A stretch of DNA of 62,291 bases, the filler included. It is 4 parts of 4 records of this genome, joined end to end, with 100 filler letters (N's around TTAATTAATTAA, not from the genome) between each part and the next. Parts side by side here need not be neighbours in the genome. Positions count along the whole stretch, not along the records: positions 53,499 to 62,291 come from SRR31156797_4752; 3 more parts are not named here. One strand, written 5' to 3'. Positions within the stretch are counted from its first letter, which is position 1. Every line of letters starts with the position of its first letter. The position numbers were made by a program, and so were the translations under genes. The notes below the pieces were generated by a model. It had not been told where the DNA came from. It made no database searches and saw nothing but the letters and a program-made list of their open reading frames with translations. Below are positions 1 through 62,291 of this stretch, one piece after another.

Positions 1-122
1 TTTCTTAGTGTTTCTGAGTGAGCTAAGTGACTGAGTGGTTAATGGAAAGAGATTGCCACTAAGACACAAGAACACTAAGATTCACTAAGTTTCTTAACGA
101 TGCGACATTTAATATTACGATG
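1..122. repeat. Imperfect palindromic intergenic repeat, copy 1
   Basis: Four CTnAGTG-like units face four CACTAAG-like units, followed by ATGCGACA-N7-TTACGATG; same layout at 12473-12591. Confidence 0.7.
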
Positions 123-192
123 CTTCAGAATTTCTGAGTTTATGGGGTTCGATTTTCATAACCGCAGAGGCGCGCAAAGAAAATTAAACTGG

Positions 193-981
193 TTATTTCT
201 TTCTTTTCCAGAAAATGATTACGAATCCAACGATGATAAAGGGTAAACTCAGCCACTGGCCCATGTTGAGTGCCATTGTTGTTTCGAAGGCGACCTGGGG
301 TTCCTTTAAAAATTCGATAAAGAAACGCGCCGCGAAAAGCAATACCAGAAATAACCCGAAAATGAATCCCGGTTTTGGTTTCCCATCATTTTTCCAGTAT
401 ATCCAGTGCAACAAAAAGAAAATCCCGAGGTAACTCAGTGCTTCGTATATTTGGGTTGGGTGGCGTGGAATGTCATCGGAAGAAGTAAAAATAAATGCCC
501 AGGGCACGTCGGTGGGGCGGCCAAAAATTTCTGAATTCATCAGGTTTCCAAGCCGGATGAACACTCCGGCAAGAGCCACCACAATCACGATACGATCGAG
601 TGTCCAGAAATAGGTTTTCCCGGTTTTTTTGGAGAATAGCCACAGCGCAAATAAAATCCCGATGGCTGCTCCGTGCGAGGCCAGTCCGCCATTCCAAATC
701 TTCAGGATTTCGATGGGATTACTCAGGTAGTAAGCGGGTTCATAAAATAAAACATGCCCCAAACGTGCACCGATAATGGTGGAAATCACCATATACATGG
801 CCAGCTTATCAAGTATTTTGATGGCTTCTTTTGGATCTTTATATTCATGTTTGAATGCCCTGGCCAAAACCAGGTAGCCAAAAAAGAAAGCCCCGGCAAA
901 AAGCAATCCGTACCAACGCACCGGTAAAATTCCCGGCAAAACTTCCGGGCTCACACTCCATTCGATAAATTGTAGCAACAT
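193..981 (-). CDS. lgt: Prolipoprotein diacylglyceryl transferase
   Basis: RWYGL, GARLGHV, GLASHG, RLGNLMNSE and HPTQIYEA motifs; ATG at 981 preferred. Confidence 0.97.
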   Translation of the reverse strand: MLLQFIEWSVSPEVLPGILPVRWYGLLFAGAFFFGYLVLARAFKHEYKDPKEAIKILDKLAMYMVISTIIGARLGHVLFYEPAYYLSNPIEILKIWNGGLASHGAAIGILFALWLFSKKTGKTYFWTLDRIVIVVALAGVFIRLGNLMNSEIFGRPTDVPWAFIFTSSDDIPRHPTQIYEALSYLGIFFLLHWIYWKNDGKPKPGFIFGLFLVLLFAARFFIEFLKEPQVAFETTMALNMGQWLSLPFIIVGFVIIFWKRKK

Positions 982-997
982 GCGCAAAAAATTTTGG

Positions 998-1005
998 CAA
1001 AGATA
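998..1005 (-). promoter_or_regulatory. Bacteroidota -7 promoter box for lgt
   Basis: TATCTTTG on minus strand matches TAnnTTTG just upstream of the start. Confidence 0.6.
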
Positions 1006-1052
1006 GGGTTTTGGGAAGGAAAACGATTTGGAGGCGATCTAATAGTTGAAAC

Positions 1053-1095
1053 GTTAATTGTTATCTGTTAATAGTTATTGGGTTATTAGTTATTC
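1053..1095. repeat. Degenerate 7-8 nt tandem array (GTTATTN)
   Basis: gttaatt gttatct gttaata gttattgg gttatta gttattc; reverse-complement array at 53651-53691. Confidence 0.55.
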
Positions 1096-1356
1096 CCCAT
1101 ATTCATCCCGAAGTTTTTGGGGTATTCATTTCTTGGGTTAACTGGGATGCTGCACGAAACCAGGTACTGCCAGTTCCACCATTGCGCATAGCCATCAGGC
1201 TAAGGATAATCATCAACTGTAGAATTCAGTATGAGTTCAGGTATTGTAGCAGATGCCAGGAATTGTGGCTAAACAACCCGGTGCGGGTAATACTTGAACA
1301 TTTCACTATGTTTAATAAACCCCAAAAAACGTTTTAAAAAGATCATCAGCCATCAT

Positions 1357-2001
1357 CTAAAGTAATACAGCCAACCCAAGGCTAATCCTGTTAAAAGACA
1401 CACCGAGGACAGAACTTTTTTCTGATATCGGTTCCATCCCCTCTGAAGTTTCTTCGGTTTTGGCGTAAACATAACTTACACTCATAAACTGGGCTTCCAA
1501 TGAAATTTTATTTGTAATCCTGTAACTGATGCCGGGTTGTAATACAGACTGGAAAAGGTTCCCATCCATATCAACAACCTCTTTTTCATCATTATCGTAA
1601 ATTCTGGTTGATTTCCCATTTTCTTTACCATACAAGATTTCGAGATGCAGAAAAAATGAAAGTTTTTCACCGAGGTTAATATGATATCTCGCAAATGGCC
1701 CGATGAGATAGGTGTTGATTTTATTTTCAGAATCGAGCAGGGAATTATTATCATAAGTATTTTCATACTTGTAGTATGAATACGATCCCGTGATACCTGC
1801 TGCAATTTTCGGGGAAAAATAATACCCAACCATTGGTGCAATACCCCAACGAGTTGACTTTCTTGTGCTGTTTTCGTAGTCATCATTTGAACTGTAAAAA
1901 TCCAGCACACCACCCACCAGGACTTTTTTGTTTAAATCCTGAGCGATGGAAAACAGACCGCACGAAAGTAAAATTGCAAGTAACAAAATTGATTTTTTCA
2001 T
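1357..2001 (-). CDS. Outer-membrane beta-barrel protein (small porin family)
   Basis: Signal peptide ending SIA-Q, amphipathic aromatic-rich strands (GPFARYH, PGISY). Confidence 0.8.
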   Translation of the reverse strand: MKKSILLLAILLSCGLFSIAQDLNKKVLVGGVLDFYSSNDDYENSTRKSTRWGIAPMVGYYFSPKIAAGITGSYSYYKYENTYDNNSLLDSENKINTYLIGPFARYHINLGEKLSFFLHLEILYGKENGKSTRIYDNDEKEVVDMDGNLFQSVLQPGISYRITNKISLEAQFMSVSYVYAKTEETSEGMEPISEKSSVLGVSFNRISLGLAVLL

Positions 2002-2207
2002 AACAATAAGTTTTTAAATGAAATGTAATGAACTAAGGCTTTAGATTCCTTTGGTTTTGATTTTTTTATATGGCGCCCTTTAAACAATTATTGAGCCGAA
2101 GCCTGTAAAATCTATTAATTTGTTTTCGCCTCAAAATTGCTCCGGATTTTTACAGGGATTCAGGAGAATGAAAAATTCAGTACTTTAGCTCAAAATCAAA
2201 TTTCCCG

Positions 2208-3302
2208 ATGTTACTTTATCAAATAGGATTAACGTTACTACCCGGTGTTGGAGATGTGCTGGGAAAAAAGCTGGTGGCATATTGCGGAGGCGTGGAAGCC
2301 GTTTTTAAACAAAAGAAAAACACCCTGGAGAAAATCCCGGGGATTGGGCAGAAGCTGGTGAATGCAATCCTTTCGCAAAATGTGCTGGTGCGTGCTGAGG
2401 AGGAAATCAAATTCATTGAGGACAACAACATCATCACCCTGTTTTACCTGGAGAAGAAATATCCTGCCCGATTGAAAAACTGTGTCGATAGCCCCATCAT
2501 GCTATACCTGAAGGGCAATGTGGATTTGAATGCACAAAAAGTCATCAGTGTTGTGGGAACCCGAAAAGCCACAGAATACGGTAAGGAAATATGTGAAAAG
2601 ATCGTTCGTGACCTGAAAGCGCAAAATGTGCTGGTTGTGAGTGGGCTGGCTTATGGCATAGATACCTGTGCACATAAAGCTTCGCTGGACAACAACCTGA
2701 AAACCGTGGCTGTGCTGGGGCATGGGCTGGACCGGATATATCCTTACCTGAACACTTCCCTGTCTAACAAAATCATGGATCATGGCGGGTTGCTTTCCGA
2801 ATTTATTTCTAAAACAAAACCGGATCGTGAAAATTTTCCCAAAAGAAATCGCATCATCGCGGGATTGGCCGATGGAACCCTGGTGGTGGAAGCTGCAAAA
2901 TCCGGCGGTGCGCTGATCACAGCCAACATTGCCAATTCTTATAACAGGGATGTTTTTAGTATTCCCGGACGTGTTGGCGATGTCTGGTCGGAAGGATGTA
3001 ATCATCTGATCAAAACCAACCAGGCACATTTGGTGCAATCCGCCCAGGATCTTTCTTATATCATGGGCTGGCAAAGGGCCAACGAAGTGAAACCCAAAAT
3101 CCAGCGGGAGTTGTTTATTGAACTGGCGCCTGAGGAAGAAAAAATTACGGATGTGCTCCGCATGGAAGATACCATGGCCATAGATGATATCTGCCTGAAA
3201 ACAGAAATGCCCACCAGCAAGGTGGCCGCCACACTGCTCAACCTGGAGTTTCAGGGGTTGGTGCGGGCATTGCCTGGAAAGGTTTTTAAGCTTGAGATGT
3301 GA
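2208..3302 (+). CDS. dprA: DNA processing protein DprA
   Basis: VVGTR, VSGLAYGID, FPKRNRIIAG, SGALITA motifs and C-terminal winged helix. Confidence 0.97.
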   Translation: MLLYQIGLTLLPGVGDVLGKKLVAYCGGVEAVFKQKKNTLEKIPGIGQKLVNAILSQNVLVRAEEEIKFIEDNNIITLFYLEKKYPARLKNCVDSPIMLYLKGNVDLNAQKVISVVGTRKATEYGKEICEKIVRDLKAQNVLVVSGLAYGIDTCAHKASLDNNLKTVAVLGHGLDRIYPYLNTSLSNKIMDHGGLLSEFISKTKPDRENFPKRNRIIAGLADGTLVVEAAKSGGALITANIANSYNRDVFSIPGRVGDVWSEGCNHLIKTNQAHLVQSAQDLSYIMGWQRANEVKPKIQRELFIELAPEEEKITDVLRMEDTMAIDDICLKTEMPTSKVAATLLNLEFQGLVRALPGKVFKLEM

Positions 3303-3486
3303 AAGAAATTGGGTTATTCGAAAATGGTAAATCTTTAATCTTGTTTTCCTGATCCTGAATTACCCTGTGTTTTATTAACCTATTTTCATTTCGGAAACCC
3401 ACCAGTGAATAAAAACCTGCCTTTCTTGGTCATAACCAGTCTTGGATTAAAGTCACCCCTTAAATTATTTTGATGCTAGGATTATC

Positions 3487-3552
3487 CTTTGCGTCTTCCC
3501 GCCTTTGCGGACTAGCATTTTAAATAACCGCTAAGTCGCAAAGCTCGCAAAG
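3487..3552. repeat. Imperfect palindromic repeat of CTTTGCG/CGCAAAG units
   Basis: ctttgcg...ctttgcgg faces ccgctaag-tcgcaaag-ctcgcaaag. Confidence 0.5.
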
Positions 3553-3604
3553 CAGGAAATCGGGCCCATTGATTTCTCATTTGGCGCTGGAATCAAAGGT
3601 GATT

Positions 3605-3637
3605 AAAAAAACCCTGCCAAATGAATGACAGGGTTTT
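3605..3637 (-). terminator. Intrinsic terminator after the large T9SS gene
   Basis: AAAACCCTG...CAGGGTTTT stem with U-tract on minus strand. Confidence 0.75.
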
Positions 3638-3669
3638 AAAACCTAAAAACCTAACGTTTATGAACAGAC

Positions 3670-6600
3670 CTATTTAACGATGAGTTTCGTAATCTTGTTA
3701 AACTGGTCTGAATCAACTTTTACAAAATATATTCCTGATCCCAGGCTACTGATGTTCAGTGTTGCCTGAGCTTCTTCCATGCGGGTTTCCATTACCACAT
3801 TTCCTTTGGTGTCGATAATGGTAACCAAAGTAGTGCTGAATTGCTCAGCATTGATGCTGATCATGATCTGATCGGTAGCAGGATTTGGATAGAGTTCAAC
3901 TTCACCTGCAACAGCATTGCCGATTCCGGTTACACCAAGTGTTGTTGACTTAACTACCGAGAGGCTCTCGGTGTAATATGTACCTGAAGCATTCTCAAAG
4001 CTGAAATCCCACTCAACATGCATGAGGTATTCTTCACCGGTTTTGGTTCTGATAACACGGAATGTGATGTTTTCGCCTTCTGTAAAACCATCTTTTTCCA
4101 TGGTGGTAACATCATCACCAACAAGCATCATTGCGTTGCTTTGTGAAGTATTACTAATTTCCATGTATCCGCAAAGCTGGTTGTTTTGGTCGAAAGCACC
4201 AACAATATCACCAGAATTCAGTTCGGTGATTGCCTCAGCAGGGAATGCCACCACCTGTGATGCAGGTGTTAGGATGATCTGTCCCCAGGGGGTTTCCATG
4301 GTATTCACCTGGTTGTAAGATGTTGGTTCTGTTCTGCCTTCGCAAACCGGGAAGTTCAGTGTTACAGGATTTGCAACCTTGATCTTATACGCTTTACCCG
4401 GGAGTAATGTTTCGAGCGAATAAACATTCAATTCAGGCCAGAATACCTGTGAGCCAATCAGGTCCTGAACAATAATGATGTCATCAATAACACCTTCGAA
4501 AAGGGTCATGGCATCTACGTCACATTCACTGGCTACCGGCAGGTAGTACCAGCCGGCATTTTCAAGCACGAGTTCGCCGGATACAAAGTCAGCACCGCAA
4601 ATCTCCATCGGAGTTTCTTCGGTAACTTTCAGTGCATAACCTGAGTTGTTGTTGAAATTGATCATGGTATTGAGGTTTTCCTCTGGCCAGTAAACCTGTG
4701 ACAGGTTGCGGATAATGGTGAGGTTGTTCACCATTGGAGCAAACATATCCTCTACATTCGGATTGTTAGGAACGATGTAACTTGAGAGGCTGTTCCAACC
4801 CTGTGAGAAGGTGTAGTACTGGCAGTACATTACCTCAAGTGAAAGCAATGCTGAAAGGCCAAAGTCAGCAAATTGACTCTGGTTTGGTTTTTCAGGATCG
4901 TAAGTAGCACCGGCAGGATATTCTTCCCAATCACTGCAGGTATGCATTCTCCAACGGAAAGTTTCACCAGCTGCAAAACCATCTTTTTCATCAGTAGTCG
5001 GGTCATCGCCATAAGCATTTACAACAGCACCACCTGTACCAAACGGGCCACCCCATTCGCCGGCACCACCGCAAACCTCGCTACCTTCATCATCCAGGTA
5101 GAATACACCAACCCAGTCGCCGTTTTCGAGCGGTTCGCCAAAGATGTTTACATCTGCACCGGCAGGAATACTGATGGTGTGTACCTGAGCGGTTTGGATA
5201 TATGTCCATGGATTTTCGCAGGGCAGGTCCGGATCGTGAACGATTGGCATTGAGAAAGCGGCTTCAGAGGTACCCGTGGTGTAAACAGTTTGAACACCAT
5301 ATGTGTAACCTTCGGCTGGTTGTGGCCAGTCGCCATCAAAATATTCGTTGCCCATTACAGGCTCGCTGTTGATAGGCTCCCAACTTTCCCAGTTGTTGAT
5401 ATCAGCATAAGGTCCGAGGAAGATGTTATAACCGTCGTTGGTGCGTGTTGCTTCAGGAGCAGCATTTACAATATCCACATCAATCTGGAAAGTAAAATCC
5501 AAACCTGGAATTTCTTCGGAAAGTAAATAGGGTGCTTCACCAGGATACATAATATAAGCGAAGTTGATTCCTTCCTCCCAGGCATCAGCTGCAAGATAAT
5601 CAGTAAATTCGAGATTCATACCATCCCAATAAGCCATAGCATAAAACTGTCCGCCTTCAAATGTAATGTTTGGAACATCAACTACTGTCCAGCCATCGTG
5701 TACAGTTTCGAACCGTTCACTTGAATAGAAAACGTTTCCATCAAGGTCAACAAGATCAAGTCTAACTGTATCAGAAGTTTCGCCATACTGAGCCCAATAC
5801 AGTGAAACCTGAGTAATGGTTCCCGGCTCCATTTCATAAATGTTACCCAGCCATACTTCCTCACCAAGTTCGGCAGTATAGCCATTATTGATATAATAAT
5901 CCCATGTTAATGTGCTGGCAACACCATCCAGTGGGGCATTCCAGGTGACCTGCACAGTTCCGGGATTGGTTTGCACGGCCTGTGTGTAGAAAGGACTTGT
6001 TTTAAGTTCTGTAAGGTACAGGGTGTAAAGGTTGTAGTCAACATCACCAACTGCAACATTTGTGTTGGTGTAAATTTGATAACCAGGGAAGGTAGCCATA
6101 ACGGTATATGTTTTGTCTCCATAAACATTTTCGAAGGAAAAATTACCTTCTGCATCCGTGGTGGTTGTATAGTTTTCGTATCCGGTTAAGGTAACTTCAA
6201 CACCTTCAAGGCCCAGCGAGTAATTATCATTGCCAACCACATTACCATAAACCATTACCTGAGGCAGTGGTTCCATGTTAAAGTTAAGGATGTTGTTTGC
6301 ATCCTCAAAAAGTACAATACTCTGGTCATTGTCGTAATAGCCAAACTCGGTTGCTCTAATCAGGTTTTCCCATGCAAGCAGGCCTGTAAAGCTGTAAGAA
6401 CCATCAGCAGCAGAATACGCTTCATTGTCAAACCCTACCACTTCAACCTTAATGTCTTCAAACGGAGCAGCGTTCTCGTCGTAAACAAAGCCTGAAAGAT
6501 TCGCCGTCCCAACATCTCCAATGTAGAATGAGGTTTGTGGAGTAAAGGGCCTCCAGACAAGATTTGGGTTTGAACCGATTGTTTTGGGATCAAGTGGTGG

Positions 6601-9600
6601 ATCATACGATGTTGCATAAGCCACTGTACTATCAGGCACAGGACCATGGCTGGTTCCTACCCACTGAACACCCTGGTACCAGTCATTAGAATAAGGCTTA
6701 AAGAATAACACACATAGGTTTCCTCCCTGGTAATCATAAGGTGCGAGGAATGGAATGTATAATTGCTGGTTAAGTCCCATCTGCAAATCAATGGTAGCTT
6801 CTGCAACTTTAATAAGTTCTGTGCCATTAATGAAACCATTGGTCAAATCATCTTCTTCGGTTTCGCCAACCCATATTTCGATTGGAGCGCCCAGGGTTGG
6901 TGCTGTATTATAGTTGTTGAATACGTAAGAAATACCTGTAATGAAACCGGTTACATCGGTTGGGTTGATCATCTCAGCAGGATAAATAACTTCACTGATG
7001 GTTGATGGTTGCCCAAGCTGACTGGGAATGTCATAGTTTTCGTCTGTTCCTTCGGCAACAGTAACAATGGTTGTTCCATTAACCTGCACATAAACCGGAC
7101 GAATTATAGACATGTCGTTGTCTGGCTTTTGATCGGAGGGAAGGTCAACCACAGCATAAACTTCGGTAGGTCCGATATGATCGAAAGTAACAGAAAGGGT
7201 ATGCGTTTTAACCTGTGTTGGATTGGCTGCAATACCGGGTACAGATGCCATTTCAACATCGCCATCATCGGTAACCTGCATAATCTTAACAGTATAATCA
7301 CCATCAGCCATTGCAATAAGACCATTGTTCTGAACGGATACCTCAAAATTAACAGGCTCATTTTTTGAAGGTGTTGGGAATGGATTGAACTCAACCATCT
7401 TCATATCATAATCGTAGTAGAAATACTCGATGCCGGCACCCATTACCTCATCGATATTTATTTCAGAACCCCATGACCAGGCAACATCACCTACGTTAAC
7501 AAAGCCAAGATAATTATTACCGGCTGCTGCGGAAACATCCACCTGGAATTGGATGAATTGTGAGGAAAATGCCAGATCAATATATTCGATCAACTGCACT
7601 TCACCTGTCTCACCATTTTTCCAAACAACTTTCAGGTTACCAGGCCACCAGTTAGATGTCTTAGCCCAGAAAGATATAAAGTCACCATCATGCATTGTAA
7701 GTTGTGGTGTCCACAAGGTGTCTTCATTAAACGTTTCGACATATGACATTGCACTTGCACCGGAGTAACCCCATTCATTACCAGTCCAGGATATACCAGG
7801 AGTCCAGTCGTCCGGTGGGAAGTATCCATCGTCAAAACTCTCCACAAACCAACCATTCAGCCATACAAATGTTTCGAGTGACATCTCGTTGTCGTCACCT
7901 TCACCTGAGTCTTCAGGTAAAGCCGCTTTGAGTACTACATCACCTGATTCAGCAAATACATGTACATAAGTTACGGTAGCCGATTCGGTTGGGGCAACAT
8001 CACCATCAGTGGTTGCGGTTCCAACAGGGACGTCATCCACATAGAAAGTAACGGTTTTGGTTTGTGCAACAGCACCAATATTGCGCACAGTTGCAGAGAA
8101 TGTGATATCCTGCTCGGTAAATACCAGCGTGGGATCAATATGAAAATCGGTCATTTCGAAGTCATCATCTTCCTGTGTATAGCATTCAACCAGTGCTGTC
8201 CAGCCTTCCGGGAACGGGGGGTTTGTTATCCAGCTAGGCGCCTGGTATCTGATTGTCATTGCTCCTGTTTCACCAAGTGCTTTCAGGATCTCGGGTTTTA
8301 TGCCGTAATCTCTCCAGTCGTTTTGTGTCCACTCACCCAATAAAGGTGAATTTACATCCGGGCCATCAAATACCTGGAAAGGCTTTATGCCACCTGTTGG
8401 ATGTGAAATATCCCATACACCAAAGAAATCGAGTTTGATTTTCTTGCCGGCTTCAGGGATGAAAGTAACAACACCATTGTTGCTGGCCATGATTGGCCCA
8501 TCAACACCACCCATATCTGTAAATGTACCTGAACAGGCTGTAATTTCTATGGTATCGTTGTTAACCATTTGGTGGATAGCACCATAATTGGTAACATCAA
8601 TTGAGATTTCATTGTTTGCGGGCTGCTCATCACCACTAAGCATGGTTTGGCAGGCAATGGTATGGAAACCGGTTGCTGAAAGATCGGCAGTAGCTGTAAA
8701 AGTATAGTCAGCAGTACTCTCAGGACCAATTTCTAATGCGCCAACATTTTCTACAACCCATAAGCCGCCGTCAACCTGGAAGCCTACATCAAATCCGGTT
8801 TGGGTATTGTTACCCTGGTTTTTAATGGTCATAGTAACGGTTTCGGTTGCTGTAAGCACGCCAGTTTCAGGGCTTACAATTGCCACTGTTGCAATGTCAT
8901 TATCGTAAGCTTCACCATAAAATGCAAACCTCAGGTCTAAATAATTGCCAAAAGGAGTCACAACATTACTTGGTGTCCAGTCTATCCAACTGCCCGGAAA
9001 ACCGCCACCCGGGTTACGCCAGTACCAAACTTCCCGGTTTTCGTTGGTTTTATCCTGCCAGCCCCATTGCCCAACTTTGTCGTAGCTGTCATGAATCTGG
9101 AAACTGATCCAGTAACTTCCTTCAGTAAAGTTAATGGGTGTTGGAAATGTAAAGTTATAGTAGCTTTCATGTTCGTCACCGGTAAACCATTCTTCGGCAT
9201 AAAAATCAGTCTGCTCACTGTACCCATCAATCAGAGCACCAGGCATACCACCATCGTCTTCATAAATGGCTACATTGATCTTTTCAGGATTCCCTGCTGA
9301 TTCGGGCCACCAGGTACCCCAAACGCCAAAAGACCCTACGGTCCAGGTTTCGCCTTCAGGAACTTCAAAGTCGTCGGCAGCCTCACTAATGAATTCGGCA
9401 CTTGCTGTATCAGTGAATTGCTGTGATACGATATAGCCACCGTATTCTTCATCAGTGGACTGATCATAAACGATGTCGCCAAAACGCATATTTAATGTGT
9501 GTTGGCTTGGCTTTTCGGATTGCTCTCCATATAAGCCTCGTTGAGCCATGGTATGGAGTGTAAAACCCATACCCAGCATTAAAACAATTAATAAATAAAA

Positions 9601-9609
9601 CTTTCTCAT
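3670..9609 (-). CDS. 1979-aa T9SS-secreted multidomain surface protein (CUB-like, CARDB/Ig-like, carboxypeptidase-regulatory-like, FN3-like, CTD)
   Basis: Signal peptide, acidic beta-rich modules, C-terminal LYPNPA...SGIYFVKV...KLIVK sorting domain. Confidence 0.88.
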   Translation of the reverse strand: MRKFYLLIVLMLGMGFTLHTMAQRGLYGEQSEKPSQHTLNMRFGDIVYDQSTDEEYGGYIVSQQFTDTASAEFISEAADDFEVPEGETWTVGSFGVWGTWWPESAGNPEKINVAIYEDDGGMPGALIDGYSEQTDFYAEEWFTGDEHESYYNFTFPTPINFTEGSYWISFQIHDSYDKVGQWGWQDKTNENREVWYWRNPGGGFPGSWIDWTPSNVVTPFGNYLDLRFAFYGEAYDNDIATVAIVSPETGVLTATETVTMTIKNQGNNTQTGFDVGFQVDGGLWVVENVGALEIGPESTADYTFTATADLSATGFHTIACQTMLSGDEQPANNEISIDVTNYGAIHQMVNNDTIEITACSGTFTDMGGVDGPIMASNNGVVTFIPEAGKKIKLDFFGVWDISHPTGGIKPFQVFDGPDVNSPLLGEWTQNDWRDYGIKPEILKALGETGAMTIRYQAPSWITNPPFPEGWTALVECYTQEDDDFEMTDFHIDPTLVFTEQDITFSATVRNIGAVAQTKTVTFYVDDVPVGTATTDGDVAPTESATVTYVHVFAESGDVVLKAALPEDSGEGDDNEMSLETFVWLNGWFVESFDDGYFPPDDWTPGISWTGNEWGYSGASAMSYVETFNEDTLWTPQLTMHDGDFISFWAKTSNWWPGNLKVVWKNGETGEVQLIEYIDLAFSSQFIQFQVDVSAAAGNNYLGFVNVGDVAWSWGSEINIDEVMGAGIEYFYYDYDMKMVEFNPFPTPSKNEPVNFEVSVQNNGLIAMADGDYTVKIMQVTDDGDVEMASVPGIAANPTQVKTHTLSVTFDHIGPTEVYAVVDLPSDQKPDNDMSIIRPVYVQVNGTTIVTVAEGTDENYDIPSQLGQPSTISEVIYPAEMINPTDVTGFITGISYVFNNYNTAPTLGAPIEIWVGETEEDDLTNGFINGTELIKVAEATIDLQMGLNQQLYIPFLAPYDYQGGNLCVLFFKPYSNDWYQGVQWVGTSHGPVPDSTVAYATSYDPPLDPKTIGSNPNLVWRPFTPQTSFYIGDVGTANLSGFVYDENAAPFEDIKVEVVGFDNEAYSAADGSYSFTGLLAWENLIRATEFGYYDNDQSIVLFEDANNILNFNMEPLPQVMVYGNVVGNDNYSLGLEGVEVTLTGYENYTTTTDAEGNFSFENVYGDKTYTVMATFPGYQIYTNTNVAVGDVDYNLYTLYLTELKTSPFYTQAVQTNPGTVQVTWNAPLDGVASTLTWDYYINNGYTAELGEEVWLGNIYEMEPGTITQVSLYWAQYGETSDTVRLDLVDLDGNVFYSSERFETVHDGWTVVDVPNITFEGGQFYAMAYWDGMNLEFTDYLAADAWEEGINFAYIMYPGEAPYLLSEEIPGLDFTFQIDVDIVNAAPEATRTNDGYNIFLGPYADINNWESWEPINSEPVMGNEYFDGDWPQPAEGYTYGVQTVYTTGTSEAAFSMPIVHDPDLPCENPWTYIQTAQVHTISIPAGADVNIFGEPLENGDWVGVFYLDDEGSEVCGGAGEWGGPFGTGGAVVNAYGDDPTTDEKDGFAAGETFRWRMHTCSDWEEYPAGATYDPEKPNQSQFADFGLSALLSLEVMYCQYYTFSQGWNSLSSYIVPNNPNVEDMFAPMVNNLTIIRNLSQVYWPEENLNTMINFNNNSGYALKVTEETPMEICGADFVSGELVLENAGWYYLPVASECDVDAMTLFEGVIDDIIIVQDLIGSQVFWPELNVYSLETLLPGKAYKIKVANPVTLNFPVCEGRTEPTSYNQVNTMETPWGQIILTPASQVVAFPAEAITELNSGDIVGAFDQNNQLCGYMEISNTSQSNAMMLVGDDVTTMEKDGFTEGENITFRVIRTKTGEEYLMHVEWDFSFENASGTYYTESLSVVKSTTLGVTGIGNAVAGEVELYPNPATDQIMISINAEQFSTTLVTIIDTKGNVVMETRMEEAQATLNISSLGSGIYFVKVDSDQFNKITKLIVK

Positions 9610-9611
9610 AA

Positions 9612-9770
9612 TTAATCTCCGTTTTTGTTAATATTGAGTGACTTAAGTATCTTTTTATAAGCTTCTGATTTCGTTTTGGAATCTTCAATCAGCTTTTTCA
9701 AAGTCTCCTCGGGATTTTTCTCCCGGCCCTTCTTTTTAGATTTGTCGTTATGTTTTCTTTCCGCTGACAT
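9612..9770 (-). CDS. Small charged hypothetical protein, 52 aa (not in ORF track)
   Basis: ATG 9770 to TAA 9612, MSAERKHNDKSKKKGREKNPEETLKKLIEDSKTKSEAYKKILKSLNINKNGD; stop lies 2 nt before the next ATG. Confidence 0.55.
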   Translation of the reverse strand: MSAERKHNDKSKKKGREKNPEETLKKLIEDSKTKSEAYKKILKSLNINKNGD

Positions 9771-10121
9771 CAATAATTATTTAGATGCTGCAAATAAAAG
9801 GGATGGACACAGGGCTTTACAAATTCAAACAGTTACAAAACATCTACTTTTATAAATGTGAGGCTTACAAAACATAGTTACCCCCCTTACATTTACCATA
9901 CAAGACACTGAAAAACATTGATAAACAGCGATTTAAAAACTTATAATTTGGTGTGGATAAATGCTGGTTGTAACGCGGTTTTAGTTCAAATAATGGGATT
10001 CATTGATCAAAAACCTTAAAAGAACCGGATCTGTATTTAAAAAATTAAGGTCTGTTAACAAAATGTGCGATATGCAACATGATAAACGCTTAAAATTACC
10101 TCCGGTTTGGCCGGATAAAAC

Positions 10122-11825
10122 TTAAATGGTTTCGAGGAAGGAAATCAGGTTATCATCCGAATCCAACTCGAGTTTTTTGCGTAATCTCGATCGGGCAACT
10201 GTAATGCTATTGATACTTTGGTAGGTGATAGCCGATATTTCTTTGGTTGACATATTGAGCCTGAGGAAAGCACAAAGCCGTTTTTCGTTGGCTGACAGGT
10301 TTGGAAATTTTTCGTTGAGCTTTTCGTAAAAATCGTTGTGTACCTGCTGGAACCTGATTTCGAAGTCTTTCCAAATATCGTCATCTGTTGAGGATTGCAG
10401 CTCTCGTATGATCTCATCAATGATCCTTTGGTTTTCTTTTTTAAAGGCCAGTTTGGATTTGATCAGTTTTTCAGAAATCTGGGTGATCAATTCATTTTTC
10501 CTGATCATGTACATCACATTGGTGGCCAATTCCTTATTCTTGAATTCAAGTTCCTCCTCCAGCTTCGATTTTTCCATATTCAGGCTTTGGCTTCTCAGCA
10601 GGTTTTTTTCTGATTCCAGTTGGTGGCGATGGCTTTTGCTTCGTTGCAGATAAAACAACAGCAATGCAATGATCAGAGCCATGGCAATAAAAACGATGAC
10701 TAGTGTGTAGATGAGTTCTCTCTTGCGTTGTTCGGACGCTAACTTTTGCTGTTTCATTTTTGATTCACTCATCCGTTTATCAAATTTTTCCTGTAATTCG
10801 AGCTGTGTAACAAGCTTTAGTTTTTCGAGGTCGAGGAGGCTGTCGCTGAGTGATTTAAAGCTCACGTGGGTTGAATATGCATTTTTGTAATCACCAATTG
10901 AATCATAAGCAGCAGATAATAACTCCAGGGCAATTTGCTCTGAAGTTGTAAATTTATATTTCCTGGCATTCTCCAGAGCGGTGTTATAATATTTCAGGGC
11001 ACTATCGTATTGGCCAACTTCCAAAAAACAACTTCCGAGGTTGTTTAAACTCTGGGTTTCGGTGCGTTGATTATCAACCCGTATGCTAATCTGGATTGCC
11101 TTCTTATTGAGATCAAAAGCCCTGTCCATCTGGTCTTTTTCTCTTGCTACGATGGCCAAATTATTCAATAAAATACCATAACTCCTGTCATCATTTTCAG
11201 GCAGGTATTGCAGTGCTTTGGTGAAGTAAAAATCTGCCTTGTCGAAATTCCTGGTTTTGGTATGTACAGCTCCGGCGTTCAGGTTGAGCCTGAAAAACGC
11301 CATTTTAATTATTTCAGAATCCAGGGCCAGTTTTGTGGTGTCCAGAATATCCAATCCTTTTTGAAAGTTTACGAGGGCTTCTTCATGTTTACCGGTACTG
11401 TAATAAATGATGCCTATATTACTTATAAGTGTGATGTAGTCGGAAAAAATGGTTGAGTCAGACAATGATTCCGGTTGAGCTTCTATGGTTTTTTTACCAT
11501 CAAAAAGTAACCGCAATGCTTCAGGGTATTTTCCGATGTATTGAAGAATTGTTGCCTGATGGTTGATTATACTTAGTTTATTTTTCACATCATTTTTTCC
11601 TTCCAGTAACCTTTCGGCTTCCTGAAGAAACAAATAGGCTGAATCGGGCTGTTTGTCAGTAAGTTGAGCACCAACCCTGATGAGGGTTGAAATTTTTACC
11701 GAATCATCATTGGTGGTATTTATTACATGAATCAGGGAGTCTTCGGAATATGATTGCGGTAGTGCATTCTTCGTTATTAGGAGAAGTGAGCCTAAAAAGA
11801 ATATGAGAAATTTGGCAGATTTCAA
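10122..11825 (-). CDS. TPR sensor / transmembrane / LuxR-type HTH regulator
   Basis: Signal peptide, TPR repeats, TM segment, C-terminal LSANEKRLCAFLRLNMSTKEIS...RSRLRKKL. Confidence 0.9.
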   Translation of the reverse strand: MKSAKFLIFFLGSLLLITKNALPQSYSEDSLIHVINTTNDDSVKISTLIRVGAQLTDKQPDSAYLFLQEAERLLEGKNDVKNKLSIINHQATILQYIGKYPEALRLLFDGKKTIEAQPESLSDSTIFSDYITLISNIGIIYYSTGKHEEALVNFQKGLDILDTTKLALDSEIIKMAFFRLNLNAGAVHTKTRNFDKADFYFTKALQYLPENDDRSYGILLNNLAIVAREKDQMDRAFDLNKKAIQISIRVDNQRTETQSLNNLGSCFLEVGQYDSALKYYNTALENARKYKFTTSEQIALELLSAAYDSIGDYKNAYSTHVSFKSLSDSLLDLEKLKLVTQLELQEKFDKRMSESKMKQQKLASEQRKRELIYTLVIVFIAMALIIALLLFYLQRSKSHRHQLESEKNLLRSQSLNMEKSKLEEELEFKNKELATNVMYMIRKNELITQISEKLIKSKLAFKKENQRIIDEIIRELQSSTDDDIWKDFEIRFQQVHNDFYEKLNEKFPNLSANEKRLCAFLRLNMSTKEISAITYQSINSITVARSRLRKKLELDSDDNLISFLETI

Positions 11826-11929
11826 TCGTTGTCCTTTTGGTTAATGCTCAAATATAACAAAAATGGAGGAAATGAATCTGAAAATCAGCAATTAAGAAAT
11901 TTTAAGATTCTGGCAGGGGGCAGCAAGAA

Positions 11930-12355
11930 TTACTTTACCCAAACCATCATAAAATGTTTGATGTTGGCTTCCACAAACATTGGCCCATGCTTTTTGAATC
12001 CTTGTCGTTGGTAATACGGAATGGCTTTGAGCTGTGAATGGAGATACACTTTTTCTGATCTGCTTTTCAGATCAGCAAGAACAGCTCTCAGGATTTCACT
12101 GCCCAGGTTTTGATTACGATATTCCGGCAAAACGGCAAATCGCTCCAGTTTTATCCCTTCGGACGTTTGGCGCCAGCGGCCGGTTCCCACCGGTTTATTA
12201 TCAACAAGCAAGAGGTAATAGGTTGCCTCTTCTTCATTTTCAACTTCCAGTGCACGCTCAACCTGTTGCTCTTCAACAAAAACCTTTTTCCTGATTTCAA
12301 GCGCGTGGTAGTAGCTGGTTTTATCCTTAATTGTGAATGATATGATCTTTAGCAT
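11930..12355 (-). CDS. GNAT N-acetyltransferase (YjcF/ElaA-like)
   Basis: IRKKVFVEEQ, ERFAVLPEYR, EANIKH motifs. Confidence 0.9.
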   Translation of the reverse strand: MLKIISFTIKDKTSYYHALEIRKKVFVEEQQVERALEVENEEEATYYLLLVDNKPVGTGRWRQTSEGIKLERFAVLPEYRNQNLGSEILRAVLADLKSRSEKVYLHSQLKAIPYYQRQGFKKHGPMFVEANIKHFMMVWVK

Positions 12356-12472
12356 GTTCCGTTATTGTATTTTCTGAGCTTCAGAACTCCTGATGCAACA
12401 ATTGAAAATTAGATAGTTACACATGTTACATTGTAAAATTATTCTGTCGTTCTATTAGATTTTTTCTCTGAT

Positions 12473-12591
12473 TTTCTGAGTGAATCTTTGTGCCCTGCGT
12501 GCCTGAGTGGTTTAAGCTACCAATTACCACTTAGACACTAAGAACACTTAGAAACACTAAGATTTGAAATGCGACAATCACTTTTACGATG
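12473..12591. repeat. Imperfect palindromic intergenic repeat, copy 2
   Basis: Same unit structure and ATGCGACA-N7-TTACGATG tail as 1-122. Confidence 0.7.
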
Positions 12592-12684
12592 GGTAAGGAG
12601 TTTTGAACTTTCACTTGTTTAGTTTTATCTGAAACAAAAAAAGCAACCTTATCAAGATTGCTTCTTATAAAATGAGTTCAATGT

Positions 12685-13692
12685 TTATTGATGATTTTTT
12701 CCGTCGTAGGCCCATTTCAAATAAATTGAACCCCAGGTAAAGCCGCCACCAAAGGCAGCTAAAATTACGTTATCACCTTTTTTTAGTTTGTCTTCCCATT
12801 CCCACAGACAAAGCGGAATGGTTGCCGAAGTGGTATTCCCATAACGCTGAATATTAATCATTACCTGGTCCTTGCTTATACCCATCCTTCGGGCTGTAGC
12901 CTCTATGATGCGCATGTTTGCCTGGTGTGGTACCAGCCATGCCAGATCCTCAGGATCCATGTTGTGCTTTTTCATCATCTCAACAGACACATCTGCCATC
13001 TTGGAAACAGCAAACTTAAACACGGCCTGACCTTCCTGGTAAATATAATGCTCACGCGCATCAACAGTTTCATGTGAAGCCGGTTTAACTGAGCCTCCGG
13101 CTTTTTGATGTAAATGCACCCTTCCCATGCCGTCAGACTGGTGAATAGAATCAATGATCCCAATATCTTCGGTTGTGGGTTCCAACAGCATGGCACCTGC
13201 CGCATCACCAAATATTACACAGGTAGCGCGGTCGGTATAGTCTACAATCGACGACATTTTATCAGCGCCAACAAACAACACTTTTTTATAATTTCCTGAT
13301 TCTATGTACATCGCTGCAGTGGTCAGGGCATAAATCTGTCCTGAACAGGCGGCGTTGATATCAAAATGAAATGCGTTTTTAATCCCTGCTTTATCAGCTA
13401 TGATATTTGCTGTGGCAGGAAATTGCATATCCGGCGTTACAGTTGCACAGATAACCAGGTCGATTTCATCAGGATGTGTATTGGTTTTTTTGAGCAGCCC
13501 TTTCACGGCTTCGGCGCCCATATCTGAAGTGCCCTTGCCTTCGCCTTTTAAGATATGCCTGGTTTTTATTCCGGTTCTGGTGGTAATCCATTCGTCAGAA
13601 GTTTCCACCATCGTTGACAATTCCTGATTTGTGAGAATATAATCCGGTACGTAACCCTGTATTCCTGTTATTGCTGCTTTGAGTTTATTCAT
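12685..13692 (-). CDS. fabH: Beta-ketoacyl-ACP synthase III
   Basis: AACSG, PHQAN, GNT catalytic motifs; GGGFTWG. Confidence 0.97.
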
Positions 13693-13707
13693 GATTCTAA
13701 TACTTGG

Positions 13708-14658
13708 TTAACGCGTGTATTTGTGCAGCGCGCGTTTAATTTTACTGGAGAGTTTTGCCTCGTATATTTCCTTCGAGAGCATGATCATGTTTTTGATGGC
13801 TTCAGGGCTGGATATGCCATGTCCGATAACTACGGAGCCATTCACACCCAGTACCGGGCTCCCGCCATAGTTCTCATAGTTAAATCGCTTAATATATGAG
13901 TCAGTGAGATTGCGTTTTTGTAGCAACCTGTACATGGCTTCAATTTGTTTGAGTACAATGTTTCCAGTGAAACCGTCACAAACGATCACATCTACTCTGG
14001 ACCGAAACAGGTCACGGCTTTCTATATTTCCAAAAAAGTTAAAATCCCTCGAGTCTTTCATCATTTGGAATGCTGACTGGCACAGCAGGTTGCCTTTTCC
14101 TTCTTCCTGCCCGATGTTAAGCAAACCGATGCGTGGATTTTTAATTTTCAATACATCACGGGTATAGATGGAACCCAACAGTGCAAACTGGTAAAGTACA
14201 TCCGGTTTGGTGTCGGGGTTTGTGCCAATGTCGAGGATAATGCTTTCACCGCCCTTTTCCTGTGGAATATGTGCAATGGTGGTGGGCCGGATTACACCTG
14301 CTATGCTGCCAACGCTGTACATGGACCCTACCATGATGGCGCCGGAATTGCCGGCACTGCAGAAGGCGTTGATTTTACGTGATTTCATTAACCTGAATCC
14401 AACTGAAAGGCTGGAGTCCGGTTTTCCGGAGAGCGCCTTCAATGGCTTCTCGGCCATGTCAACAACCTGACTGGCGTTTATGATCCCGAAATTTCCTGGG
14501 TCCTGGGATTTTTTATGGAGGAAGTCGTGTATGATTTCGGTGTCGCCAATGAGCACCACCTGGTCATTCTGATTTAACGTTTCTTGGGCAAGTATGGCAC
14601 CGTCGATGGTTGCCTCAGGTGCGAAATCCCCGCCCATTACGTCCAATCCGACTTTCAT
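13708..14658 (-). CDS. plsX: Phosphate acyltransferase PlsX
   Basis: DVMGGDFAP, SAGNSGA, CDGFTGN, GHGIS; conserved operon context. Confidence 0.96.
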   Translation of the reverse strand: MKVGLDVMGGDFAPEATIDGAILAQETLNQNDQVVLIGDTEIIHDFLHKKSQDPGNFGIINASQVVDMAEKPLKALSGKPDSSLSVGFRLMKSRKINAFCSAGNSGAIMVGSMYSVGSIAGVIRPTTIAHIPQEKGGESIILDIGTNPDTKPDVLYQFALLGSIYTRDVLKIKNPRIGLLNIGQEEGKGNLLCQSAFQMMKDSRDFNFFGNIESRDLFRSRVDVIVCDGFTGNIVLKQIEAMYRLLQKRNLTDSYIKRFNYENYGGSPVLGVNGSVVIGHGISSPEAIKNMIMLSKEIYEAKLSSKIKRALHKYTR

Positions 14659-14700
14659 CAGTAAATGAAGGTGTTGTGATTTTGAATAGCGTGAACGCTA

Positions 14701-14892
14701 TTATTCAACCTCAGTTTTTTGCATCACCAACTTGCCTTTGTAATAAAGGTCGCCGTCAACCCAATAGGCACGATGATAAACATGAACTGTTCCTGTGGTA
14801 GGACAGGTTGCCAGGTTTGGAAGGTCTGATTTGTAGTGGGTCCTTCTTTTGTCCCTGCGGGTTTTTGATATTTTCCGTTTTGGATGAGCCAT
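14701..14892 (-). CDS. rpmF: 50S ribosomal protein bL32
   Basis: [21 protein letters not shown]-terminus. Confidence 0.98.
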
Positions 14893-14919
14893 TTTATCTC
14901 AGGTATTTATGTTCTTACT

Positions 14920-15441
14920 TTATTTATTTTCTTTTAACTTTTTCAATGCATCCCATCGTGGGTCATTTGCCGGTTCTTCGTTTTCTTGCGAAAGCCGGTC
15001 GAGCATTTCCTGGTTACAGGTGCTGTTTCCGTCTTCATCGTCCGGATGAATACACTGCATGGGAAGCATTAACCTGATGTATTCGTAAATGTACGTGCTT
15101 AAATCAAACGCATATTCACTTTCAGGTATGATGACCACATCGTCAGATTGTTCCTCGAAAGTTTCTCCAAACTTTACGATGAGTCGTTCGGTCCCGTTTA
15201 TCGGTTGTTTAAAAGGTTCCAGACACCGGTCGCATTCAACCTCTATCTCTCCTGAAATCCCGAATTCGAAGATCATCATCCTTTCTTCCTTGATCAGGTC
15301 AAGCGAAATGCTCACTTTTCCCTGCTCCAGTTCAGCATATTCAATCGCATCAAAGAACTTGCTATCAATCACATAATCAAAGTGATGTAATTCATTTTTG
15401 AGCCCACGGAACGGGATTACAAATTCCTTTAAATAATCCAC
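14920..15441 (-). CDS. yceD: DUF177/YceD family protein
   Basis: CDRCLE and DPRWDALKKL motifs; upstream of rpmF; GTG at 15441 preferred because TACTTTTG box lies at 15469-15476. Confidence 0.92.
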   Translation of the reverse strand: MDYLKEFVIPFRGLKNELHHFDYVIDSKFFDAIEYAELEQGKVSISLDLIKEERMMIFEFGISGEIEVECDRCLEPFKQPINGTERLIVKFGETFEEQSDDVVIIPESEYAFDLSTYIYEYIRLMLPMQCIHPDDEDGNSTCNQEMLDRLSQENEEPANDPRWDALKKLKENK

Positions 15442-15912
15442 AATAAGTTCCTCCCAAAAATTGGGCGGCAAAAGTAGAAAATTAAATTATGATAACCAAA
15501 AGTTTATGGGTTTTAAATTCAGGTACCACACTGAGGCTGTGAGAAATTGATGGGTTTATTACCTGAAAGTCATGGCCTGATTCCAATACAACCAATATTG
15601 AACCTATATGTTACCGCTAATTTTTAATCTACTTACCGGTATTGATACTTCCATCCCGGGATATCGCCTGGTAAAAACAGACACCTTGTAAAAGGCTCTT
15701 CAAATCAAGGGTTTGACCGGGATCAGCCTTGTCAAAACAAACTTTACAGGTGAAATCCATATTGCAAAGTTTTTGTTTTTTATACCGCAATCTTTTAAAG
15801 ATGCCTCCAGATGGAATTGATTGCTTCAAAATTAGTTGATTTTAGTACCTGAAGAAAGCAAATGCTTGAACATTTTAGGGTTTAGTCTGGTTAGTAGCAA
15901 AAAGATTTAACT

Positions 15913-16470
15913 ATGGCAGCAACTCCAACAATTCAGATTCCGCTGGGTTTTAAAGCTCCAGATTTTAAACTTCCCAGCCCGATTTTGGGAAAAGATGTTA
16001 CCCTTGATGAATTGAAATCGGATAAAGGCACAGTAGTGGTTTTCATTTGCAACCACTGCCCTTACGTGATTCACATCATCGACGAACTTGTTGAGGTGGG
16101 CAGGGAATACATCGAAAAGGGTATTTCGTTTATCATGATCAACGCCAACGACGTGAAAAATTATCCCGACGATTCACCTGAAAAAATGGTTGAATTCGCG
16201 AAAAAGCATGATTTCCCCTTTCCCTATCTTTTTGATGAATCCCAGGAGGTGGCCAAAGCCTACGATGCCGCATGTACGCCAGATTTCAATGTATTTGATG
16301 GTGAAATGAAATGTGTTTCTCGCGGACAGTTTGACGATTCAAGGCCCAAAAATGATGAACCCGTAACAGGTGCTGATCTTCGCAAAACATTGGATTTATT
16401 GCTTGCCGGAAAGGATATCCCAAAAGAGCAAAGGCCAAGTATAGGGTGTAATATCAAATGGAAGAAATAA
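15913..16470 (+). CDS. Thioredoxin-fold AhpC/TSA-like redoxin
   Basis: FICNHCPYV, AACTPDF, SIGCNIKW. Confidence 0.93.
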   Translation: MAATPTIQIPLGFKAPDFKLPSPILGKDVTLDELKSDKGTVVVFICNHCPYVIHIIDELVEVGREYIEKGISFIMINANDVKNYPDDSPEKMVEFAKKHDFPFPYLFDESQEVAKAYDAACTPDFNVFDGEMKCVSRGQFDDSRPKNDEPVTGADLRKTLDLLLAGKDIPKEQRPSIGCNIKWKK

Positions 16471-16736
16471 CAAAACGCATAACATTTCCCTTTTTAAAAA
16501 CCACCGGGAACAATAATTTTTCGTGTGATACCGATGCTACCCGATATGTTCCATACTGGAGTTATAAAACCGCAACGTTAAAGTAGGGAAAATCACAGGA
16601 GCAAATCGAAAAACGCTGGAAAAACAACACTACATTGTATTTACCTTGCTAATTAGAGGGTTCCATGCAACCCGTTCATTTGTCCAAAACATTCATCCAT
16701 TCCTGCTGTTCCATCTAAAATTAATCTGATATAAAA

Positions 16737-17348
16737 ATGATAACATACATCCAAAATAAAGTCAAAGATTTTCTTGCGGGATCAGGAAAAGAGCAGGCAA
16801 AAATTACAGAGATCAAGGTATCCGACTCTGGTTCGCTGATCAGGGAAAAATCGTTTAGTGTATATTTCAACCAGTGGAAAAAATCCAATGCATGCCATGA
16901 GATATTAAACGAACTTCATAGCAATTTCCTCAATGGGGAGCCATTAGAAGGATCGGCCCTGGATTTAGGCTTGCACAGAACTCCGGGCGCCAATGGTTTA
17001 TCGGTGTCTGTTTCCCGGACGAACCGATCTCCGGATATTGATGATTTCAGGTATTTGATGGACCTGTTTCGCGAAAAAATAATAACGATGAATTACAGGC
17101 CTTACAGTTCCACATTTGAAGAACGGACTTTGGCAGATAAAATCATCCGTAAAGAACGCCACTACCTGAAACCCGGGGCCTGGGGCACCGAAATGCCCAT
17201 GGAACAGCTGTATGGGAATGTGCTTATTGAACTGGATATTGTTAATGATGAAGTGGAGCAACTGAAGTTGTTAGCCACCTATTACACAGGTTTTGATTAC
17301 CGCGAACCAGCAAGTTTTGATGAACTGATAAACAGGCTTCTAAAGTAG
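16737..17348 (+). CDS. Hypothetical protein
   Basis: 203-aa ORF with normal composition; no family recognised. Confidence 0.7.
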   Translation: MITYIQNKVKDFLAGSGKEQAKITEIKVSDSGSLIREKSFSVYFNQWKKSNACHEILNELHSNFLNGEPLEGSALDLGLHRTPGANGLSVSVSRTNRSPDIDDFRYLMDLFREKIITMNYRPYSSTFEERTLADKIIRKERHYLKPGAWGTEMPMEQLYGNVLIELDIVNDEVEQLKLLATYYTGFDYREPASFDELINRLLK

Positions 17349-17563
17349 ATTTGGCCTTTCGGTTTCAGGTTTTCAAAAACTTCAAATTTCCGCTCTACAC
17401 AAATTGTTTCATATCAGATTAAGGGCTTTTCTTTGAGATTTCTACGTAACTTTGTCTTGTTTAAATCATCAAATTTCCGCGATCTTATTGTCTTGGTGTC
17501 TGGATTATTGATGATTATTACTGATGCTTTTATCTCAACCAAAACATTGAAAACCCGAACCTT

Positions 17564-20500
17564 ATGAAACATTTTATTGCATACTTTTCGTTTTTGATAA
17601 TGCTTTGTGGAGATGGGTTTGCGCAAATCCAGTTTTCCGACATGCAAAACCTATCCAATGAATACGGCCCCTCGGATGAACAGGACCTTGCCAACATTGG
17701 TGATGATTATTTCCTGGTTTGGAATCAGTGGGGCGACATCATGTTTCGCAAAAGTGAGAACGGCGGTGAGAACTGGGGACAAAAACTCACCCTCTACACG
17801 GGTTTCGATTATGGTGCCAATTATCCGGTGATTGCCGCCGCTGATGATCATGTTTACATCGCTTACCATCGAAACACATTGGGAAACAGCGAAATATTTA
17901 TGGTTAAATCTGCAAATGGCGGACAATCTTTTGGCAATGAAATCCAAATTACGAACTCGATAAATCTGGCCCAGGTTGCTCAAATAACAGCCTCCGGAGA
18001 TACGGTTTTAATTGCCTATGAAGACCGGGACGAAAACTGGGATTACCAGATCATGCTCACTTATTCGACAGACGCTGGTGAATCCTGGTCGGAACCACAA
18101 AACATCTCCAACACTACCGGGAATGCACGCTGGTGTAATGTGGCCTGGCGGCAGGAAAAAATTGTGGTGGTTTGGAACGAACAAACCGGGGCAACCTACA
18201 ACGACCTTGACCTGTTTTACACGACCACGGAAGATTTTGGTGGAAGTTGGTCTGCACCCACAAATCTGTCCAACAACATGGCCTACAATGCCCGGCTGAA
18301 TACAAGGATGGTTGGAAACAGCATTTACGTAATCGTTTCGGCAAAAGTGGATGGTTTGCAAAGTGACATCATGTTGTATCGCTCCGATGATTTCGGGCAA
18401 ACCTGGCAGGATGCCATTAACCTTTCAGATAACACCGGAACTTCCTCCAGGCCTGACATTTGGGTTACCACGAATTTTGAAGGAAATCACCGCATTTATG
18501 TCGTCTGGACTGACGAGACCTATAATTCCAATGAGCGGGCATACCTGAAATATTCGATCGATAACGGATATTCCTGGTCAGATTTGATTGATTTTTCGAA
18601 CACCACCGAAGACGCGGCCTGGGTGCAGATCATTGGCGAGGCAACCGGACCCGTAGACGACCTTTACATGGTGTGGTACAGGCCTGATGATGGCACCTTC
18701 AATTACGAGGTTTGGGGTCGGGGAGCAGAAAGCCAGGTTTCATCGGATGTAAATCTTAGCGGCACAATCTCAAACGAGGATCAGGAGCCATTGGAAAATG
18801 CAACCATAGCGCTGGGGGGATATGTGGTTTTCAGTGGGGATGATGGCAGCTACAGCCTGGATGTGCCGGCCGGAACGTACGACTTCTCAGTTTCTGCCTC
18901 AGGATATCAGAATTACACACAGTCCGGGCTTGAACTTAACGAAAATATGGTGCTGGATGTAACGCTAACTGCACTGGTTCCTGGTGGCTATCCGCCGCAT
19001 AACCTGCAGGTGGAACAACAGGGTGTGAGCGGGGTGTTCGCCACATGGGAGGCGCCAATCGGGTTCAATTCTCAGGAACTGGCCTATGATGATGGTGAGG
19101 CCAACGGATTGTACTGGGTGGGAACTGCCACCGGTAACGAGTTTATGACCGTTGCTTTTGAGTACGATGAATCCTGCTACCTTCGGCAGGCCAAACTTTT
19201 CACCAGTCCCGGAACAACCGGTGAGCAGATGAAAGTCTGGATCCTGGGCGATGATGCGGGGAGCCCTTCCACAACTACCGTATTTGGTGGACCATTTTTT
19301 GTTGATGTGGAATCCCCTTGGACAGTTCTGGAAATGGTTATCCCGATACCGGCCAATGTAAGGTTTTACGTGGCCTGCCAGTGGGAAGGAGGGAATCTTT
19401 ATAAAATTGGCGGAGATCTAAATGAACCGGATGGTTTTTCCTATTCCACTTCGGATGGAGGAGAAGTCTGGCACATCCACGATGATATGGATTTTATGAT
19501 CCGTGCAGGTATTGCAACAGATGAGAAATCCACGTTACAGGAATTACCGCCCGATAACACCAAAGGAGAGTTACTAGGTTATCAACCCTATCTGGATGGA
19601 ACATCCTACGGTGTGATGATTACAGAAAATTATTTCAATTTTGATGAATTAGCCCCTGGAAACACCTATCTGATCGGAATTACAGCAGTTTATGACGATG
19701 GCGAGTCACCCCCTGCAACGCAGGAGATTTATATCCCCGAGCCGTTACTTTTTCCACCACTCAACCTGGAGGCCGGGGAACAGCCTGGCGGTGAACCCGC
19801 AATTCAGCTTACATGGGATACTCCTGCCTCCGAAGGAGACTGGATACACTGGGATGACGGTGAAAACGAAGATGCTGTGGGAGGGGAGAATATTGAGATT
19901 TTCGATGCAGCCATTCGCTTTACCGCTAATGATTTGGCAGCTTATGACGGGCAATACCTTACCCGTGTTTCTTTTTTTGTTGTAGATGCAAACTGCCAGT
20001 TTTTTATCCGCGTGTGGCAGGGTGGAAATCAAAATTACGCCGGAGATCTCGTCAGGGAGCAAACCGTTGCTTATCCGATTGCCAATGAGTGGAATACATA
20101 CGATCTGGAGACACCTGTACAGATTGATGCATCGGAGGAACTATGGATCGGCTATCGGGTGATTAACACCAATGGTGTTTATCCCGCCGGGACGGATGAT
20201 GGGCCGGCTGTTCCTTTTAAGGGTGACATGCTGCTGTATGGCTCCGACTGGGTGGGTATGAGCAACTATTTTGGATGGGACATCAACTGGAACATACAGG
20301 GAATGGTGGTAAATGCGGAAAGTGGAGAAATGAAATCACTTACTCCGGGTGAATTCGAGGAAGAGATACAGGCTCAGCAAGGAATTCCCCAAAAAATTAA
20401 AGTTAACTCAGCTTCTGATCCGTTTCTTTGGGAATATTCACATTTCAACATCTACAACCAGGATGAATTAATAGGGACTGCCCCGGCCGGAACCCTGGAG

Positions 20501-20887
20501 TTTACTGATGAAAACTTCCTGATTTACAATGCCTATACGATAACCACAGCCTGGGAAAGTTATGAATCGGCACCGTCCAATGAGGTGATCATTTCATATG
20601 TCGGATTAACAGCACATGAAAATATAACGAATGAAATTGCAGTCGGACCAAATCCGGCTGGTGATCAGGTTTTTGTTAAGCTTAAATTGAGTGAGCCCGG
20701 CAAAATCACCATCAATATCGTTGATCTTAAGGGTAAAAAAGTCCACATATTATTTGAGGGAGAACTGGAAGCAGGCGTTCAAAACATGGAGTTCAAACCC
20801 GATCAAACGGTCATAAAAACCGGGGTTTATTTTATTGTCATCAACCATAACGGTGTACGCACAACAAAAAAATTAATTTTTTGGTAA
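17564..20887 (+). CDS. T9SS-secreted protein with Asp-box (BNR) beta-propeller, Ig/FN3-like modules and CTD
   Basis: Signal peptide, six S/TxDxGxxW-like boxes, C-terminal GPNPA...TGVYF...KKLIFW; TAACTTTG box at 17447-17454. Confidence 0.88.
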   Translation: MKHFIAYFSFLIMLCGDGFAQIQFSDMQNLSNEYGPSDEQDLANIGDDYFLVWNQWGDIMFRKSENGGENWGQKLTLYTGFDYGANYPVIAAADDHVYIAYHRNTLGNSEIFMVKSANGGQSFGNEIQITNSINLAQVAQITASGDTVLIAYEDRDENWDYQIMLTYSTDAGESWSEPQNISNTTGNARWCNVAWRQEKIVVVWNEQTGATYNDLDLFYTTTEDFGGSWSAPTNLSNNMAYNARLNTRMVGNSIYVIVSAKVDGLQSDIMLYRSDDFGQTWQDAINLSDNTGTSSRPDIWVTTNFEGNHRIYVVWTDETYNSNERAYLKYSIDNGYSWSDLIDFSNTTEDAAWVQIIGEATGPVDDLYMVWYRPDDGTFNYEVWGRGAESQVSSDVNLSGTISNEDQEPLENATIALGGYVVFSGDDGSYSLDVPAGTYDFSVSASGYQNYTQSGLELNENMVLDVTLTALVPGGYPPHNLQVEQQGVSGVFATWEAPIGFNSQELAYDDGEANGLYWVGTATGNEFMTVAFEYDESCYLRQAKLFTSPGTTGEQMKVWILGDDAGSPSTTTVFGGPFFVDVESPWTVLEMVIPIPANVRFYVACQWEGGNLYKIGGDLNEPDGFSYSTSDGGEVWHIHDDMDFMIRAGIATDEKSTLQELPPDNTKGELLGYQPYLDGTSYGVMITENYFNFDELAPGNTYLIGITAVYDDGESPPATQEIYIPEPLLFPPLNLEAGEQPGGEPAIQLTWDTPASEGDWIHWDDGENEDAVGGENIEIFDAAIRFTANDLAAYDGQYLTRVSFFVVDANCQFFIRVWQGGNQNYAGDLVREQTVAYPIANEWNTYDLETPVQIDASEELWIGYRVINTNGVYPAGTDDGPAVPFKGDMLLYGSDWVGMSNYFGWDINWNIQGMVVNAESGEMKSLTPGEFEEEIQAQQGIPQKIKVNSASDPFLWEYSHFNIYNQDELIGTAPAGTLEFTDENFLIYNAYTITTAWESYESAPSNEVIISYVGLTAHENITNEIAVGPNPAGDQVFVKLKLSEPGKITINIVDLKGKKVHILFEGELEAGVQNMEFKPDQTVIKTGVYFIVINHNGVRTTKKLIFW

Positions 20888-20928
20888 CATTGGTGGTATT
20901 CAAAAAAAACTATATTTGCCCGCTCAAA

Positions 20929-21021
20929 ATGATTAAAACAGGCAAAACATATTTCGGTTTTTACTTTTATTTTTTCGCTTTTAAGAAGCGGGGCCGATTA
21001 TGTTTGCAAACAAAATACTAA
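20929..21021 (+). CDS. Phe/Tyr-rich attenuator leader peptide, 30 aa
   Basis: MIKTGKTYFGFYFYFFAFKKRGRLCLQTKY; follows TATATTTG box at 20911-20918 and precedes pheA. Confidence 0.85.
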   Translation: MIKTGKTYFGFYFYFFAFKKRGRLCLQTKY

Positions 21022-21034
21022 GTAAATAACACGG

Positions 21035-21062
21035 AAGCCTCGCAAAAAGCGGGGCTTTTTTT
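21035..21062 (+). terminator. Attenuator terminator of the phe/tyr operon
   Basis: AAGCCTCGC-AAAAA-GCGGGGCTT plus U-tract; competing AAGCGGGGC in leader at 20986-20994. Confidence 0.85.
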
Positions 21063-21075
21063 ATAGATAGTAAAC

Positions 21076-21924
21076 ATGAAAATTGCGATACAGGGAACCT
21101 TAGGATCATTTCATGAAATAGCAACACGAAACTACTTTCACGAGGATGTTTCATTACTGCCCTGCGACACATTCGAGGAACTCACCGAAAGGCTTGCCAA
21201 TGAAGAGGCCGATTATGGATGTCTGGCCATCGAAAATTCGCTGGTAGGCAGTATTTTGCGCAACTACAAACTGATCCTGGAATATCCGGTAAAAATAATT
21301 GGCGAGGAATATTTACGAATTCGGCAACACCTGCTTGCCCTGCCCGGACAAACCCTTGAAAAAATTATTGAGGTGCATTCACACCCCATGGCCATAGAGC
21401 AATGTAAGGAGTTCTTTAAGAGGCATCCCGAAATTCAACTCATCAATTCTATCGACACAGCCCAAAGTGCAAAGGAGATTTCAGAAGGACAAATTCAGAA
21501 TCGGGGTGCGATAGGAAGTGACCTTGCTGCTCAAATTTACAATCTGGAAACTGTAGCTGCAAGTATCGAAACCAATAAGGAAAATTATACACGGTTCCTG
21601 ATCCTGTCGCATCAAAAAAATGGCATCAGGCATCACGATTCTTTCAATAAGGCATCCATTTGTTTTGCTCTTCCACACAAAACCGGGAGTCTCTCAAAAG
21701 TGCTTAGCATCATTGCCTTTTATGAAATCAATCTGAGCAAGATCGAAAGTTCGCCCATCATGGGAGAGTTGTGGCGTTACCATTTTTATGTGGATGTGAT
21801 ATTCGATGATTTCGACAGGTACCAGCAATGTTTAACAGCCATCGGCCCGCTCACTGTTGACCTGGAAATTCTTGGGGAATACAGGTATGGCGCGGATTCC
21901 CTGAAAGGAATCCACAAAATTTAA
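21076..21924 (+). CDS. pheA: Prephenate dehydratase with ACT domain
   Basis: IENSLVG, SHPMA, NYTRF, LSKIES motifs. Confidence 0.95.
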   Translation: MKIAIQGTLGSFHEIATRNYFHEDVSLLPCDTFEELTERLANEEADYGCLAIENSLVGSILRNYKLILEYPVKIIGEEYLRIRQHLLALPGQTLEKIIEVHSHPMAIEQCKEFFKRHPEIQLINSIDTAQSAKEISEGQIQNRGAIGSDLAAQIYNLETVAASIETNKENYTRFLILSHQKNGIRHHDSFNKASICFALPHKTGSLSKVLSIIAFYEINLSKIESSPIMGELWRYHFYVDVIFDDFDRYQQCLTAIGPLTVDLEILGEYRYGADSLKGIHKI

Positions 21925-21974
21925 TAGTTCATTTAGAGAAATTAAATGAACAGGACTTTAAACCAATATTTTAC

Positions 21975-23126
21975 ATGATAATAAAACCAGCAAACAGGCT
22001 CAATAACACCCGGGAATATTACTTCGCTACCAAGCTTCGGGAATTGGCAAGGCGAAAGGCTGCCGGTGAGCCGGTTATCAACTTGGGGATTGGTAGTCCG
22101 GACCTTGTTCCTGCCCATGAAGCAATCGATGAAGTTAAGAATCAGATAACTAAAACTGATGTACACGGTTATCAGAACTACTCTGGAATTCCTGAGCTCA
22201 GGCAGGCATATGCTGACTGGTATCAAAATCATTTTAAGGTCGTGCTCAACCCGGACAATGAAATTTTACCTTTGATGGGATCGAAAGAAGGCATCATGCA
22301 TATTTCGCTGGCCTATCTCAATCCCGGCGACAGCGTTCTGGTTCCTGATCCCGGATATCCTGCTTATGCTGTTGTGGCCAATATTGTTGGGGCAAAGGTG
22401 CTGAAATACAATCTGACTGAGAATCAGGGATGGTTGCCCGATTTTGATGAATTGGGAAGTCTGGCTATGCAGAAACCAAAAATCCTCTGGCTGAATTATC
22501 CGCACATGCCCACCGGAACAAATGCGAGTTCACAGCTTTACGAACAGATCATCAGGTTTGCAGCGGACCATCAAATCCTGGTTGTTAACGACAACCCCTA
22601 CAGTTTTATCCTCAACGACAAGCCGGTCAGCATACTTTCGGTTGACGGGGCAAAAGAGGTAGCCATTGAGTTGAATTCACTCAGCAAATCGCATAACATG
22701 GCTGGTTGGCGGATTGGCATGGTGGCCGGTAATTCCGATTTCCTAAAAAATGTCCTGACCATAAAAAGCAATATGGATTCGGGGATGTTTAAACCGCTAC
22801 AACTTGCTGCGGTTAAAGCATTAAAAAGTGATGATAGCTGGTATTCGGAATTAAACACCATTTACCGAAAACGACAAAAACTGGCGTTGGAAATATTTGA
22901 CCGGCTCCATGTTGCATACAGAGAAAACCAATCCGGAATGTTTATTTGGGGAAGAATACCTGACAGGTTTAAGGATGCTTTTGAATTATCGGATTACTAT
23001 CTGGATAAACACGCAATATTCATTACACCGGGAGCAATCTTCGGGGAAAACGGGAAGCAGTATGTCCGGATATCGCTCTGTAGCCCGGCTGAAATTTTGA
23101 AAGAAGTTATAGAACGAGTCAAATAA
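21975..23126 (+). CDS. PLP-dependent class I/II aminotransferase (aromatic pathway by context)
   Basis: GSKEG, DNPY, SLSKSHNMAGWRIG. Confidence 0.92.
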   Translation: MIIKPANRLNNTREYYFATKLRELARRKAAGEPVINLGIGSPDLVPAHEAIDEVKNQITKTDVHGYQNYSGIPELRQAYADWYQNHFKVVLNPDNEILPLMGSKEGIMHISLAYLNPGDSVLVPDPGYPAYAVVANIVGAKVLKYNLTENQGWLPDFDELGSLAMQKPKILWLNYPHMPTGTNASSQLYEQIIRFAADHQILVVNDNPYSFILNDKPVSILSVDGAKEVAIELNSLSKSHNMAGWRIGMVAGNSDFLKNVLTIKSNMDSGMFKPLQLAAVKALKSDDSWYSELNTIYRKRQKLALEIFDRLHVAYRENQSGMFIWGRIPDRFKDAFELSDYYLDKHAIFITPGAIFGENGKQYVRISLCSPAEILKEVIERVK

Positions 23127-23191
23127 GTAGAACGTTAAATGTTTGGTCTGTGAATCAGGTCATACATCTGAAATAATAAAATATAAAACAG

Positions 23192-24031
23192 ATGACCATA
23201 ACAATAATAGGTCTCGGATTGATGGGAGGCTCAGCGGCCATTGACCTCAAAAAGCGGGGTTTTGCTACAAAAATCATAGGTGTGGATAACAACAAACTCC
23301 ACGCTGAAACTGCCCTGCACATTGGTGTGGTGGATGAGTTGGCCACACTTGAAGATGCCGTAAAGCAAAGTGAAATTGTGGTTGTAGCCGTACCTGTGGA
23401 TAGTGCATTAAAGCTCATCCCTAAAATTCTTGATCTATCGGATAACCAGGCCATCACGGATATGTGTTCAACAAAAGGACGTATCTGCGAATTGGCCAAA
23501 TACCATCCGAAACGAAAAAATTATGTGGCGGCACATCCCATGGCAGGCACTGAGTTTTCAGGCCCCTGGGCTGCTAAATCAGGACTTTACGACGGAAAGG
23601 CAGTGATTTTTTGTGACACCCAGGAGTCAGATATCCGCAAAGTAGCCACCATCCGCCGGATGTTCGAAACGCTGAATATGCGTGTAACGTTTATGGATTC
23701 TGATAGCCACGACCGGCATGCCGCTTTTGTATCACACATTTCTCATATCAGCTCCTTTGCATTGGCGCTAACTGTACTCGACCAGGAAAAAAACGAGCGT
23801 CACATTTTTGATCTGGCCAGCGGCGGTTTCGATTCAACCGTGCGACTGGCCAAAAGCTCTGCCGAGATGTGGTCGCCCATTTTTGAGCAAAACGCATCCA
23901 ATGTTGTTGAAGTATTAAACACATATATAGACAAACTAAATCAGTTCAAAGAAGCCATTTCGAAAGGCGAACGCGAAGAAATAGATGGGCTGATCAATAA
24001 ATCTAACCACATAAAGAAGATCCTCAAATGA
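23192..24031 (+). CDS. tyrA: Prephenate dehydrogenase
   Basis: GLGLMGGS, HPMAGTE, HD..SH, STVRLAKS. Confidence 0.95.
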   Translation: MTITIIGLGLMGGSAAIDLKKRGFATKIIGVDNNKLHAETALHIGVVDELATLEDAVKQSEIVVVAVPVDSALKLIPKILDLSDNQAITDMCSTKGRICELAKYHPKRKNYVAAHPMAGTEFSGPWAAKSGLYDGKAVIFCDTQESDIRKVATIRRMFETLNMRVTFMDSDSHDRHAAFVSHISHISSFALALTVLDQEKNERHIFDLASGGFDSTVRLAKSSAEMWSPIFEQNASNVVEVLNTYIDKLNQFKEAISKGEREEIDGLINKSNHIKKILK

Positions 24032-25137
24032 AAACCATAAACACCATAGAAATTTTAAAAGACTGGGGCCTGGGGAACGGCAATCGGCCATTGATCATTT
24101 CAGGGCCATGTAGCGCAGAAACATCCGAGCAAATGCTGTCCACTGCGTTTGACCTTAAAAGTGCCGGGGTCACCGTGTTCAGAGCAGGCATATGGAAACC
24201 ACGCACCCGTCCCGGATCATTTGAAGGAGTAGGTAAAGAAGGGTTGAAGTGGATGAATGAGGTCAAGCAAAAAACAGGCATGCTCACAGCTACCGAAGTG
24301 GCAAATACAGCTCACGTTGAAGCAGCACTTAAAAGCGATATCGATATCCTTTGGATCGGAGCCCGCACTTCCGCTAACCCTTTTGCTGTGCAGGAAATTG
24401 CCGACTCCTTACGGGATTGTAAAAAGATCATTTTCGTTAAAAACCCCATTAATCCGGATGTGGAACTCTGGAATGGTGCCGTTGAACGTTTGCAAAAAGT
24501 GGGGATTAGTAAAATAGCTGTTGTACACCGCGGATTTTCTACTTTCGAAAACAGCATTTATCGCAATCCACCCATGTGGCAGGTTCCCATTGAACTGAAA
24601 CGCCGGCTTCCGGAAACGCCAATTTTCTGTGATCCAAGTCACATTGCCGGGAACCGTGAGTTGCTGCACGCGATCTCACAAAAAGCCATGGACCTCAACT
24701 ACGACGGGCTTATGATCGAATCGCACTGTAACCCCGATGAGGCCTGGAGCGATAAACAGCAGCAAATCAAACCATCGGCATTGGGTATCATTTTGCAAAA
24801 CCTTGTGATTCGCCAGGTAAACCTGAATGGCACCACCGGTGAAACCCTGGAGGAGTTGCGGAGCCAGATCAGCTATCTGGATGATGAGCTGTTTGATGTC
24901 ATGCAAAAACGTATGGAGGTGGCGAAATCAATTGGCCGTTTCAAGAAAGAAAACAACATGACCATTCTGCAACCCCGAAGGTGGGAGGAGATCATCGAAA
25001 ACAGCATCCGTAAAGGAGAGGAACGTGATCTCAGTGGCCGGTTTATAAATAAATTATTTAAAGCCATCCACGAAGAATCCATTGCCAAACAAACCGACAT
25101 CATGAACGAAGGAAATAATGGTGTTGATTGGGAGTAA
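24028..25137 (+). CDS. Bifunctional DAHP synthase / chorismate mutase
   Basis: GPCSAE, WKPRTRP, IGART, DPSH plus C-terminal AroQ-type helix domain. Confidence 0.94.
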   Translation: MKTINTIEILKDWGLGNGNRPLIISGPCSAETSEQMLSTAFDLKSAGVTVFRAGIWKPRTRPGSFEGVGKEGLKWMNEVKQKTGMLTATEVANTAHVEAALKSDIDILWIGARTSANPFAVQEIADSLRDCKKIIFVKNPINPDVELWNGAVERLQKVGISKIAVVHRGFSTFENSIYRNPPMWQVPIELKRRLPETPIFCDPSHIAGNRELLHAISQKAMDLNYDGLMIESHCNPDEAWSDKQQQIKPSALGIILQNLVIRQVNLNGTTGETLEELRSQISYLDDELFDVMQKRMEVAKSIGRFKKENNMTILQPRRWEEIIENSIRKGEERDLSGRFINKLFKAIHEESIAKQTDIMNEGNNGVDWE

Positions 25138-25141
25138 TTGA

Positions 25142-25225
25142 AAAACCTAACAGGTTTACCCCCGCACGCAAAGCTCTAATATCAGGGAAACACAGATAAC
25201 CTTTTGCACACAAAACCTGTAAGGT
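25142..25225. repeat. REP-like AAACCTnnnAGGT palindromes at the contig end
   Basis: aaacctaacaggttt (25143-25157) and aaacctgtaaggt (25213-25225); partial copy at 35936-35948. Confidence 0.55.
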
Positions 25226-25325
25226 NNNNNNNNNNNNNNNNNNNNNNNNNNNNNNNNNNNNNNNNNNNNTTAATTAATTAANNNNNNNNNNNNNNNNNNN
25301 NNNNNNNNNNNNNNNNNNNNNNNNN
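25226..25325. other. Artificial contig linker
   Basis: N run containing TTAATTAATTAA (stops in all six frames). Confidence 0.99.
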
Positions 25326-25512
25326 AAGAACTAAGGCTGAGTACCTATTCTGCAAGTTTCCTTTTTCGAGAAACCTACACCTTCTTCCCGAAATAAGCTT
25401 CACACAATTCAGAAATTTATTCAAAATCAAATCACATTAGTATCACTAATCCAAAATTAGTTTTACTTTTGCAGGAAATATCAAAATAATGTTTTTCAAA
25501 CACAAAAAACCG

Positions 25513-25857
25513 ATGATCCTACAAACAAATTTAAAACACATTACTTCGGGCGACGACCTGAATAAACTGATAGCCGAAAAGGAAAATGTAATGGTATGTT
25601 GTGGCCGCATGGGCCCCATGTGTATTCCTGTTTACCAAACCATGAAGAAGCTGGAAGGCGAGTACCAGAATGTTGCGTTTTTCGATTTCCTTTTCGACCA
25701 CCCGGATGCACATCTGATCAAGAGCCTGCCGGAATGCCAGGGCTTTATGGGTTTGCCGTTTACGGTTTATTATAAAAACGGTAAGGTGGCTTCTGCAACT
25801 TCAAGTATCCAAAACGAAAGCCAGATCAGGGAGCATCTGGATGCGATGGTGAAGTAA
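25513..25857 (+). CDS. Thioredoxin-fold protein with CGRMGPMC motif
   Basis: Trx-like layout with cis-Pro motif GLPFT; TACTTTTG box at 25464-25471. Confidence 0.8.
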   Translation: MILQTNLKHITSGDDLNKLIAEKENVMVCCGRMGPMCIPVYQTMKKLEGEYQNVAFFDFLFDHPDAHLIKSLPECQGFMGLPFTVYYKNGKVASATSSIQNESQIREHLDAMVK

Positions 25858-26010
25858 TTTATATCATTGCTGTCTGACAAAAAACGGTTTGTTGAAGACA
25901 GATTCTTCGCCTTACTTCGTTTCGCTCATAATCTGTTTCATTTCTTACGAACAATATTGATTTTCTTTCTTCTGATTTTTGACTGACTGATCTTCAATGC
26001 AATAAAAAGA

Positions 26011-26046
26011 AACCTGATTTTCGATAATGAAGAAAATCAGGTTTTT
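26011..26046. terminator. Intrinsic terminator-like hairpin
   Basis: AAACCTGATTTTC...GAAAATCAGGTTT followed by T run. Confidence 0.7.
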
Positions 26047-26136
26047 GTGTTTTTTTTGGGCCGATACTTCAATGTTATTTAAAAAACAATACTTTTGTCT
26101 CACTGAATTTTTAATCGTTCACATACATAAGAATAG

Positions 26137-26277
26137 TTTCTTCGGGGCAGGGTGAATACGCCTTTGGCGTGTAATTCCCGACCGGCGGTGACAGTCCGCG
26201 ACTCATTGGCATTATTCGTCAGTGACCGGTCCGGTGAAATTCCGGAACCGACAGTATAGTCTGGATGGTAGAAGAAA
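26137..26277 (+). ncRNA. FMN riboswitch (RFN element)
   Basis: TCTTCGGGGCAGGGTGA..ATTCCCGACCGGCGGT..AGTCCGCGA..CCGGTGAAATTCCGGAACCGACAGTATAGTCTGGATG..AGAAGA; P1 TTTCTTC/GAAGAAA; TACTTTTG box at 26090-26097. Confidence 0.95.
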
Positions 26278-26387
26278 TAAGGTGATCAACAAGAGAGAAC
26301 TTTCAGGGATTTATCATATCTATTTTATATAGATGTGTTATTTCTTTTGTTGCTGCTTTGTTTATTTTTTCAATCCATGATAAAACG

Positions 26388-26417
26388 AACCCCGAAGTAT
26401 TATTTCGGGGTTTTTTT
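26388..26417 (+). terminator. Riboswitch expression-platform terminator
   Basis: AACCCCGAAG...TTTCGGGGTT plus U-tract; 5' arm CCCCGAAG is complementary to aptamer CTTCGGGG (26140-26147). Confidence 0.88.
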
Positions 26418-26443
26418 ATGTCTAAATTATTCGCATTACAGCA

Positions 26444-29029
26444 ATGAAAAGAAAAGCATTACAGTTGGCAATGGTCATTTTGATGGCCTTGATTGGAAGT
26501 GCAAATGCACAATCGGTAATTATCGGGAAAGTGGTAAACAAAAAAAACGGGGAGCCACTAACCGGGGTTAACATCTTGATTTCACAAACCGGGCAGGGAA
26601 CATCAACCGGTTTGAACGGCGAATTTTCGCTGAGTACAAATCCCGGGAAATTAATCGTTAATTTTTCCAGCCTTGGTTTTATTTCCGAGGCCATGGAAGT
26701 TGAGCTAAATCCAGCCGAGGAAAAAGATCTTGGCCTGGTTCAGCTACTACCGGATATGATTGCACTGAAGGAAGTGAATATTATTTCGTCGGTTGCCGAA
26801 GATCGTAAAACACCGGTAGCACTCTCCAGCATTCCTGCCAGGCAAATCGAAACCCGCCTGGGCGACCAGGCATTTCCGGAGATCATGAAGATGGTGCCCG
26901 GAGTTTACCCCACCCGCACAGGTGGCGGTAGCGGTGATGCAGAAGTGAATGTCAGGGGTTTCGAACAGGAAAATGTGGCCTTGTTGCTCAACGGAATTCC
27001 TATATCAAGTGTTGAAAACGGGCTGGTGTACTGGAACAACTGGATTGGGCTTTCGGATGCCACCCGGTCCATACAGGTGCAGCGCGGCCTTGGGGCCTCA
27101 AACGTTGCACTCAATTCTGTAGGTGGAACCATTAACATTGTAACCAAAACCACAGAGGCTGAAAAAGGCGGATCAATTGCCTATTCTTTGTCCAGCTATG
27201 GAAACTCAAAAATGACCCTGGCCCTTTCCAGCGGTAAAATGAAAAACGGTGTTGCTGTTAATTTTCTTGGTTCACGCACGCAGGGAACCGGATATGTGGA
27301 TGCAACCTATGTGGATGCCTGGGCCTATTTTCTATCGGTAAGCAATGAGTTTAACAGCAGACACAAACTGGTTTTTACGGCATTGGGTGCCCCTGAACGT
27401 CACGGGCAGCGTACCTTAAGACTTTCACAAAAGGAGGTTGATCTTCACGGTTTGAAGTTCAATAAGGATTGGGGAAGCTATAACGGCCAGATCAATAATG
27501 CTTCGGAGAATTTTTATCACAAACCTTACATTACCCTTAACCACTACTGGAAAATGAGCGAACGCCTTTTCCTGGCGACATCAGCATATTATTCACCTGG
27601 TTATGGCGGTGGAAAATGGTCGGAGGTGTATGGCTGGGGAACACCAACCGTTTTTGAATACCGCAATCCCAGTGGCCAGATCGACTGGGATGCCATATAT
27701 CAAAACAATGCAACACACACTGATACCGCTACCCTTTCCACAGGTGAGATGGTAACCGGATTTTCCAAAAATGTGCAAACAGATTTCCTGGCCAGCCACC
27801 ATTGGGGCGGTTTGCTTTCGAGACTGGAATTTCAGAAAAACGAAAATTTTAAATACACACTGGGTATACACCTGCGCTATTTCAAATCCAAACTCCAGGA
27901 AAAAATCACTGATTTGCTTGGTGGCGATTTCTATATCGACGATTATAGCTGGGCCTTTGACGGACTTGCCGGGAGGAATGAGATCAAGACTGTTGGCGAT
28001 GTGATCAAAGTGGATAATGGTGCCATTAATCCATCATCGAGTATTTTCGGGCAAATTGAATATGAAAAAGGAAATACCAATGCATTTCTGAGTGGTACTT
28101 TCAACAATGTATGGTACCAGCGCTACGATAATTATAATTATGTGGATGACACCAAAAGCGATGTGTTGCTCAAAACTGGATTTGATATAAAAGGTGGAGT
28201 GAATCAAAGGGTAGGGGAGCATCATAACTTTTTTGCAAACGGAGGATTCTTTTCAAGGGCACCCTATTTTAAATATGTGTTTGGCAGTTTCACCAATGTG
28301 CAAACCAAAGATCTGGAAAACGAAAAAGTGAAAGCTTTTGAAGTTGGATATGGCTACACCCGAAATATTACCCGGTTCAGAATGAATTATTATTACACCA
28401 TTTGGGAAGATAAAAGCTTTCTGTCCAATGAATACATCCAACTGGAGGACAACACCCAGACACGTGCTTTTGTAACCGGGCTTGACGCCGTACACAGTGG
28501 TTTTGAACTGGAGGTAGAACAAAAAGTGAACAGGAATTTAAACCTGGGTGGTGTTTTATCTTTAGGAAACTGGAAATGGAATAATGATGTTACCGCCGTT
28601 TTATTCGACGATTCAAATGCACCGGTCGATACGGTAAATGTTTATGCTGACGGGCTTTATGTTGGGGGCGCACCGCAATTTCAGGCCGGGTTGTATGGTG
28701 ATGTTAATATTCTGAACACCTTTAACCTTTCGGCAAACTGGATGTATTACGATAAAATCTATGCAGATTTTGATCCATCAGGCAGAAACAATCCAGACGA
28801 CAGGTCCCAGTCATTTAAGATACCATCCTATTCTATTGTTGATGTCCACCTGTATTTTCCTTTTGATTTTGCCGGTTTGCCTGCCATGCTCAATATGAGC
28901 TGCTACAATCTTTTCGATTCGGAGCACATTATCAGGGGTGAGGACGGCTCCAATCATAACCAGGAAAGTTTCAGGGGATTCTGGGGTTTTGGCCGTACCT
29001 TTAATGTTATGATGAAACTCAGTTTTTAA
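26444..29029 (+). CDS. TonB-dependent receptor, candidate flavin importer
   Basis: Signal peptide, N-terminal CarboxypepD_reg-like domain, plug (VRGF, GGTINIVT), C-terminal Phe. Confidence 0.93.
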   Translation: MKRKALQLAMVILMALIGSANAQSVIIGKVVNKKNGEPLTGVNILISQTGQGTSTGLNGEFSLSTNPGKLIVNFSSLGFISEAMEVELNPAEEKDLGLVQLLPDMIALKEVNIISSVAEDRKTPVALSSIPARQIETRLGDQAFPEIMKMVPGVYPTRTGGGSGDAEVNVRGFEQENVALLLNGIPISSVENGLVYWNNWIGLSDATRSIQVQRGLGASNVALNSVGGTINIVTKTTEAEKGGSIAYSLSSYGNSKMTLALSSGKMKNGVAVNFLGSRTQGTGYVDATYVDAWAYFLSVSNEFNSRHKLVFTALGAPERHGQRTLRLSQKEVDLHGLKFNKDWGSYNGQINNASENFYHKPYITLNHYWKMSERLFLATSAYYSPGYGGGKWSEVYGWGTPTVFEYRNPSGQIDWDAIYQNNATHTDTATLSTGEMVTGFSKNVQTDFLASHHWGGLLSRLEFQKNENFKYTLGIHLRYFKSKLQEKITDLLGGDFYIDDYSWAFDGLAGRNEIKTVGDVIKVDNGAINPSSSIFGQIEYEKGNTNAFLSGTFNNVWYQRYDNYNYVDDTKSDVLLKTGFDIKGGVNQRVGEHHNFFANGGFFSRAPYFKYVFGSFTNVQTKDLENEKVKAFEVGYGYTRNITRFRMNYYYTIWEDKSFLSNEYIQLEDNTQTRAFVTGLDAVHSGFELEVEQKVNRNLNLGGVLSLGNWKWNNDVTAVLFDDSNAPVDTVNVYADGLYVGGAPQFQAGLYGDVNILNTFNLSANWMYYDKIYADFDPSGRNNPDDRSQSFKIPSYSIVDVHLYFPFDFAGLPAMLNMSCYNLFDSEHIIRGEDGSNHNQESFRGFWGFGRTFNVMMKLSF

Positions 29030-29052
29030 ATGAAAAAATACAATTGATTGAT

Positions 29053-29087
29053 AAAATCCGGCCTCTCTTTCAGGCCGGATTTTTTTT
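29053..29087 (+). terminator. Intrinsic terminator
   Basis: AAAATCCGGCCT...AGGCCGGATTTT plus U-tract. Confidence 0.88.
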
Positions 29088-29358
29088 GCTTTTAATCAAT
29101 AAAAAACGCACCTAAACTTAACAAAAAATTAATAATTCGGTGTGCTTTGAATCGAAGGTATGATATACTTTCGCCACATTTTTCAGGGTGGAAATGAAAA
29201 GCGAATTGTTGATAATTTAGTTGATAACTAGATGTTAAATTTTAGTCCAATCCGTTTTGATTCTATTAAATTGGTCGGCTCTTCTAACAAGCTAAAAGTA
29301 TGTCAAGGAATCATTCAAATATCTTTTTCTTAACTTTTAATTTAAAATTCAAAACAAC

Positions 29359-32088
29359 ATGAAGCAGAATTTACTTAGTTTGATTACAGCGTTTGTGCTG
29401 GTTCTAGTAACTCAGGCAGGTTTTTCCCAGGATGGCGGCAGGTCCGGGATATCCGGCCAGGTAATCGGTAGTGATGATGAGACTTTACCGGGGGCTACTG
29501 TTATAGCTGTTGAATCGTCATCAGGATCGCAGTACGGAACCGTTACAGATCTCGATGGTAACTTTACCATTAAAAAAATGAAAGCCGGTGATTACACCAT
29601 CACCGTAACTTTTGTTGGTTATTCGCAAAATGAGCTAACTGCAACCCTCGCTGAAGGGCAGACAAAAGTGATCGGAAGGATTGAGCTACAGTCTCAGTCA
29701 ATTGGTCTGTCAGGCATTAACATCATTGCCGACCGGGCGAAGGAACGTGAAACACCAGTTGCTTTTTCAACCATCGAGAGCAAGCAGCTGGAAGAGCAAC
29801 TCGGCTCACGCGACATTCCTTTGGTACTCAACGTAACACCAAACGTGTATTCAACCCAGCAGGGTGGTGGTGCCGGTGATGCCAGGATTAATGTGCGCGG
29901 TTTTAATCAGAACAACGTTGCCATTATGATCAATGGTGTGCCAGTGAATGATATGGAAAACGGCTGGGTTTACTGGTCGAACTGGGATGGTATCGGCGAT
30001 GCTACATCCTCCATCCAGATGCAGCGTGGTATGAGCGCTGTAAACCTGGCTACCCCCTCAATTGGTGGTACAATGAACGTAATTTCGAGCCCGGCAGCAC
30101 AGAAAAAAGGTGTTATGTTCAGGCAGGAATACGGTTCAGGCATGTTCTTTAAAACAACATTGATGGCACATACCGGACTGGTTGACGGCAAGTGGGCCTT
30201 AAGTGCAGGTGGTGTTCGCAAAACCGGTAATGGTGTAATCGACAAAACCTGGACGGATGCATGGGCATATTATCTGGGTGCAAGCTACAACATCAATTCA
30301 AAGAACAGGTTGGAATTCTATGCAATGGGTGCTCCTCAACGCCACGGCCAGAATCTGTATCGCCAAAACATCGCAGCGTATGATCATGAGTACGCAAAAG
30401 ATGAATTTAATTATCCCCAGGAAGCACTTGAAGCATTCCCGGAATCAGTAAGCGGCAGGTTTTATAATGAAAACTGGGGTGAGGCTTCCCATAAATACAC
30501 TGGCGACCAGTACTGGAACGGTAAAGCAAGAGAACGCTACAGCCCAGATTTCATCAATGAACGTGAAAACTATTACCACAAACCTTTGATTAACCTCAAC
30601 TGGTATTCACAACTCAGTGATGATCTGAACCTCTTTACAACAGCATACTACTCCGGGGGTAAAGGTGGTGGTACCGGAACCTACGGCAGTATGAAGTGGG
30701 ACTATTCAGGTCCTTCAAGAATGGTTGATTTCAGAGCAACTGTGGAAAATAATATGGAAAGCGATACTGCATTTGGTGTACTAAGAAACAGTACAAACAA
30801 CCAATGGACAGTAGGCGTTATTTCAAAGTTGAGGTGGGATATTTCTGAAAATTTAAAGGCATCTGTCGGTATTGACGGAAGAACTGCAGAAATCGAACAC
30901 TTCAGGGAAATCAGGGATATGCTTGGCGGAAAGTTTTTTTATTTTGACGGAAACCAGTTCGACAACGAAGGCCAGTACAACAAAGTTTTAGGCGATAAGA
31001 TCGATTATTTCTTTACCAATAAAGTAAACTGGATAGGTGGTTATGTGCAGAGTGAATATTCTAACGGTGTATTTTCAGCATATGGTACAGCTGGTTATTC
31101 GATGATTAAGTATAATTATACCAATCACTTCAGAATGGCTGAAGGCTCAAGTGATGAATTGACCGCCGAAACCAGTGGTATTGGTGGGTATCAGATTAAA
31201 GGTGGGGCTGCTTACAATTTCACAGAAACACTCAGCGCATTTGCCAACCTTGGTTACGTTTCAAAAGTTCCGATTTTTGATGCTGTTATCAACGACCGTA
31301 ATGGTACCGTTGCTGAAGATCCTGAAAACGAAAAATTCACATCCGTTGAAGCAGGTTTAAGCTACAGAAGTCTGGACAACCGTTTCTGGGTTAATGCAAA
31401 CTACTACTACACAACCTGGAAAGACCGTACTTTAAGCCTTGGTATTGTTAACCAGGATGGATCCGAAGGATTTGTTTTCATTACCGGAATGTCACAGAAT
31501 CACTCGGGTGTTGAACTCGAAGGTAACTGGCGTCCAATCGATCAGTTAGCGATTAACTTTGCAGGGTCTTTAAATAACTGGGTTTATACTGACGATGTAT
31601 CAGGCGTGGTTAAGGATTATGAAGACCCTGATAATACTGAGGAAGAATATAACTACTATGTAAAAGATCTGAAAGTTGGTGATGCTCCACAAACTCAAGG
31701 TGTTCTTGGTGTTACGGTTTATCCGATAGAAGGTATGCGTGCTCAGCTTTTGGGCAGGTACTATACCAATTATTATGCTGACTGGGATCCTTTCTCAAGA
31801 ACTGATCCGGAAGATAAAGAGCAGGTTTGGGAAGTGCCTTCATACACCGTATTTGATTTCCACTTTGGGTATGAGCTCCCATTTGAGGCTACAGGTGCAA
31901 CATTTGAGGTTTTTGCAAACGTGTTTAACCTCTTCGACGCAACCTATATTCAGGATGCCACCGACAATAGCCGTTACAATGGTTATTATGGCGACAATAA
32001 TGAATATTCACATACAGCTGCTGCTGCTGAGGTTTTCCTTGGACTCCCAAGAACTTACAACATTGGTCTGCTGATTAATGTACACTAA
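29359..32088 (+). CDS. TonB-dependent receptor, paralog of the upstream gene
   Basis: Shared blocks ENGxVYWxNWxG, GAPxRHGQ, ENxYHKP, VGxAPQ, ADxDP. Confidence 0.93.
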   Translation: MKQNLLSLITAFVLVLVTQAGFSQDGGRSGISGQVIGSDDETLPGATVIAVESSSGSQYGTVTDLDGNFTIKKMKAGDYTITVTFVGYSQNELTATLAEGQTKVIGRIELQSQSIGLSGINIIADRAKERETPVAFSTIESKQLEEQLGSRDIPLVLNVTPNVYSTQQGGGAGDARINVRGFNQNNVAIMINGVPVNDMENGWVYWSNWDGIGDATSSIQMQRGMSAVNLATPSIGGTMNVISSPAAQKKGVMFRQEYGSGMFFKTTLMAHTGLVDGKWALSAGGVRKTGNGVIDKTWTDAWAYYLGASYNINSKNRLEFYAMGAPQRHGQNLYRQNIAAYDHEYAKDEFNYPQEALEAFPESVSGRFYNENWGEASHKYTGDQYWNGKARERYSPDFINERENYYHKPLINLNWYSQLSDDLNLFTTAYYSGGKGGGTGTYGSMKWDYSGPSRMVDFRATVENNMESDTAFGVLRNSTNNQWTVGVISKLRWDISENLKASVGIDGRTAEIEHFREIRDMLGGKFFYFDGNQFDNEGQYNKVLGDKIDYFFTNKVNWIGGYVQSEYSNGVFSAYGTAGYSMIKYNYTNHFRMAEGSSDELTAETSGIGGYQIKGGAAYNFTETLSAFANLGYVSKVPIFDAVINDRNGTVAEDPENEKFTSVEAGLSYRSLDNRFWVNANYYYTTWKDRTLSLGIVNQDGSEGFVFITGMSQNHSGVELEGNWRPIDQLAINFAGSLNNWVYTDDVSGVVKDYEDPDNTEEEYNYYVKDLKVGDAPQTQGVLGVTVYPIEGMRAQLLGRYYTNYYADWDPFSRTDPEDKEQVWEVPSYTVFDFHFGYELPFEATGATFEVFANVFNLFDATYIQDATDNSRYNGYYGDNNEYSHTAAAAEVFLGLPRTYNIGLLINVH

Positions 32089-32106
32089 TTCGAAATAAAT
32101 ACAGAT

Positions 32107-32139
32107 AAGGGCTGTTCAAATTTTGGGCAGCCCTTTTTT
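32107..32139 (+). terminator. Intrinsic terminator
   Basis: AAGGGCTGTTCAA/TTGGGCAGCCCTT plus U-tract. Confidence 0.85.
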
Positions 32140-32186
32140 CATGTTACTTTGTCCCCTTACCTTTAACTCGTCAAATGTTAAATGTC

Positions 32187-33413
32187 ATGAAATCATCGCA
32201 GTTTTGCCTATTACTCCTGCTCATTGCGGTTTTTGTTTCCGGGTGTTGCAGTTTTGCCGGTTACAAGCAGGTTGAAGAGCCTTATCTGGTTGTGCTTTCC
32301 ATGGACGGCTTCCGGTGGGATTATACAGATAATGCCGAAACGCCAAATCTTGATAAATTCCTGGCCTCTGGTACCAAAGCAAAACGGATGATCCCATCTT
32401 ATCCCACAAAAACATTTCCCAACCATTATACGCTGGCAACCGGCCTTTACCCTGACCATCACGGCATTGTACTTAATGGTTTTTACGATCCGAAAAATGA
32501 CAGGTATTATGCAGTTCACGATCGTGAATCGGTGTGCGATGGCACCTTTTATGGAGGTGAACCCATTTGGGTAACGGCCGAAAAACAAGGTGTGAAATCT
32601 GCATCATTGTTCTGGGTTGGTTCGGAAGCTGAGATCGATGGCGTAAGGCCTTCTTTGTGGAAAAAATATCAGCATAACATGCCCTATGAAGACAGGATTG
32701 ATACGGTGATCGGGTGGCTGGAAAGGCCTGCAAAACTTCGTCCGCATCTTATTATGTGGTATTTTGATGAACCAGATGGTATTGGCCATGATGCCGGCCC
32801 TGACAGCAAAGAGACAATCCAGACCATCCAGTATCTGGATTCGCTGGTTGGCGTATTTATGTTCAGGCTTGCACAACTTGACATCGCTGACAAGATCAAT
32901 TTTATTGTTACTTCTGATCATGGCATGGGTAACATTTCTGAGGATAAGGTTGTGATGTTAAACGAATATCTTGACTCAGCATGGATGGCTGAAATTCAGG
33001 GTGGAAATCCATGCTGGAATATTTTGGCGGCTGAAGGGTATGATGATGAAATTGAATCGGCATTGCATGGTGTGGAAGGATTGAGTTGGTGGCCGTCGGC
33101 AGATGTTCCTGACAGATTGAATTATGGGGCCAATCCGAGAACCCTTGATTTTACGCTGGTGGCAGATAGTTCCTGGAGCCTGTTTTACGATAAAAAAGGG
33201 AGCTACTTTGGTGGAACACACGGGTTTGACAATGCGAACATGGATATGCATACCATCCTGATGGCCCGTGGCCCGGCTTTTCGTGATGATGAATTCGTCA
33301 ATCCGGTCTGCCGGAATGTTAGTTTGTATCCCCTGATGTGTGAGGTGCTTGGATTAATACCGGCAGAGCATGATGGTGATTTAAATGAGGTTAAAAACAT
33401 GCTCATTAATTAG
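32187..33413 (+). CDS. Nucleotide pyrophosphatase/phosphodiesterase (NPP family), probable lipoprotein
   Basis: SMDGFR, TKTFPNH (Thr nucleophile), EPDGIGH, TSDHGM, HGFDN; lipobox-like VSGC. Confidence 0.93.
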   Translation: MKSSQFCLLLLLIAVFVSGCCSFAGYKQVEEPYLVVLSMDGFRWDYTDNAETPNLDKFLASGTKAKRMIPSYPTKTFPNHYTLATGLYPDHHGIVLNGFYDPKNDRYYAVHDRESVCDGTFYGGEPIWVTAEKQGVKSASLFWVGSEAEIDGVRPSLWKKYQHNMPYEDRIDTVIGWLERPAKLRPHLIMWYFDEPDGIGHDAGPDSKETIQTIQYLDSLVGVFMFRLAQLDIADKINFIVTSDHGMGNISEDKVVMLNEYLDSAWMAEIQGGNPCWNILAAEGYDDEIESALHGVEGLSWWPSADVPDRLNYGANPRTLDFTLVADSSWSLFYDKKGSYFGGTHGFDNANMDMHTILMARGPAFRDDEFVNPVCRNVSLYPLMCEVLGLIPAEHDGDLNEVKNMLIN

Positions 33414-33414
33414 T

Positions 33415-33993
33415 ATGGAGTTTCTGAATCAATACAATATTATTCTAGCTTCCAAATCTCCAAGGAGGAAGCAGCTGCTGCAGGAAATGGGCATTGATTT
33501 CGGGATCAGAATGAAAAATGTGGATGAATCCTTTCCAAAAAATCTTACAAAAGAACAAGTAGCCATTTACCTCTGCGAAAAAAAAGCTGTAGCATTCTCC
33601 GAATCCGAAATTGGTGGTAAAGACCTGATTATTACGGCCGATACCATCGTTTGCCTGGGTGATAGTATTTTGAATAAACCGGGAGACCGCGCGCATGCCA
33701 TCCGGATGTTACATGATTTATCAGGTAAAAAACATGAGGTAATTACCGGCGTATGTTTACGGACCAGGCAAAAGCAGCACGCATTTTATGTTACGACGGA
33801 TGTTTATTTTAAAAACCTCACCTCCGGGGAAATTGCATATTACGTTGATCGTTACAAGCCTTTCGATAAAGCCGGCTCATACGGCATACAGGAATGGATT
33901 GGCCACATCGGCATCGAAAAAATCGAAGGCTCCTATTTTAATGTCATGGGATTGCCAACAACAAAGCTTTACCAGGCACTGTTAAATTTTTAA
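33415..33993 (+). CDS. maf: Maf-family nucleoside triphosphate pyrophosphatase
   Basis: LASKSPRR, ADTIV, KP, DKAGSYGIQ, NVMGLP. Confidence 0.95.
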   Translation: MEFLNQYNIILASKSPRRKQLLQEMGIDFGIRMKNVDESFPKNLTKEQVAIYLCEKKAVAFSESEIGGKDLIITADTIVCLGDSILNKPGDRAHAIRMLHDLSGKKHEVITGVCLRTRQKQHAFYVTTDVYFKNLTSGEIAYYVDRYKPFDKAGSYGIQEWIGHIGIEKIEGSYFNVMGLPTTKLYQALLNF

Positions 33994-34026
33994 GATACAA
34001 ATACACCAGGAGTTCTGTTTGGTTTT

Positions 34027-35913
34027 TTATTCATTCAACCTTGCGGGCCCTTCCCCGAAATCCAATCTTTTCACCTTAAAAAACGAAACCATTTCATTCA
34101 GGTTTCCAGCCTGTCCTGATAGTTCCTCGGCGCTGGCAGCTAATTCTTCGGCTGCTGAGGCATTGGTTTGGATAACATTGTTGAGTTGAATCACGGCCTG
34201 GTTTATTTCTGTAATGCCTGATGACTGCTCAATGCTGGCCGTATTAATTTCTTCAACCAATGAGGATGTTTCCCTGATATGCGGGGTGGTGGTGTTGAGC
34301 AGATCACCGGATTTTTGTGCGATTCCAACGCTGGCTTTGGATATTTTTTCGATCTCCCTGGCGGCTTCACGGCTACGCTCCGCCAGCACTTTCACTTCTG
34401 AAGCTACAGCGGCAAAACCTTTCCCGTGTTCGCCAGCCCTGGCGGCTTCCACGGCGGCATTTAATGCCAGTAGGTTGGTGGTTTTTGAAATATCGTTGAT
34501 GATGGTGATTTTATGAATGATCTGGTGGATGGATTGTAAAGTGCTCTGAACGGCATCATTCCCTTCTTCCATTTCATCCTTGGTATTCGATGCTATCCTT
34601 TCGGCCTTTTGGGTGTTTTTAATGTTGGTTTGCACCATGCTGTTAATTTCCATCAATTGTGATGCAACTTCTTCTGAAGAGGCTGCCTGCTCGCTTGCCC
34701 CCGAAGAAATACTTTGTGATGATTCGTTGATCTGGTTGCTGACCTCCAGGAAATGCATCGAGGCATTCATTACGGTTTGTATCACTTCGGTTAGTTTTTC
34801 CTGCATCATTCGCAACCTGTCAGCTATTCTGCCAAATTCATCTTCGCTGTGGATATCTATCTCACCAGTAAAATCACCTTCACTAATCAGCTTAACAGCA
34901 GCAATTGTTTTATGAAATGGCCTGTTGATGTATTTGGCATTAATAATGATTAGCAGGATGAATACAGACGATGTTGCCAGGATGATCAGGAAAACAACCG
35001 TTGCAAGTTTGCCGTTTTCCATTTCGCGCCAAGCTGTGATATCGTATGTACAGTAGAATACACCAACCTGGTTTTGTTCAAAATCATATATCGGGAAAGT
35101 AGAAATCACATTTTTATTATCAATGGCCATAAAAGGCCCCTTTTTCCCCTGTTTAAGATAACCGGTCCGGTAACCGGTGATAGGAATATCAGCTGTTTGA
35201 TCTATCAATATAAAGTTGTTTAGTTTTTTGTCGATACCTTTTTTCCAAATTACATGCTCTTCTTCCTGTTCAATAAAAATACTTATGGTTTGTTCTTCCT
35301 CCAGTTGAATATTGTTGATAATTTCATCCAGCAGGTAAAAATTCTCAACAGAACCCAATACCACTCCGTTTTTAATAACCGGGCTGATTCCTCTAACAAC
35401 CAGGCCGCCGCGCCCGGCTTCTATACCTGTGTAATATCTTGAAGTGCGAATGGCTTTAATGACCATGTTCCTGAATGCGGATAAATCATCTCCACCGTCG
35501 CCATCTCCGGGAGATCGCCATTCCCTGAGCAGACTTTTGGCAGGAGGCTTATGGAAATGTATTCGAAGGTCGTGGCCATGGATAATAGATTTTCGAAGTG
35601 CTTCAAAATCAGCCGAAAGTTCATCTCTGAGGAATTGTCTCGCTTCATTGTCATCGTCCATCTGGTAGGCTTCCAAAACCGATTCATCAGAGGCGAATAA
35701 TGAAGAAACCATCCTTGCTACCTCACTGGTTTGCATAATATTTTTTTGAATACTTTCCCTGATCATGGTACTGTTGTATTCGGCTTTTTCCTGTTCTCTT
35801 GTAACCACTCTTTTCCAGGCATAAAACGAAATGGTTCCGATGATCGTAACCATAATTATGGCAGTTGGTATTAAAAATTTATTTCGAATAGATAGGTTAG
35901 ATAATACGCTCAT
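34027..35913 (-). CDS. Methyl-accepting chemotaxis protein (TM-Cache-like-TM-HAMP-MA)
   Basis: [29 protein letters not shown] hairpin tip; two TM segments; HAMP DEFG. Confidence 0.95.
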
Positions 35914-36109
35914 AGCTGATTAATTTGTTCATGTCAAAACCTGACAGGGCTGCTGGTTATAATAACTACATTTCGATTTCTTTTGCAGATTCCCCCGTTA
36001 AATTATGGGTAAAAGTAAAACATTTCTACCAATGATTAATCAACCGCCTGATTGTTTAAAAGTAGTATTTTAGCAAGCAAAGAACGCTCATGCTAAAAGC
36101 GGATTAAAT

Positions 36110-38177
36110 ATGAACCGGGATCAGGACAAAGAACAGATTGCTAAGCGAAACCAAATTCTTAATATCGAAATAGAACAACTGCGTGAATCTTTAAAGAAAT
36201 CCCAGAAATCCGTTTCCGAATACCGGCAGATTGTAGAAAACGCCAACTCGGCCATAATCAAGCTTTCAACCAGCGGTGAAGTCGATTACATCAATCCCTA
36301 TGCTAAAATGTTGTTTGGCGAGGAAGAAACCACCCAATCCAGGCAAAAAGTATATCAGTCGATATTAAAGAAGAAGCGGACCAAAAAGAGCACTGTTGCT
36401 GATACGATCCGCGAATTGAGTGAAGATCGGCTAAAAAACATCCACCACGAAAACAGGATTTTAAGGCCGGATGGAAAGCAGGTTTGGATTTCGTGGACCA
36501 ACAGGTTGCTCTATGATGAATCAAAAAAAGTAACCGGCTTGATTGCCATTGGTGTTGATATATCAAAACGAAAAACCGCCGAGGAAGCCATGCGAGAAAG
36601 TGAGTTTAATCTTTCAAAAGCTCAGGAAGTGGCAAAAACCGGCAGCTGGGCATGGGAGATTGACACTGATTTTATCCATTGTTCCGACTATTTTCTGAAG
36701 ATTTTTGGTCTTTCCCCTGTAACCAGCTATAAGCTGTTGCTAGAGCAATTGAATCAGATAATCTATCCTGAATACAGGGATTATATCAACAAGAAAATTC
36801 AGCGTGCAGTTAAAAAAGGCACTACCGAATCATTTTCATACCGCATCATGCACCCCACCGGCGAAAAGCGCTGGATCATGGAAGAAGTTTCACTCCTGGG
36901 GGATATTGGTAAAAAGAAACAGATGCTCATTGGAACGGTTAGGGATGTTACTGAGCAAAGGCAATCTGAGGATAAACTCAGAGAATATCTGCTCATCGTT
37001 TCATCATCCAGCGAGTTGATGTCACTCATCGATCGCGACTACCGGTATGTAAATGTGAATCAGGCTTATCTTGATGCATATAACCGCAAAGCCAGTGAAA
37101 TTGAAGGCAGGACCGTCCCCGACATTTTTGGTAAGGAAACTTTTGAGAAAATCATCAAACCAAATATCGATAAATGTTTGCTTGGAGAACACCTCACCGA
37201 CCAGTACTGGTTTACATTTCCCAATGGCCAAAGGTGCTTTCTGGATGTTAAATACAACCCTGTTTTGGAAGTGGATGGAACCATATCAGGCGTTACCGTT
37301 AGTGCTCGCGATATTACCGATCTGAAAAAAACGGAGGAGCAGCTCAATATCTTTAAACTTTTTGCCGAAGAATCAGGAGTAGGTTTTGGAATGGCCAATA
37401 TGGATGGTAAAATATCGTATGTTAATTCCCGGTTGAGCAGCATGGCCGGATATGCCGATCCGGCTAATTTGAAAGGGAAAAGCATTTTTGATTCATATCT
37501 CGGTACGCATAAGGAAAAAATATTTGATGACATCCTCCCCGAAATTCGATCGAAAGGACAATATACCGGTGAAATCGATCTGGTTAGAAAAGACGGCATT
37601 GTAATCCATACCATCGAAAACTTTTTTATCATTCGCAACGAAGAAGATGAGCCGGTTTCGTTTGCGCTTACAGTAACAGATATTACCGATCGTAAGTTGG
37701 CCGAGCAAGCACTGCAACAAAGCGAAAGTAATTTCAGGACAATATTTACCAATGCTGCCATCGGCATCGATGTGGTGGATGCCAAAGGCCGTTTTCTTCA
37801 GGTAAACCAGGCTCTTTGCGATATGATGGGATACACCCCAAAAGAGTTGACGGAATTGAAAATTGATGAAGTTACATATCATGAAGATGTTGGCAGGAGC
37901 ATGAAACCCCTTGGTAAGCTTTTTAAGGGTAAGTCAGATTTTTACAGGATTGAGAAAAGGTATGTACGAAAAAATGGGGAGATATTCTGGGCCGACCTTT
38001 CCGTAACAGATTACTATGATGTGGTAAACGACCGGAAACTGGCAATCGGTACCATCATTGATATTACAGAAGCCAAACGATTGCATGAAGAATTGCGCAA
38101 GTCTCGTGAAGAGGCCATTAAAGCCAACATGGCAAAATCTGAATTTTTGGCCAATATGAGCCACGAGATCAGAACCC
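36110..38177 (+). CDS. Multi-PAS sensor histidine kinase, 3' truncated by contig end
   Basis: Five PAS/PAC repeats ending in DIT/DIS/DVT motifs; H-box KSEFLANMSHEIRT. Confidence 0.93.
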
Positions 38178-38277
38178 NNNNNNNNNNNNNNNNNNNNNNN
38201 NNNNNNNNNNNNNNNNNNNNNTTAATTAATTAANNNNNNNNNNNNNNNNNNNNNNNNNNNNNNNNNNNNNNNNNNNN
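38178..38277. other. Artificial contig linker
   Basis: N run containing TTAATTAATTAA. Confidence 0.99.
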
Positions 38278-38278
38278 A

Positions 38279-38363
38279 TGGTGCAAGGAAAGGGATTTGA
38301 ACCCTCACTGGCTAAGCCAACCACCCCCTCAAGATGGCGTGTCTACCGTTCCACCACCCTTGC
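38279..38363 (-). tRNA. tRNA-Leu (GAG)
   Basis: Acceptor GCAAGGG/TCCTTGC-A-CCA, anticodon arm CCATC-TTGAGGG-GGTGG, long variable arm, GGTTCAAATCC T-arm. Confidence 0.96.
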
Positions 38364-38443
38364 ACTCAAGTGAAATAGATTATAGCATAGTGATAATCAT
38401 TTTTCAAGCTAAAGATAATTGTACTAATTGGATAGGTTGATTT

Positions 38444-39376
38444 TTATTGTTTTGCTCTGATAAATTTTTTTCTATTCAATTTATTATTTACAAAATTCAC
38501 TAATAATACGACTAATAATGCAAATAGAAATCGCCCGAAACTAATAAACATAAAATTAGCTCCAATTGTTATCATAAGTAATGAATCTTCAATTAACGCA
38601 TGACATAAACTAACGAATATAATAGAGTAATTTATATCTCGAGAACTTAAATTTCCGGAATTACTTTCATCTATAAGTAGTGCTCCCCCATATGAAATTC
38701 CCATTGTTAAAGCAACTAAGTTGATATTTACAGCTTTATTTGAAATTCCCATAATTTTAAGTAGTGGCGAAAGAGTTTTGTGCAGTAGTGTCATTAGACC
38801 AATTTTTTCTAAAAAATCCATAAGATTCAGTAAGATAAATATTACAAAAAATATAGTGACATAACTTTTTATTTGAGAGCTTATAAAATTAAATAAAGTA
38901 AATTCAGTATTGTTTGCTTTCCAAATAATATTAGCGTCAGTATCAAATAATGAAAATGAGTTAAAAATTAAATTTAAAATAAAACCAGCTATTAACGCTG
39001 AAATAATTCTTGTAAAAACAATATTAAGAATTTTACCTTTTGCTTTTTTTAATATAGCAGTCTCTATAAACATTGAATGAGCTATAAGAATCATAAAAGC
39101 AAGTGTAGTCATTTCAGCTATAGTAAAACTTTTAGTTTGGGATAAATTAGCCAGTGCAAGCATAGCACCATAAATATTAGTTAACATACCTGTAATCCAA
39201 ACTAATGCCAATTCGCCTGAAAGTCCTGTAAGTTTTGCAATAGGGATGAATAATTTTGATACAATATCTATTAATCCACTTTCTCTAAGAAATGTTATTA
39301 TTATACTCAAGGGAAGTAATATTTTGATCAAAGTAAATGATAAATTTAGTGATTTCTTTAAATTTTTAATAAACAT
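38444..39376 (-). CDS. Nucleoside-recognition (Gate) domain membrane protein
   Basis: Two hydrophobic repeats with AHSMFIE and CHALIED motifs. Confidence 0.8.
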   Translation of the reverse strand: MFIKNLKKSLNLSFTLIKILLPLSIIITFLRESGLIDIVSKLFIPIAKLTGLSGELALVWITGMLTNIYGAMLALANLSQTKSFTIAEMTTLAFMILIAHSMFIETAILKKAKGKILNIVFTRIISALIAGFILNLIFNSFSLFDTDANIIWKANNTEFTLFNFISSQIKSYVTIFFVIFILLNLMDFLEKIGLMTLLHKTLSPLLKIMGISNKAVNINLVALTMGISYGGALLIDESNSGNLSSRDINYSIIFVSLCHALIEDSLLMITIGANFMFISFGRFLFALLVVLLVNFVNNKLNRKKFIRAKQ

Positions 39377-39480
39377 TTTATTCCTTTCATATCATAATTA
39401 AGTTTTATAAATAAATCTAAACATAGAAAGAGCAGGATATTTCATCCTGCAATTTTAATTTGAATTATATATTTAGTTTT

Positions 39481-40413
39481 TTATCTTTTTTTATTTAGCA
39501 TGATACCTTCTAATATATCACTTTCTGAGACATAAATTTTATTTTCTCCAAAAAATTCCATTATCCATTTAAGGACTAAAGTTCCTGAGATTATTACTTC
39601 AGCTCTTTTGGGATGAAGACCAGTTATTTTTTTTCTATCTTCAAGATTAAGAGATTTAAAAAGATTTAAATTTTGCATAATATCTTTCATTGAGAGATTA
39701 TATCCATGAACGATACTGGTATCGTATTCAAGCATTTTTTCTTTAACGCTAACTTGTGTAGTAACAGTACCAGCTACACCAACAAGCTTATAATTTTTAT
39801 TTTTGAGTAAACCGGCTTCTGCAATTGAATCAAAAGTAAATTGTTTAGCTTTTTCTAATTCTGTTTCATAATCTTCATTTGAGAAGAACTTTTCTTTTAC
39901 TCTAACAGAACCGATATTAAAGCTTTTGATAAATTCAATTTGGTCTTTATTACCAGCTATGATTTCAGTACTTCCTCCACCGATATCTATTAAAATAATA
40001 TCTTCATCTAAATCAGACATAGCTCCATTAAAGCAATACTCAGCTTCCGTTTCACCTGCTATACATCTAATCTGTATCCTGGTTTCATCTTTAACTTTAT
40101 TAATAAAATAATCTCTATTTTCAGAATCTCTGGTAGCTGAAGTAGCGCAAGCATCTTTTATTTCAACACCATACTTATCCATATCCTCTGAGTATTCTTT
40201 AATAACTTTTAACGTTCTTTCTATAGCAGTATCTTTTAGATATCTGTTTTTATCTACATCTTCGCCAAGACGTGTAATTTCCATTTTTTTAAGTAATTTA
40301 TTCTCTATATTATGATCATTCATTTCTGCAATAAATAATCTTGTTGTGTTGGTACCAATATCAATGACACCTTTTCTATATTTTTTTGATGAAGCTGCAT
40401 TGTTATGAGTCAT
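39481..40413 (-). CDS. ppx: Ppx/GppA family exopolyphosphatase
   Basis: IDIGTNT, ATSATRD, DIGGGSTE. Confidence 0.93.
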   Translation of the reverse strand: MTHNNAASSKKYRKGVIDIGTNTTRLFIAEMNDHNIENKLLKKMEITRLGEDVDKNRYLKDTAIERTLKVIKEYSEDMDKYGVEIKDACATSATRDSENRDYFINKVKDETRIQIRCIAGETEAEYCFNGAMSDLDEDIILIDIGGGSTEIIAGNKDQIEFIKSFNIGSVRVKEKFFSNEDYETELEKAKQFTFDSIAEAGLLKNKNYKLVGVAGTVTTQVSVKEKMLEYDTSIVHGYNLSMKDIMQNLNLFKSLNLEDRKKITGLHPKRAEVIISGTLVLKWIMEFFGENKIYVSESDILEGIMLNKKR

Positions 40414-40443
40414 ATTTTCTCCTAAATGTTTAGTGAATTATAA

Positions 40444-40962
40444 TTACATCTCATTAATATAGATTTGTTTGATTTTATCTGCGATTTCCTCAATTCCTTC
40501 ATTTCTATTTATGATCTTAAAGTCACAAGAATCATTGTAAATTTCATTTCTTTCTTTAAGAAGAGAAATAATTTTATTATAAGCATCCGGACAGTCAAGA
40601 GTAGGCCTTTTACCTTTTCGTCGTACAACTCTCTCATGAATAAGGTTTATATCACATTCGATTAAACAGATATTCGAGTGTTGCTGTAATGATTTAATAT
40701 TTTCAGTATCTAAAATTGCTCCGCCACCGGTAGAAATAACTGTATTACTTCTATTTTTAATTTCTTTAATTGTATTTCTCTCTATGTTTCGAAAATACTC
40801 TTCACCTTTTGTGGCAAAAATTTGTGCGACACTTCTAGCTTCTTTTCGCTCAATTTCTCTGTCTACATCAATGAAATCCATATCAAGTTTTTTTGCAAGT
40901 GCTCTTCCAACAGTGGTTTTTCCCACTCCCATGAATCCTATAAGGGATAAATTTGTTTTCAT
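40444..40962 (-). CDS. aroK: Shikimate kinase
   Basis: GFMGVGKTT, GEEYFR, STGGG, RP motifs. Confidence 0.95.
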   Translation of the reverse strand: MKTNLSLIGFMGVGKTTVGRALAKKLDMDFIDVDREIERKEARSVAQIFATKGEEYFRNIERNTIKEIKNRSNTVISTGGGAILDTENIKSLQQHSNICLIECDINLIHERVVRRKGKRPTLDCPDAYNKIISLLKERNEIYNDSCDFKIINRNEGIEEIADKIKQIYINEM

Positions 40963-41102
40963 ATTTACTAACCTTTCGTTATACATTTAAGTCTAATTTT
41001 GAATAACTACAATAGTATATCATTAAATTCGATTTTTTCCAAATAAACATGAAATTGTATTTTATTATTAATTCTAAATGCAGAAAACTAAATTCTAAAT
41101 AG

Positions 41103-41131
41103 AAAAAACCCTTTAAAATTAAAGGGTTTTT
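41103..41131. terminator. Intrinsic terminator
   Basis: AAAAAACCCTTTAA/TTAAAGGGTTTTTT. Confidence 0.8.
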
Positions 41132-41157
41132 TGTACTAATTTGATATATAATTTTTC

Positions 41158-43746
41158 TTATTTATTTTCTTTTTCTATGCTAATTTTATCAATTATTGCT
41201 ATTAAACTAACTAAAAAGAAAATAGTTACAACATATGCTCCACCGACACCTAAAAATAACAATTTACCAAAATTAACAAAACCTCTGTATTGTGCGAGAA
41301 CAAGAGTTCCAAATGCAGCGATAGTTGTTAAAGTTGTCAGTGTAATAGCTCTACCTGTACTAGACAAAGCTGTCAGTAGATTTCTTTCTCTAAGATATCT
41401 ATGTATAATATGCACACCGTCATCGACTCCTATACCTATTATTAGAGGTAAACCAATTACATTTACTACATCTAGCTTCATTCCAAATGTAGCCATAATC
41501 CCTAAGGTTAAAATAACTGTTAATATCATAGGTAATACCGCAAGTGTGGCATATTTGAAACTTCTGAGATCAATTAATAAAATTATATAGATTGCAAAAA
41601 TGGTTAAGGTAATAACTTTTTTACCTTCTCTAATTTCAGCTTCTACAACTTTTAAGAATATAATTGAACTACCTGTAATCTCATTACTAAGTGTTTCTAA
41701 TTCCTGCATATGAATCTTTTGGAAATTACTCTCCCATAAATCACCTTTTGGCAGAAGTATAGTTAAAAACTTATTATCTTTACCTATATAATTATTTTTA
41801 ACTTGTTCCGGTAATGCTTCAAGTCCATATGTAGTTAGTTCAGTTTTAGAGATCAATTTTTTTAATGCTGATACAAACGAGAATTGTGATTTAGCAATAT
41901 TATTTTCAAAATCATATATGTTATCAGCGAAATCTGGAATGATTCCGGAATCGATTATCTCATCACATCTTTTTTGAAGATCAAGCTCTCCACCCATATA
42001 ACCTAAATCAGCTAGCTCGATAAGATTGGCTTCAAGTCGATATAATTCTTCGGATAGTAAATCCAGATAAGTATCATCTGATACAGGGATATCAGTTTCA
42101 GCTACGATTTCTTTAATTAATTCTAGTCTTTTAATTTGTTTTTCTTCTGATGGAAGATACTGTGCAATTGAAGAAATCTCACCTACAGTTCTAAGCTTGT
42201 CAGCTTTATCATATAATAATTGACTTTCACTTAATGAATCAGAAACTAATAAACTATTATCAGAACTAAAATCAAATTTATCGATAATACTTCTATTAAG
42301 CTCAACACTTGCTAAACCTTCAGGTTCTATCTTCATCATGTCTGTTTCAAATTCAATCTGTTTTGCCTTAAATCCAAAGAATGTAAAAATGATCAATCCG
42401 CATACAAACATGATCTTTTTGTATTTAATTATTGGAGCTTCTAATTTACTAAATATTTTACCCTGAAATTTTTTCTTCTTAATTTCTTTTTTACCAAATA
42501 ATATTAAAAGAGCCGGAAGAACAAATATAGCTGAAATTAACGCACAAATTATTCCAAGTCCAAGAACAATACCAAACTCACTGAAACCGGGAAAATCACT
42601 AAAGCTAAACATAAAGAAACCAACTGCAGTTGTAATAGAACCGGCAAGAACTCCTTTTATAACTTTTCTAAATAATTGAATAACTGCTTCTTTAGCATCT
42701 GCTCCTTTTGCTCTCTCCTCCAGGAAATATGAAATTATATGAATGGAATAATCTATTCCTAATCCAATTAATATAGCTCCCATCATAGCAGTAATCATAT
42801 TAAGAGAACCAATTATAATATATGTCAATCCCATTGACCAAATAACACCGCAAACTAAAGGAACTAACACCAATAAAGAGTATCTAAGCAATCTAAAAGC
42901 AGTTATAAATAGTATAAAAATTAATACCATAGATAAAGAACTGGTTAATGTTGCATCTTTCTCTGACACTACCATTTCATCTCTTGCAATTACATGAGTA
43001 CCTGTTAGCGACACATTGACATCATAATTTTCAGCCTTTTCTTTTAGAAAATTCTCAATCTCATTTACTGAGTTGATAACTCCGGGCATATCATCAATAC
43101 TGACAGTGGATTTAATAGTAAAAATCCCCAATGTTTTATCCCCTGCTATGAAGTATCTGTTTCCATATAGAAATCTTTCAGCATCAGCTTGCGCTAAATT
43201 ACCCGTTTTTATTTTTTCAATGGATTCTTCTAAAAGATTAAGAAAATAAATAATAGATGTTTTATCTTTATCAATTTTCTCTGTATCACCACTTGAGGTA
43301 TATGTTTTTTCAAAGTTTTCATTAACACCTTCAAAAAACTCTTTGAGGTTATTAGCTCTCATACTTAACTCTAAATTTTCCAGATCATCTTTTTCAAATA
43401 GAAAAAGTCCATGTTTAGTTAAAAATTCTTTTTCATATTGATATTCAACAGATTTGATATTATCAAGTTTTTTAAGCTCTTTTGCATTATCACCGATGAA
43501 TGCCTCAATATTAGCTTTTTCTCCCTCTACACCAACGATAATGTTGTCTAGACTATCAAAATTATTCCTTGCTTGCTTGTATGCAATTACAGCTGGTTCT
43601 GTCTTTGGAAGTATATCCATAAATTGCATGTTCAAAGTTAGCTTTGAGAGAAAGAACATCATTACAATAGTAAAAACTGTACTAATTACTATTATGCTCT
43701 TGTACTTTTTTGTTATAAATATTCCTGTCTTTTCTAAAAGATCCAT
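41158..43746 (-). CDS. MMPL/RND family transporter
   Basis: Two TM bundles with GLGIDYSIH and GIGVDDGVH motifs; AGGAGG RBS. Confidence 0.92.
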   Translation of the reverse strand: MDLLEKTGIFITKKYKSIIVISTVFTIVMMFFLSKLTLNMQFMDILPKTEPAVIAYKQARNNFDSLDNIIVGVEGEKANIEAFIGDNAKELKKLDNIKSVEYQYEKEFLTKHGLFLFEKDDLENLELSMRANNLKEFFEGVNENFEKTYTSSGDTEKIDKDKTSIIYFLNLLEESIEKIKTGNLAQADAERFLYGNRYFIAGDKTLGIFTIKSTVSIDDMPGVINSVNEIENFLKEKAENYDVNVSLTGTHVIARDEMVVSEKDATLTSSLSMVLIFILFITAFRLLRYSLLVLVPLVCGVIWSMGLTYIIIGSLNMITAMMGAILIGLGIDYSIHIISYFLEERAKGADAKEAVIQLFRKVIKGVLAGSITTAVGFFMFSFSDFPGFSEFGIVLGLGIICALISAIFVLPALLILFGKKEIKKKKFQGKIFSKLEAPIIKYKKIMFVCGLIIFTFFGFKAKQIEFETDMMKIEPEGLASVELNRSIIDKFDFSSDNSLLVSDSLSESQLLYDKADKLRTVGEISSIAQYLPSEEKQIKRLELIKEIVAETDIPVSDDTYLDLLSEELYRLEANLIELADLGYMGGELDLQKRCDEIIDSGIIPDFADNIYDFENNIAKSQFSFVSALKKLISKTELTTYGLEALPEQVKNNYIGKDNKFLTILLPKGDLWESNFQKIHMQELETLSNEITGSSIIFLKVVEAEIREGKKVITLTIFAIYIILLIDLRSFKYATLAVLPMILTVILTLGIMATFGMKLDVVNVIGLPLIIGIGVDDGVHIIHRYLRERNLLTALSSTGRAITLTTLTTIAAFGTLVLAQYRGFVNFGKLLFLGVGGAYVVTIFFLVSLIAIIDKISIEKENK

Positions 43747-43769
43747 ATTAAACGCCTCCTCATATCAAC

Positions 43770-43823
43770 CCGACCAGTCGGTCTTTTCAAGATAATTATA
43801 TTACATTTAAATGAATTTGTAAA
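43770..43823 (-). promoter_or_regulatory. Sigma70-type promoter and palindromic operator for the MMPL gene
   Basis: TTTACA-17-TATAAT on minus strand (43823-43795) and CCGAC-N2-GTCGG at 43770-43781. Confidence 0.6.
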
Positions 43824-43850
43824 CACTTATAAAATAAAAAAACTATAAAT

Positions 43851-43880
43851 AAAAAAAAGTCCTTGAATTTCAAGGACTTT
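43851..43880. terminator. Intrinsic terminator after pfk
   Basis: AAAAGTCCTTGA/TCAAGGACTTTT. Confidence 0.8.
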
Positions 43881-43906
43881 AGTTAATATAAATTTTAAAA
43901 TAGTTT

Positions 43907-44971
43907 TTATTCGTCTGCGAAAGAAATACCAGTTTGTTTAGCTGATTGAACAGCTAAATGATCTTTTGGAACATATTTAGTTTTTCCTGCAACTTCTTCT
44001 AAAGGTACAGCTATTACTTCTAATCCTTTAGCTGCAATTAATTTGTTATATTCACCTTTATAAAGTAATTCAGCCGCTTTTGCACCAAATTGAGTAGCAA
44101 GAACTCTATCATATCCGGTAGGCCCTCCTCCTCTTTGAAGATATCCAAGAACAGATACTCTTGATTCATAATCAGAGATAGCATTTAATTCTTTAGATAC
44201 TCTGTATGCAGCACTTGTAGCTTCTTTTCTTCTTTTTTTCTTAAGTTCTTTTTTAGTTAACTCAGCCTCTAAAACAGATTTAGCACCTTCTGCTACTACG
44301 ATTACACAGAATTTTGAGTTAGAGTTTTCCATTCTTTGATCAACATGTGCTTTTAACTTGTCGATATCATAAGGGATTTCAGGAAGAATGATTGCATCTG
44401 CCCCACCTGCGATACCAGCGTAAAGTGCTAACCAACCAGCGGCATTTCCCATAATTTCAGCTAAAATAACTCTCTTATGTGAAGCAGCAGTTGTATGAAG
44501 TCTATCCACAGCATCAGTACAGAATTCTAATGCTGTATGGAATCCAAATGTAATATCAGTACCATAGATATCATTATCGATTGTTTTAGGAAGTCCTATA
44601 ACGTTTAAACCTCTTTCAGTTAACCAATAACCTCTTTTATTAGTACCTCCACCACCTAAAACTACTAAACAGTCAAGATTCCAATCATTATAGTTTTTAA
44701 TCATTTTTTGAACTTTTTCCTCGTCTTTAAAAGGTCTCTCTCTAGAGTTTCCTAAAAATGATCCACCTTTGTGAAGTATTCCTGAGAAATCAGATCTTTC
44801 CATTAGTCTGGCATTGTTTTCAACTAAACCTTTGTAACCATCAAAAAAACCAACAATTTCAATTCCATAATTGTCTTGAGCAGCTTTAGCTAATCCTCGT
44901 AGTGCTGCGTTTAATCCTGGTGCGTCTCCACCCGCTGTTAATACTCCAATTCTTTTTGTTACTGAACTCAT
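43907..44971 (-). CDS. pfkA: PfkA-family 6-phosphofructokinase
   Basis: GGDAPG, PKTIDND, EIMG, LGYLQRGG; start chosen after GAGGTG RBS. Confidence 0.92.
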   Translation of the reverse strand: MSSVTKRIGVLTAGGDAPGLNAALRGLAKAAQDNYGIEIVGFFDGYKGLVENNARLMERSDFSGILHKGGSFLGNSRERPFKDEEKVQKMIKNYNDWNLDCLVVLGGGGTNKRGYWLTERGLNVIGLPKTIDNDIYGTDITFGFHTALEFCTDAVDRLHTTAASHKRVILAEIMGNAAGWLALYAGIAGGADAIILPEIPYDIDKLKAHVDQRMENSNSKFCVIVVAEGAKSVLEAELTKKELKKKRRKEATSAAYRVSKELNAISDYESRVSVLGYLQRGGGPTGYDRVLATQFGAKAAELLYKGEYNKLIAAKGLEVIAVPLEEVAGKTKYVPKDHLAVQSAKQTGISFADE

Positions 44972-45174
44972 ATACATATCACCTCTCATTTTGTTATAAA
45001 AATAATAAAAAATCATGTTTATATATAAAATGTCTTCGTTATAAATACCCTAATAAATTATAGCACAAAAATAAGCTTGAATAAAATTATTTTACATAAT
45101 AAATTATAGTACTGCGTAATAATGCTAGTTTTTTATGATATAATTAGATAATTAAATTAAAGTTGAGGTATAAA

Positions 45175-45921
45175 ATGAAAGCAAATATTTCGGAAACTGA
45201 CTTATCAAAACCAATTAAGAAACATTTTGAAAAAGAGGGTTATATTGTTCGAAGTGAAGTTAAAAATTGTGATATAACAGCAGTTAAAGATGATAAATTA
45301 GTTGTGGTTGAACTGAAAAAAAGATTAAGTGTTGATCTATTGATTCAAGGTGTTGAAAGACAGAGGGTCTCGGATATGGTTTATGTAGCTGTTCCAAAAC
45401 CCAAAAAAACTTTGCAACAACATAGAAAGTTAACAGCATTAATGAAAAGGTTGGAACTGGGACTTATATTTGTTAATTTTCAAAAAGGAAAAAAACGTGT
45501 TGAGATTGTAGTTGAACCGGGACAATATCAATTTTATAGAAATAATAGAAAAAGAAACATAATTGTCAAAGAGATTAAAAATCGAACAGGTGATTATAAT
45601 GAAGGTGGAAGTACAAGAAAAAAAATCGTAACTGCTTATCGAGAACAATCTCTTCATATTGCTTGTGTTCTAAATGAGTTTGGGGAAATGTCGCCTAAAA
45701 ATGTTAAAAACTATGGAACTATAGAGAAAACAGGAAGTGTTCTATATACTAATTTCTATGGTTGGTATAAAAGGAAAAGCAGAGGGATTTATGAACTGAG
45801 TAATAGTGGAAAAAAAGCAATTGAAACTTATGCCAATGTATGTAAACATTATCTGGAGATAATAGAACAAGAGAAAGAAAAGCTGGCTAATTCAGTAGAA
45901 CAAGAGAAAGAATCAGAATAA
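45175..45921 (+). CDS. DUF2161-like putative PD-(D/E)XK protein
   Basis: ETDL, EVKNCD, VELK, TAYRE, NFYGWY pattern. Confidence 0.8.
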   Translation: MKANISETDLSKPIKKHFEKEGYIVRSEVKNCDITAVKDDKLVVVELKKRLSVDLLIQGVERQRVSDMVYVAVPKPKKTLQQHRKLTALMKRLELGLIFVNFQKGKKRVEIVVEPGQYQFYRNNRKRNIIVKEIKNRTGDYNEGGSTRKKIVTAYREQSLHIACVLNEFGEMSPKNVKNYGTIEKTGSVLYTNFYGWYKRKSRGIYELSNSGKKAIETYANVCKHYLEIIEQEKEKLANSVEQEKESE

Positions 45922-45987
45922 ATTAATTAGTATTATTTTTATTGATATGGTATAATTGCTAAAATTTGTATTATAGGAGGTATATAA

Positions 45988-47100
45988 TTGAAACCAAATA
46001 GAAAACCGGAAAACCCAAATTTCTCATCAGGGCCTTGTTCAAAATTTAAAGGTTATGATGTTAGTTTGTTGAAAGATACTCCTTTTGGGAGATCGCATAG
46101 AAGTCCTTTAGGAAAAGGCAAATTAGAGGAAGCAATTGAAAAAAGTAAAGAGCTATTAAAATTACCAGCTGATTATAGAATAGGAATAGTGCCTGCCTCT
46201 GATACAGGTGCATTTGAAATGGCTATGTGGAGTATGCTGGGGCCTAAGGGTGTAGATGTTGTATGTTTCGAAGCCTTTGGTAAAGGTTGGGCAAATGACA
46301 TAACAAAAGAGCTGAAATTAGATGATGTAAGAGTATTTGACGCTGAATTTGGAAAATTACCAGAATTAGATAAAGTAGATAGTAATAGAGATATTGTATT
46401 TACATGGAATGGAACTACAAGTGGAGTAAAAGTACCTAATGGTGACTGGATAGCTAATGATAGGGAGGGTTTAACTTTCTGTGATGCAACATCTGCAGTA
46501 TTTGCTATGGAGATACCATGGGATAAAATTGATGTGTGTACATACTCATGGCAAAAAGTACTAGGTGGAGAGGGAGCGCATGGAATGCTTATCCTATCAC
46601 CTAGAGCAGTTGAAAGAATTGAATCTTATGATCCGACTTGGCCAATGCCAAAGATATTTAGAATGAAAAAAGGAAATAAACTTAACGAAGGAATTTTTAA
46701 AGGATCAACTATAAATACTCCGTCAATGTTAAGTAACGAAGATTATTTAGTTGCACTTAATTGGGCTGAGAAGCTTGGTGGATTAGATGCTATGATCAAA
46801 AAGAGTGAATCTAATTTAGCAACTGTTGAAAAATTCGTTGAGGCAAATGATTGGATTGATTTTTTAGCTGAATCAAAAGAAACGAGATCTAATTCAAGTA
46901 TTTGTTTAAAATTAGACTTAAGTAATGATAAAATTGATGAATTAGTTAAACTATTAAAAACAGAAGATGTTGCATATGACATAGCCTCGTATCGTGATGC
47001 TCCTAAAGGAATAAGAATTTGGGGTGGAGCAACTGTTGAAGCAGATGATATAGAGCTAATGCTTGAATGGTTATCTTGGGCATACGAAGAATTAAAATAA
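45988..47100 (+). CDS. serC: Phosphoserine aminotransferase (Methanosarcina/alphaproteobacterial type)
   Basis: FSSGPC, GRSHRS, DATSA, SWQK, TINTPSM, YRDAP; TTG start after GGAGG. Confidence 0.94.
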
Positions 47101-47108
47101 ATATTTAT

Positions 47109-47141
47109 AAACAGACTGGATTACGTTTCAGTCTGTTTTTT
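47109..47141 (+). terminator. Intrinsic terminator
   Basis: AAACAGACTG/CAGTCTGTTT plus U-tract. Confidence 0.85.
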
Positions 47142-47313
47142 ATTTATAAGATATTAAATTATATAATTTTGAAGAATTCCGACTTATTTTGATTTCTATT
47201 ATTTTAGAAGTGTTTTTATAATTCACTTGTATATACAAAAATATGCGTTTCATGTAAAAATGAGGTATAATTTAATAGAGACAAAAAATTATTAGCTTAA
47301 GGAGTGGGGAGAG

Positions 47314-48024
47314 ATGTTTAAGCTAAATTTTAGAGTATATGGAATTTTAAATGATTATTTACCTTTTGATATGAGGTACAGGTTTAGTAAATTAAATGTA
47401 ATCGAGGACTCTTCTGTTTCTAATTTACTATCTTTTCATGGGATTCCAAAAAAGAATATTAATCTAATAACTGTTAACGATGAACCTGTTGCTGAGAGTT
47501 ATAAAATATCTCCAGGTGATATTGTTTCTATTTATCCAAAATTCAAAAATATAGATAAAGATGTTTTATTAATAAAGTTAAGAGAGAAAAAAAAGGTTGC
47601 CAAATTTTTAATTCCAATTGAATTAAAAGATTTAGCATATTTTTTAGCTCGTTTTGGATTCGATATTAAATTTACTTCGATTTCAGAACTTGAAAATAAT
47701 TTTAATTCAAATTTATTAATAGAAAGAGTAGTTGTATTATTAAAAGGAATGAAAAAGAAATTTAATAAAATAGCTTGTAATGAAGAGATCTATTATATGG
47801 AAAGTACAGAACTTTCAAATCAGGTTAAAGAGATATTGCATAAGTTCGTACCTGATGAGTCAAATAAAATATTTGGGCACTGTGTTAAATGTGAGAAAAA
47901 ATTTGAAGAGAATGAACGTAGGAATAGAGTATTTAACTTAATTAACAGATCCAAAACCGAGGGGAAATGCTTAAAATGTAGAAGGCGCCTAAACACCAAT
48001 TCAAACGTGAACTTTTTGAACTAG
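47314..48024 (+). CDS. Ubiquitin-like domain plus degenerate Mut7-C/zinc-ribbon protein
   Basis: N-terminal LND.LP...GIP...VN...GD.VSIYP; LAYFLARFGFD; CxxC...CxxC. Confidence 0.7.
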   Translation: MFKLNFRVYGILNDYLPFDMRYRFSKLNVIEDSSVSNLLSFHGIPKKNINLITVNDEPVAESYKISPGDIVSIYPKFKNIDKDVLLIKLREKKKVAKFLIPIELKDLAYFLARFGFDIKFTSISELENNFNSNLLIERVVVLLKGMKKKFNKIACNEEIYYMESTELSNQVKEILHKFVPDESNKIFGHCVKCEKKFEENERRNRVFNLINRSKTEGKCLKCRRRLNTNSNVNFLN

Positions 48025-48048
48025 GCTTAAGCGCAAGTATTATGAGTA

Positions 48049-48495
48049 TTAAGCTCTAAATAGAGCTAAGCGACTTTTACTAACACATGCATTCCAAGAA
48101 TGTGGAATAGTAATATCAATATCAATAAAACTTCTAACAATCTCACTAAGAGATTGTTTTTCTTTTTTGAGATGATTAAGAATAAGAATAACATGTGCAT
48201 CATCAAGCTCCTCTCTTTTATGGATAAGCTGAAGAAGTTTGATTTCATATTTTTTAAGGAAATAAGAGATATCCCCTCTTTCAAAGTAATCAACAACATC
48301 AAATTTATCATTTTCTGTTGCACAAATTGTTTTATATAACTCTTTTCTCTTTAAAGCAATGCTGTAGAGAATATTTAAGACGCTATTGTCTAATTGAGTA
48401 TTTAGTATATGTGAATAGTTTTCTGAATTTCTAAATTCTGTTAATCTACTGTACATGGAAAATATTTTCATACTCTTATCAAAAAGTTTTTTCAT
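48049..48495 (-). CDS. Hypothetical helical protein
   Basis: 148-aa ORF with AGGAGG RBS; no family recognised. Confidence 0.75.
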   Translation of the reverse strand: MKKLFDKSMKIFSMYSRLTEFRNSENYSHILNTQLDNSVLNILYSIALKRKELYKTICATENDKFDVVDYFERGDISYFLKKYEIKLLQLIHKREELDDAHVILILNHLKKEKQSLSEIVRSFIDIDITIPHSWNACVSKSRLALFRA

Positions 48496-48665
48496 GATGT
48501 ACCTCCTAATGATGGTAAGACTTTAATCAAGCATACTAAATAAAACTTTCAGCTTACAAAAAATAAAAGTAAAGCTGAGTTTTTAAAAGTTATAGTTTAT
48601 AACATGATTTAGTTTGCTTGATTAATATATGAGATGATGTTTCCGTAAAAAAAAGAACGATCAGA

Positions 48666-48884
48666 TTAAATTAATTGATCTAAACGAATATCTAAAGCTT
48701 CAGTGATTGCCACAAAACAATCAAAGTTTAAGCTCTGATCCTGACTTTGTTTTTCCATTTTATATAAAGTTGATTTTAAAGCTTTTGGGGTGTAATTTAT
48801 TGTACGTGCAAGCTCAGTTAGTGATATATTTCTTTCATTTGCGATATCGATAATTTTTTTAGCTAATAAAACTTGATTTAACAT
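48666..48884 (-). CDS. Small Cro/XRE-like HTH protein
   Basis: ERNISLTELARTIN...ITEALDI..DQL pattern; AAGGGTG RBS; divergent from CI-like gene. Confidence 0.7.
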   Translation of the reverse strand: MLNQVLLAKKIIDIANERNISLTELARTINYTPKALKSTLYKMEKQSQDQSLNFDCFVAITEALDIRLDQLI

Positions 48885-49129
48885 TTAAATCACCCTTTCC
48901 GTTTTTTTTCGAACTTCTTGATATAAGTGTATATCAAAATAAGAAAAAATGCAAGAATTATTTCCGAAAAAAAAAAGATTTTTTTTGAAATATTCGGAAA
49001 AAAGTAGTATAATAGTCTTGAAAGAAAGATAAATAAGGGAAAACTCAAATGTTGTATATGTTGAATTTAGTGTTATTGTTTTGCATTTTAATGCTATTAT
49101 ATGAATATAAATTGAATTAAGGAGGAAAA

Positions 49130-49855
49130 ATGGAAAGGTACGGAGATTTTTTCAAAGAACTTAGAACTAAACGTGATTTAACATTAATGGAATTATCGAA
49201 AAATTCCGGTGTATCAAAATCATATCTGCATGATATAGAGAATGAAAAAATTATACCCTCTGATAAAATAGTAAAGAAGCTTTTGGAATATTATAAACTT
49301 AGCTCAGATGAAGAGGATAATTTACGAAGAATACTTGCTTTTGCAAAAACTCCTGATATAGTAAAACAGGAGTTAGCTAAAGTACGAGGAAAATTAGATG
49401 TAATGGCCAATCAGATCAAAAAATTTGAACGTTATCAAAGTATAGAGAGTAATGTTGATTTTGTTGCAAATGATGAATATACTGAATTACCTGTTTACTC
49501 ATATGCAAGAGCAGGTTTTACTGATTTTGGTAACTATCCTGAACCGCAAGAATATATGAATATTCCATTACCAAGTGTTAAAGGTGATGTAGTGGGTATA
49601 GAAGTAAGAGGGGATAGTATGGAACCTAAATTTCATCAGGGAGATATTTTGATTGTAAAAATAGGTATTATGCCTCAAAATCGTGATATAGGGGTATTTA
49701 TCGTTGATAATACAACTGTAGTAAAAGTATATAATAAGGATAAAAGTGGAAGAATTATTTTAACAAGTCTAAATATTGAGCATGAGCCGATAATTGTAGA
49801 TGCGGAAACTGAGTTTCATATTGTAGGAAAATTCTGGAAAGCTATAGTTAGTTAG
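49130..49855 (+). CDS. XRE HTH + S24 peptidase repressor (CI/LexA-like)
   Basis: HTH SKSYLHDIE, cleavage site RAG, catalytic GDSMEP and VVK; AGGAGG RBS. Confidence 0.93.
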   Translation: MERYGDFFKELRTKRDLTLMELSKNSGVSKSYLHDIENEKIIPSDKIVKKLLEYYKLSSDEEDNLRRILAFAKTPDIVKQELAKVRGKLDVMANQIKKFERYQSIESNVDFVANDEYTELPVYSYARAGFTDFGNYPEPQEYMNIPLPSVKGDVVGIEVRGDSMEPKFHQGDILIVKIGIMPQNRDIGVFIVDNTTVVKVYNKDKSGRIILTSLNIEHEPIIVDAETEFHIVGKFWKAIVS

Positions 49856-49859
49856 TATA

Positions 49860-49922
49860 TAAATCAAAAACCATAAAAACTCTTCGATATAAAGTCGAAG
49901 AGTTTTTATGGTTTTTGATTTA
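49860..49922. terminator. Perfect 28-bp inverted repeat, probable bidirectional terminator
   Basis: 49860-49887 is the exact reverse complement of 49895-49922. Confidence 0.8.
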
Positions 49923-50256
49923 AAGCTTTGAGATGACTTGATTCAAAAAAGGAAAAAAGAAGAAAGGAAACTTTCTTCTTTTTAATAGAGTGTATGTATG
50001 TGTCAATATATTAAAAGGATAATAGTAAATTGTTTGGAGACTGTCTCTACTATCCATATATTGTTTTTTTAGAGTGACGCAAGGTAATTGAGAAGAGAGA
50101 TAATGCGCCACTCACTTTGTATAACCAAAAGGTTATACAGAGGTTTGTATAGTATACGAAAAATTTGTATTAATTTAAGTATTTCTTTGTCTAAATTTAC
50201 TTCAATAATCTCGATACATTTTAAGTAGTTTAATATTTGCTCAGAATTTAACCAAA

Positions 50257-50307
50257 TTACTTTTTAGTTGTTTTGTTTCTTTTCCATAAGAATCTTTTTC
50301 TGCTCAT
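50257..50307 (-). CDS. Small basic peptide, 16 aa
   Basis: MSRKRFLWKRNKTTKK; AGGAGG 7 nt upstream; consensus promoter upstream. Confidence 0.55.
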   Translation of the reverse strand: MSRKRFLWKRNKTTKK

Positions 50308-50370
50308 TTTTTAACCTCCTCATATGTTAATTGTCGATTAACTACTTGAACAGTGATTTAACTTTGGTAA

Positions 50371-50399
50371 ATTATACTGTATAAGAATTAATCTGTCAA
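50371..50399 (-). promoter_or_regulatory. Consensus sigma70 promoter
   Basis: TTGACA-17-TATAAT on minus strand. Confidence 0.8.
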
Positions 50400-50533
50400 G
50401 AACTTTTTTTGATACAATAAAACATTTTTAACTTAAACCAAACATTGTGTTCAAATTAGTATAAAACTACTAGTACAGTAATGTGAAACATAATTTAATA
50501 TTTCTACAATAATTTGCTAATAAAATTCTAGTT

Positions 50534-50632
50534 CTATTTTGAGTAGTTTTGCGAAGTTATCAGTGAAAAAGAATCTTTTTTAGATTGCCAAAATGGTTTT
50601 TCTTTACGCCATAAAACAGTTTCTCTATTCAT
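50534..50632 (-). CDS. Small basic peptide, 32 aa
   Basis: MNRETVLWRKEKPFWQSKKDSFSLITSQNYSK; GGAG 8 nt upstream; TTGATT-17-TATAAT at 50702-50674. Confidence 0.5.
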   Translation of the reverse strand: MNRETVLWRKEKPFWQSKKDSFSLITSQNYSK

Positions 50633-50879
50633 TGCCTCTACTCCAATCGTTTTATTATATTTAACTTAGTCTTATTATACTTAAAAACAAAACAAAAATC
50701 AAGTAAAAACTTTAAAAATGATCAAAAAAATATCAAAAAAGAATCAAAATTTAAACTTAAGCATTATATCATTCTTTTGAAAATAGCTGAAAAATTATAA
50801 AAACATTAATTTTACTAGCTTTTTTCCATGATATTAAGTATAATAGTTTTAGGAAAAAAAGTTTATGTTGGGGGAATTT

Positions 50880-51533
50880 ATGAAAATATTGATAGATGAA
50901 GAGCGAAAATTGCACCCTTATCTTGAAGGGATGAAAAATATTGCAAAGGGAATATATATGATGCTGGGTACGAAGTGTGAAGTGATATTACACGACTTGA
51001 GTAACCCGGAAAGTTCACTGGTGTTTATTGCCGGTGAAATTACAAATAGACAATTGGGAGCACCTGCAACAGATGTTATGTTAAAAGCTCTCAGAACTAA
51101 GCAACCTGAAGATCTTTTGAATTATCAAACGAAAAGTAAAAATGGACATACATATAAATCTTCAACAATGTTCTTAAGGAATGAAAATAATGAAGTTATA
51201 GGTTGTTTGGGTATAAACTACGATATTACTGATATGATGCTGGTTAATAGTGTTATTGGTGAATTTTGTCAGGTTTCTAATAAAGAAGAGGAGAAAGCTG
51301 AAGAGGAAACATTTGCGAATAACGTAAATGAAGTACTAAAAGAACTTTTACAGCGTTCAAAAGACATTATTGGTAAACCGGTGCCGTTTATGAATAAAGA
51401 TGATAAATTAAAAGTAATAAAGTACCTCGACGAAAGAGGAACTTTTATGATAAAAGGCGCTGTAGAGATTGTTGCAGATGACTTAAGAGTGTCGCGATAT
51501 ACGATATATAATTATTTAAAAGAAATTGATTAG
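50880..51533 (+). CDS. YheO-like PAS_6 / HTH_22 transcriptional regulator
   Basis: CEVILHD, KSSTMF, GCLGINYD, VSRYTIYNYL. Confidence 0.92.
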   Translation: MKILIDEERKLHPYLEGMKNIAKGIYMMLGTKCEVILHDLSNPESSLVFIAGEITNRQLGAPATDVMLKALRTKQPEDLLNYQTKSKNGHTYKSSTMFLRNENNEVIGCLGINYDITDMMLVNSVIGEFCQVSNKEEEKAEEETFANNVNEVLKELLQRSKDIIGKPVPFMNKDDKLKVIKYLDERGTFMIKGAVEIVADDLRVSRYTIYNYLKEID

Positions 51534-51541
51534 CATAATAT

Positions 51542-51582
51542 AAAAAGAGAGGCTTGAAATTAATCAAGACTCTCTTTTTTTT
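51542..51582. terminator. Bidirectional terminator
   Basis: AAAAAGAGAG.CTTGA/TCAAG.CTCTCTTTTT between convergent genes. Confidence 0.8.
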
Positions 51583-52234
51583 AATAAATATATTCATCTT
51601 CTATCATTACATCTTTTTTAGGAGTGAAACTTAATTTAACATTTATTTCTTTCTTTTTAAGAGATTCGATAAAATTTAATATATCTTCTTCAACTTCTTT
51701 TGTTAAAAACTCTTTTTTCTCAAGATTGAATAAAACATTATTGGGATTGAATATCAAAAATGAATTGACAGATTTTTTAATATAATAAAAAAGACTTTTG
51801 CTTATTTTCTTATCAATATCAACTAGAATTGAATCATCTTCTCTTTCGATTCGAAATCCTTCATCTTTTCGATTTTCCGGTAAACTTGAATTAATTGCCT
51901 TTAAAACTTTATCAGCGTTAATGGGTTTGATGATATAATTTTTAACTCCGTACTTTAATAATTCCAGAACAGTTCTTCTCTGATTAATTGCACTAACCAT
52001 AACAATTGAAGCCTCTGGATCATATTCAAGAATTTGTCTTGAAGCTTCTACGCCATCCATTATTGGCATTGTAACATCCATTGTTACAAGATCCGGTTTG
52101 TACTCCCTGTATCTTTGAATAGCTTCTTGGCCATCTACGGCCTCTGCGATGATAATGTGACCTTCTTTTAGTAATATTTGCTTCATATTTAGCCTCATTA
52201 TAGCGGAATCATCACAAATAAGAATCTTAGCTAT
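51581..52234 (-). CDS. CheY-like response regulator with STAS-like C-terminal domain
   Basis: ICDDS, MDVTMP, VSA, IKP receiver motifs; probable ATA start at 52234 behind GGAGG (ORF track starts at 52285). Confidence 0.85.
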   Translation of the reverse strand: MAKILICDDSAIMRLNMKQILLKEGHIIIAEAVDGQEAIQRYREYKPDLVTMDVTMPIMDGVEASRQILEYDPEASIVMVSAINQRRTVLELLKYGVKNYIIKPINADKVLKAINSSLPENRKDEGFRIEREDDSILVDIDKKISKSLFYYIKKSVNSFLIFNPNNVLFNLEKKEFLTKEVEEDILNFIESLKKKEINVKLSFTPKKDVMIEDEYIY

Positions 52235-52446
52235 TTTAATCACCTCCGAATTTTTTCTCCCTTTATTACCTATATTATAGATCAAAAAGCTAAAAAATTC
52301 AAGAAAAGTAAAAAATAATAGTAAATTAAAAACACCAAGTCAATTTTAAATTAACTTGGTGTCATATAAATTTAGTAAAAACTCATAAGTGAGCTATATA
52401 TAAGACAATACTCGGAAATAAGTGAAAAAATACAACAAGCGTCTAG

Positions 52447-53398
52447 TTAGACTGTCCTGGCACTCAATTCACTAACGTAAGTTCTCATTTCTATGAATAT
52501 AACTGGACTAAGTGCAAGCAGTGCTACTAAATTTGGTATCATCATTAAACCGTTCAACGTATCCGCTAATAGCCAGACAAAGCTAAGAGGAGCGACAGAA
52601 CCTAAGAAAACACCGAAAACCCAAAGTATTTTGTATATAATAGCAGATTTTGGACCAAATAAGAAAGCGAATGATTTTTCACCATAATAACTCCAACCAA
52701 GTATAGTTGAAAACGCAAAGAAAACTAAACCAATAGTAACTAAGTGTCCCCCAAATCCAGGTAAGCCTTTATTGAATGCTGAAGCAGTTAATACAGCACC
52801 GTTAAGCCCAGAACTCCACTGACCAGTCATGATAATAACTAATGCAGTCATTGTACAAATGATGATTGTATCAATGAATCCGCCAAGCATTGCAATTACA
52901 GCTTGTTGTCCCGGTTTCTTAACAGTTGATGCGGCATGTGCAATTGCAGCAGTTCCTAAACCGGCTTCATTAGAGAAAACTCCTCTTGCTATACCAAATC
53001 TCATCGATGACATCATAACAGCACCGGCAAAACCTCCTGTAGCAGCCTGACCAGTAAATGCACTTGAGATTATTAATTGGAAAGCCGGAATTAAAGAATT
53101 GATGTTCATGAAGATGATTAATAAAGTTCCGAAAATATAACCTATTGCCATTATTGGAACTAAAGTTTCAGCAACATTTCCGATTCTCTTAATACCGCCA
53201 ATTACAACAACAAATACTAAAATAGCTAATACAATACCAGTAACATATGTAGGTACTCCGTATGCTCCTATTGATTGAGCAACTGAGTTTGCCTGTACAC
53301 TACACCCTATTCCAAATCCTGCAATAGATCCAAAGATTGCAAATGTAGTACCAAGCCATGCCCAATTTTTTCCCATACCATTTTTGATATAGTACATT
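52447..53398 (-). CDS. Alanine/glycine:cation symporter (AlsT/AgcS family), 5' truncated
   Basis: VQANS, RGVFSNEAGLG, FIDTIIICTMT, WSYYGE, PNL. Confidence 0.95.
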
Positions 53399-53498
53399 NN
53401 NNNNNNNNNNNNNNNNNNNNNNNNNNNNNNNNNNNNNNNNNNTTAATTAATTAANNNNNNNNNNNNNNNNNNNNNNNNNNNNNNNNNNNNNNNNNNNN
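53399..53498. other. Artificial contig linker
   Basis: N run containing TTAATTAATTAA. Confidence 0.99.
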
Positions 53499-53650
53499 CG
53501 CCTCGCGAAGCGGGCATCCCTTTCGGGAGAAAGTCGGTGGAAACTTTCAATCGTCCGAGGAACGAGGACATTGAAACGTTGAAATTCAGATATCAGCAAG
53601 AACACATGTTAGCTAAAGAAATTAATTAAAACTAACAAAGCACAATTAGC

Positions 53651-53691
53651 GAATAACGAATAACAAATAACTTAATAACGAATAACTTAAC
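53651..53691. repeat. Degenerate 7-8 nt tandem array (NAATAAC)
   Basis: gaataac gaataac aaataac ttaataac gaataac ttaac. Confidence 0.65.
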
Positions 53692-53706
53692 AACAAACAA
53701 CCTATT

Positions 53707-54972
53707 CTGAAAAAACTAATTTACATACTACTTTTTATCTTAACGGGATTAACTGGATCACAGGTAAACGCTCAGCAGCGTTTCCCCAAGCCGGAGTTCG
53801 AAAGCGGCCACACCCAGCCGCCAACCCTAACCCCGGACCCGAGAAGCATTGGGTTAGAATACATGGATGTGATTGTACTTTTTGCAGCACTTGCCCTCAT
53901 CACCTGGCTGATACTGAAAAAGCGGTCGCGAAGAGGTGTATTTTGGGTATCCGTTTTTTCACTCATCTATTTCGGGTTTTACAGGCTGGGATGTGTCTGC
54001 TCTATCGGGGCCATCCAAAATGTTACGCTGGCCCTCTTTGATCCGGGCTATAAAATTCCGCTAACCGTAATTGCATTTTTTGCCATCCCGCTTTTGTTTA
54101 CCCTATTTTTCGGGCGAACATTTTGTGCAGGAGTTTGCCCGCTCGGAGCCATCCAGGATTTGGTGGCTTTCCGGCCAATTGAAATTCCGCCATGGATTCA
54201 AAAAATGTTGGGACTGATCCCCTACATCTATCTTGGACTAGCCATTTTGTATGCCGCCACAGGTACTGATTTTATTATCTGCCGTTACGATCCGTTTGTC
54301 GGCTTTTTCAGGATGGATGCCACATTCCTGATGTTTTCTATCGGCGGCCTATTCCTGATTACGGGAGTTTTTGTTGCACGTCCCTATTGCCGGTTTTTCT
54401 GTCCGTATGCTGTCTTACTCAACTTGTTGAGCAGGATATCCTGGAAACATCTCACCATAACCCCGGCTGAATGCATCCAGTGTCGTTTGTGTGAGGATTC
54501 ATGTCCGTTTGGCGCGATAGAAAAACCAGTTTCTGTTGATGTTCGCGAAAATCGGGGTAAGACCATGAAAAGGTTGATCATCACGGGTATGCTAATCCCT
54601 GTTCTGATTGGTATTGGAATTTGGGCCGGATACAGCTTTCACGAAAACCTGGCTTATGCCAATTCAAAAGTTAAACTGGCTGAACACCTGTATCTTGATC
54701 AAAGTGAAATCAGCGAAGATATCCAGGTTGAGATTGATGCCTTCAGATCCGCAGGAAAATCAGCAGAAGAACTCTACGTTGAGGCTGCTTCGATTGTTAA
54801 AGACTTTAAAACCGGCAGCATGATCCTGGGTGGATTTTTGGGTCTGGTGATCGGCATCACACTTCTAAATCTCACCCGGTTTTATCACCGAAGGGATTAT
54901 GAACCCAACAAAGGAACCTGCCTGAGCTGTGGCCGATGTATGGATTATTGTCCTGTTGAAAAGAAAAAATAA
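53707..54972 (+). CDS. Membrane 4Fe-4S protein (NapH/MauN/NosR-C-like)
   Basis: CVCSIG, CAGVCP, CRFFCP, two CxxCxxCxxxCP; frame extends from ATG 53863 up to CTG 53707, adding a signal peptide. Confidence 0.88.
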   Translation: MKKLIYILLFILTGLTGSQVNAQQRFPKPEFESGHTQPPTLTPDPRSIGLEYMDVIVLFAALALITWLILKKRSRRGVFWVSVFSLIYFGFYRLGCVCSIGAIQNVTLALFDPGYKIPLTVIAFFAIPLLFTLFFGRTFCAGVCPLGAIQDLVAFRPIEIPPWIQKMLGLIPYIYLGLAILYAATGTDFIICRYDPFVGFFRMDATFLMFSIGGLFLITGVFVARPYCRFFCPYAVLLNLLSRISWKHLTITPAECIQCRLCEDSCPFGAIEKPVSVDVRENRGKTMKRLIITGMLIPVLIGIGIWAGYSFHENLAYANSKVKLAEHLYLDQSEISEDIQVEIDAFRSAGKSAEELYVEAASIVKDFKTGSMILGGFLGLVIGITLLNLTRFYHRRDYEPNKGTCLSCGRCMDYCPVEKKK

Positions 54973-54973
54973 C

Positions 54974-57001
54974 ATGTCGCAATACAAAAAGTCAAATAAA
55001 AAGGCACGTAAAGACGTACGGACGTACGTCTCAAATAGTAATCTCTGGCGGAACATCGCAATTGTTGCCAGTTTGTTTTCTTTTGTGATCTGCATCCTCA
55101 TCATCGTCAATTATTTTCAGCTCAACCGCATCGATCCGGTTGAAACAAAAGTCATCGATGAACTTGTGAGCCGATTGAATCAAAACCCGGAAGATGATCA
55201 ATTGCGGGAGCAAATCCGCACTTTGGACCTCCTGGCGCGCAAGGCCTACTTCACCAATCAGTGGCAAATCCGAATGGGCGGCTATCTTTTGCTAATCGGT
55301 GTCCTTGTCACCATTGCCGCCTTCCAGATGCTGCTAACTGCCGAAAAGAAAAAAGTGAATCTGAAACCGGAAAGCAAAACCGACCTGATTTTCATGCAAA
55401 AACAAACCCGCGGGTGGGTAACCGGATTTAGCTCAGTGTTAATTGCAGTTACACTGATTTTTGCATTCCTCACCTACCGCCAGTTGGGTAGTAGATTTGA
55501 AAACACTTTGGCAGAGATTTCAAAAAATGAAACCGAACAGGAAAACCAGAAATCTGAGATTCTCAGTACCGGGGAACAACATAAAGTACCAGCCAATCCC
55601 GCAAAGACAATCGAAGATAAGGCCGAAACAGCAGGTTTAAATGACCGGGCTGAGCAAGAACCTGAAAAGATAAAAGAAACAGCAGTTGCTCAACCAAAGC
55701 CTGATGAAGAAAATCCCACCGCAATAGAAACCTCCAAGCCAGAAACTGAAGTAAAACCGGCAGAAAAAGCCATTCCGGATAAAACCACAAAAGCCTCAAC
55801 TTTCACCTCCGATGCACCCGGTTTTAATTACACAATTCCCTACGTTGAAAAGGTTGCCAAAAATTTCAATGCTTTTCGCGGGCCAGGCGGAAACGGCATT
55901 GCTTTCCAAACCAATATCCCGGAAAGCTGGAATGGTGAAACCGGGGAGAACATCATCTGGAAAACCAAAATCCCACTGAGTGGGTTTAATTCACCTGTGG
56001 TCTGGGATGATAAGATTTTCCTTACCGGAGCCGATAAATCGACCAAGGAGGTCTATTGTTTTGATTGTGAAACCGGCGAAATTTTATGGACAACAAAAGT
56101 TTCGGGCATTCCGGGATCACCGGAAACGGCGCCCAAAGTTCCGGATTACACTGGCTATGCAGCGCCAACCGGAACCACGGATGGCAGGTATTTTTACGCC
56201 ATCTTCGCTGATGCCGATGTTGCGGCTTACGATTTTGATGGCAACATGGTCTGGGGGAAAAACCTCGGCGTACCAGAAAATCATTATGGGTATTCTTCTT
56301 CATTGTTGGTTTATAACGGCAAACTGATCATCCAGTGGGACCAGCGCAATGTGCAGAAAGTGATGGCGTTAAATACCGAAAATGGTGCACTTGCCTGGGA
56401 AACAAACAGGGAGGTAAAAATCTCCTGGGCATCACCAGTTATCGCCGAAATGGCATCCGGCCCACAACTCATCCTTGCGGCCGATCCACTCGTAATTGCC
56501 TACAATCCGGATTCCGGAGAAGAGCTCTGGCAACTCGATTGTCTGTCAGGGGAGGTCGGGCCCTCGGTAGCTGCAAATACAAAAATGGTCTTTGCCCTGA
56601 ATGAATACGCCAGCCTTGTCGGCATTAAGGTTGGAGATCAGCCCGAAAAAGCCTGGGAGGATTACACCTACCTTTCGGATGTGCCGAGCCCGGTGGCAAC
56701 TGACAAACATTTGATCGTTTCCACAAGTTACGGTTTAATCACCTGTTTTGCCACCGAAAGCGGCGAAATGCTCTGGGAGGCCGAATTCGACAATTCCATT
56801 TACGCTTCACCAATGCTTGTTGATGGAAAAATCTACCTGATTGATAAACAGGGTGTAATGCACATTTTTAAACCAGGGGATGAGTACCAACACATTGCCG
56901 ATAGCCACCTGGGCGAAGGCTCAGTTTGCACACCGGCTTTTATGGATGGAAAAATATACATTCGCGGGGATGAGCATCTTTATTGTATTGGGGAGGAGTG
57001 A
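54974..57001 (+). CDS. Membrane-anchored PQQ-type beta-propeller protein
   Basis: Three N-terminal TM segments, charged linker, FRGPGGNG and repeated SP...G..LW blades. Confidence 0.88.
   Translation: MSQYKKSNKKARKDVRTYVSNSNLWRNIAIVASLFSFVICILIIVNYFQLNRIDPVETKVIDELVSRLNQNPEDDQLREQIRTLDLLARKAYFTNQWQIRMGGYLLLIGVLVTIAAFQMLLTAEKKKVNLKPESKTDLIFMQKQTRGWVTGFSSVLIAVTLIFAFLTYRQLGSRFENTLAEISKNETEQENQKSEILSTGEQHKVPANPAKTIEDKAETAGLNDRAEQEPEKIKETAVAQPKPDEENPTAIETSKPETEVKPAEKAIPDKTTKASTFTSDAPGFNYTIPYVEKVAKNFNAFRGPGGNGIAFQTNIPESWNGETGENIIWKTKIPLSGFNSPVVWDDKIFLTGADKSTKEVYCFDCETGEILWTTKVSGIPGSPETAPKVPDYTGYAAPTGTTDGRYFYAIFADADVAAYDFDGNMVWGKNLGVPENHYGYSSSLLVYNGKLIIQWDQRNVQKVMALNTENGALAWETNREVKISWASPVIAEMASGPQLILAADPLVIAYNPDSGEELWQLDCLSGEVGPSVAANTKMVFALNEYASLVGIKVGDQPEKAWEDYTYLSDVPSPVATDKHLIVSTSYGLITCFATESGEMLWEAEFDNSIYASPMLVDGKIYLIDKQGVMHIFKPGDEYQHIADSHLGEGSVCTPAFMDGKIYIRGDEHLYCIGEE
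55008..55033 (+). repeat. GTAG-type REP-like palindrome inside CDS
   Basis: GTAA-AGACGTACG-GA-CGTACGTCT; related copy at 57141-57168. Confidence 0.65.
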
Positions 57002-57140
57002 TGAAAATAGAAGTTTGAATTTAGAAATTAGGTAATAGAAATCATTTTAAATTTGAATAGAATGACAGTATCACGAAAAAATGGGTCAGGCAATTCGTCT
57101 CAACGAGATAAACTCAAACTTTTAATAAAATAGAAAACAT

Positions 57141-57168
57141 GTAAAGACGCACGGCCACGCGTCTCAAC
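57141..57168 (+). repeat. GTAG-type REP-like palindrome
   Basis: GTAA-AGACGC-ACGGCCAC-GCGTCT-CAAC. Confidence 0.65.
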
Positions 57169-57197
57169 GAGTTGAAAAACTCAATAACTTAACAACC

Positions 57198-59546
57198 ATC
57201 AACGAAGAAATTCAAAATATCACCGATAAGATTGTCCGAAACCACGGAACCGAAACCAGCGCTGCGATCCCGATCCTGCAGGAAATCCAGAAGGCTTTTA
57301 ATTACCTGCCGGAGGAAGCCCTGAAAAGGGTCTGTGAAACCACGGATATTTCTCCGGCGCAAATCCGGGGTATCTCTACATTTTACACGCAGTTCAGGCA
57401 CCGGCCGGTGGGATTGCACATGATCAAGGTTTGTGTGGGCACGGCCTGCCATGTGAAAGGGGCCATGCTCGTGTATGACGCTTTTAAAAGGCACCTGAAG
57501 CTGGAAGGCAATGATGATACCGATGCCGAAGGATTGTTTACACTAGAAAAAGTTGCCTGCCTGGGCTGCTGCACCATCGCCCCGGTCGTGCAGATTGATG
57601 ATGTGACTTACGGCCATGTCACCACCGAAAAAGTACCTGAAATACTGGAGGATTTTTTGCATGGAGGAAAAGATAATGAATCAGGACATCAAAAACAGTC
57701 AGACAAAAACCAGCCTGTTCAGGGTGAGATACGCATCGGTCTGGGCTCGTGCTGTATTGCCAGTGGAAGTGCCGAAGTAAAAAAAGAGCTGGAGAATTCC
57801 ATAGCCCGTTCGGGGATCAACGTTGAAGTGAAGCATGTGGGGTGCGTGGGAATCTGCAACCAAGTGCCACTGCTGGAAATCCACAAACACGACGAAAATC
57901 CGGCTTTCTATGCTAAAATAAAACCAGAAGAAGTAAGTGCAGTGGTCAGCAGACACTTCAAAGCTGCCGGGCCTTTGCAGCGATTGAAAAACAATGTGTT
58001 TTCGATGGTTGAAAAAGTGGTGCTCAATGACACACCGCGACAAGTAAAGAGATATGATTTGGATGTCCCGGAAACGCCTGTTACAGATTTTCTGGCCGGA
58101 CAAATGAATATTGCAACCGAATTCCGTGGCAACATCAAACCCTCTGATTTTGATGAATACCGAAGGTTGGGCGGTTTTGATGCATTGAAAAGATGCCTGA
58201 CAGAATATACACCGGATAAGGTTGTAGATATTGTTCTGGAGTCAGGGTTGCGCGGACGGGGAGGTGCGGGTTTTCTTACCGGCCAGAAATGGCAATTTGT
58301 GCATTATGCCAAAGCTGAAACAAAATATGTAATCTGTAATGGCGATGAAGGCGATCCAGGGGCATTCATGGACAGGATGCTGCTGGAATCCTACCCCTTC
58401 CGGGTCATTGAAGGGATGATCATTGCGGCTTATGCTGTAGGTGCCGGCGAGGGTGTAATGTACATCCGGGCCGAATATCCGCTGGCGGTTTCGAGGATTA
58501 AGGAAGCGCTGAAAGTGCTGGAAGATAAAGACATTCTTGGTCAAAATATTTTCGGGACGGATTTTTCCTTCCGGATCAAGGTTTTTGAAGGGGCTGGTGC
58601 ATTCGTTTGTGGCGAAGAAACTGCGCTGATATCATCCGTGGAGGGACAACGCGGTATGCCCAGGATCAGGCCTCCCTATCCTTCAGATGCGGGATTATAT
58701 AGTAAGCCTACCCTGATCAATAATACGGAAACCTTTTCGATAGTTTCATGGATCATCCGTAATGGAGCGGAGAAACTCAACAGCATCGGTTCGGAAAGAA
58801 GCAAGGGGACCAAGGTGTTTGCCCTGGCAGGCAAAATCAACCGTGGGGGGCTCATTGAGGTGCCCATGGGCATTACGATCCGGGAGATCGTTGAGCGTAT
58901 AGGAGGCGGCATTCCCAACGGGAAAAAATTTAAAGCCATCCAGATCGGAGGCCCATCGGGTGGATGTATCCCGGCGGAACTGGCGGATACTTGCATCGAC
59001 TATGAATCACTCACTGAGGCCGGTGCAATGATGGGTTCCGGCGGTTTGATCGTTCTGGATAAAACCGACTGCATGGTGGATATTGCCAGATACTTCCTGG
59101 CATTCACGCAGGATCAGTCCTGTGGAAAATGTACCTTTTGCCGCATCGGTACACGAAAAATGCTGGATATTCTCAACAGGATTTCAATCGGTAAAGGGAA
59201 ATTCAGCGACCTCCATCAACTGGAAAAACTGGCAGAACAAATACAAAAAGGAAGTATTTGCGGACTCGGGAAGACTGCCCCTAATCCGGTGCTTTCAACG
59301 CTAAGATATTTCCGGCATGAATACGAGGAACATCTCAACGGTCGATGTCCAACAGGGAAATGTAAAGAGATGATTACCTATGACATTACGGATGACTGCA
59401 CCGGGTGCACTAAATGCGCCCAGCGCTGCCCTACTGATGCCATAGAGCTTCGCCCTTACGAAAAACATGAAATCGACACGGAGCTTTGTATCAAATGCAA
59501 TATCTGCCGGGAGATATGCCCTGTGGATGCTGTAATTACCAGGTGA
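57198..59546 (+). CDS. Fused NuoE/HydC + thioredoxin-like 2Fe-2S + NuoF/HydB flavoprotein with C-terminal 2x[4Fe-4S]
   Basis: In-frame AIPILQEIQ..YLP..TFYTQF upstream of 57408; CVGTAC/CLGCC; GRGGAGF, DEGDPGAFMD, GEETAL, GGPSG, SCGKCTFC; exact start uncertain. Confidence 0.92.
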   Translation: MNEEIQNITDKIVRNHGTETSAAIPILQEIQKAFNYLPEEALKRVCETTDISPAQIRGISTFYTQFRHRPVGLHMIKVCVGTACHVKGAMLVYDAFKRHLKLEGNDDTDAEGLFTLEKVACLGCCTIAPVVQIDDVTYGHVTTEKVPEILEDFLHGGKDNESGHQKQSDKNQPVQGEIRIGLGSCCIASGSAEVKKELENSIARSGINVEVKHVGCVGICNQVPLLEIHKHDENPAFYAKIKPEEVSAVVSRHFKAAGPLQRLKNNVFSMVEKVVLNDTPRQVKRYDLDVPETPVTDFLAGQMNIATEFRGNIKPSDFDEYRRLGGFDALKRCLTEYTPDKVVDIVLESGLRGRGGAGFLTGQKWQFVHYAKAETKYVICNGDEGDPGAFMDRMLLESYPFRVIEGMIIAAYAVGAGEGVMYIRAEYPLAVSRIKEALKVLEDKDILGQNIFGTDFSFRIKVFEGAGAFVCGEETALISSVEGQRGMPRIRPPYPSDAGLYSKPTLINNTETFSIVSWIIRNGAEKLNSIGSERSKGTKVFALAGKINRGGLIEVPMGITIREIVERIGGGIPNGKKFKAIQIGGPSGGCIPAELADTCIDYESLTEAGAMMGSGGLIVLDKTDCMVDIARYFLAFTQDQSCGKCTFCRIGTRKMLDILNRISIGKGKFSDLHQLEKLAEQIQKGSICGLGKTAPNPVLSTLRYFRHEYEEHLNGRCPTGKCKEMITYDITDDCTGCTKCAQRCPTDAIELRPYEKHEIDTELCIKCNICREICPVDAVITR

Positions 59547-59575
59547 GGTAACCAATTTATGGATTAAATCGTAAC

Positions 59576-61141
59576 ATGCAAATAACAATAAACCATAAAA
59601 CCATTTCCATTCCAGAAGGAACCACAATTCTGCAGGCTGCCAGTACCGAAGGAATCAAGATTCCAACCATGTGCTATGGCCATGATGGCTATCACAACCA
59701 TCCATCCTGCATGATTTGCGTGGTGAAGGAGTTGAAGTCGGGCAAATTGTTGCCGGCATGCGCAACCAAGGCAATGGATGGCATGGATATCCTAACCCAC
59801 GACAAAGAGGTGATTGAAACCCGAAAAGAGTCGCTGGAACTTTTAATCAGCGATCATGTTGGCGATTGCGAGGCCCCATGCCGTATTGCCTGCCCTGCTT
59901 TTATGGACATTCCAAAGATGAACCGCCTGATTGCCGCAGGCAGATTTTCTGATGCGCTGAAAGTTGTAAAAGAGGAAATTGCCCTTCCATCTATCCTTGG
60001 ATATATTTGCCCCGCACCCTGCGAAAAGGTTTGTCGCCGCAACCAGACCGACCAGGCTGTTTCGATTTGCCAGCTTAAGAAGTTTGTTGCCAATCAAGAC
60101 TATAATTCCAAAAAACCCTGGTTTCCAGAAAAAGAAAAATCTACAGGAAAAAAGATTGCAATTATCGGATCGGGGCCGGCCGGCCTGGCGTGTGCATTTC
60201 ATCTTGTAAAATCAGGCCATCGTGTCATCGTTTATGAAAAGGAAAACAAGGCCGGTGGGAACCTGCTGAAAATCCCGGAATCAGAACTTCCATCCGAAGC
60301 ACTGCAAATTGAATTAAACTGGCTGGAAAAGTTCGGGGTTGAATTCCACACAGGTGAAACGATAACACAAGGCATGTTCCTCTATCAATTCACTGCCGAG
60401 TTTGATGCAGTGGTTGTTGCAACTGGAGCTACAGATGCCAATGTACCTCACTTCCTCGGACTGGAATATCATGCATCAGGCCTGATTGCCGATCCGGAAA
60501 CATTTGAAACCCGGCACGAAGGTGTTTTTGCCTGTGGCAGTATCATCCGTGAACAAAAGATGGCGGTGAAAGCCCTGGCGCAGGGCAAAGCGGCAGCAAA
60601 AAATGTGAATAAATATCTGGCCGGTGAAAAGGTTGAAATGGCCGTGAAACAGTTTAATTCAAAATTTGGTAAGCTGCAACCTGATGAAGTTCAGGAATAC
60701 CTGAAAGAAGCTACTGATGATGGACGCTTTGAGCCCGTATCAGGCAACCTGCCTGGTTTTACTGATAAAGAAGCAAAGACCGAGGCAGCAAGATGTATGC
60801 ACTGCGATTGCAGGAAAGTGGATAACTGCAAGTTGAGAATTTACAGTGACGAATACAAAATCGATCGCCGAAAGTATTTGGGATACGAGCGGAAAACAAT
60901 CAAAAAATATTTTACCCACGAATCCATTGTTTATGAACCTGAAAAATGCATCAGATGCGGATTGTGTGTGGAGATAACAAAAGCTGAAAAAAATCTGGAA
61001 GGATTAACCTTTATTGGCCGGGGTTTCGATGTTAAAATTGATATCCCATTCAACGATCGGCTGGAAAATGCGTTAAATACTACAGCACTCAAATGTGCTG
61101 AACTTTGTCCCACCGGGGCAATCTCCGAAAGGAGGCTTTAA
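59576..61141 (+). CDS. NuoG/HydA-type Fe-S subunit with inserted, shortened GltD-like FAD domain (StnC-like)
   Basis: N-terminal 2Fe-2S, CEAPCRIACP/ICPAPCE, GSGPAG, CMHCDC, CIRCGLC, CAELCPTGA. Confidence 0.88.
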   Translation: MQITINHKTISIPEGTTILQAASTEGIKIPTMCYGHDGYHNHPSCMICVVKELKSGKLLPACATKAMDGMDILTHDKEVIETRKESLELLISDHVGDCEAPCRIACPAFMDIPKMNRLIAAGRFSDALKVVKEEIALPSILGYICPAPCEKVCRRNQTDQAVSICQLKKFVANQDYNSKKPWFPEKEKSTGKKIAIIGSGPAGLACAFHLVKSGHRVIVYEKENKAGGNLLKIPESELPSEALQIELNWLEKFGVEFHTGETITQGMFLYQFTAEFDAVVVATGATDANVPHFLGLEYHASGLIADPETFETRHEGVFACGSIIREQKMAVKALAQGKAAAKNVNKYLAGEKVEMAVKQFNSKFGKLQPDEVQEYLKEATDDGRFEPVSGNLPGFTDKEAKTEAARCMHCDCRKVDNCKLRIYSDEYKIDRRKYLGYERKTIKKYFTHESIVYEPEKCIRCGLCVEITKAEKNLEGLTFIGRGFDVKIDIPFNDRLENALNTTALKCAELCPTGAISERRL

Positions 61142-61152
61142 TTTATAAGATA

Positions 61153-62277
61153 ATGAAAAACATACGTTTAATAAAACCAGTATTGGTCGTTGCATTTTTT
61201 ACTGTCCTGATGGGAAACAGTGGAGTAGCGCAAACCAAAACCTGCTGGCCTAACTTCAGGGGAAATGCAAGTCTTTCCGGCGTTGCCGAAGTTAAACTTC
61301 CTGAAAAGGTTAGTCTGGTATGGAGTTTCAAAACTGAAGATGTGATTAAATCATCACCCATCATCTGCAACAACACAGTTTTTGTAGGTTCGAATGACGG
61401 ATACATTTATGCCCTGGACACAAATGGCAACCTCAAATGGAAATTCAACACAGAAACCTCTGTCGAAGCGCCTCCGCTTTACCTTGATGGCAAAATTTAT
61501 GTTGGATCATTGGAAGGAGTTTTTTTTGCAATTGATGCTGAAACCGGGGATTTAATCTGGAAATACATGACCGACGGACAGATTTCCGGTGCAGCCGGAT
61601 GGGCAACGGACGAGGATGGAAAAAAAATGATCTTTGTTGGGAGCTACGACTTTTTCCTGCATGCGCTGGATGCGGAGACTGGCAAGCTCATCTGGAATTA
61701 CGAATCCGATAACTACATCAACGGAGCGCCAGCCACTGATGATAGATCTGTGGTTTTTGGAGGCTGCGACGGCCATCTACATTTTGTGGATATAAAAACT
61801 GGAAAAATAAAAGAAAAAATAGAAGTCGGAACATACATCGCATCCTCAGCCGCCATTACAGATAAAATGGCTTTTGTTGGAGATTACGACGGTGGATTTC
61901 ATGGAATCAGCCTGGCAAAAGGCGAAATACGCTGGAGGCATGAAAATGCAGGAGAGATTATGGGAGCCCCTGCAGTTTCAGGAAAGCATGTTGTAATCGG
62001 CACCAGGAAAAAGGATGTACTCTGTTTCGATATAGCATCCGGAACAGTACTCTGGAAATATAAGGCCCTGGGAAAGATTGAAAGCTCTCCTGTGATCAGT
62101 CAGGACAAAGTAATCGTTACCTCGCTTGATGGAAGGGTTTATTTCCTGGACCTCAAATCCGGAGAAAAGACGTTCGAGTATGAAATCGGCAGCCCAATGT
62201 TTTCAACACCAGCGGTGATTGATGGGTTGATTGTAGTTGGTGCCGAGGACGGAGGTGTTTATGGGTTGACGTGGTAG
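61153..62277 (+). CDS. Exported PQQ-type (BamB-like) beta-propeller protein
   Basis: Signal peptide ending GVA-Q, WPNFRG, eight SSP..VGS.DG..W-like blades. Confidence 0.9.
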   Translation: MKNIRLIKPVLVVAFFTVLMGNSGVAQTKTCWPNFRGNASLSGVAEVKLPEKVSLVWSFKTEDVIKSSPIICNNTVFVGSNDGYIYALDTNGNLKWKFNTETSVEAPPLYLDGKIYVGSLEGVFFAIDAETGDLIWKYMTDGQISGAAGWATDEDGKKMIFVGSYDFFLHALDAETGKLIWNYESDNYINGAPATDDRSVVFGGCDGHLHFVDIKTGKIKEKIEVGTYIASSAAITDKMAFVGDYDGGFHGISLAKGEIRWRHENAGEIMGAPAVSGKHVVIGTRKKDVLCFDIASGTVLWKYKALGKIESSPVISQDKVIVTSLDGRVYFLDLKSGEKTFEYEIGSPMFSTPAVIDGLIVVGAEDGGVYGLTW

Positions 62278-62291
62278 AGATACATTTGTAA

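Follow-up and report, generated by a model that had tools for sequence, protein, structure and literature searches.

In anaerobic Bacteroidota, a conserved cluster best read as a new Bfu-family variant beside a NapH-like membrane Fe-S protein

What could be achieved by a gene cluster that sets an electron-bifurcating type of core beside a membrane Fe-S protein and propellers? The question is raised by an 8.8-kb contig (positions 53499-62291; source SRR31156797_4752) of the window, the 62,291-nucleotide stretch of DNA analysed here, which consists of four contigs joined via N44-TTAATTAATTAA-N44 spacers. This contig carries five co-oriented genes on the plus strand, p1 to p5, as the first-pass annotation had read them; the spacing is mostly tight, as it also stated, for p1/p2 (1 nt), p3/p4 (29 nt) and p4/p5 (11 nt), with a wider gap of 196 nt between p2 and p3. 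The contig start that it placed near the cluster is real and marked by the N spacers, and contig ends bound the cluster on both sides, so that the NapG-like gene and the GT4 glycosyltransferase gene found in relatives would lie outside the visible range. A G-poor leader of AATAAC-type repeats precedes p1 (53640..53706, plus strand), a similar one lies before p3 (~57180-57197), and comparable repeats occur ahead of p3 in the related loci L002 and L003. In agreement with the earlier view that the system is undescribed, a literature search found no paper describing the p1-p5 cluster.

The gene p3 (57198..59546, plus strand) encodes a complete BfuC-BfuB fusion of 782 amino acids with an ATC start. 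Although the ORF listing gives GTG 57408 as the first codon, conserved sequence of the NuoE N-terminal domain is still encoded further upstream and ATC 57198 is the codon aligned with the ATG or TTG of 10 relatives, for which reasons we place the start there. Its Pfam domains are a NuoE-like [2Fe-2S] domain, a Trx-like 2Fe-2S domain with four cysteines and a NuoF FMN/NADH module; an SLBB domain, an NADH_4Fe-4S domain, an H-x4-CP-x3-C (B2/Zn) site and a C-terminal ferredoxin-docking domain with 2x[4Fe-4S] are also present. All the motifs reported at first pass (GAFMD, GTKVF, GGPSG, H-x4-CP-x3-C and two C-terminal ferredoxin motifs) are readable in the translation. All 12 of 12 full-length orthologs keep the H and both C of the B2/Zn site; according to the part of PMC9304861 available to us, this His occurs in nearly all bifurcating BfuB and is absent in non-bifurcating homologs. 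The domains and these residues uphold the claim that p3 bears the marks of bifurcating HydB/BfuB subunits. On the NCBIfam NuoF and NuoE models p3 falls below the cut-offs; its best solved relatives, NfnB 9bov_B (682 bits), 9n5u_B, StnB 8oh5_B and HydB 7q4v_B, score 640-682 bits. The proposed placement in a Bfu-family tree (77 BfuB rows) gave a clade of its own, in which the 14 rows linked to p4-like genes are united (SH-aLRT 100) and which adjoins two Nfn-type rows (support 93).

Immediately downstream, p4 (59576..61141, plus strand) encodes a minimal NfnA/StnC-like BfuA of 521 amino acids (Pfam Fer2_4, Fer4_20, FAD Rossmann and Fer4_Nqo3), with an N-terminal [2Fe-2S], two GltD-type [4Fe-4S], a 4-Cys and one NuoG-N4-like cluster. 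Its likeness to StnC, already noticed, is confirmed by sequence alignments and by Foldseek, where its AF2 model (moderate pLDDT, 71.1) best matched 9bov_A, 8oh5_C and 9n5u_A (TMq 0.52-0.53). Alignment with NfnA 9bov_A and with StnC 8oh5_C falls into two pieces and skips the second Rossmann fold, chain residues 290-425 being passed over in 9bov_A. Relative to two full-length NfnA-like proteins, ~140 amino acids including the second GxGxxA motif are missing from all 12 p4 orthologs, each of which ends directly past the NuoG-like cluster motif; members of the best 120 clusters listed at 90% identity measure 454-561 amino acids, most of them 515-530, and tblastn of the p4-type loci detected neither the NADPH domain nor an Fdh-like tail. 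Judged by these alignments, p4 is derived from NfnA/StnC by deletion of two parts, the FdhF-like half and the Rossmann subdomain for NAD(P)H. The description of the core as lacking a catalytic subunit therefore needs rewording: the subunit that carries the NADP site in Nfn and Stn is present, minus those two parts. According to the accessible portions of PMC10482914 and PMC11829005, the parts missing from p4 house the NADPH site together with the clusters that lie off-pathway, and the FdhF-like half serves tetramer formation in Stn and Nfn and, in Csac Nfn, also helps to hold the NfnC N-terminal domain.

Taken as complexes, NfnABC and StnABC (9bov, 9n5u, 8oh5) are the best solved relatives (p3 666-682 bits, p4 291-332 bits), having in common with p3-p4 the BfuBC-type core and a wire of [2Fe-2S], two GltD-type and NuoG-like clusters. 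Beyond the deletions, p3-p4 differ from them in the fusion of BfuC to BfuB, in a ferredoxin-like domain of p4 with ligands for one cluster instead of two, in their neighbours and in the GD motif of the FAD-type Rossmann fold, which is replaced by ACGS in 12/12 orthologs; this change and the moderate pLDDT of the model leave it uncertain whether p4 binds FAD. The [FeFe]-hydrogenase HydABC likewise shares the BfuBC core with p3, whereas the H-cluster domain is absent from p4 and from all 13 related loci; outside the clade, 36/59 of the partner genes scanned are HydA with an H-cluster domain.

Those 13 clade loci (12 Bacteroidota, 1 Fibrobacterota), a narrow sample found entirely from p3, retain the gene set as far as their contigs reach, with one exception: p4 follows p3 in 12/12, p5 follows p4 in 11/11, p2 precedes p3 in 11/12 and p1 precedes p2 in 10/10 of the loci with reach. 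Because the same genes recur in the same order, the association is beyond chance, and the synteny check proposed at first pass has found the set elsewhere. Upstream, relatives add genes for a NapG-like ferredoxin, an NHL-like propeller and 2-3 exported propellers, of which 7/7 loci with reach have the first two along with two further propellers; the ferredoxin adjoins p1 and bears a twin-arginine signal. Among 67 loci outside the clade no relatives of p2 or p5 were found, and L045 gave one weak p1-like match (25% identity) on the other strand. Queries for an H-cluster, a Mo-pterin domain and a full NADPH domain, which hit 38, 23 and 5 of 80 loci, respectively, found none in the 191,293 bases of the 13 clade loci and this contig. 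The first-pass statement that H-cluster and Mo domains are lacking is thereby extended to the relatives, in which no hydrogenase or Mo-pterin gene was found adjoining the cluster.

A membrane connection is suggested by p1 (53707..54972, plus strand), a NapH-like membrane polyferredoxin of 421 amino acids (Pfam Fer4_5, Fer4 and Fer4_7) that starts at CTG 53707, the codon aligned with ATG in 6/6 relatives checked. Its N-terminus is an export signal peptide, followed by ~7 TM segments in the hydropathy profile, six strong and one weaker. The predicted topology has two CX3CP and two CxxCxxCxxxCP motifs facing the cytoplasm, and a CxC (C96, C98) and C192 in periplasmic loops; 15 Cys are invariant among 9 aligned sequences. 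Among the periplasmic enzymes served by the NapGH, NosGH and MauMN pairs are some with propeller folds, NosZ and the heavy subunit MauB for example. The membrane protein of these pairs is polytopic and carries, as p1 does, two CX3CP and two [4Fe-4S] motifs, and p1 in relatives likewise adjoins a Tat-signal polyferredoxin. In contrast to NapH/MauN, p1 has a signal peptide and extra TM segments, its two ferredoxin motifs are split by a TM hairpin and a periplasmic helical insert, it scores 44 bits against a model cut-off of 213, and its cluster lacks any catalytic gene of the Nap, Nos or Mau systems. No solved-structure relatives of p1 were found beyond the ferredoxin motif.

Multimer prediction, another check proposed at first pass, paired residues 23-421 of p1 with residues 1-185 of p2 and gave a median score of 0.59, against 0.00 for the best of 3 controls, a class that is weak and oftener wrong than right unless the pairing is likely beforehand. 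Contacts agreed between runs by at least 79%, with a partner pLDDT of at least 68. For calibration, the mark was reached by 51/78 solved complexes and 2/108 mismatched pairs, yet scores of at most 0.60 accounted for only 5/78 solved complexes and for all 4 passing mismatches (of 180). The prediction weakly suggests a p1-p2 complex.

We tentatively propose, at a little short of an even chance, that p3-p4 is a Bfu-type core connected to a transmembrane Fe-S relay resembling NapGH. By homology, p3 and p4 would form a complex acting as an electron-bifurcating or confurcating module of the HydABC/NfnABC type, in which NADH would bind at the FMN of p3 and ferredoxin would dock at its C-terminal domain. 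Mid-potential electrons would pass into the Fe-S wire of p4, which retains the on-pathway clusters of NfnA/StnC and, unlike that of Nfn and Stn, would end at an FAD-type domain deprived of its nicotinamide-binding subdomain, so that NADP(H) would not be the third substrate. That role may instead fall to the cytoplasmic Fe-S domain of p1, which together with the NapG-like ferredoxin of relatives could connect the pools of NADH and ferredoxin in the cytoplasm with the periplasm. The coupling across the membrane supposed by the first-pass annotation is one that we, too, infer, from the synteny, the Tat-signal neighbour and the weak p1-p2 prediction.

Somewhat unlikely, though the next most probable, is that p3-p4 is self-contained and soluble, acting on a cytoplasmic molecule at the exposed p4 flavin or cluster or as an NADH:ferredoxin oxidoreductase, while the NapGH-like pair and the propellers have a separate periplasmic function and are merely syntenic in Bacteroidota. 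The locus L064 (Chitinispirillales), the only one from outside Bacteroidota, speaks for this: it keeps p3-p4-p5-GT4 with a radical-SAM gene directly upstream of p3, and p1 and p2 were not found within its 14.3 kb, so that the membrane part is not an obligatory neighbour. The solved Bfu enzymes named in the accessible portions of PMC10482914 and PMC11829005 are also soluble complexes, and unrelated genes inserted between cluster genes in L003, L016 and L021 show that the latter do not everywhere form a single compact operon. However, the exported p5 stays beside p4 even in L064, gene order is conserved over p3 identities of 57-86% despite differing outer flanks, and p4, having lost its nicotinamide subdomain, retains no site recognisable as one for small molecules.

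The propellers bear on what may lie at the periplasmic end. The product of p2 (54974..57001, plus strand; 675 amino acids from ATG 54974, 1 nt past the p1 stop, the ORF listing giving GTG 54929 as an alternative) has a 3-TM anchor, a first periplasmic loop highly conserved among 11 aligned orthologs, a linker of low complexity (E/K/P/T) and, at the C-terminus, a BamB-like propeller (Pfam PQQ_2, 9.5e-24); its look-alikes in Atlas clusters, from Bacteroidota and Planctomycetota, are named as BamB-family. The product of p5 (61153..62277, plus strand; 374 amino acids from ATG 61153, alternatively TTG 61105) is an exported propeller of ~350 mature residues and eight blades, with a signal peptide as in its orthologs and Pfam matches to Beta-prop_ACSF4 (256 bits) and PQQ_2. 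Its AF2 model (pLDDT 87.9, pTM 0.86) has BamB, YxaL and tetrathionate hydrolase as nearest natural folds among the Foldseek matches listed; BamB and YxaL match at TMq 0.75-0.82, both being PQQ-like propellers of eight blades that carry no PQQ. Unlike BamB, p5 stays under the BamB equivalog cut-off (177.5 against 285.2), the cluster holds several propeller paralogs, one with a 3-TM anchor, and p5 of the window is without a lipobox, which the L064 copy may have.

This resemblance to BamB is one point in favour of an improbable reading, in which envelope biogenesis or maturation is the main business of the propellers, the GT4, a LolD-like ABC and a large FtsX, and the Bfu module and NapGH-like relay only supply periplasmic reducing power, for instance for thiol or cofactor maturation. 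The GT4 follows p5 in 8/8 loci with reach, L064 included, an ABC ATPase lies downstream in 5 loci, accompanied by an FtsX permease in 4 of them, and invariant Cys occur in the predicted periplasmic loops of p1. Yet the LolD model gives the ABC ATPase 242.7 bits (cut-off 307.75), the BamB and named glycosyltransferase models likewise fall short of their curated cut-offs, a low-potential bifurcating core would be an unusual source for housekeeping reduction, and none of the data here pinpoint a client protein. The Bfu-NapGH relay model, for its part, leaves the GT4, ABC ATPase and FtsX neighbours unexplained.

It is very unlikely that the propellers are PQQ or metal dehydrogenases sending periplasmic electrons inward via p1 and the Bfu core to NAD+ and ferredoxin: Pfam PQQ_2 and partial PF01011 matches and the reversibility of Bfu enzymes (in the available part of PMC9304861) would allow it, but p5 and p2 score 89 and 39 on the PQQ-dehydrogenase model TIGR03075 (cut-off 480), p5, with ~350 mature residues in eight blades, has no PQQ dehydrogenase among the Foldseek matches listed, and ortholog alignments revealed no conserved metal or cofactor ligands, p5 having no invariant His (its only invariant Cys/His being C221 and C307, numbered from TTG 61105) and p2 only one. 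We reject them as PQQ dehydrogenases: they are BamB/YxaL-like eight-bladed folds, for which the earlier term PQQ-type holds as a repeat-family label and fails as an enzymatic one. With no conserved ligands, the propellers do not point to any particular redox chemistry in the periplasm.

In the relay model, the membrane-anchored p2, the soluble p5 and the 2-3 further paralogs of relatives would most likely be non-catalytic scaffolds or substrate-binding parts at its periplasmic end. The cluster is best read as a new Bfu-family variant, and in these anaerobic Bacteroidota it points to an undescribed electron route between cytoplasm and periplasm.

The last contig of the window (53499-62291, GC 44-48%) carries five + strand genes, established by ORF listing and translation. 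These encode p1 (53707..54972), a NapH-like membrane polyferredoxin that has Fer4_5 and Fer4 domains and is weakly similar to NapH/NosR-type proteins; p2 (54974..57001), in which three hydrophobic segments and a low-complexity linker come before a PQQ_2-type propeller (Pfam and hydropathy); p3 (57198..59546), in which Pfam recognises NuoE-like, Trx-like, NuoF and dicluster domains; p4 (59576..61141), with Fer2_4, Fer4_20, FAD-type Rossmann and Fer4_Nqo3 domains; and p5 (61153..62277), a propeller with a signal peptide. All motifs quoted in the first-pass annotation are legible in the translation. Three spacers of the form N44-TTAATTAATTAA-N44 (25226-25325, 38178-38277 and 53399-53498) separate this contig and the others (1-25225, 25326-38177 and 38278-53398), and gene adjacency across them has no biological meaning. 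As the cluster fills its whole contig, both contig ends are assembly breaks; the missing upstream and downstream cluster genes are absent from the other three contigs of the window, whose genes are housekeeping ones.

Contig 1 encodes two very large proteins of 1979 and 1107 aa (3673-9609 (-) and 17564-20884 (+)) with type IX secretion C-terminal sorting domains, so that a Bacteroidota origin fits this contig. On contig 2, a methyl-accepting chemotaxis protein with a dCache_3 sensor (34030-35913 (-)) adjoins a multi-PAS protein (36110-38173). The third contig (38278-53398) has a GC content of 27-36% versus 39-49% in the other three, carries genes for PFK, shikimate kinase, an MMPL transporter, Ppx/GppA and an alanine symporter, and may belong to a different organism of the bin.

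The start of p1, CTG 53707, corresponds to an aligned ATG in six relatives. ATG 54974, 1 nt past the p1 stop, is the likeliest start of p2, and ATG 61153, 11 nt past the p4 stop, that of p5. The p3 frame is open 5' of the listed GTG 57408, where it encodes the conserved NuoE/BfuC N-terminal domain, and ATC 57198 aligns with ATG in eight relatives and TTG in two, the closest relative (L001:2340) having the same ATC. Since the frame extends upstream and the start codon is aligned at ATC 57198, we take p3 to be a complete 782-aa BfuC-BfuB fusion. G-poor AATAAC-like or CTAACTTCTAAAAT-like repeat leaders lie directly 5' of p1 and p3, both in the window (53640-53706 and about 57180-57197) and in Lentimicrobiaceae-like relatives (L002:995-1034 and L003:7038-7077), and may be a translation-initiation feature. 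A 34-nt element near the contig start (53544-53577), with palindromic ends CTTTCAAT...ATTGAAAC, was rejected as a repeat, being present in a single copy in the window, and Rfam at the gathering threshold returned no RNA family on the last contig, this element included.

In PMC9304861, BfuB is described as comprising NuoF FMN-binding, SLBB, NuoF 4Fe-4S and ferredoxin-type dicluster domains. p3 has this set in Pfam (PF01512, PF10531, PF10589 and Fer4_21/Fer4_7), and its NuoE-like thioredoxin-fold [2Fe-2S] domain (PF01257), whose N-terminal helical part lies 5' of the listed GTG, corresponds to a BfuC fused to BfuB; p4, with Fer2_4, Fer4_20 and Fer4_Nqo3 (Pfam), contains the [2Fe-2S] and 4Fe-4S domains that are the minimum for BfuA. 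The best solved relatives of p3 are Caldicellulosiruptor NfnB 9bov_B (682 bits), NfnB 9n5u_B, StnB 8oh5_B and HydB 7q4v_B. The NuoE-type site with its four Cys, the Trx-like site, the NuoF cluster and the ligands of both C-terminal ferredoxin motifs are invariant in 12/12 full-length orthologs, as are H642, C647 and C652 (numbered from GTG 57408) of the H-x4-CP-x3-C site in 12/12 orthologs. According to PMC9304861 and PMC11829005, this type of site, B2, is now assigned as Zn, and bifurcating BfuB conserve its His, which non-bifurcating homologs lack. By sequence criteria p3 is a bifurcating-type BfuBC and the assignment of p3-p4 to the Bfu family is strong; with the characteristics of a BfuBC core, the cluster would be expected to work like a Bfu enzyme.

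A genome scan with p3 gave 118 matching stretches and a set of 80 loci, 13 of which have a p3 of at least 57% identity and share the window's BfuB clade (SH-aLRT 100); they belong to Lentimicrobiaceae, Rikenellaceae, other Bacteroidales, one unclassified Bacteroidota and one Chitinispirillales. Wherever the contigs of these loci reach, p4 follows p3 (12/12), p5 follows p4 (11/11) and p1 precedes p2 (10/10), while p2 precedes p3 in 11/12, the exception being L064. The five-gene unit put forward in the first-pass annotation is therefore found elsewhere, with the order p1-p2-p3-p4-p5 kept in the related loci except L064 as far as their contigs reach, and its NuoF fusion, placed in a Bfu-family tree as had been suggested, groups with theirs in one clade beside Nfn-type rows. 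This tree was a quick LG+G4 analysis of 77 BfuB rows with SH-aLRT support only, leaving out four loci with a BfuB below 450 aa, and the window's clade adjoins two Nfn-type rows with a support of 93, the fork being drawn open. Gene order persists in L003, L021 and L016 despite the insertion of unrelated genes within the cluster (L003:5392-6552 (-) and 10776-11258, L021:10805-11176 and L016:9174-9545), among them those for a DUF4143 AAA ATPase, a DUF6036 nucleotidyltransferase and a PDDEXK_3 nuclease.

Among the other 67 loci, a match to the p4 N-terminus is absent from 7, mostly at contig ends; one fragment was dropped and the partner ORF was Pfam-scanned in 59, giving 36 [FeFe]-hydrogenase HydA, 19 Mo-pterin proteins and four full GltD/Nfn-type proteins. 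Relatives of p2 or p5 occur in none of these 67, and L045 alone has a weak p1-like match (25% identity, other strand). L028:10279-13389 (Paludibacteraceae) and L066:1-2457 (Dehalococcoidia) combine the same two parts in a different way, with a full GltD-like FAD/NADPH module directly joined to NuoF in a single fusion.

To our knowledge, all Bfu-family enzymes examined to date link NAD and ferredoxin to a specific third substrate, such as H2, formate or NADPH. The first-pass annotation had noted no H-cluster, NiFe or Mo-bisPGD domain here and had named an adjoining hydrogenase or formate dehydrogenase catalytic gene as a refutation. Pfam finds no H-cluster domain in the five proteins, and tblastn with H-cluster, Mo-pterin, NADPH-subdomain and Fdh-like tail queries found none across 191,293 bases (the 13 loci plus the last contig), the same queries, as positive controls, hitting 38, 23, 5 and 29 of the 80 loci, respectively. 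HydABC, in contrast, has an H-cluster domain (Fe_hyd_lg_C). Partial Pfam scans found no NiFe large subunit in the flanks of L017, L063, L053, L064, L003 and L021, and none of the cluster and flank proteins tested scored above a curated NCBIfam cut-off.

The StnC-like Fe-S flavoprotein recognised in the first pass, p4, does have 9bov_A and 8oh5_C as its best solved matches in phmmer and Foldseek, but in a pared-down form. With phmmer it aligns to 9bov_A in two pieces (query 2-288 with chain 5-290, and query 275-516 with chain 425-671), and similarly to 8oh5_C. When 12 orthologs were aligned with two full-length NfnA-like proteins (L031, 967 aa, and L071, 1031 aa), about 140 residues including the second dinucleotide-binding motif were missing in 12/12 orthologs, all of which also end just past the NuoG-like cluster motif and read ACGS at the GD motif of the FAD domain. 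Of the ligands of the last ferredoxin-like domain, a CxxCxxC...CP set is all that is left, which suffices for a single cluster like NuoG N4. In Nfn/Stn enzymes, a GltD-like domain has two Rossmann folds that bind FAD and NADPH (StnC 102-565 in PMC10482914), whereas p4 is without the second fold in 12/12 orthologs; and in Nfn-Bfu/StnABC a C-terminal FdhF-like domain with clusters mediates tetramers (the same paper gives StnC 683-1172 as an inactive FdhF-like part), whereas p4 ends after the NuoG-like motif. Judged from its proteins' sequences, the cluster is thus without two defining Nfn/Stn features, the NADPH Rossmann fold and the FdhF-like domain. PMC11829005 describes a pathway FAD-A7-A6-A3-A2-A1 in Csac NfnABC, with A4 and A5 off-path, and an FdhF-like domain that helps to hold the NfnC N-terminal domain. 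p4 would accordingly keep the on-path wire and an FAD-type domain, the nicotinamide site and the off-path parts being gone, and loss of the FdhF-like domain may be linked to the covalent BfuC-BfuB fusion with which it coincides.

For p4, AF2 gave a model of moderate confidence (pLDDT 71.1, pTM 0.63), with 9bov_A, 8oh5_C and 9n5u_A as best Foldseek matches (TMq 0.52-0.53). The best 120 p4 clusters at 90% identity comprise proteins of 454-561 aa, most of them 515-530 aa, at 53-88% identity, which carry names such as 'FAD-dependent oxidoreductase', 'glutamate synthase beta subunit-like' and 'NAD(P)-binding' in the sources; p4-type proteins are numerous and the lineage is apparently abundant.

NapH/MauN proteins are polytopic membrane proteins with two CX3CP and two [4Fe-4S] motifs and a Tat-exported ferredoxin as partner. 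p1 resembles NapH in its motifs, not by curated model: the two CX3CP and two [4Fe-4S] motifs are invariant in nine sequences, whereas the scores on TIGR02163 (44.2 bits, cut-off 213) and NF007013 (43.6 bits, cut-off 234) are too low. Hydropathy and the positive-inside rule suggest a signal peptide followed by seven TM segments, with both pairs of CX3CP and ferredoxin motifs on the cytoplasmic side and C96, C98 and C192 in periplasmic loops; the ferredoxin motifs are probably split by a TM hairpin with a periplasmic helical insert of ~60 residues. A PDB profile search for solved relatives matched the generic ferredoxin motif only. In relatives, a polyferredoxin of 194-219 aa with a twin-arginine signal, of the SRR type in L063, L021 and L053, is encoded directly 5' of p1 and looks like a NapG/NosG/MauM-like periplasmic partner for it; in the window this gene is not visible because the contig ends.

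Further upstream of p1, all seven loci with reach encode two or three exported PQQ_2 propellers and an NHL/DUF5128-like propeller of six blades, whose CGCCNPS motif could be a metal or cluster site. The latter protein (conserved 320 aa, N-terminal anchor; L063:4670-5632, L017:4687-5649 and L053:4842-5825) has its gene between those of the upstream propellers and that of the NapG-like ferredoxin. Among the upstream propellers of L017, and found only there, is a 169-aa Cys-rich membrane protein without family match (L017:2640-3149).

The propellers of the cluster itself had been called PQQ-type. Their PQQ_2-type repeats agree with this name, but curated PQQ-dehydrogenase models score far below their cut-offs (TIGR03075, 89.1 for p5 and 38.9 for p2 versus 480; TIGR03074, 40.2 for p5 versus 832). 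The p5 model, built from eight sequences, is a confident eight-bladed propeller (pLDDT 87.9, pTM 0.86) whose best Foldseek matches, designed proteins aside, come from YxaL (TMq 0.80-0.82), tetrathionate hydrolase (0.80) and BamB (about 0.72-0.78), with no PQQ dehydrogenase among the matches listed. The BamB equivalog model TIGR03300 gives 177.5 for p5, which has a similar fold, and 63.3 for p2 versus a cut-off of 285.2. Among Cys and His, only two Cys and no His are invariant in p5, and one His and two Cys in p2. PQQ-dependent dehydrogenases bind PQQ and metal at the centre of the propeller, on which this scarcity of invariant Cys and His, like the fold matches, bears indirectly. In p2, conservation is strongest not in the propeller but in the periplasmic loop predicted first, which joins TM1 to TM2. 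An ESM Atlas look-up returned generic names only ('BamB family' for p2, '4Fe-4S binding protein' for p1).

A moderate prior for contact between p1 and p2 comes from the adjacency of their genes, 1 nt apart. Multimer prediction, a check proposed in the first pass, leans weakly the same way. Three runs of p1 residues 23-421 against the p2 anchor (residues 1-185), with supplied alignments not used, scored 0.59, 0.58 and 0.60, the best of three controls scoring 0.00; the mark is reached by 51/78 solved complexes and 2/108 mismatched pairs, and passing scores of 0.60 or less include only five of those 78 complexes and all four passing mismatches (of 180). At least 79% of contacts agree between runs and partner pLDDT is at least 68. 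The prediction modestly raises the odds of p1-p2 contact.

Synteny and the absence of any other third site lead us to propose that the p3-p4 Bfu core would hand electrons to p1 and the NapG-like ferredoxin, a membrane and periplasmic connection that is plausible but unproven. A bifurcating core might suggest a third couple near -400 mV; alternatively, the confurcating architecture may have been reused as a sink for NADH and ferredoxin. The relay from p3-p4 to p1 leaves without explanation a conserved group of genes after p5: a GT4 glycosyltransferase in 8/8 loci with reach, L064 included, then an ABC ATPase in five (L017, L021, L023, L053 and L063) and, next to it in 4/5 (not L053), an FtsX permease of ~1,100 aa. 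These genes, and L064 with its lack of adjacent p1 and p2, keep rival explanations alive. The relay can be extended to a cytochrome-free, all-Fe-S electron outlet, in which a confurcating Bfu core would oxidise NADH and reduced ferredoxin together, as HydABC does but with no H2, and pass the electrons on through a NapGH-like relay. BamB-like propellers would organise the periplasmic assembly that delivers them to an acceptor outside the cytoplasm, for instance sulfur species, humic quinones or a partner organism; in this complete form we consider the scheme improbable. Were it true, it would be a previously unknown electron sink for fermentative Bacteroidota of anoxic digesters and sediments.

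Our literature search returned nothing describing the cluster and nothing relevant that pairs propellers or the periplasm with NapH, NuoF, polyferredoxin or Bfu proteins; the words 'propeller' and 'PQQ' have 0 occurrences in the main text of PMC9304861. Bacteroidetes members are among the 'Nfn' BfuB of that paper's clade 53, and the window's BfuB lineage may already be catalogued there under this label. Domain-based surveys may likewise count p4-type proteins as Nfn though the NADPH subdomain is absent. In this conserved lineage the third-substrate site was removed from an Nfn-type subunit and BfuC was fused to BfuB. If the proposed coupling is not real, the cluster still poses the question of what a bifurcating core does without a recognisable third site; if it is real, it would provide a membrane-linked Bfu complex made of Fe-S proteins only, and the long-unexplained cytoplasmic clusters of NapH-like proteins would gain a partner.
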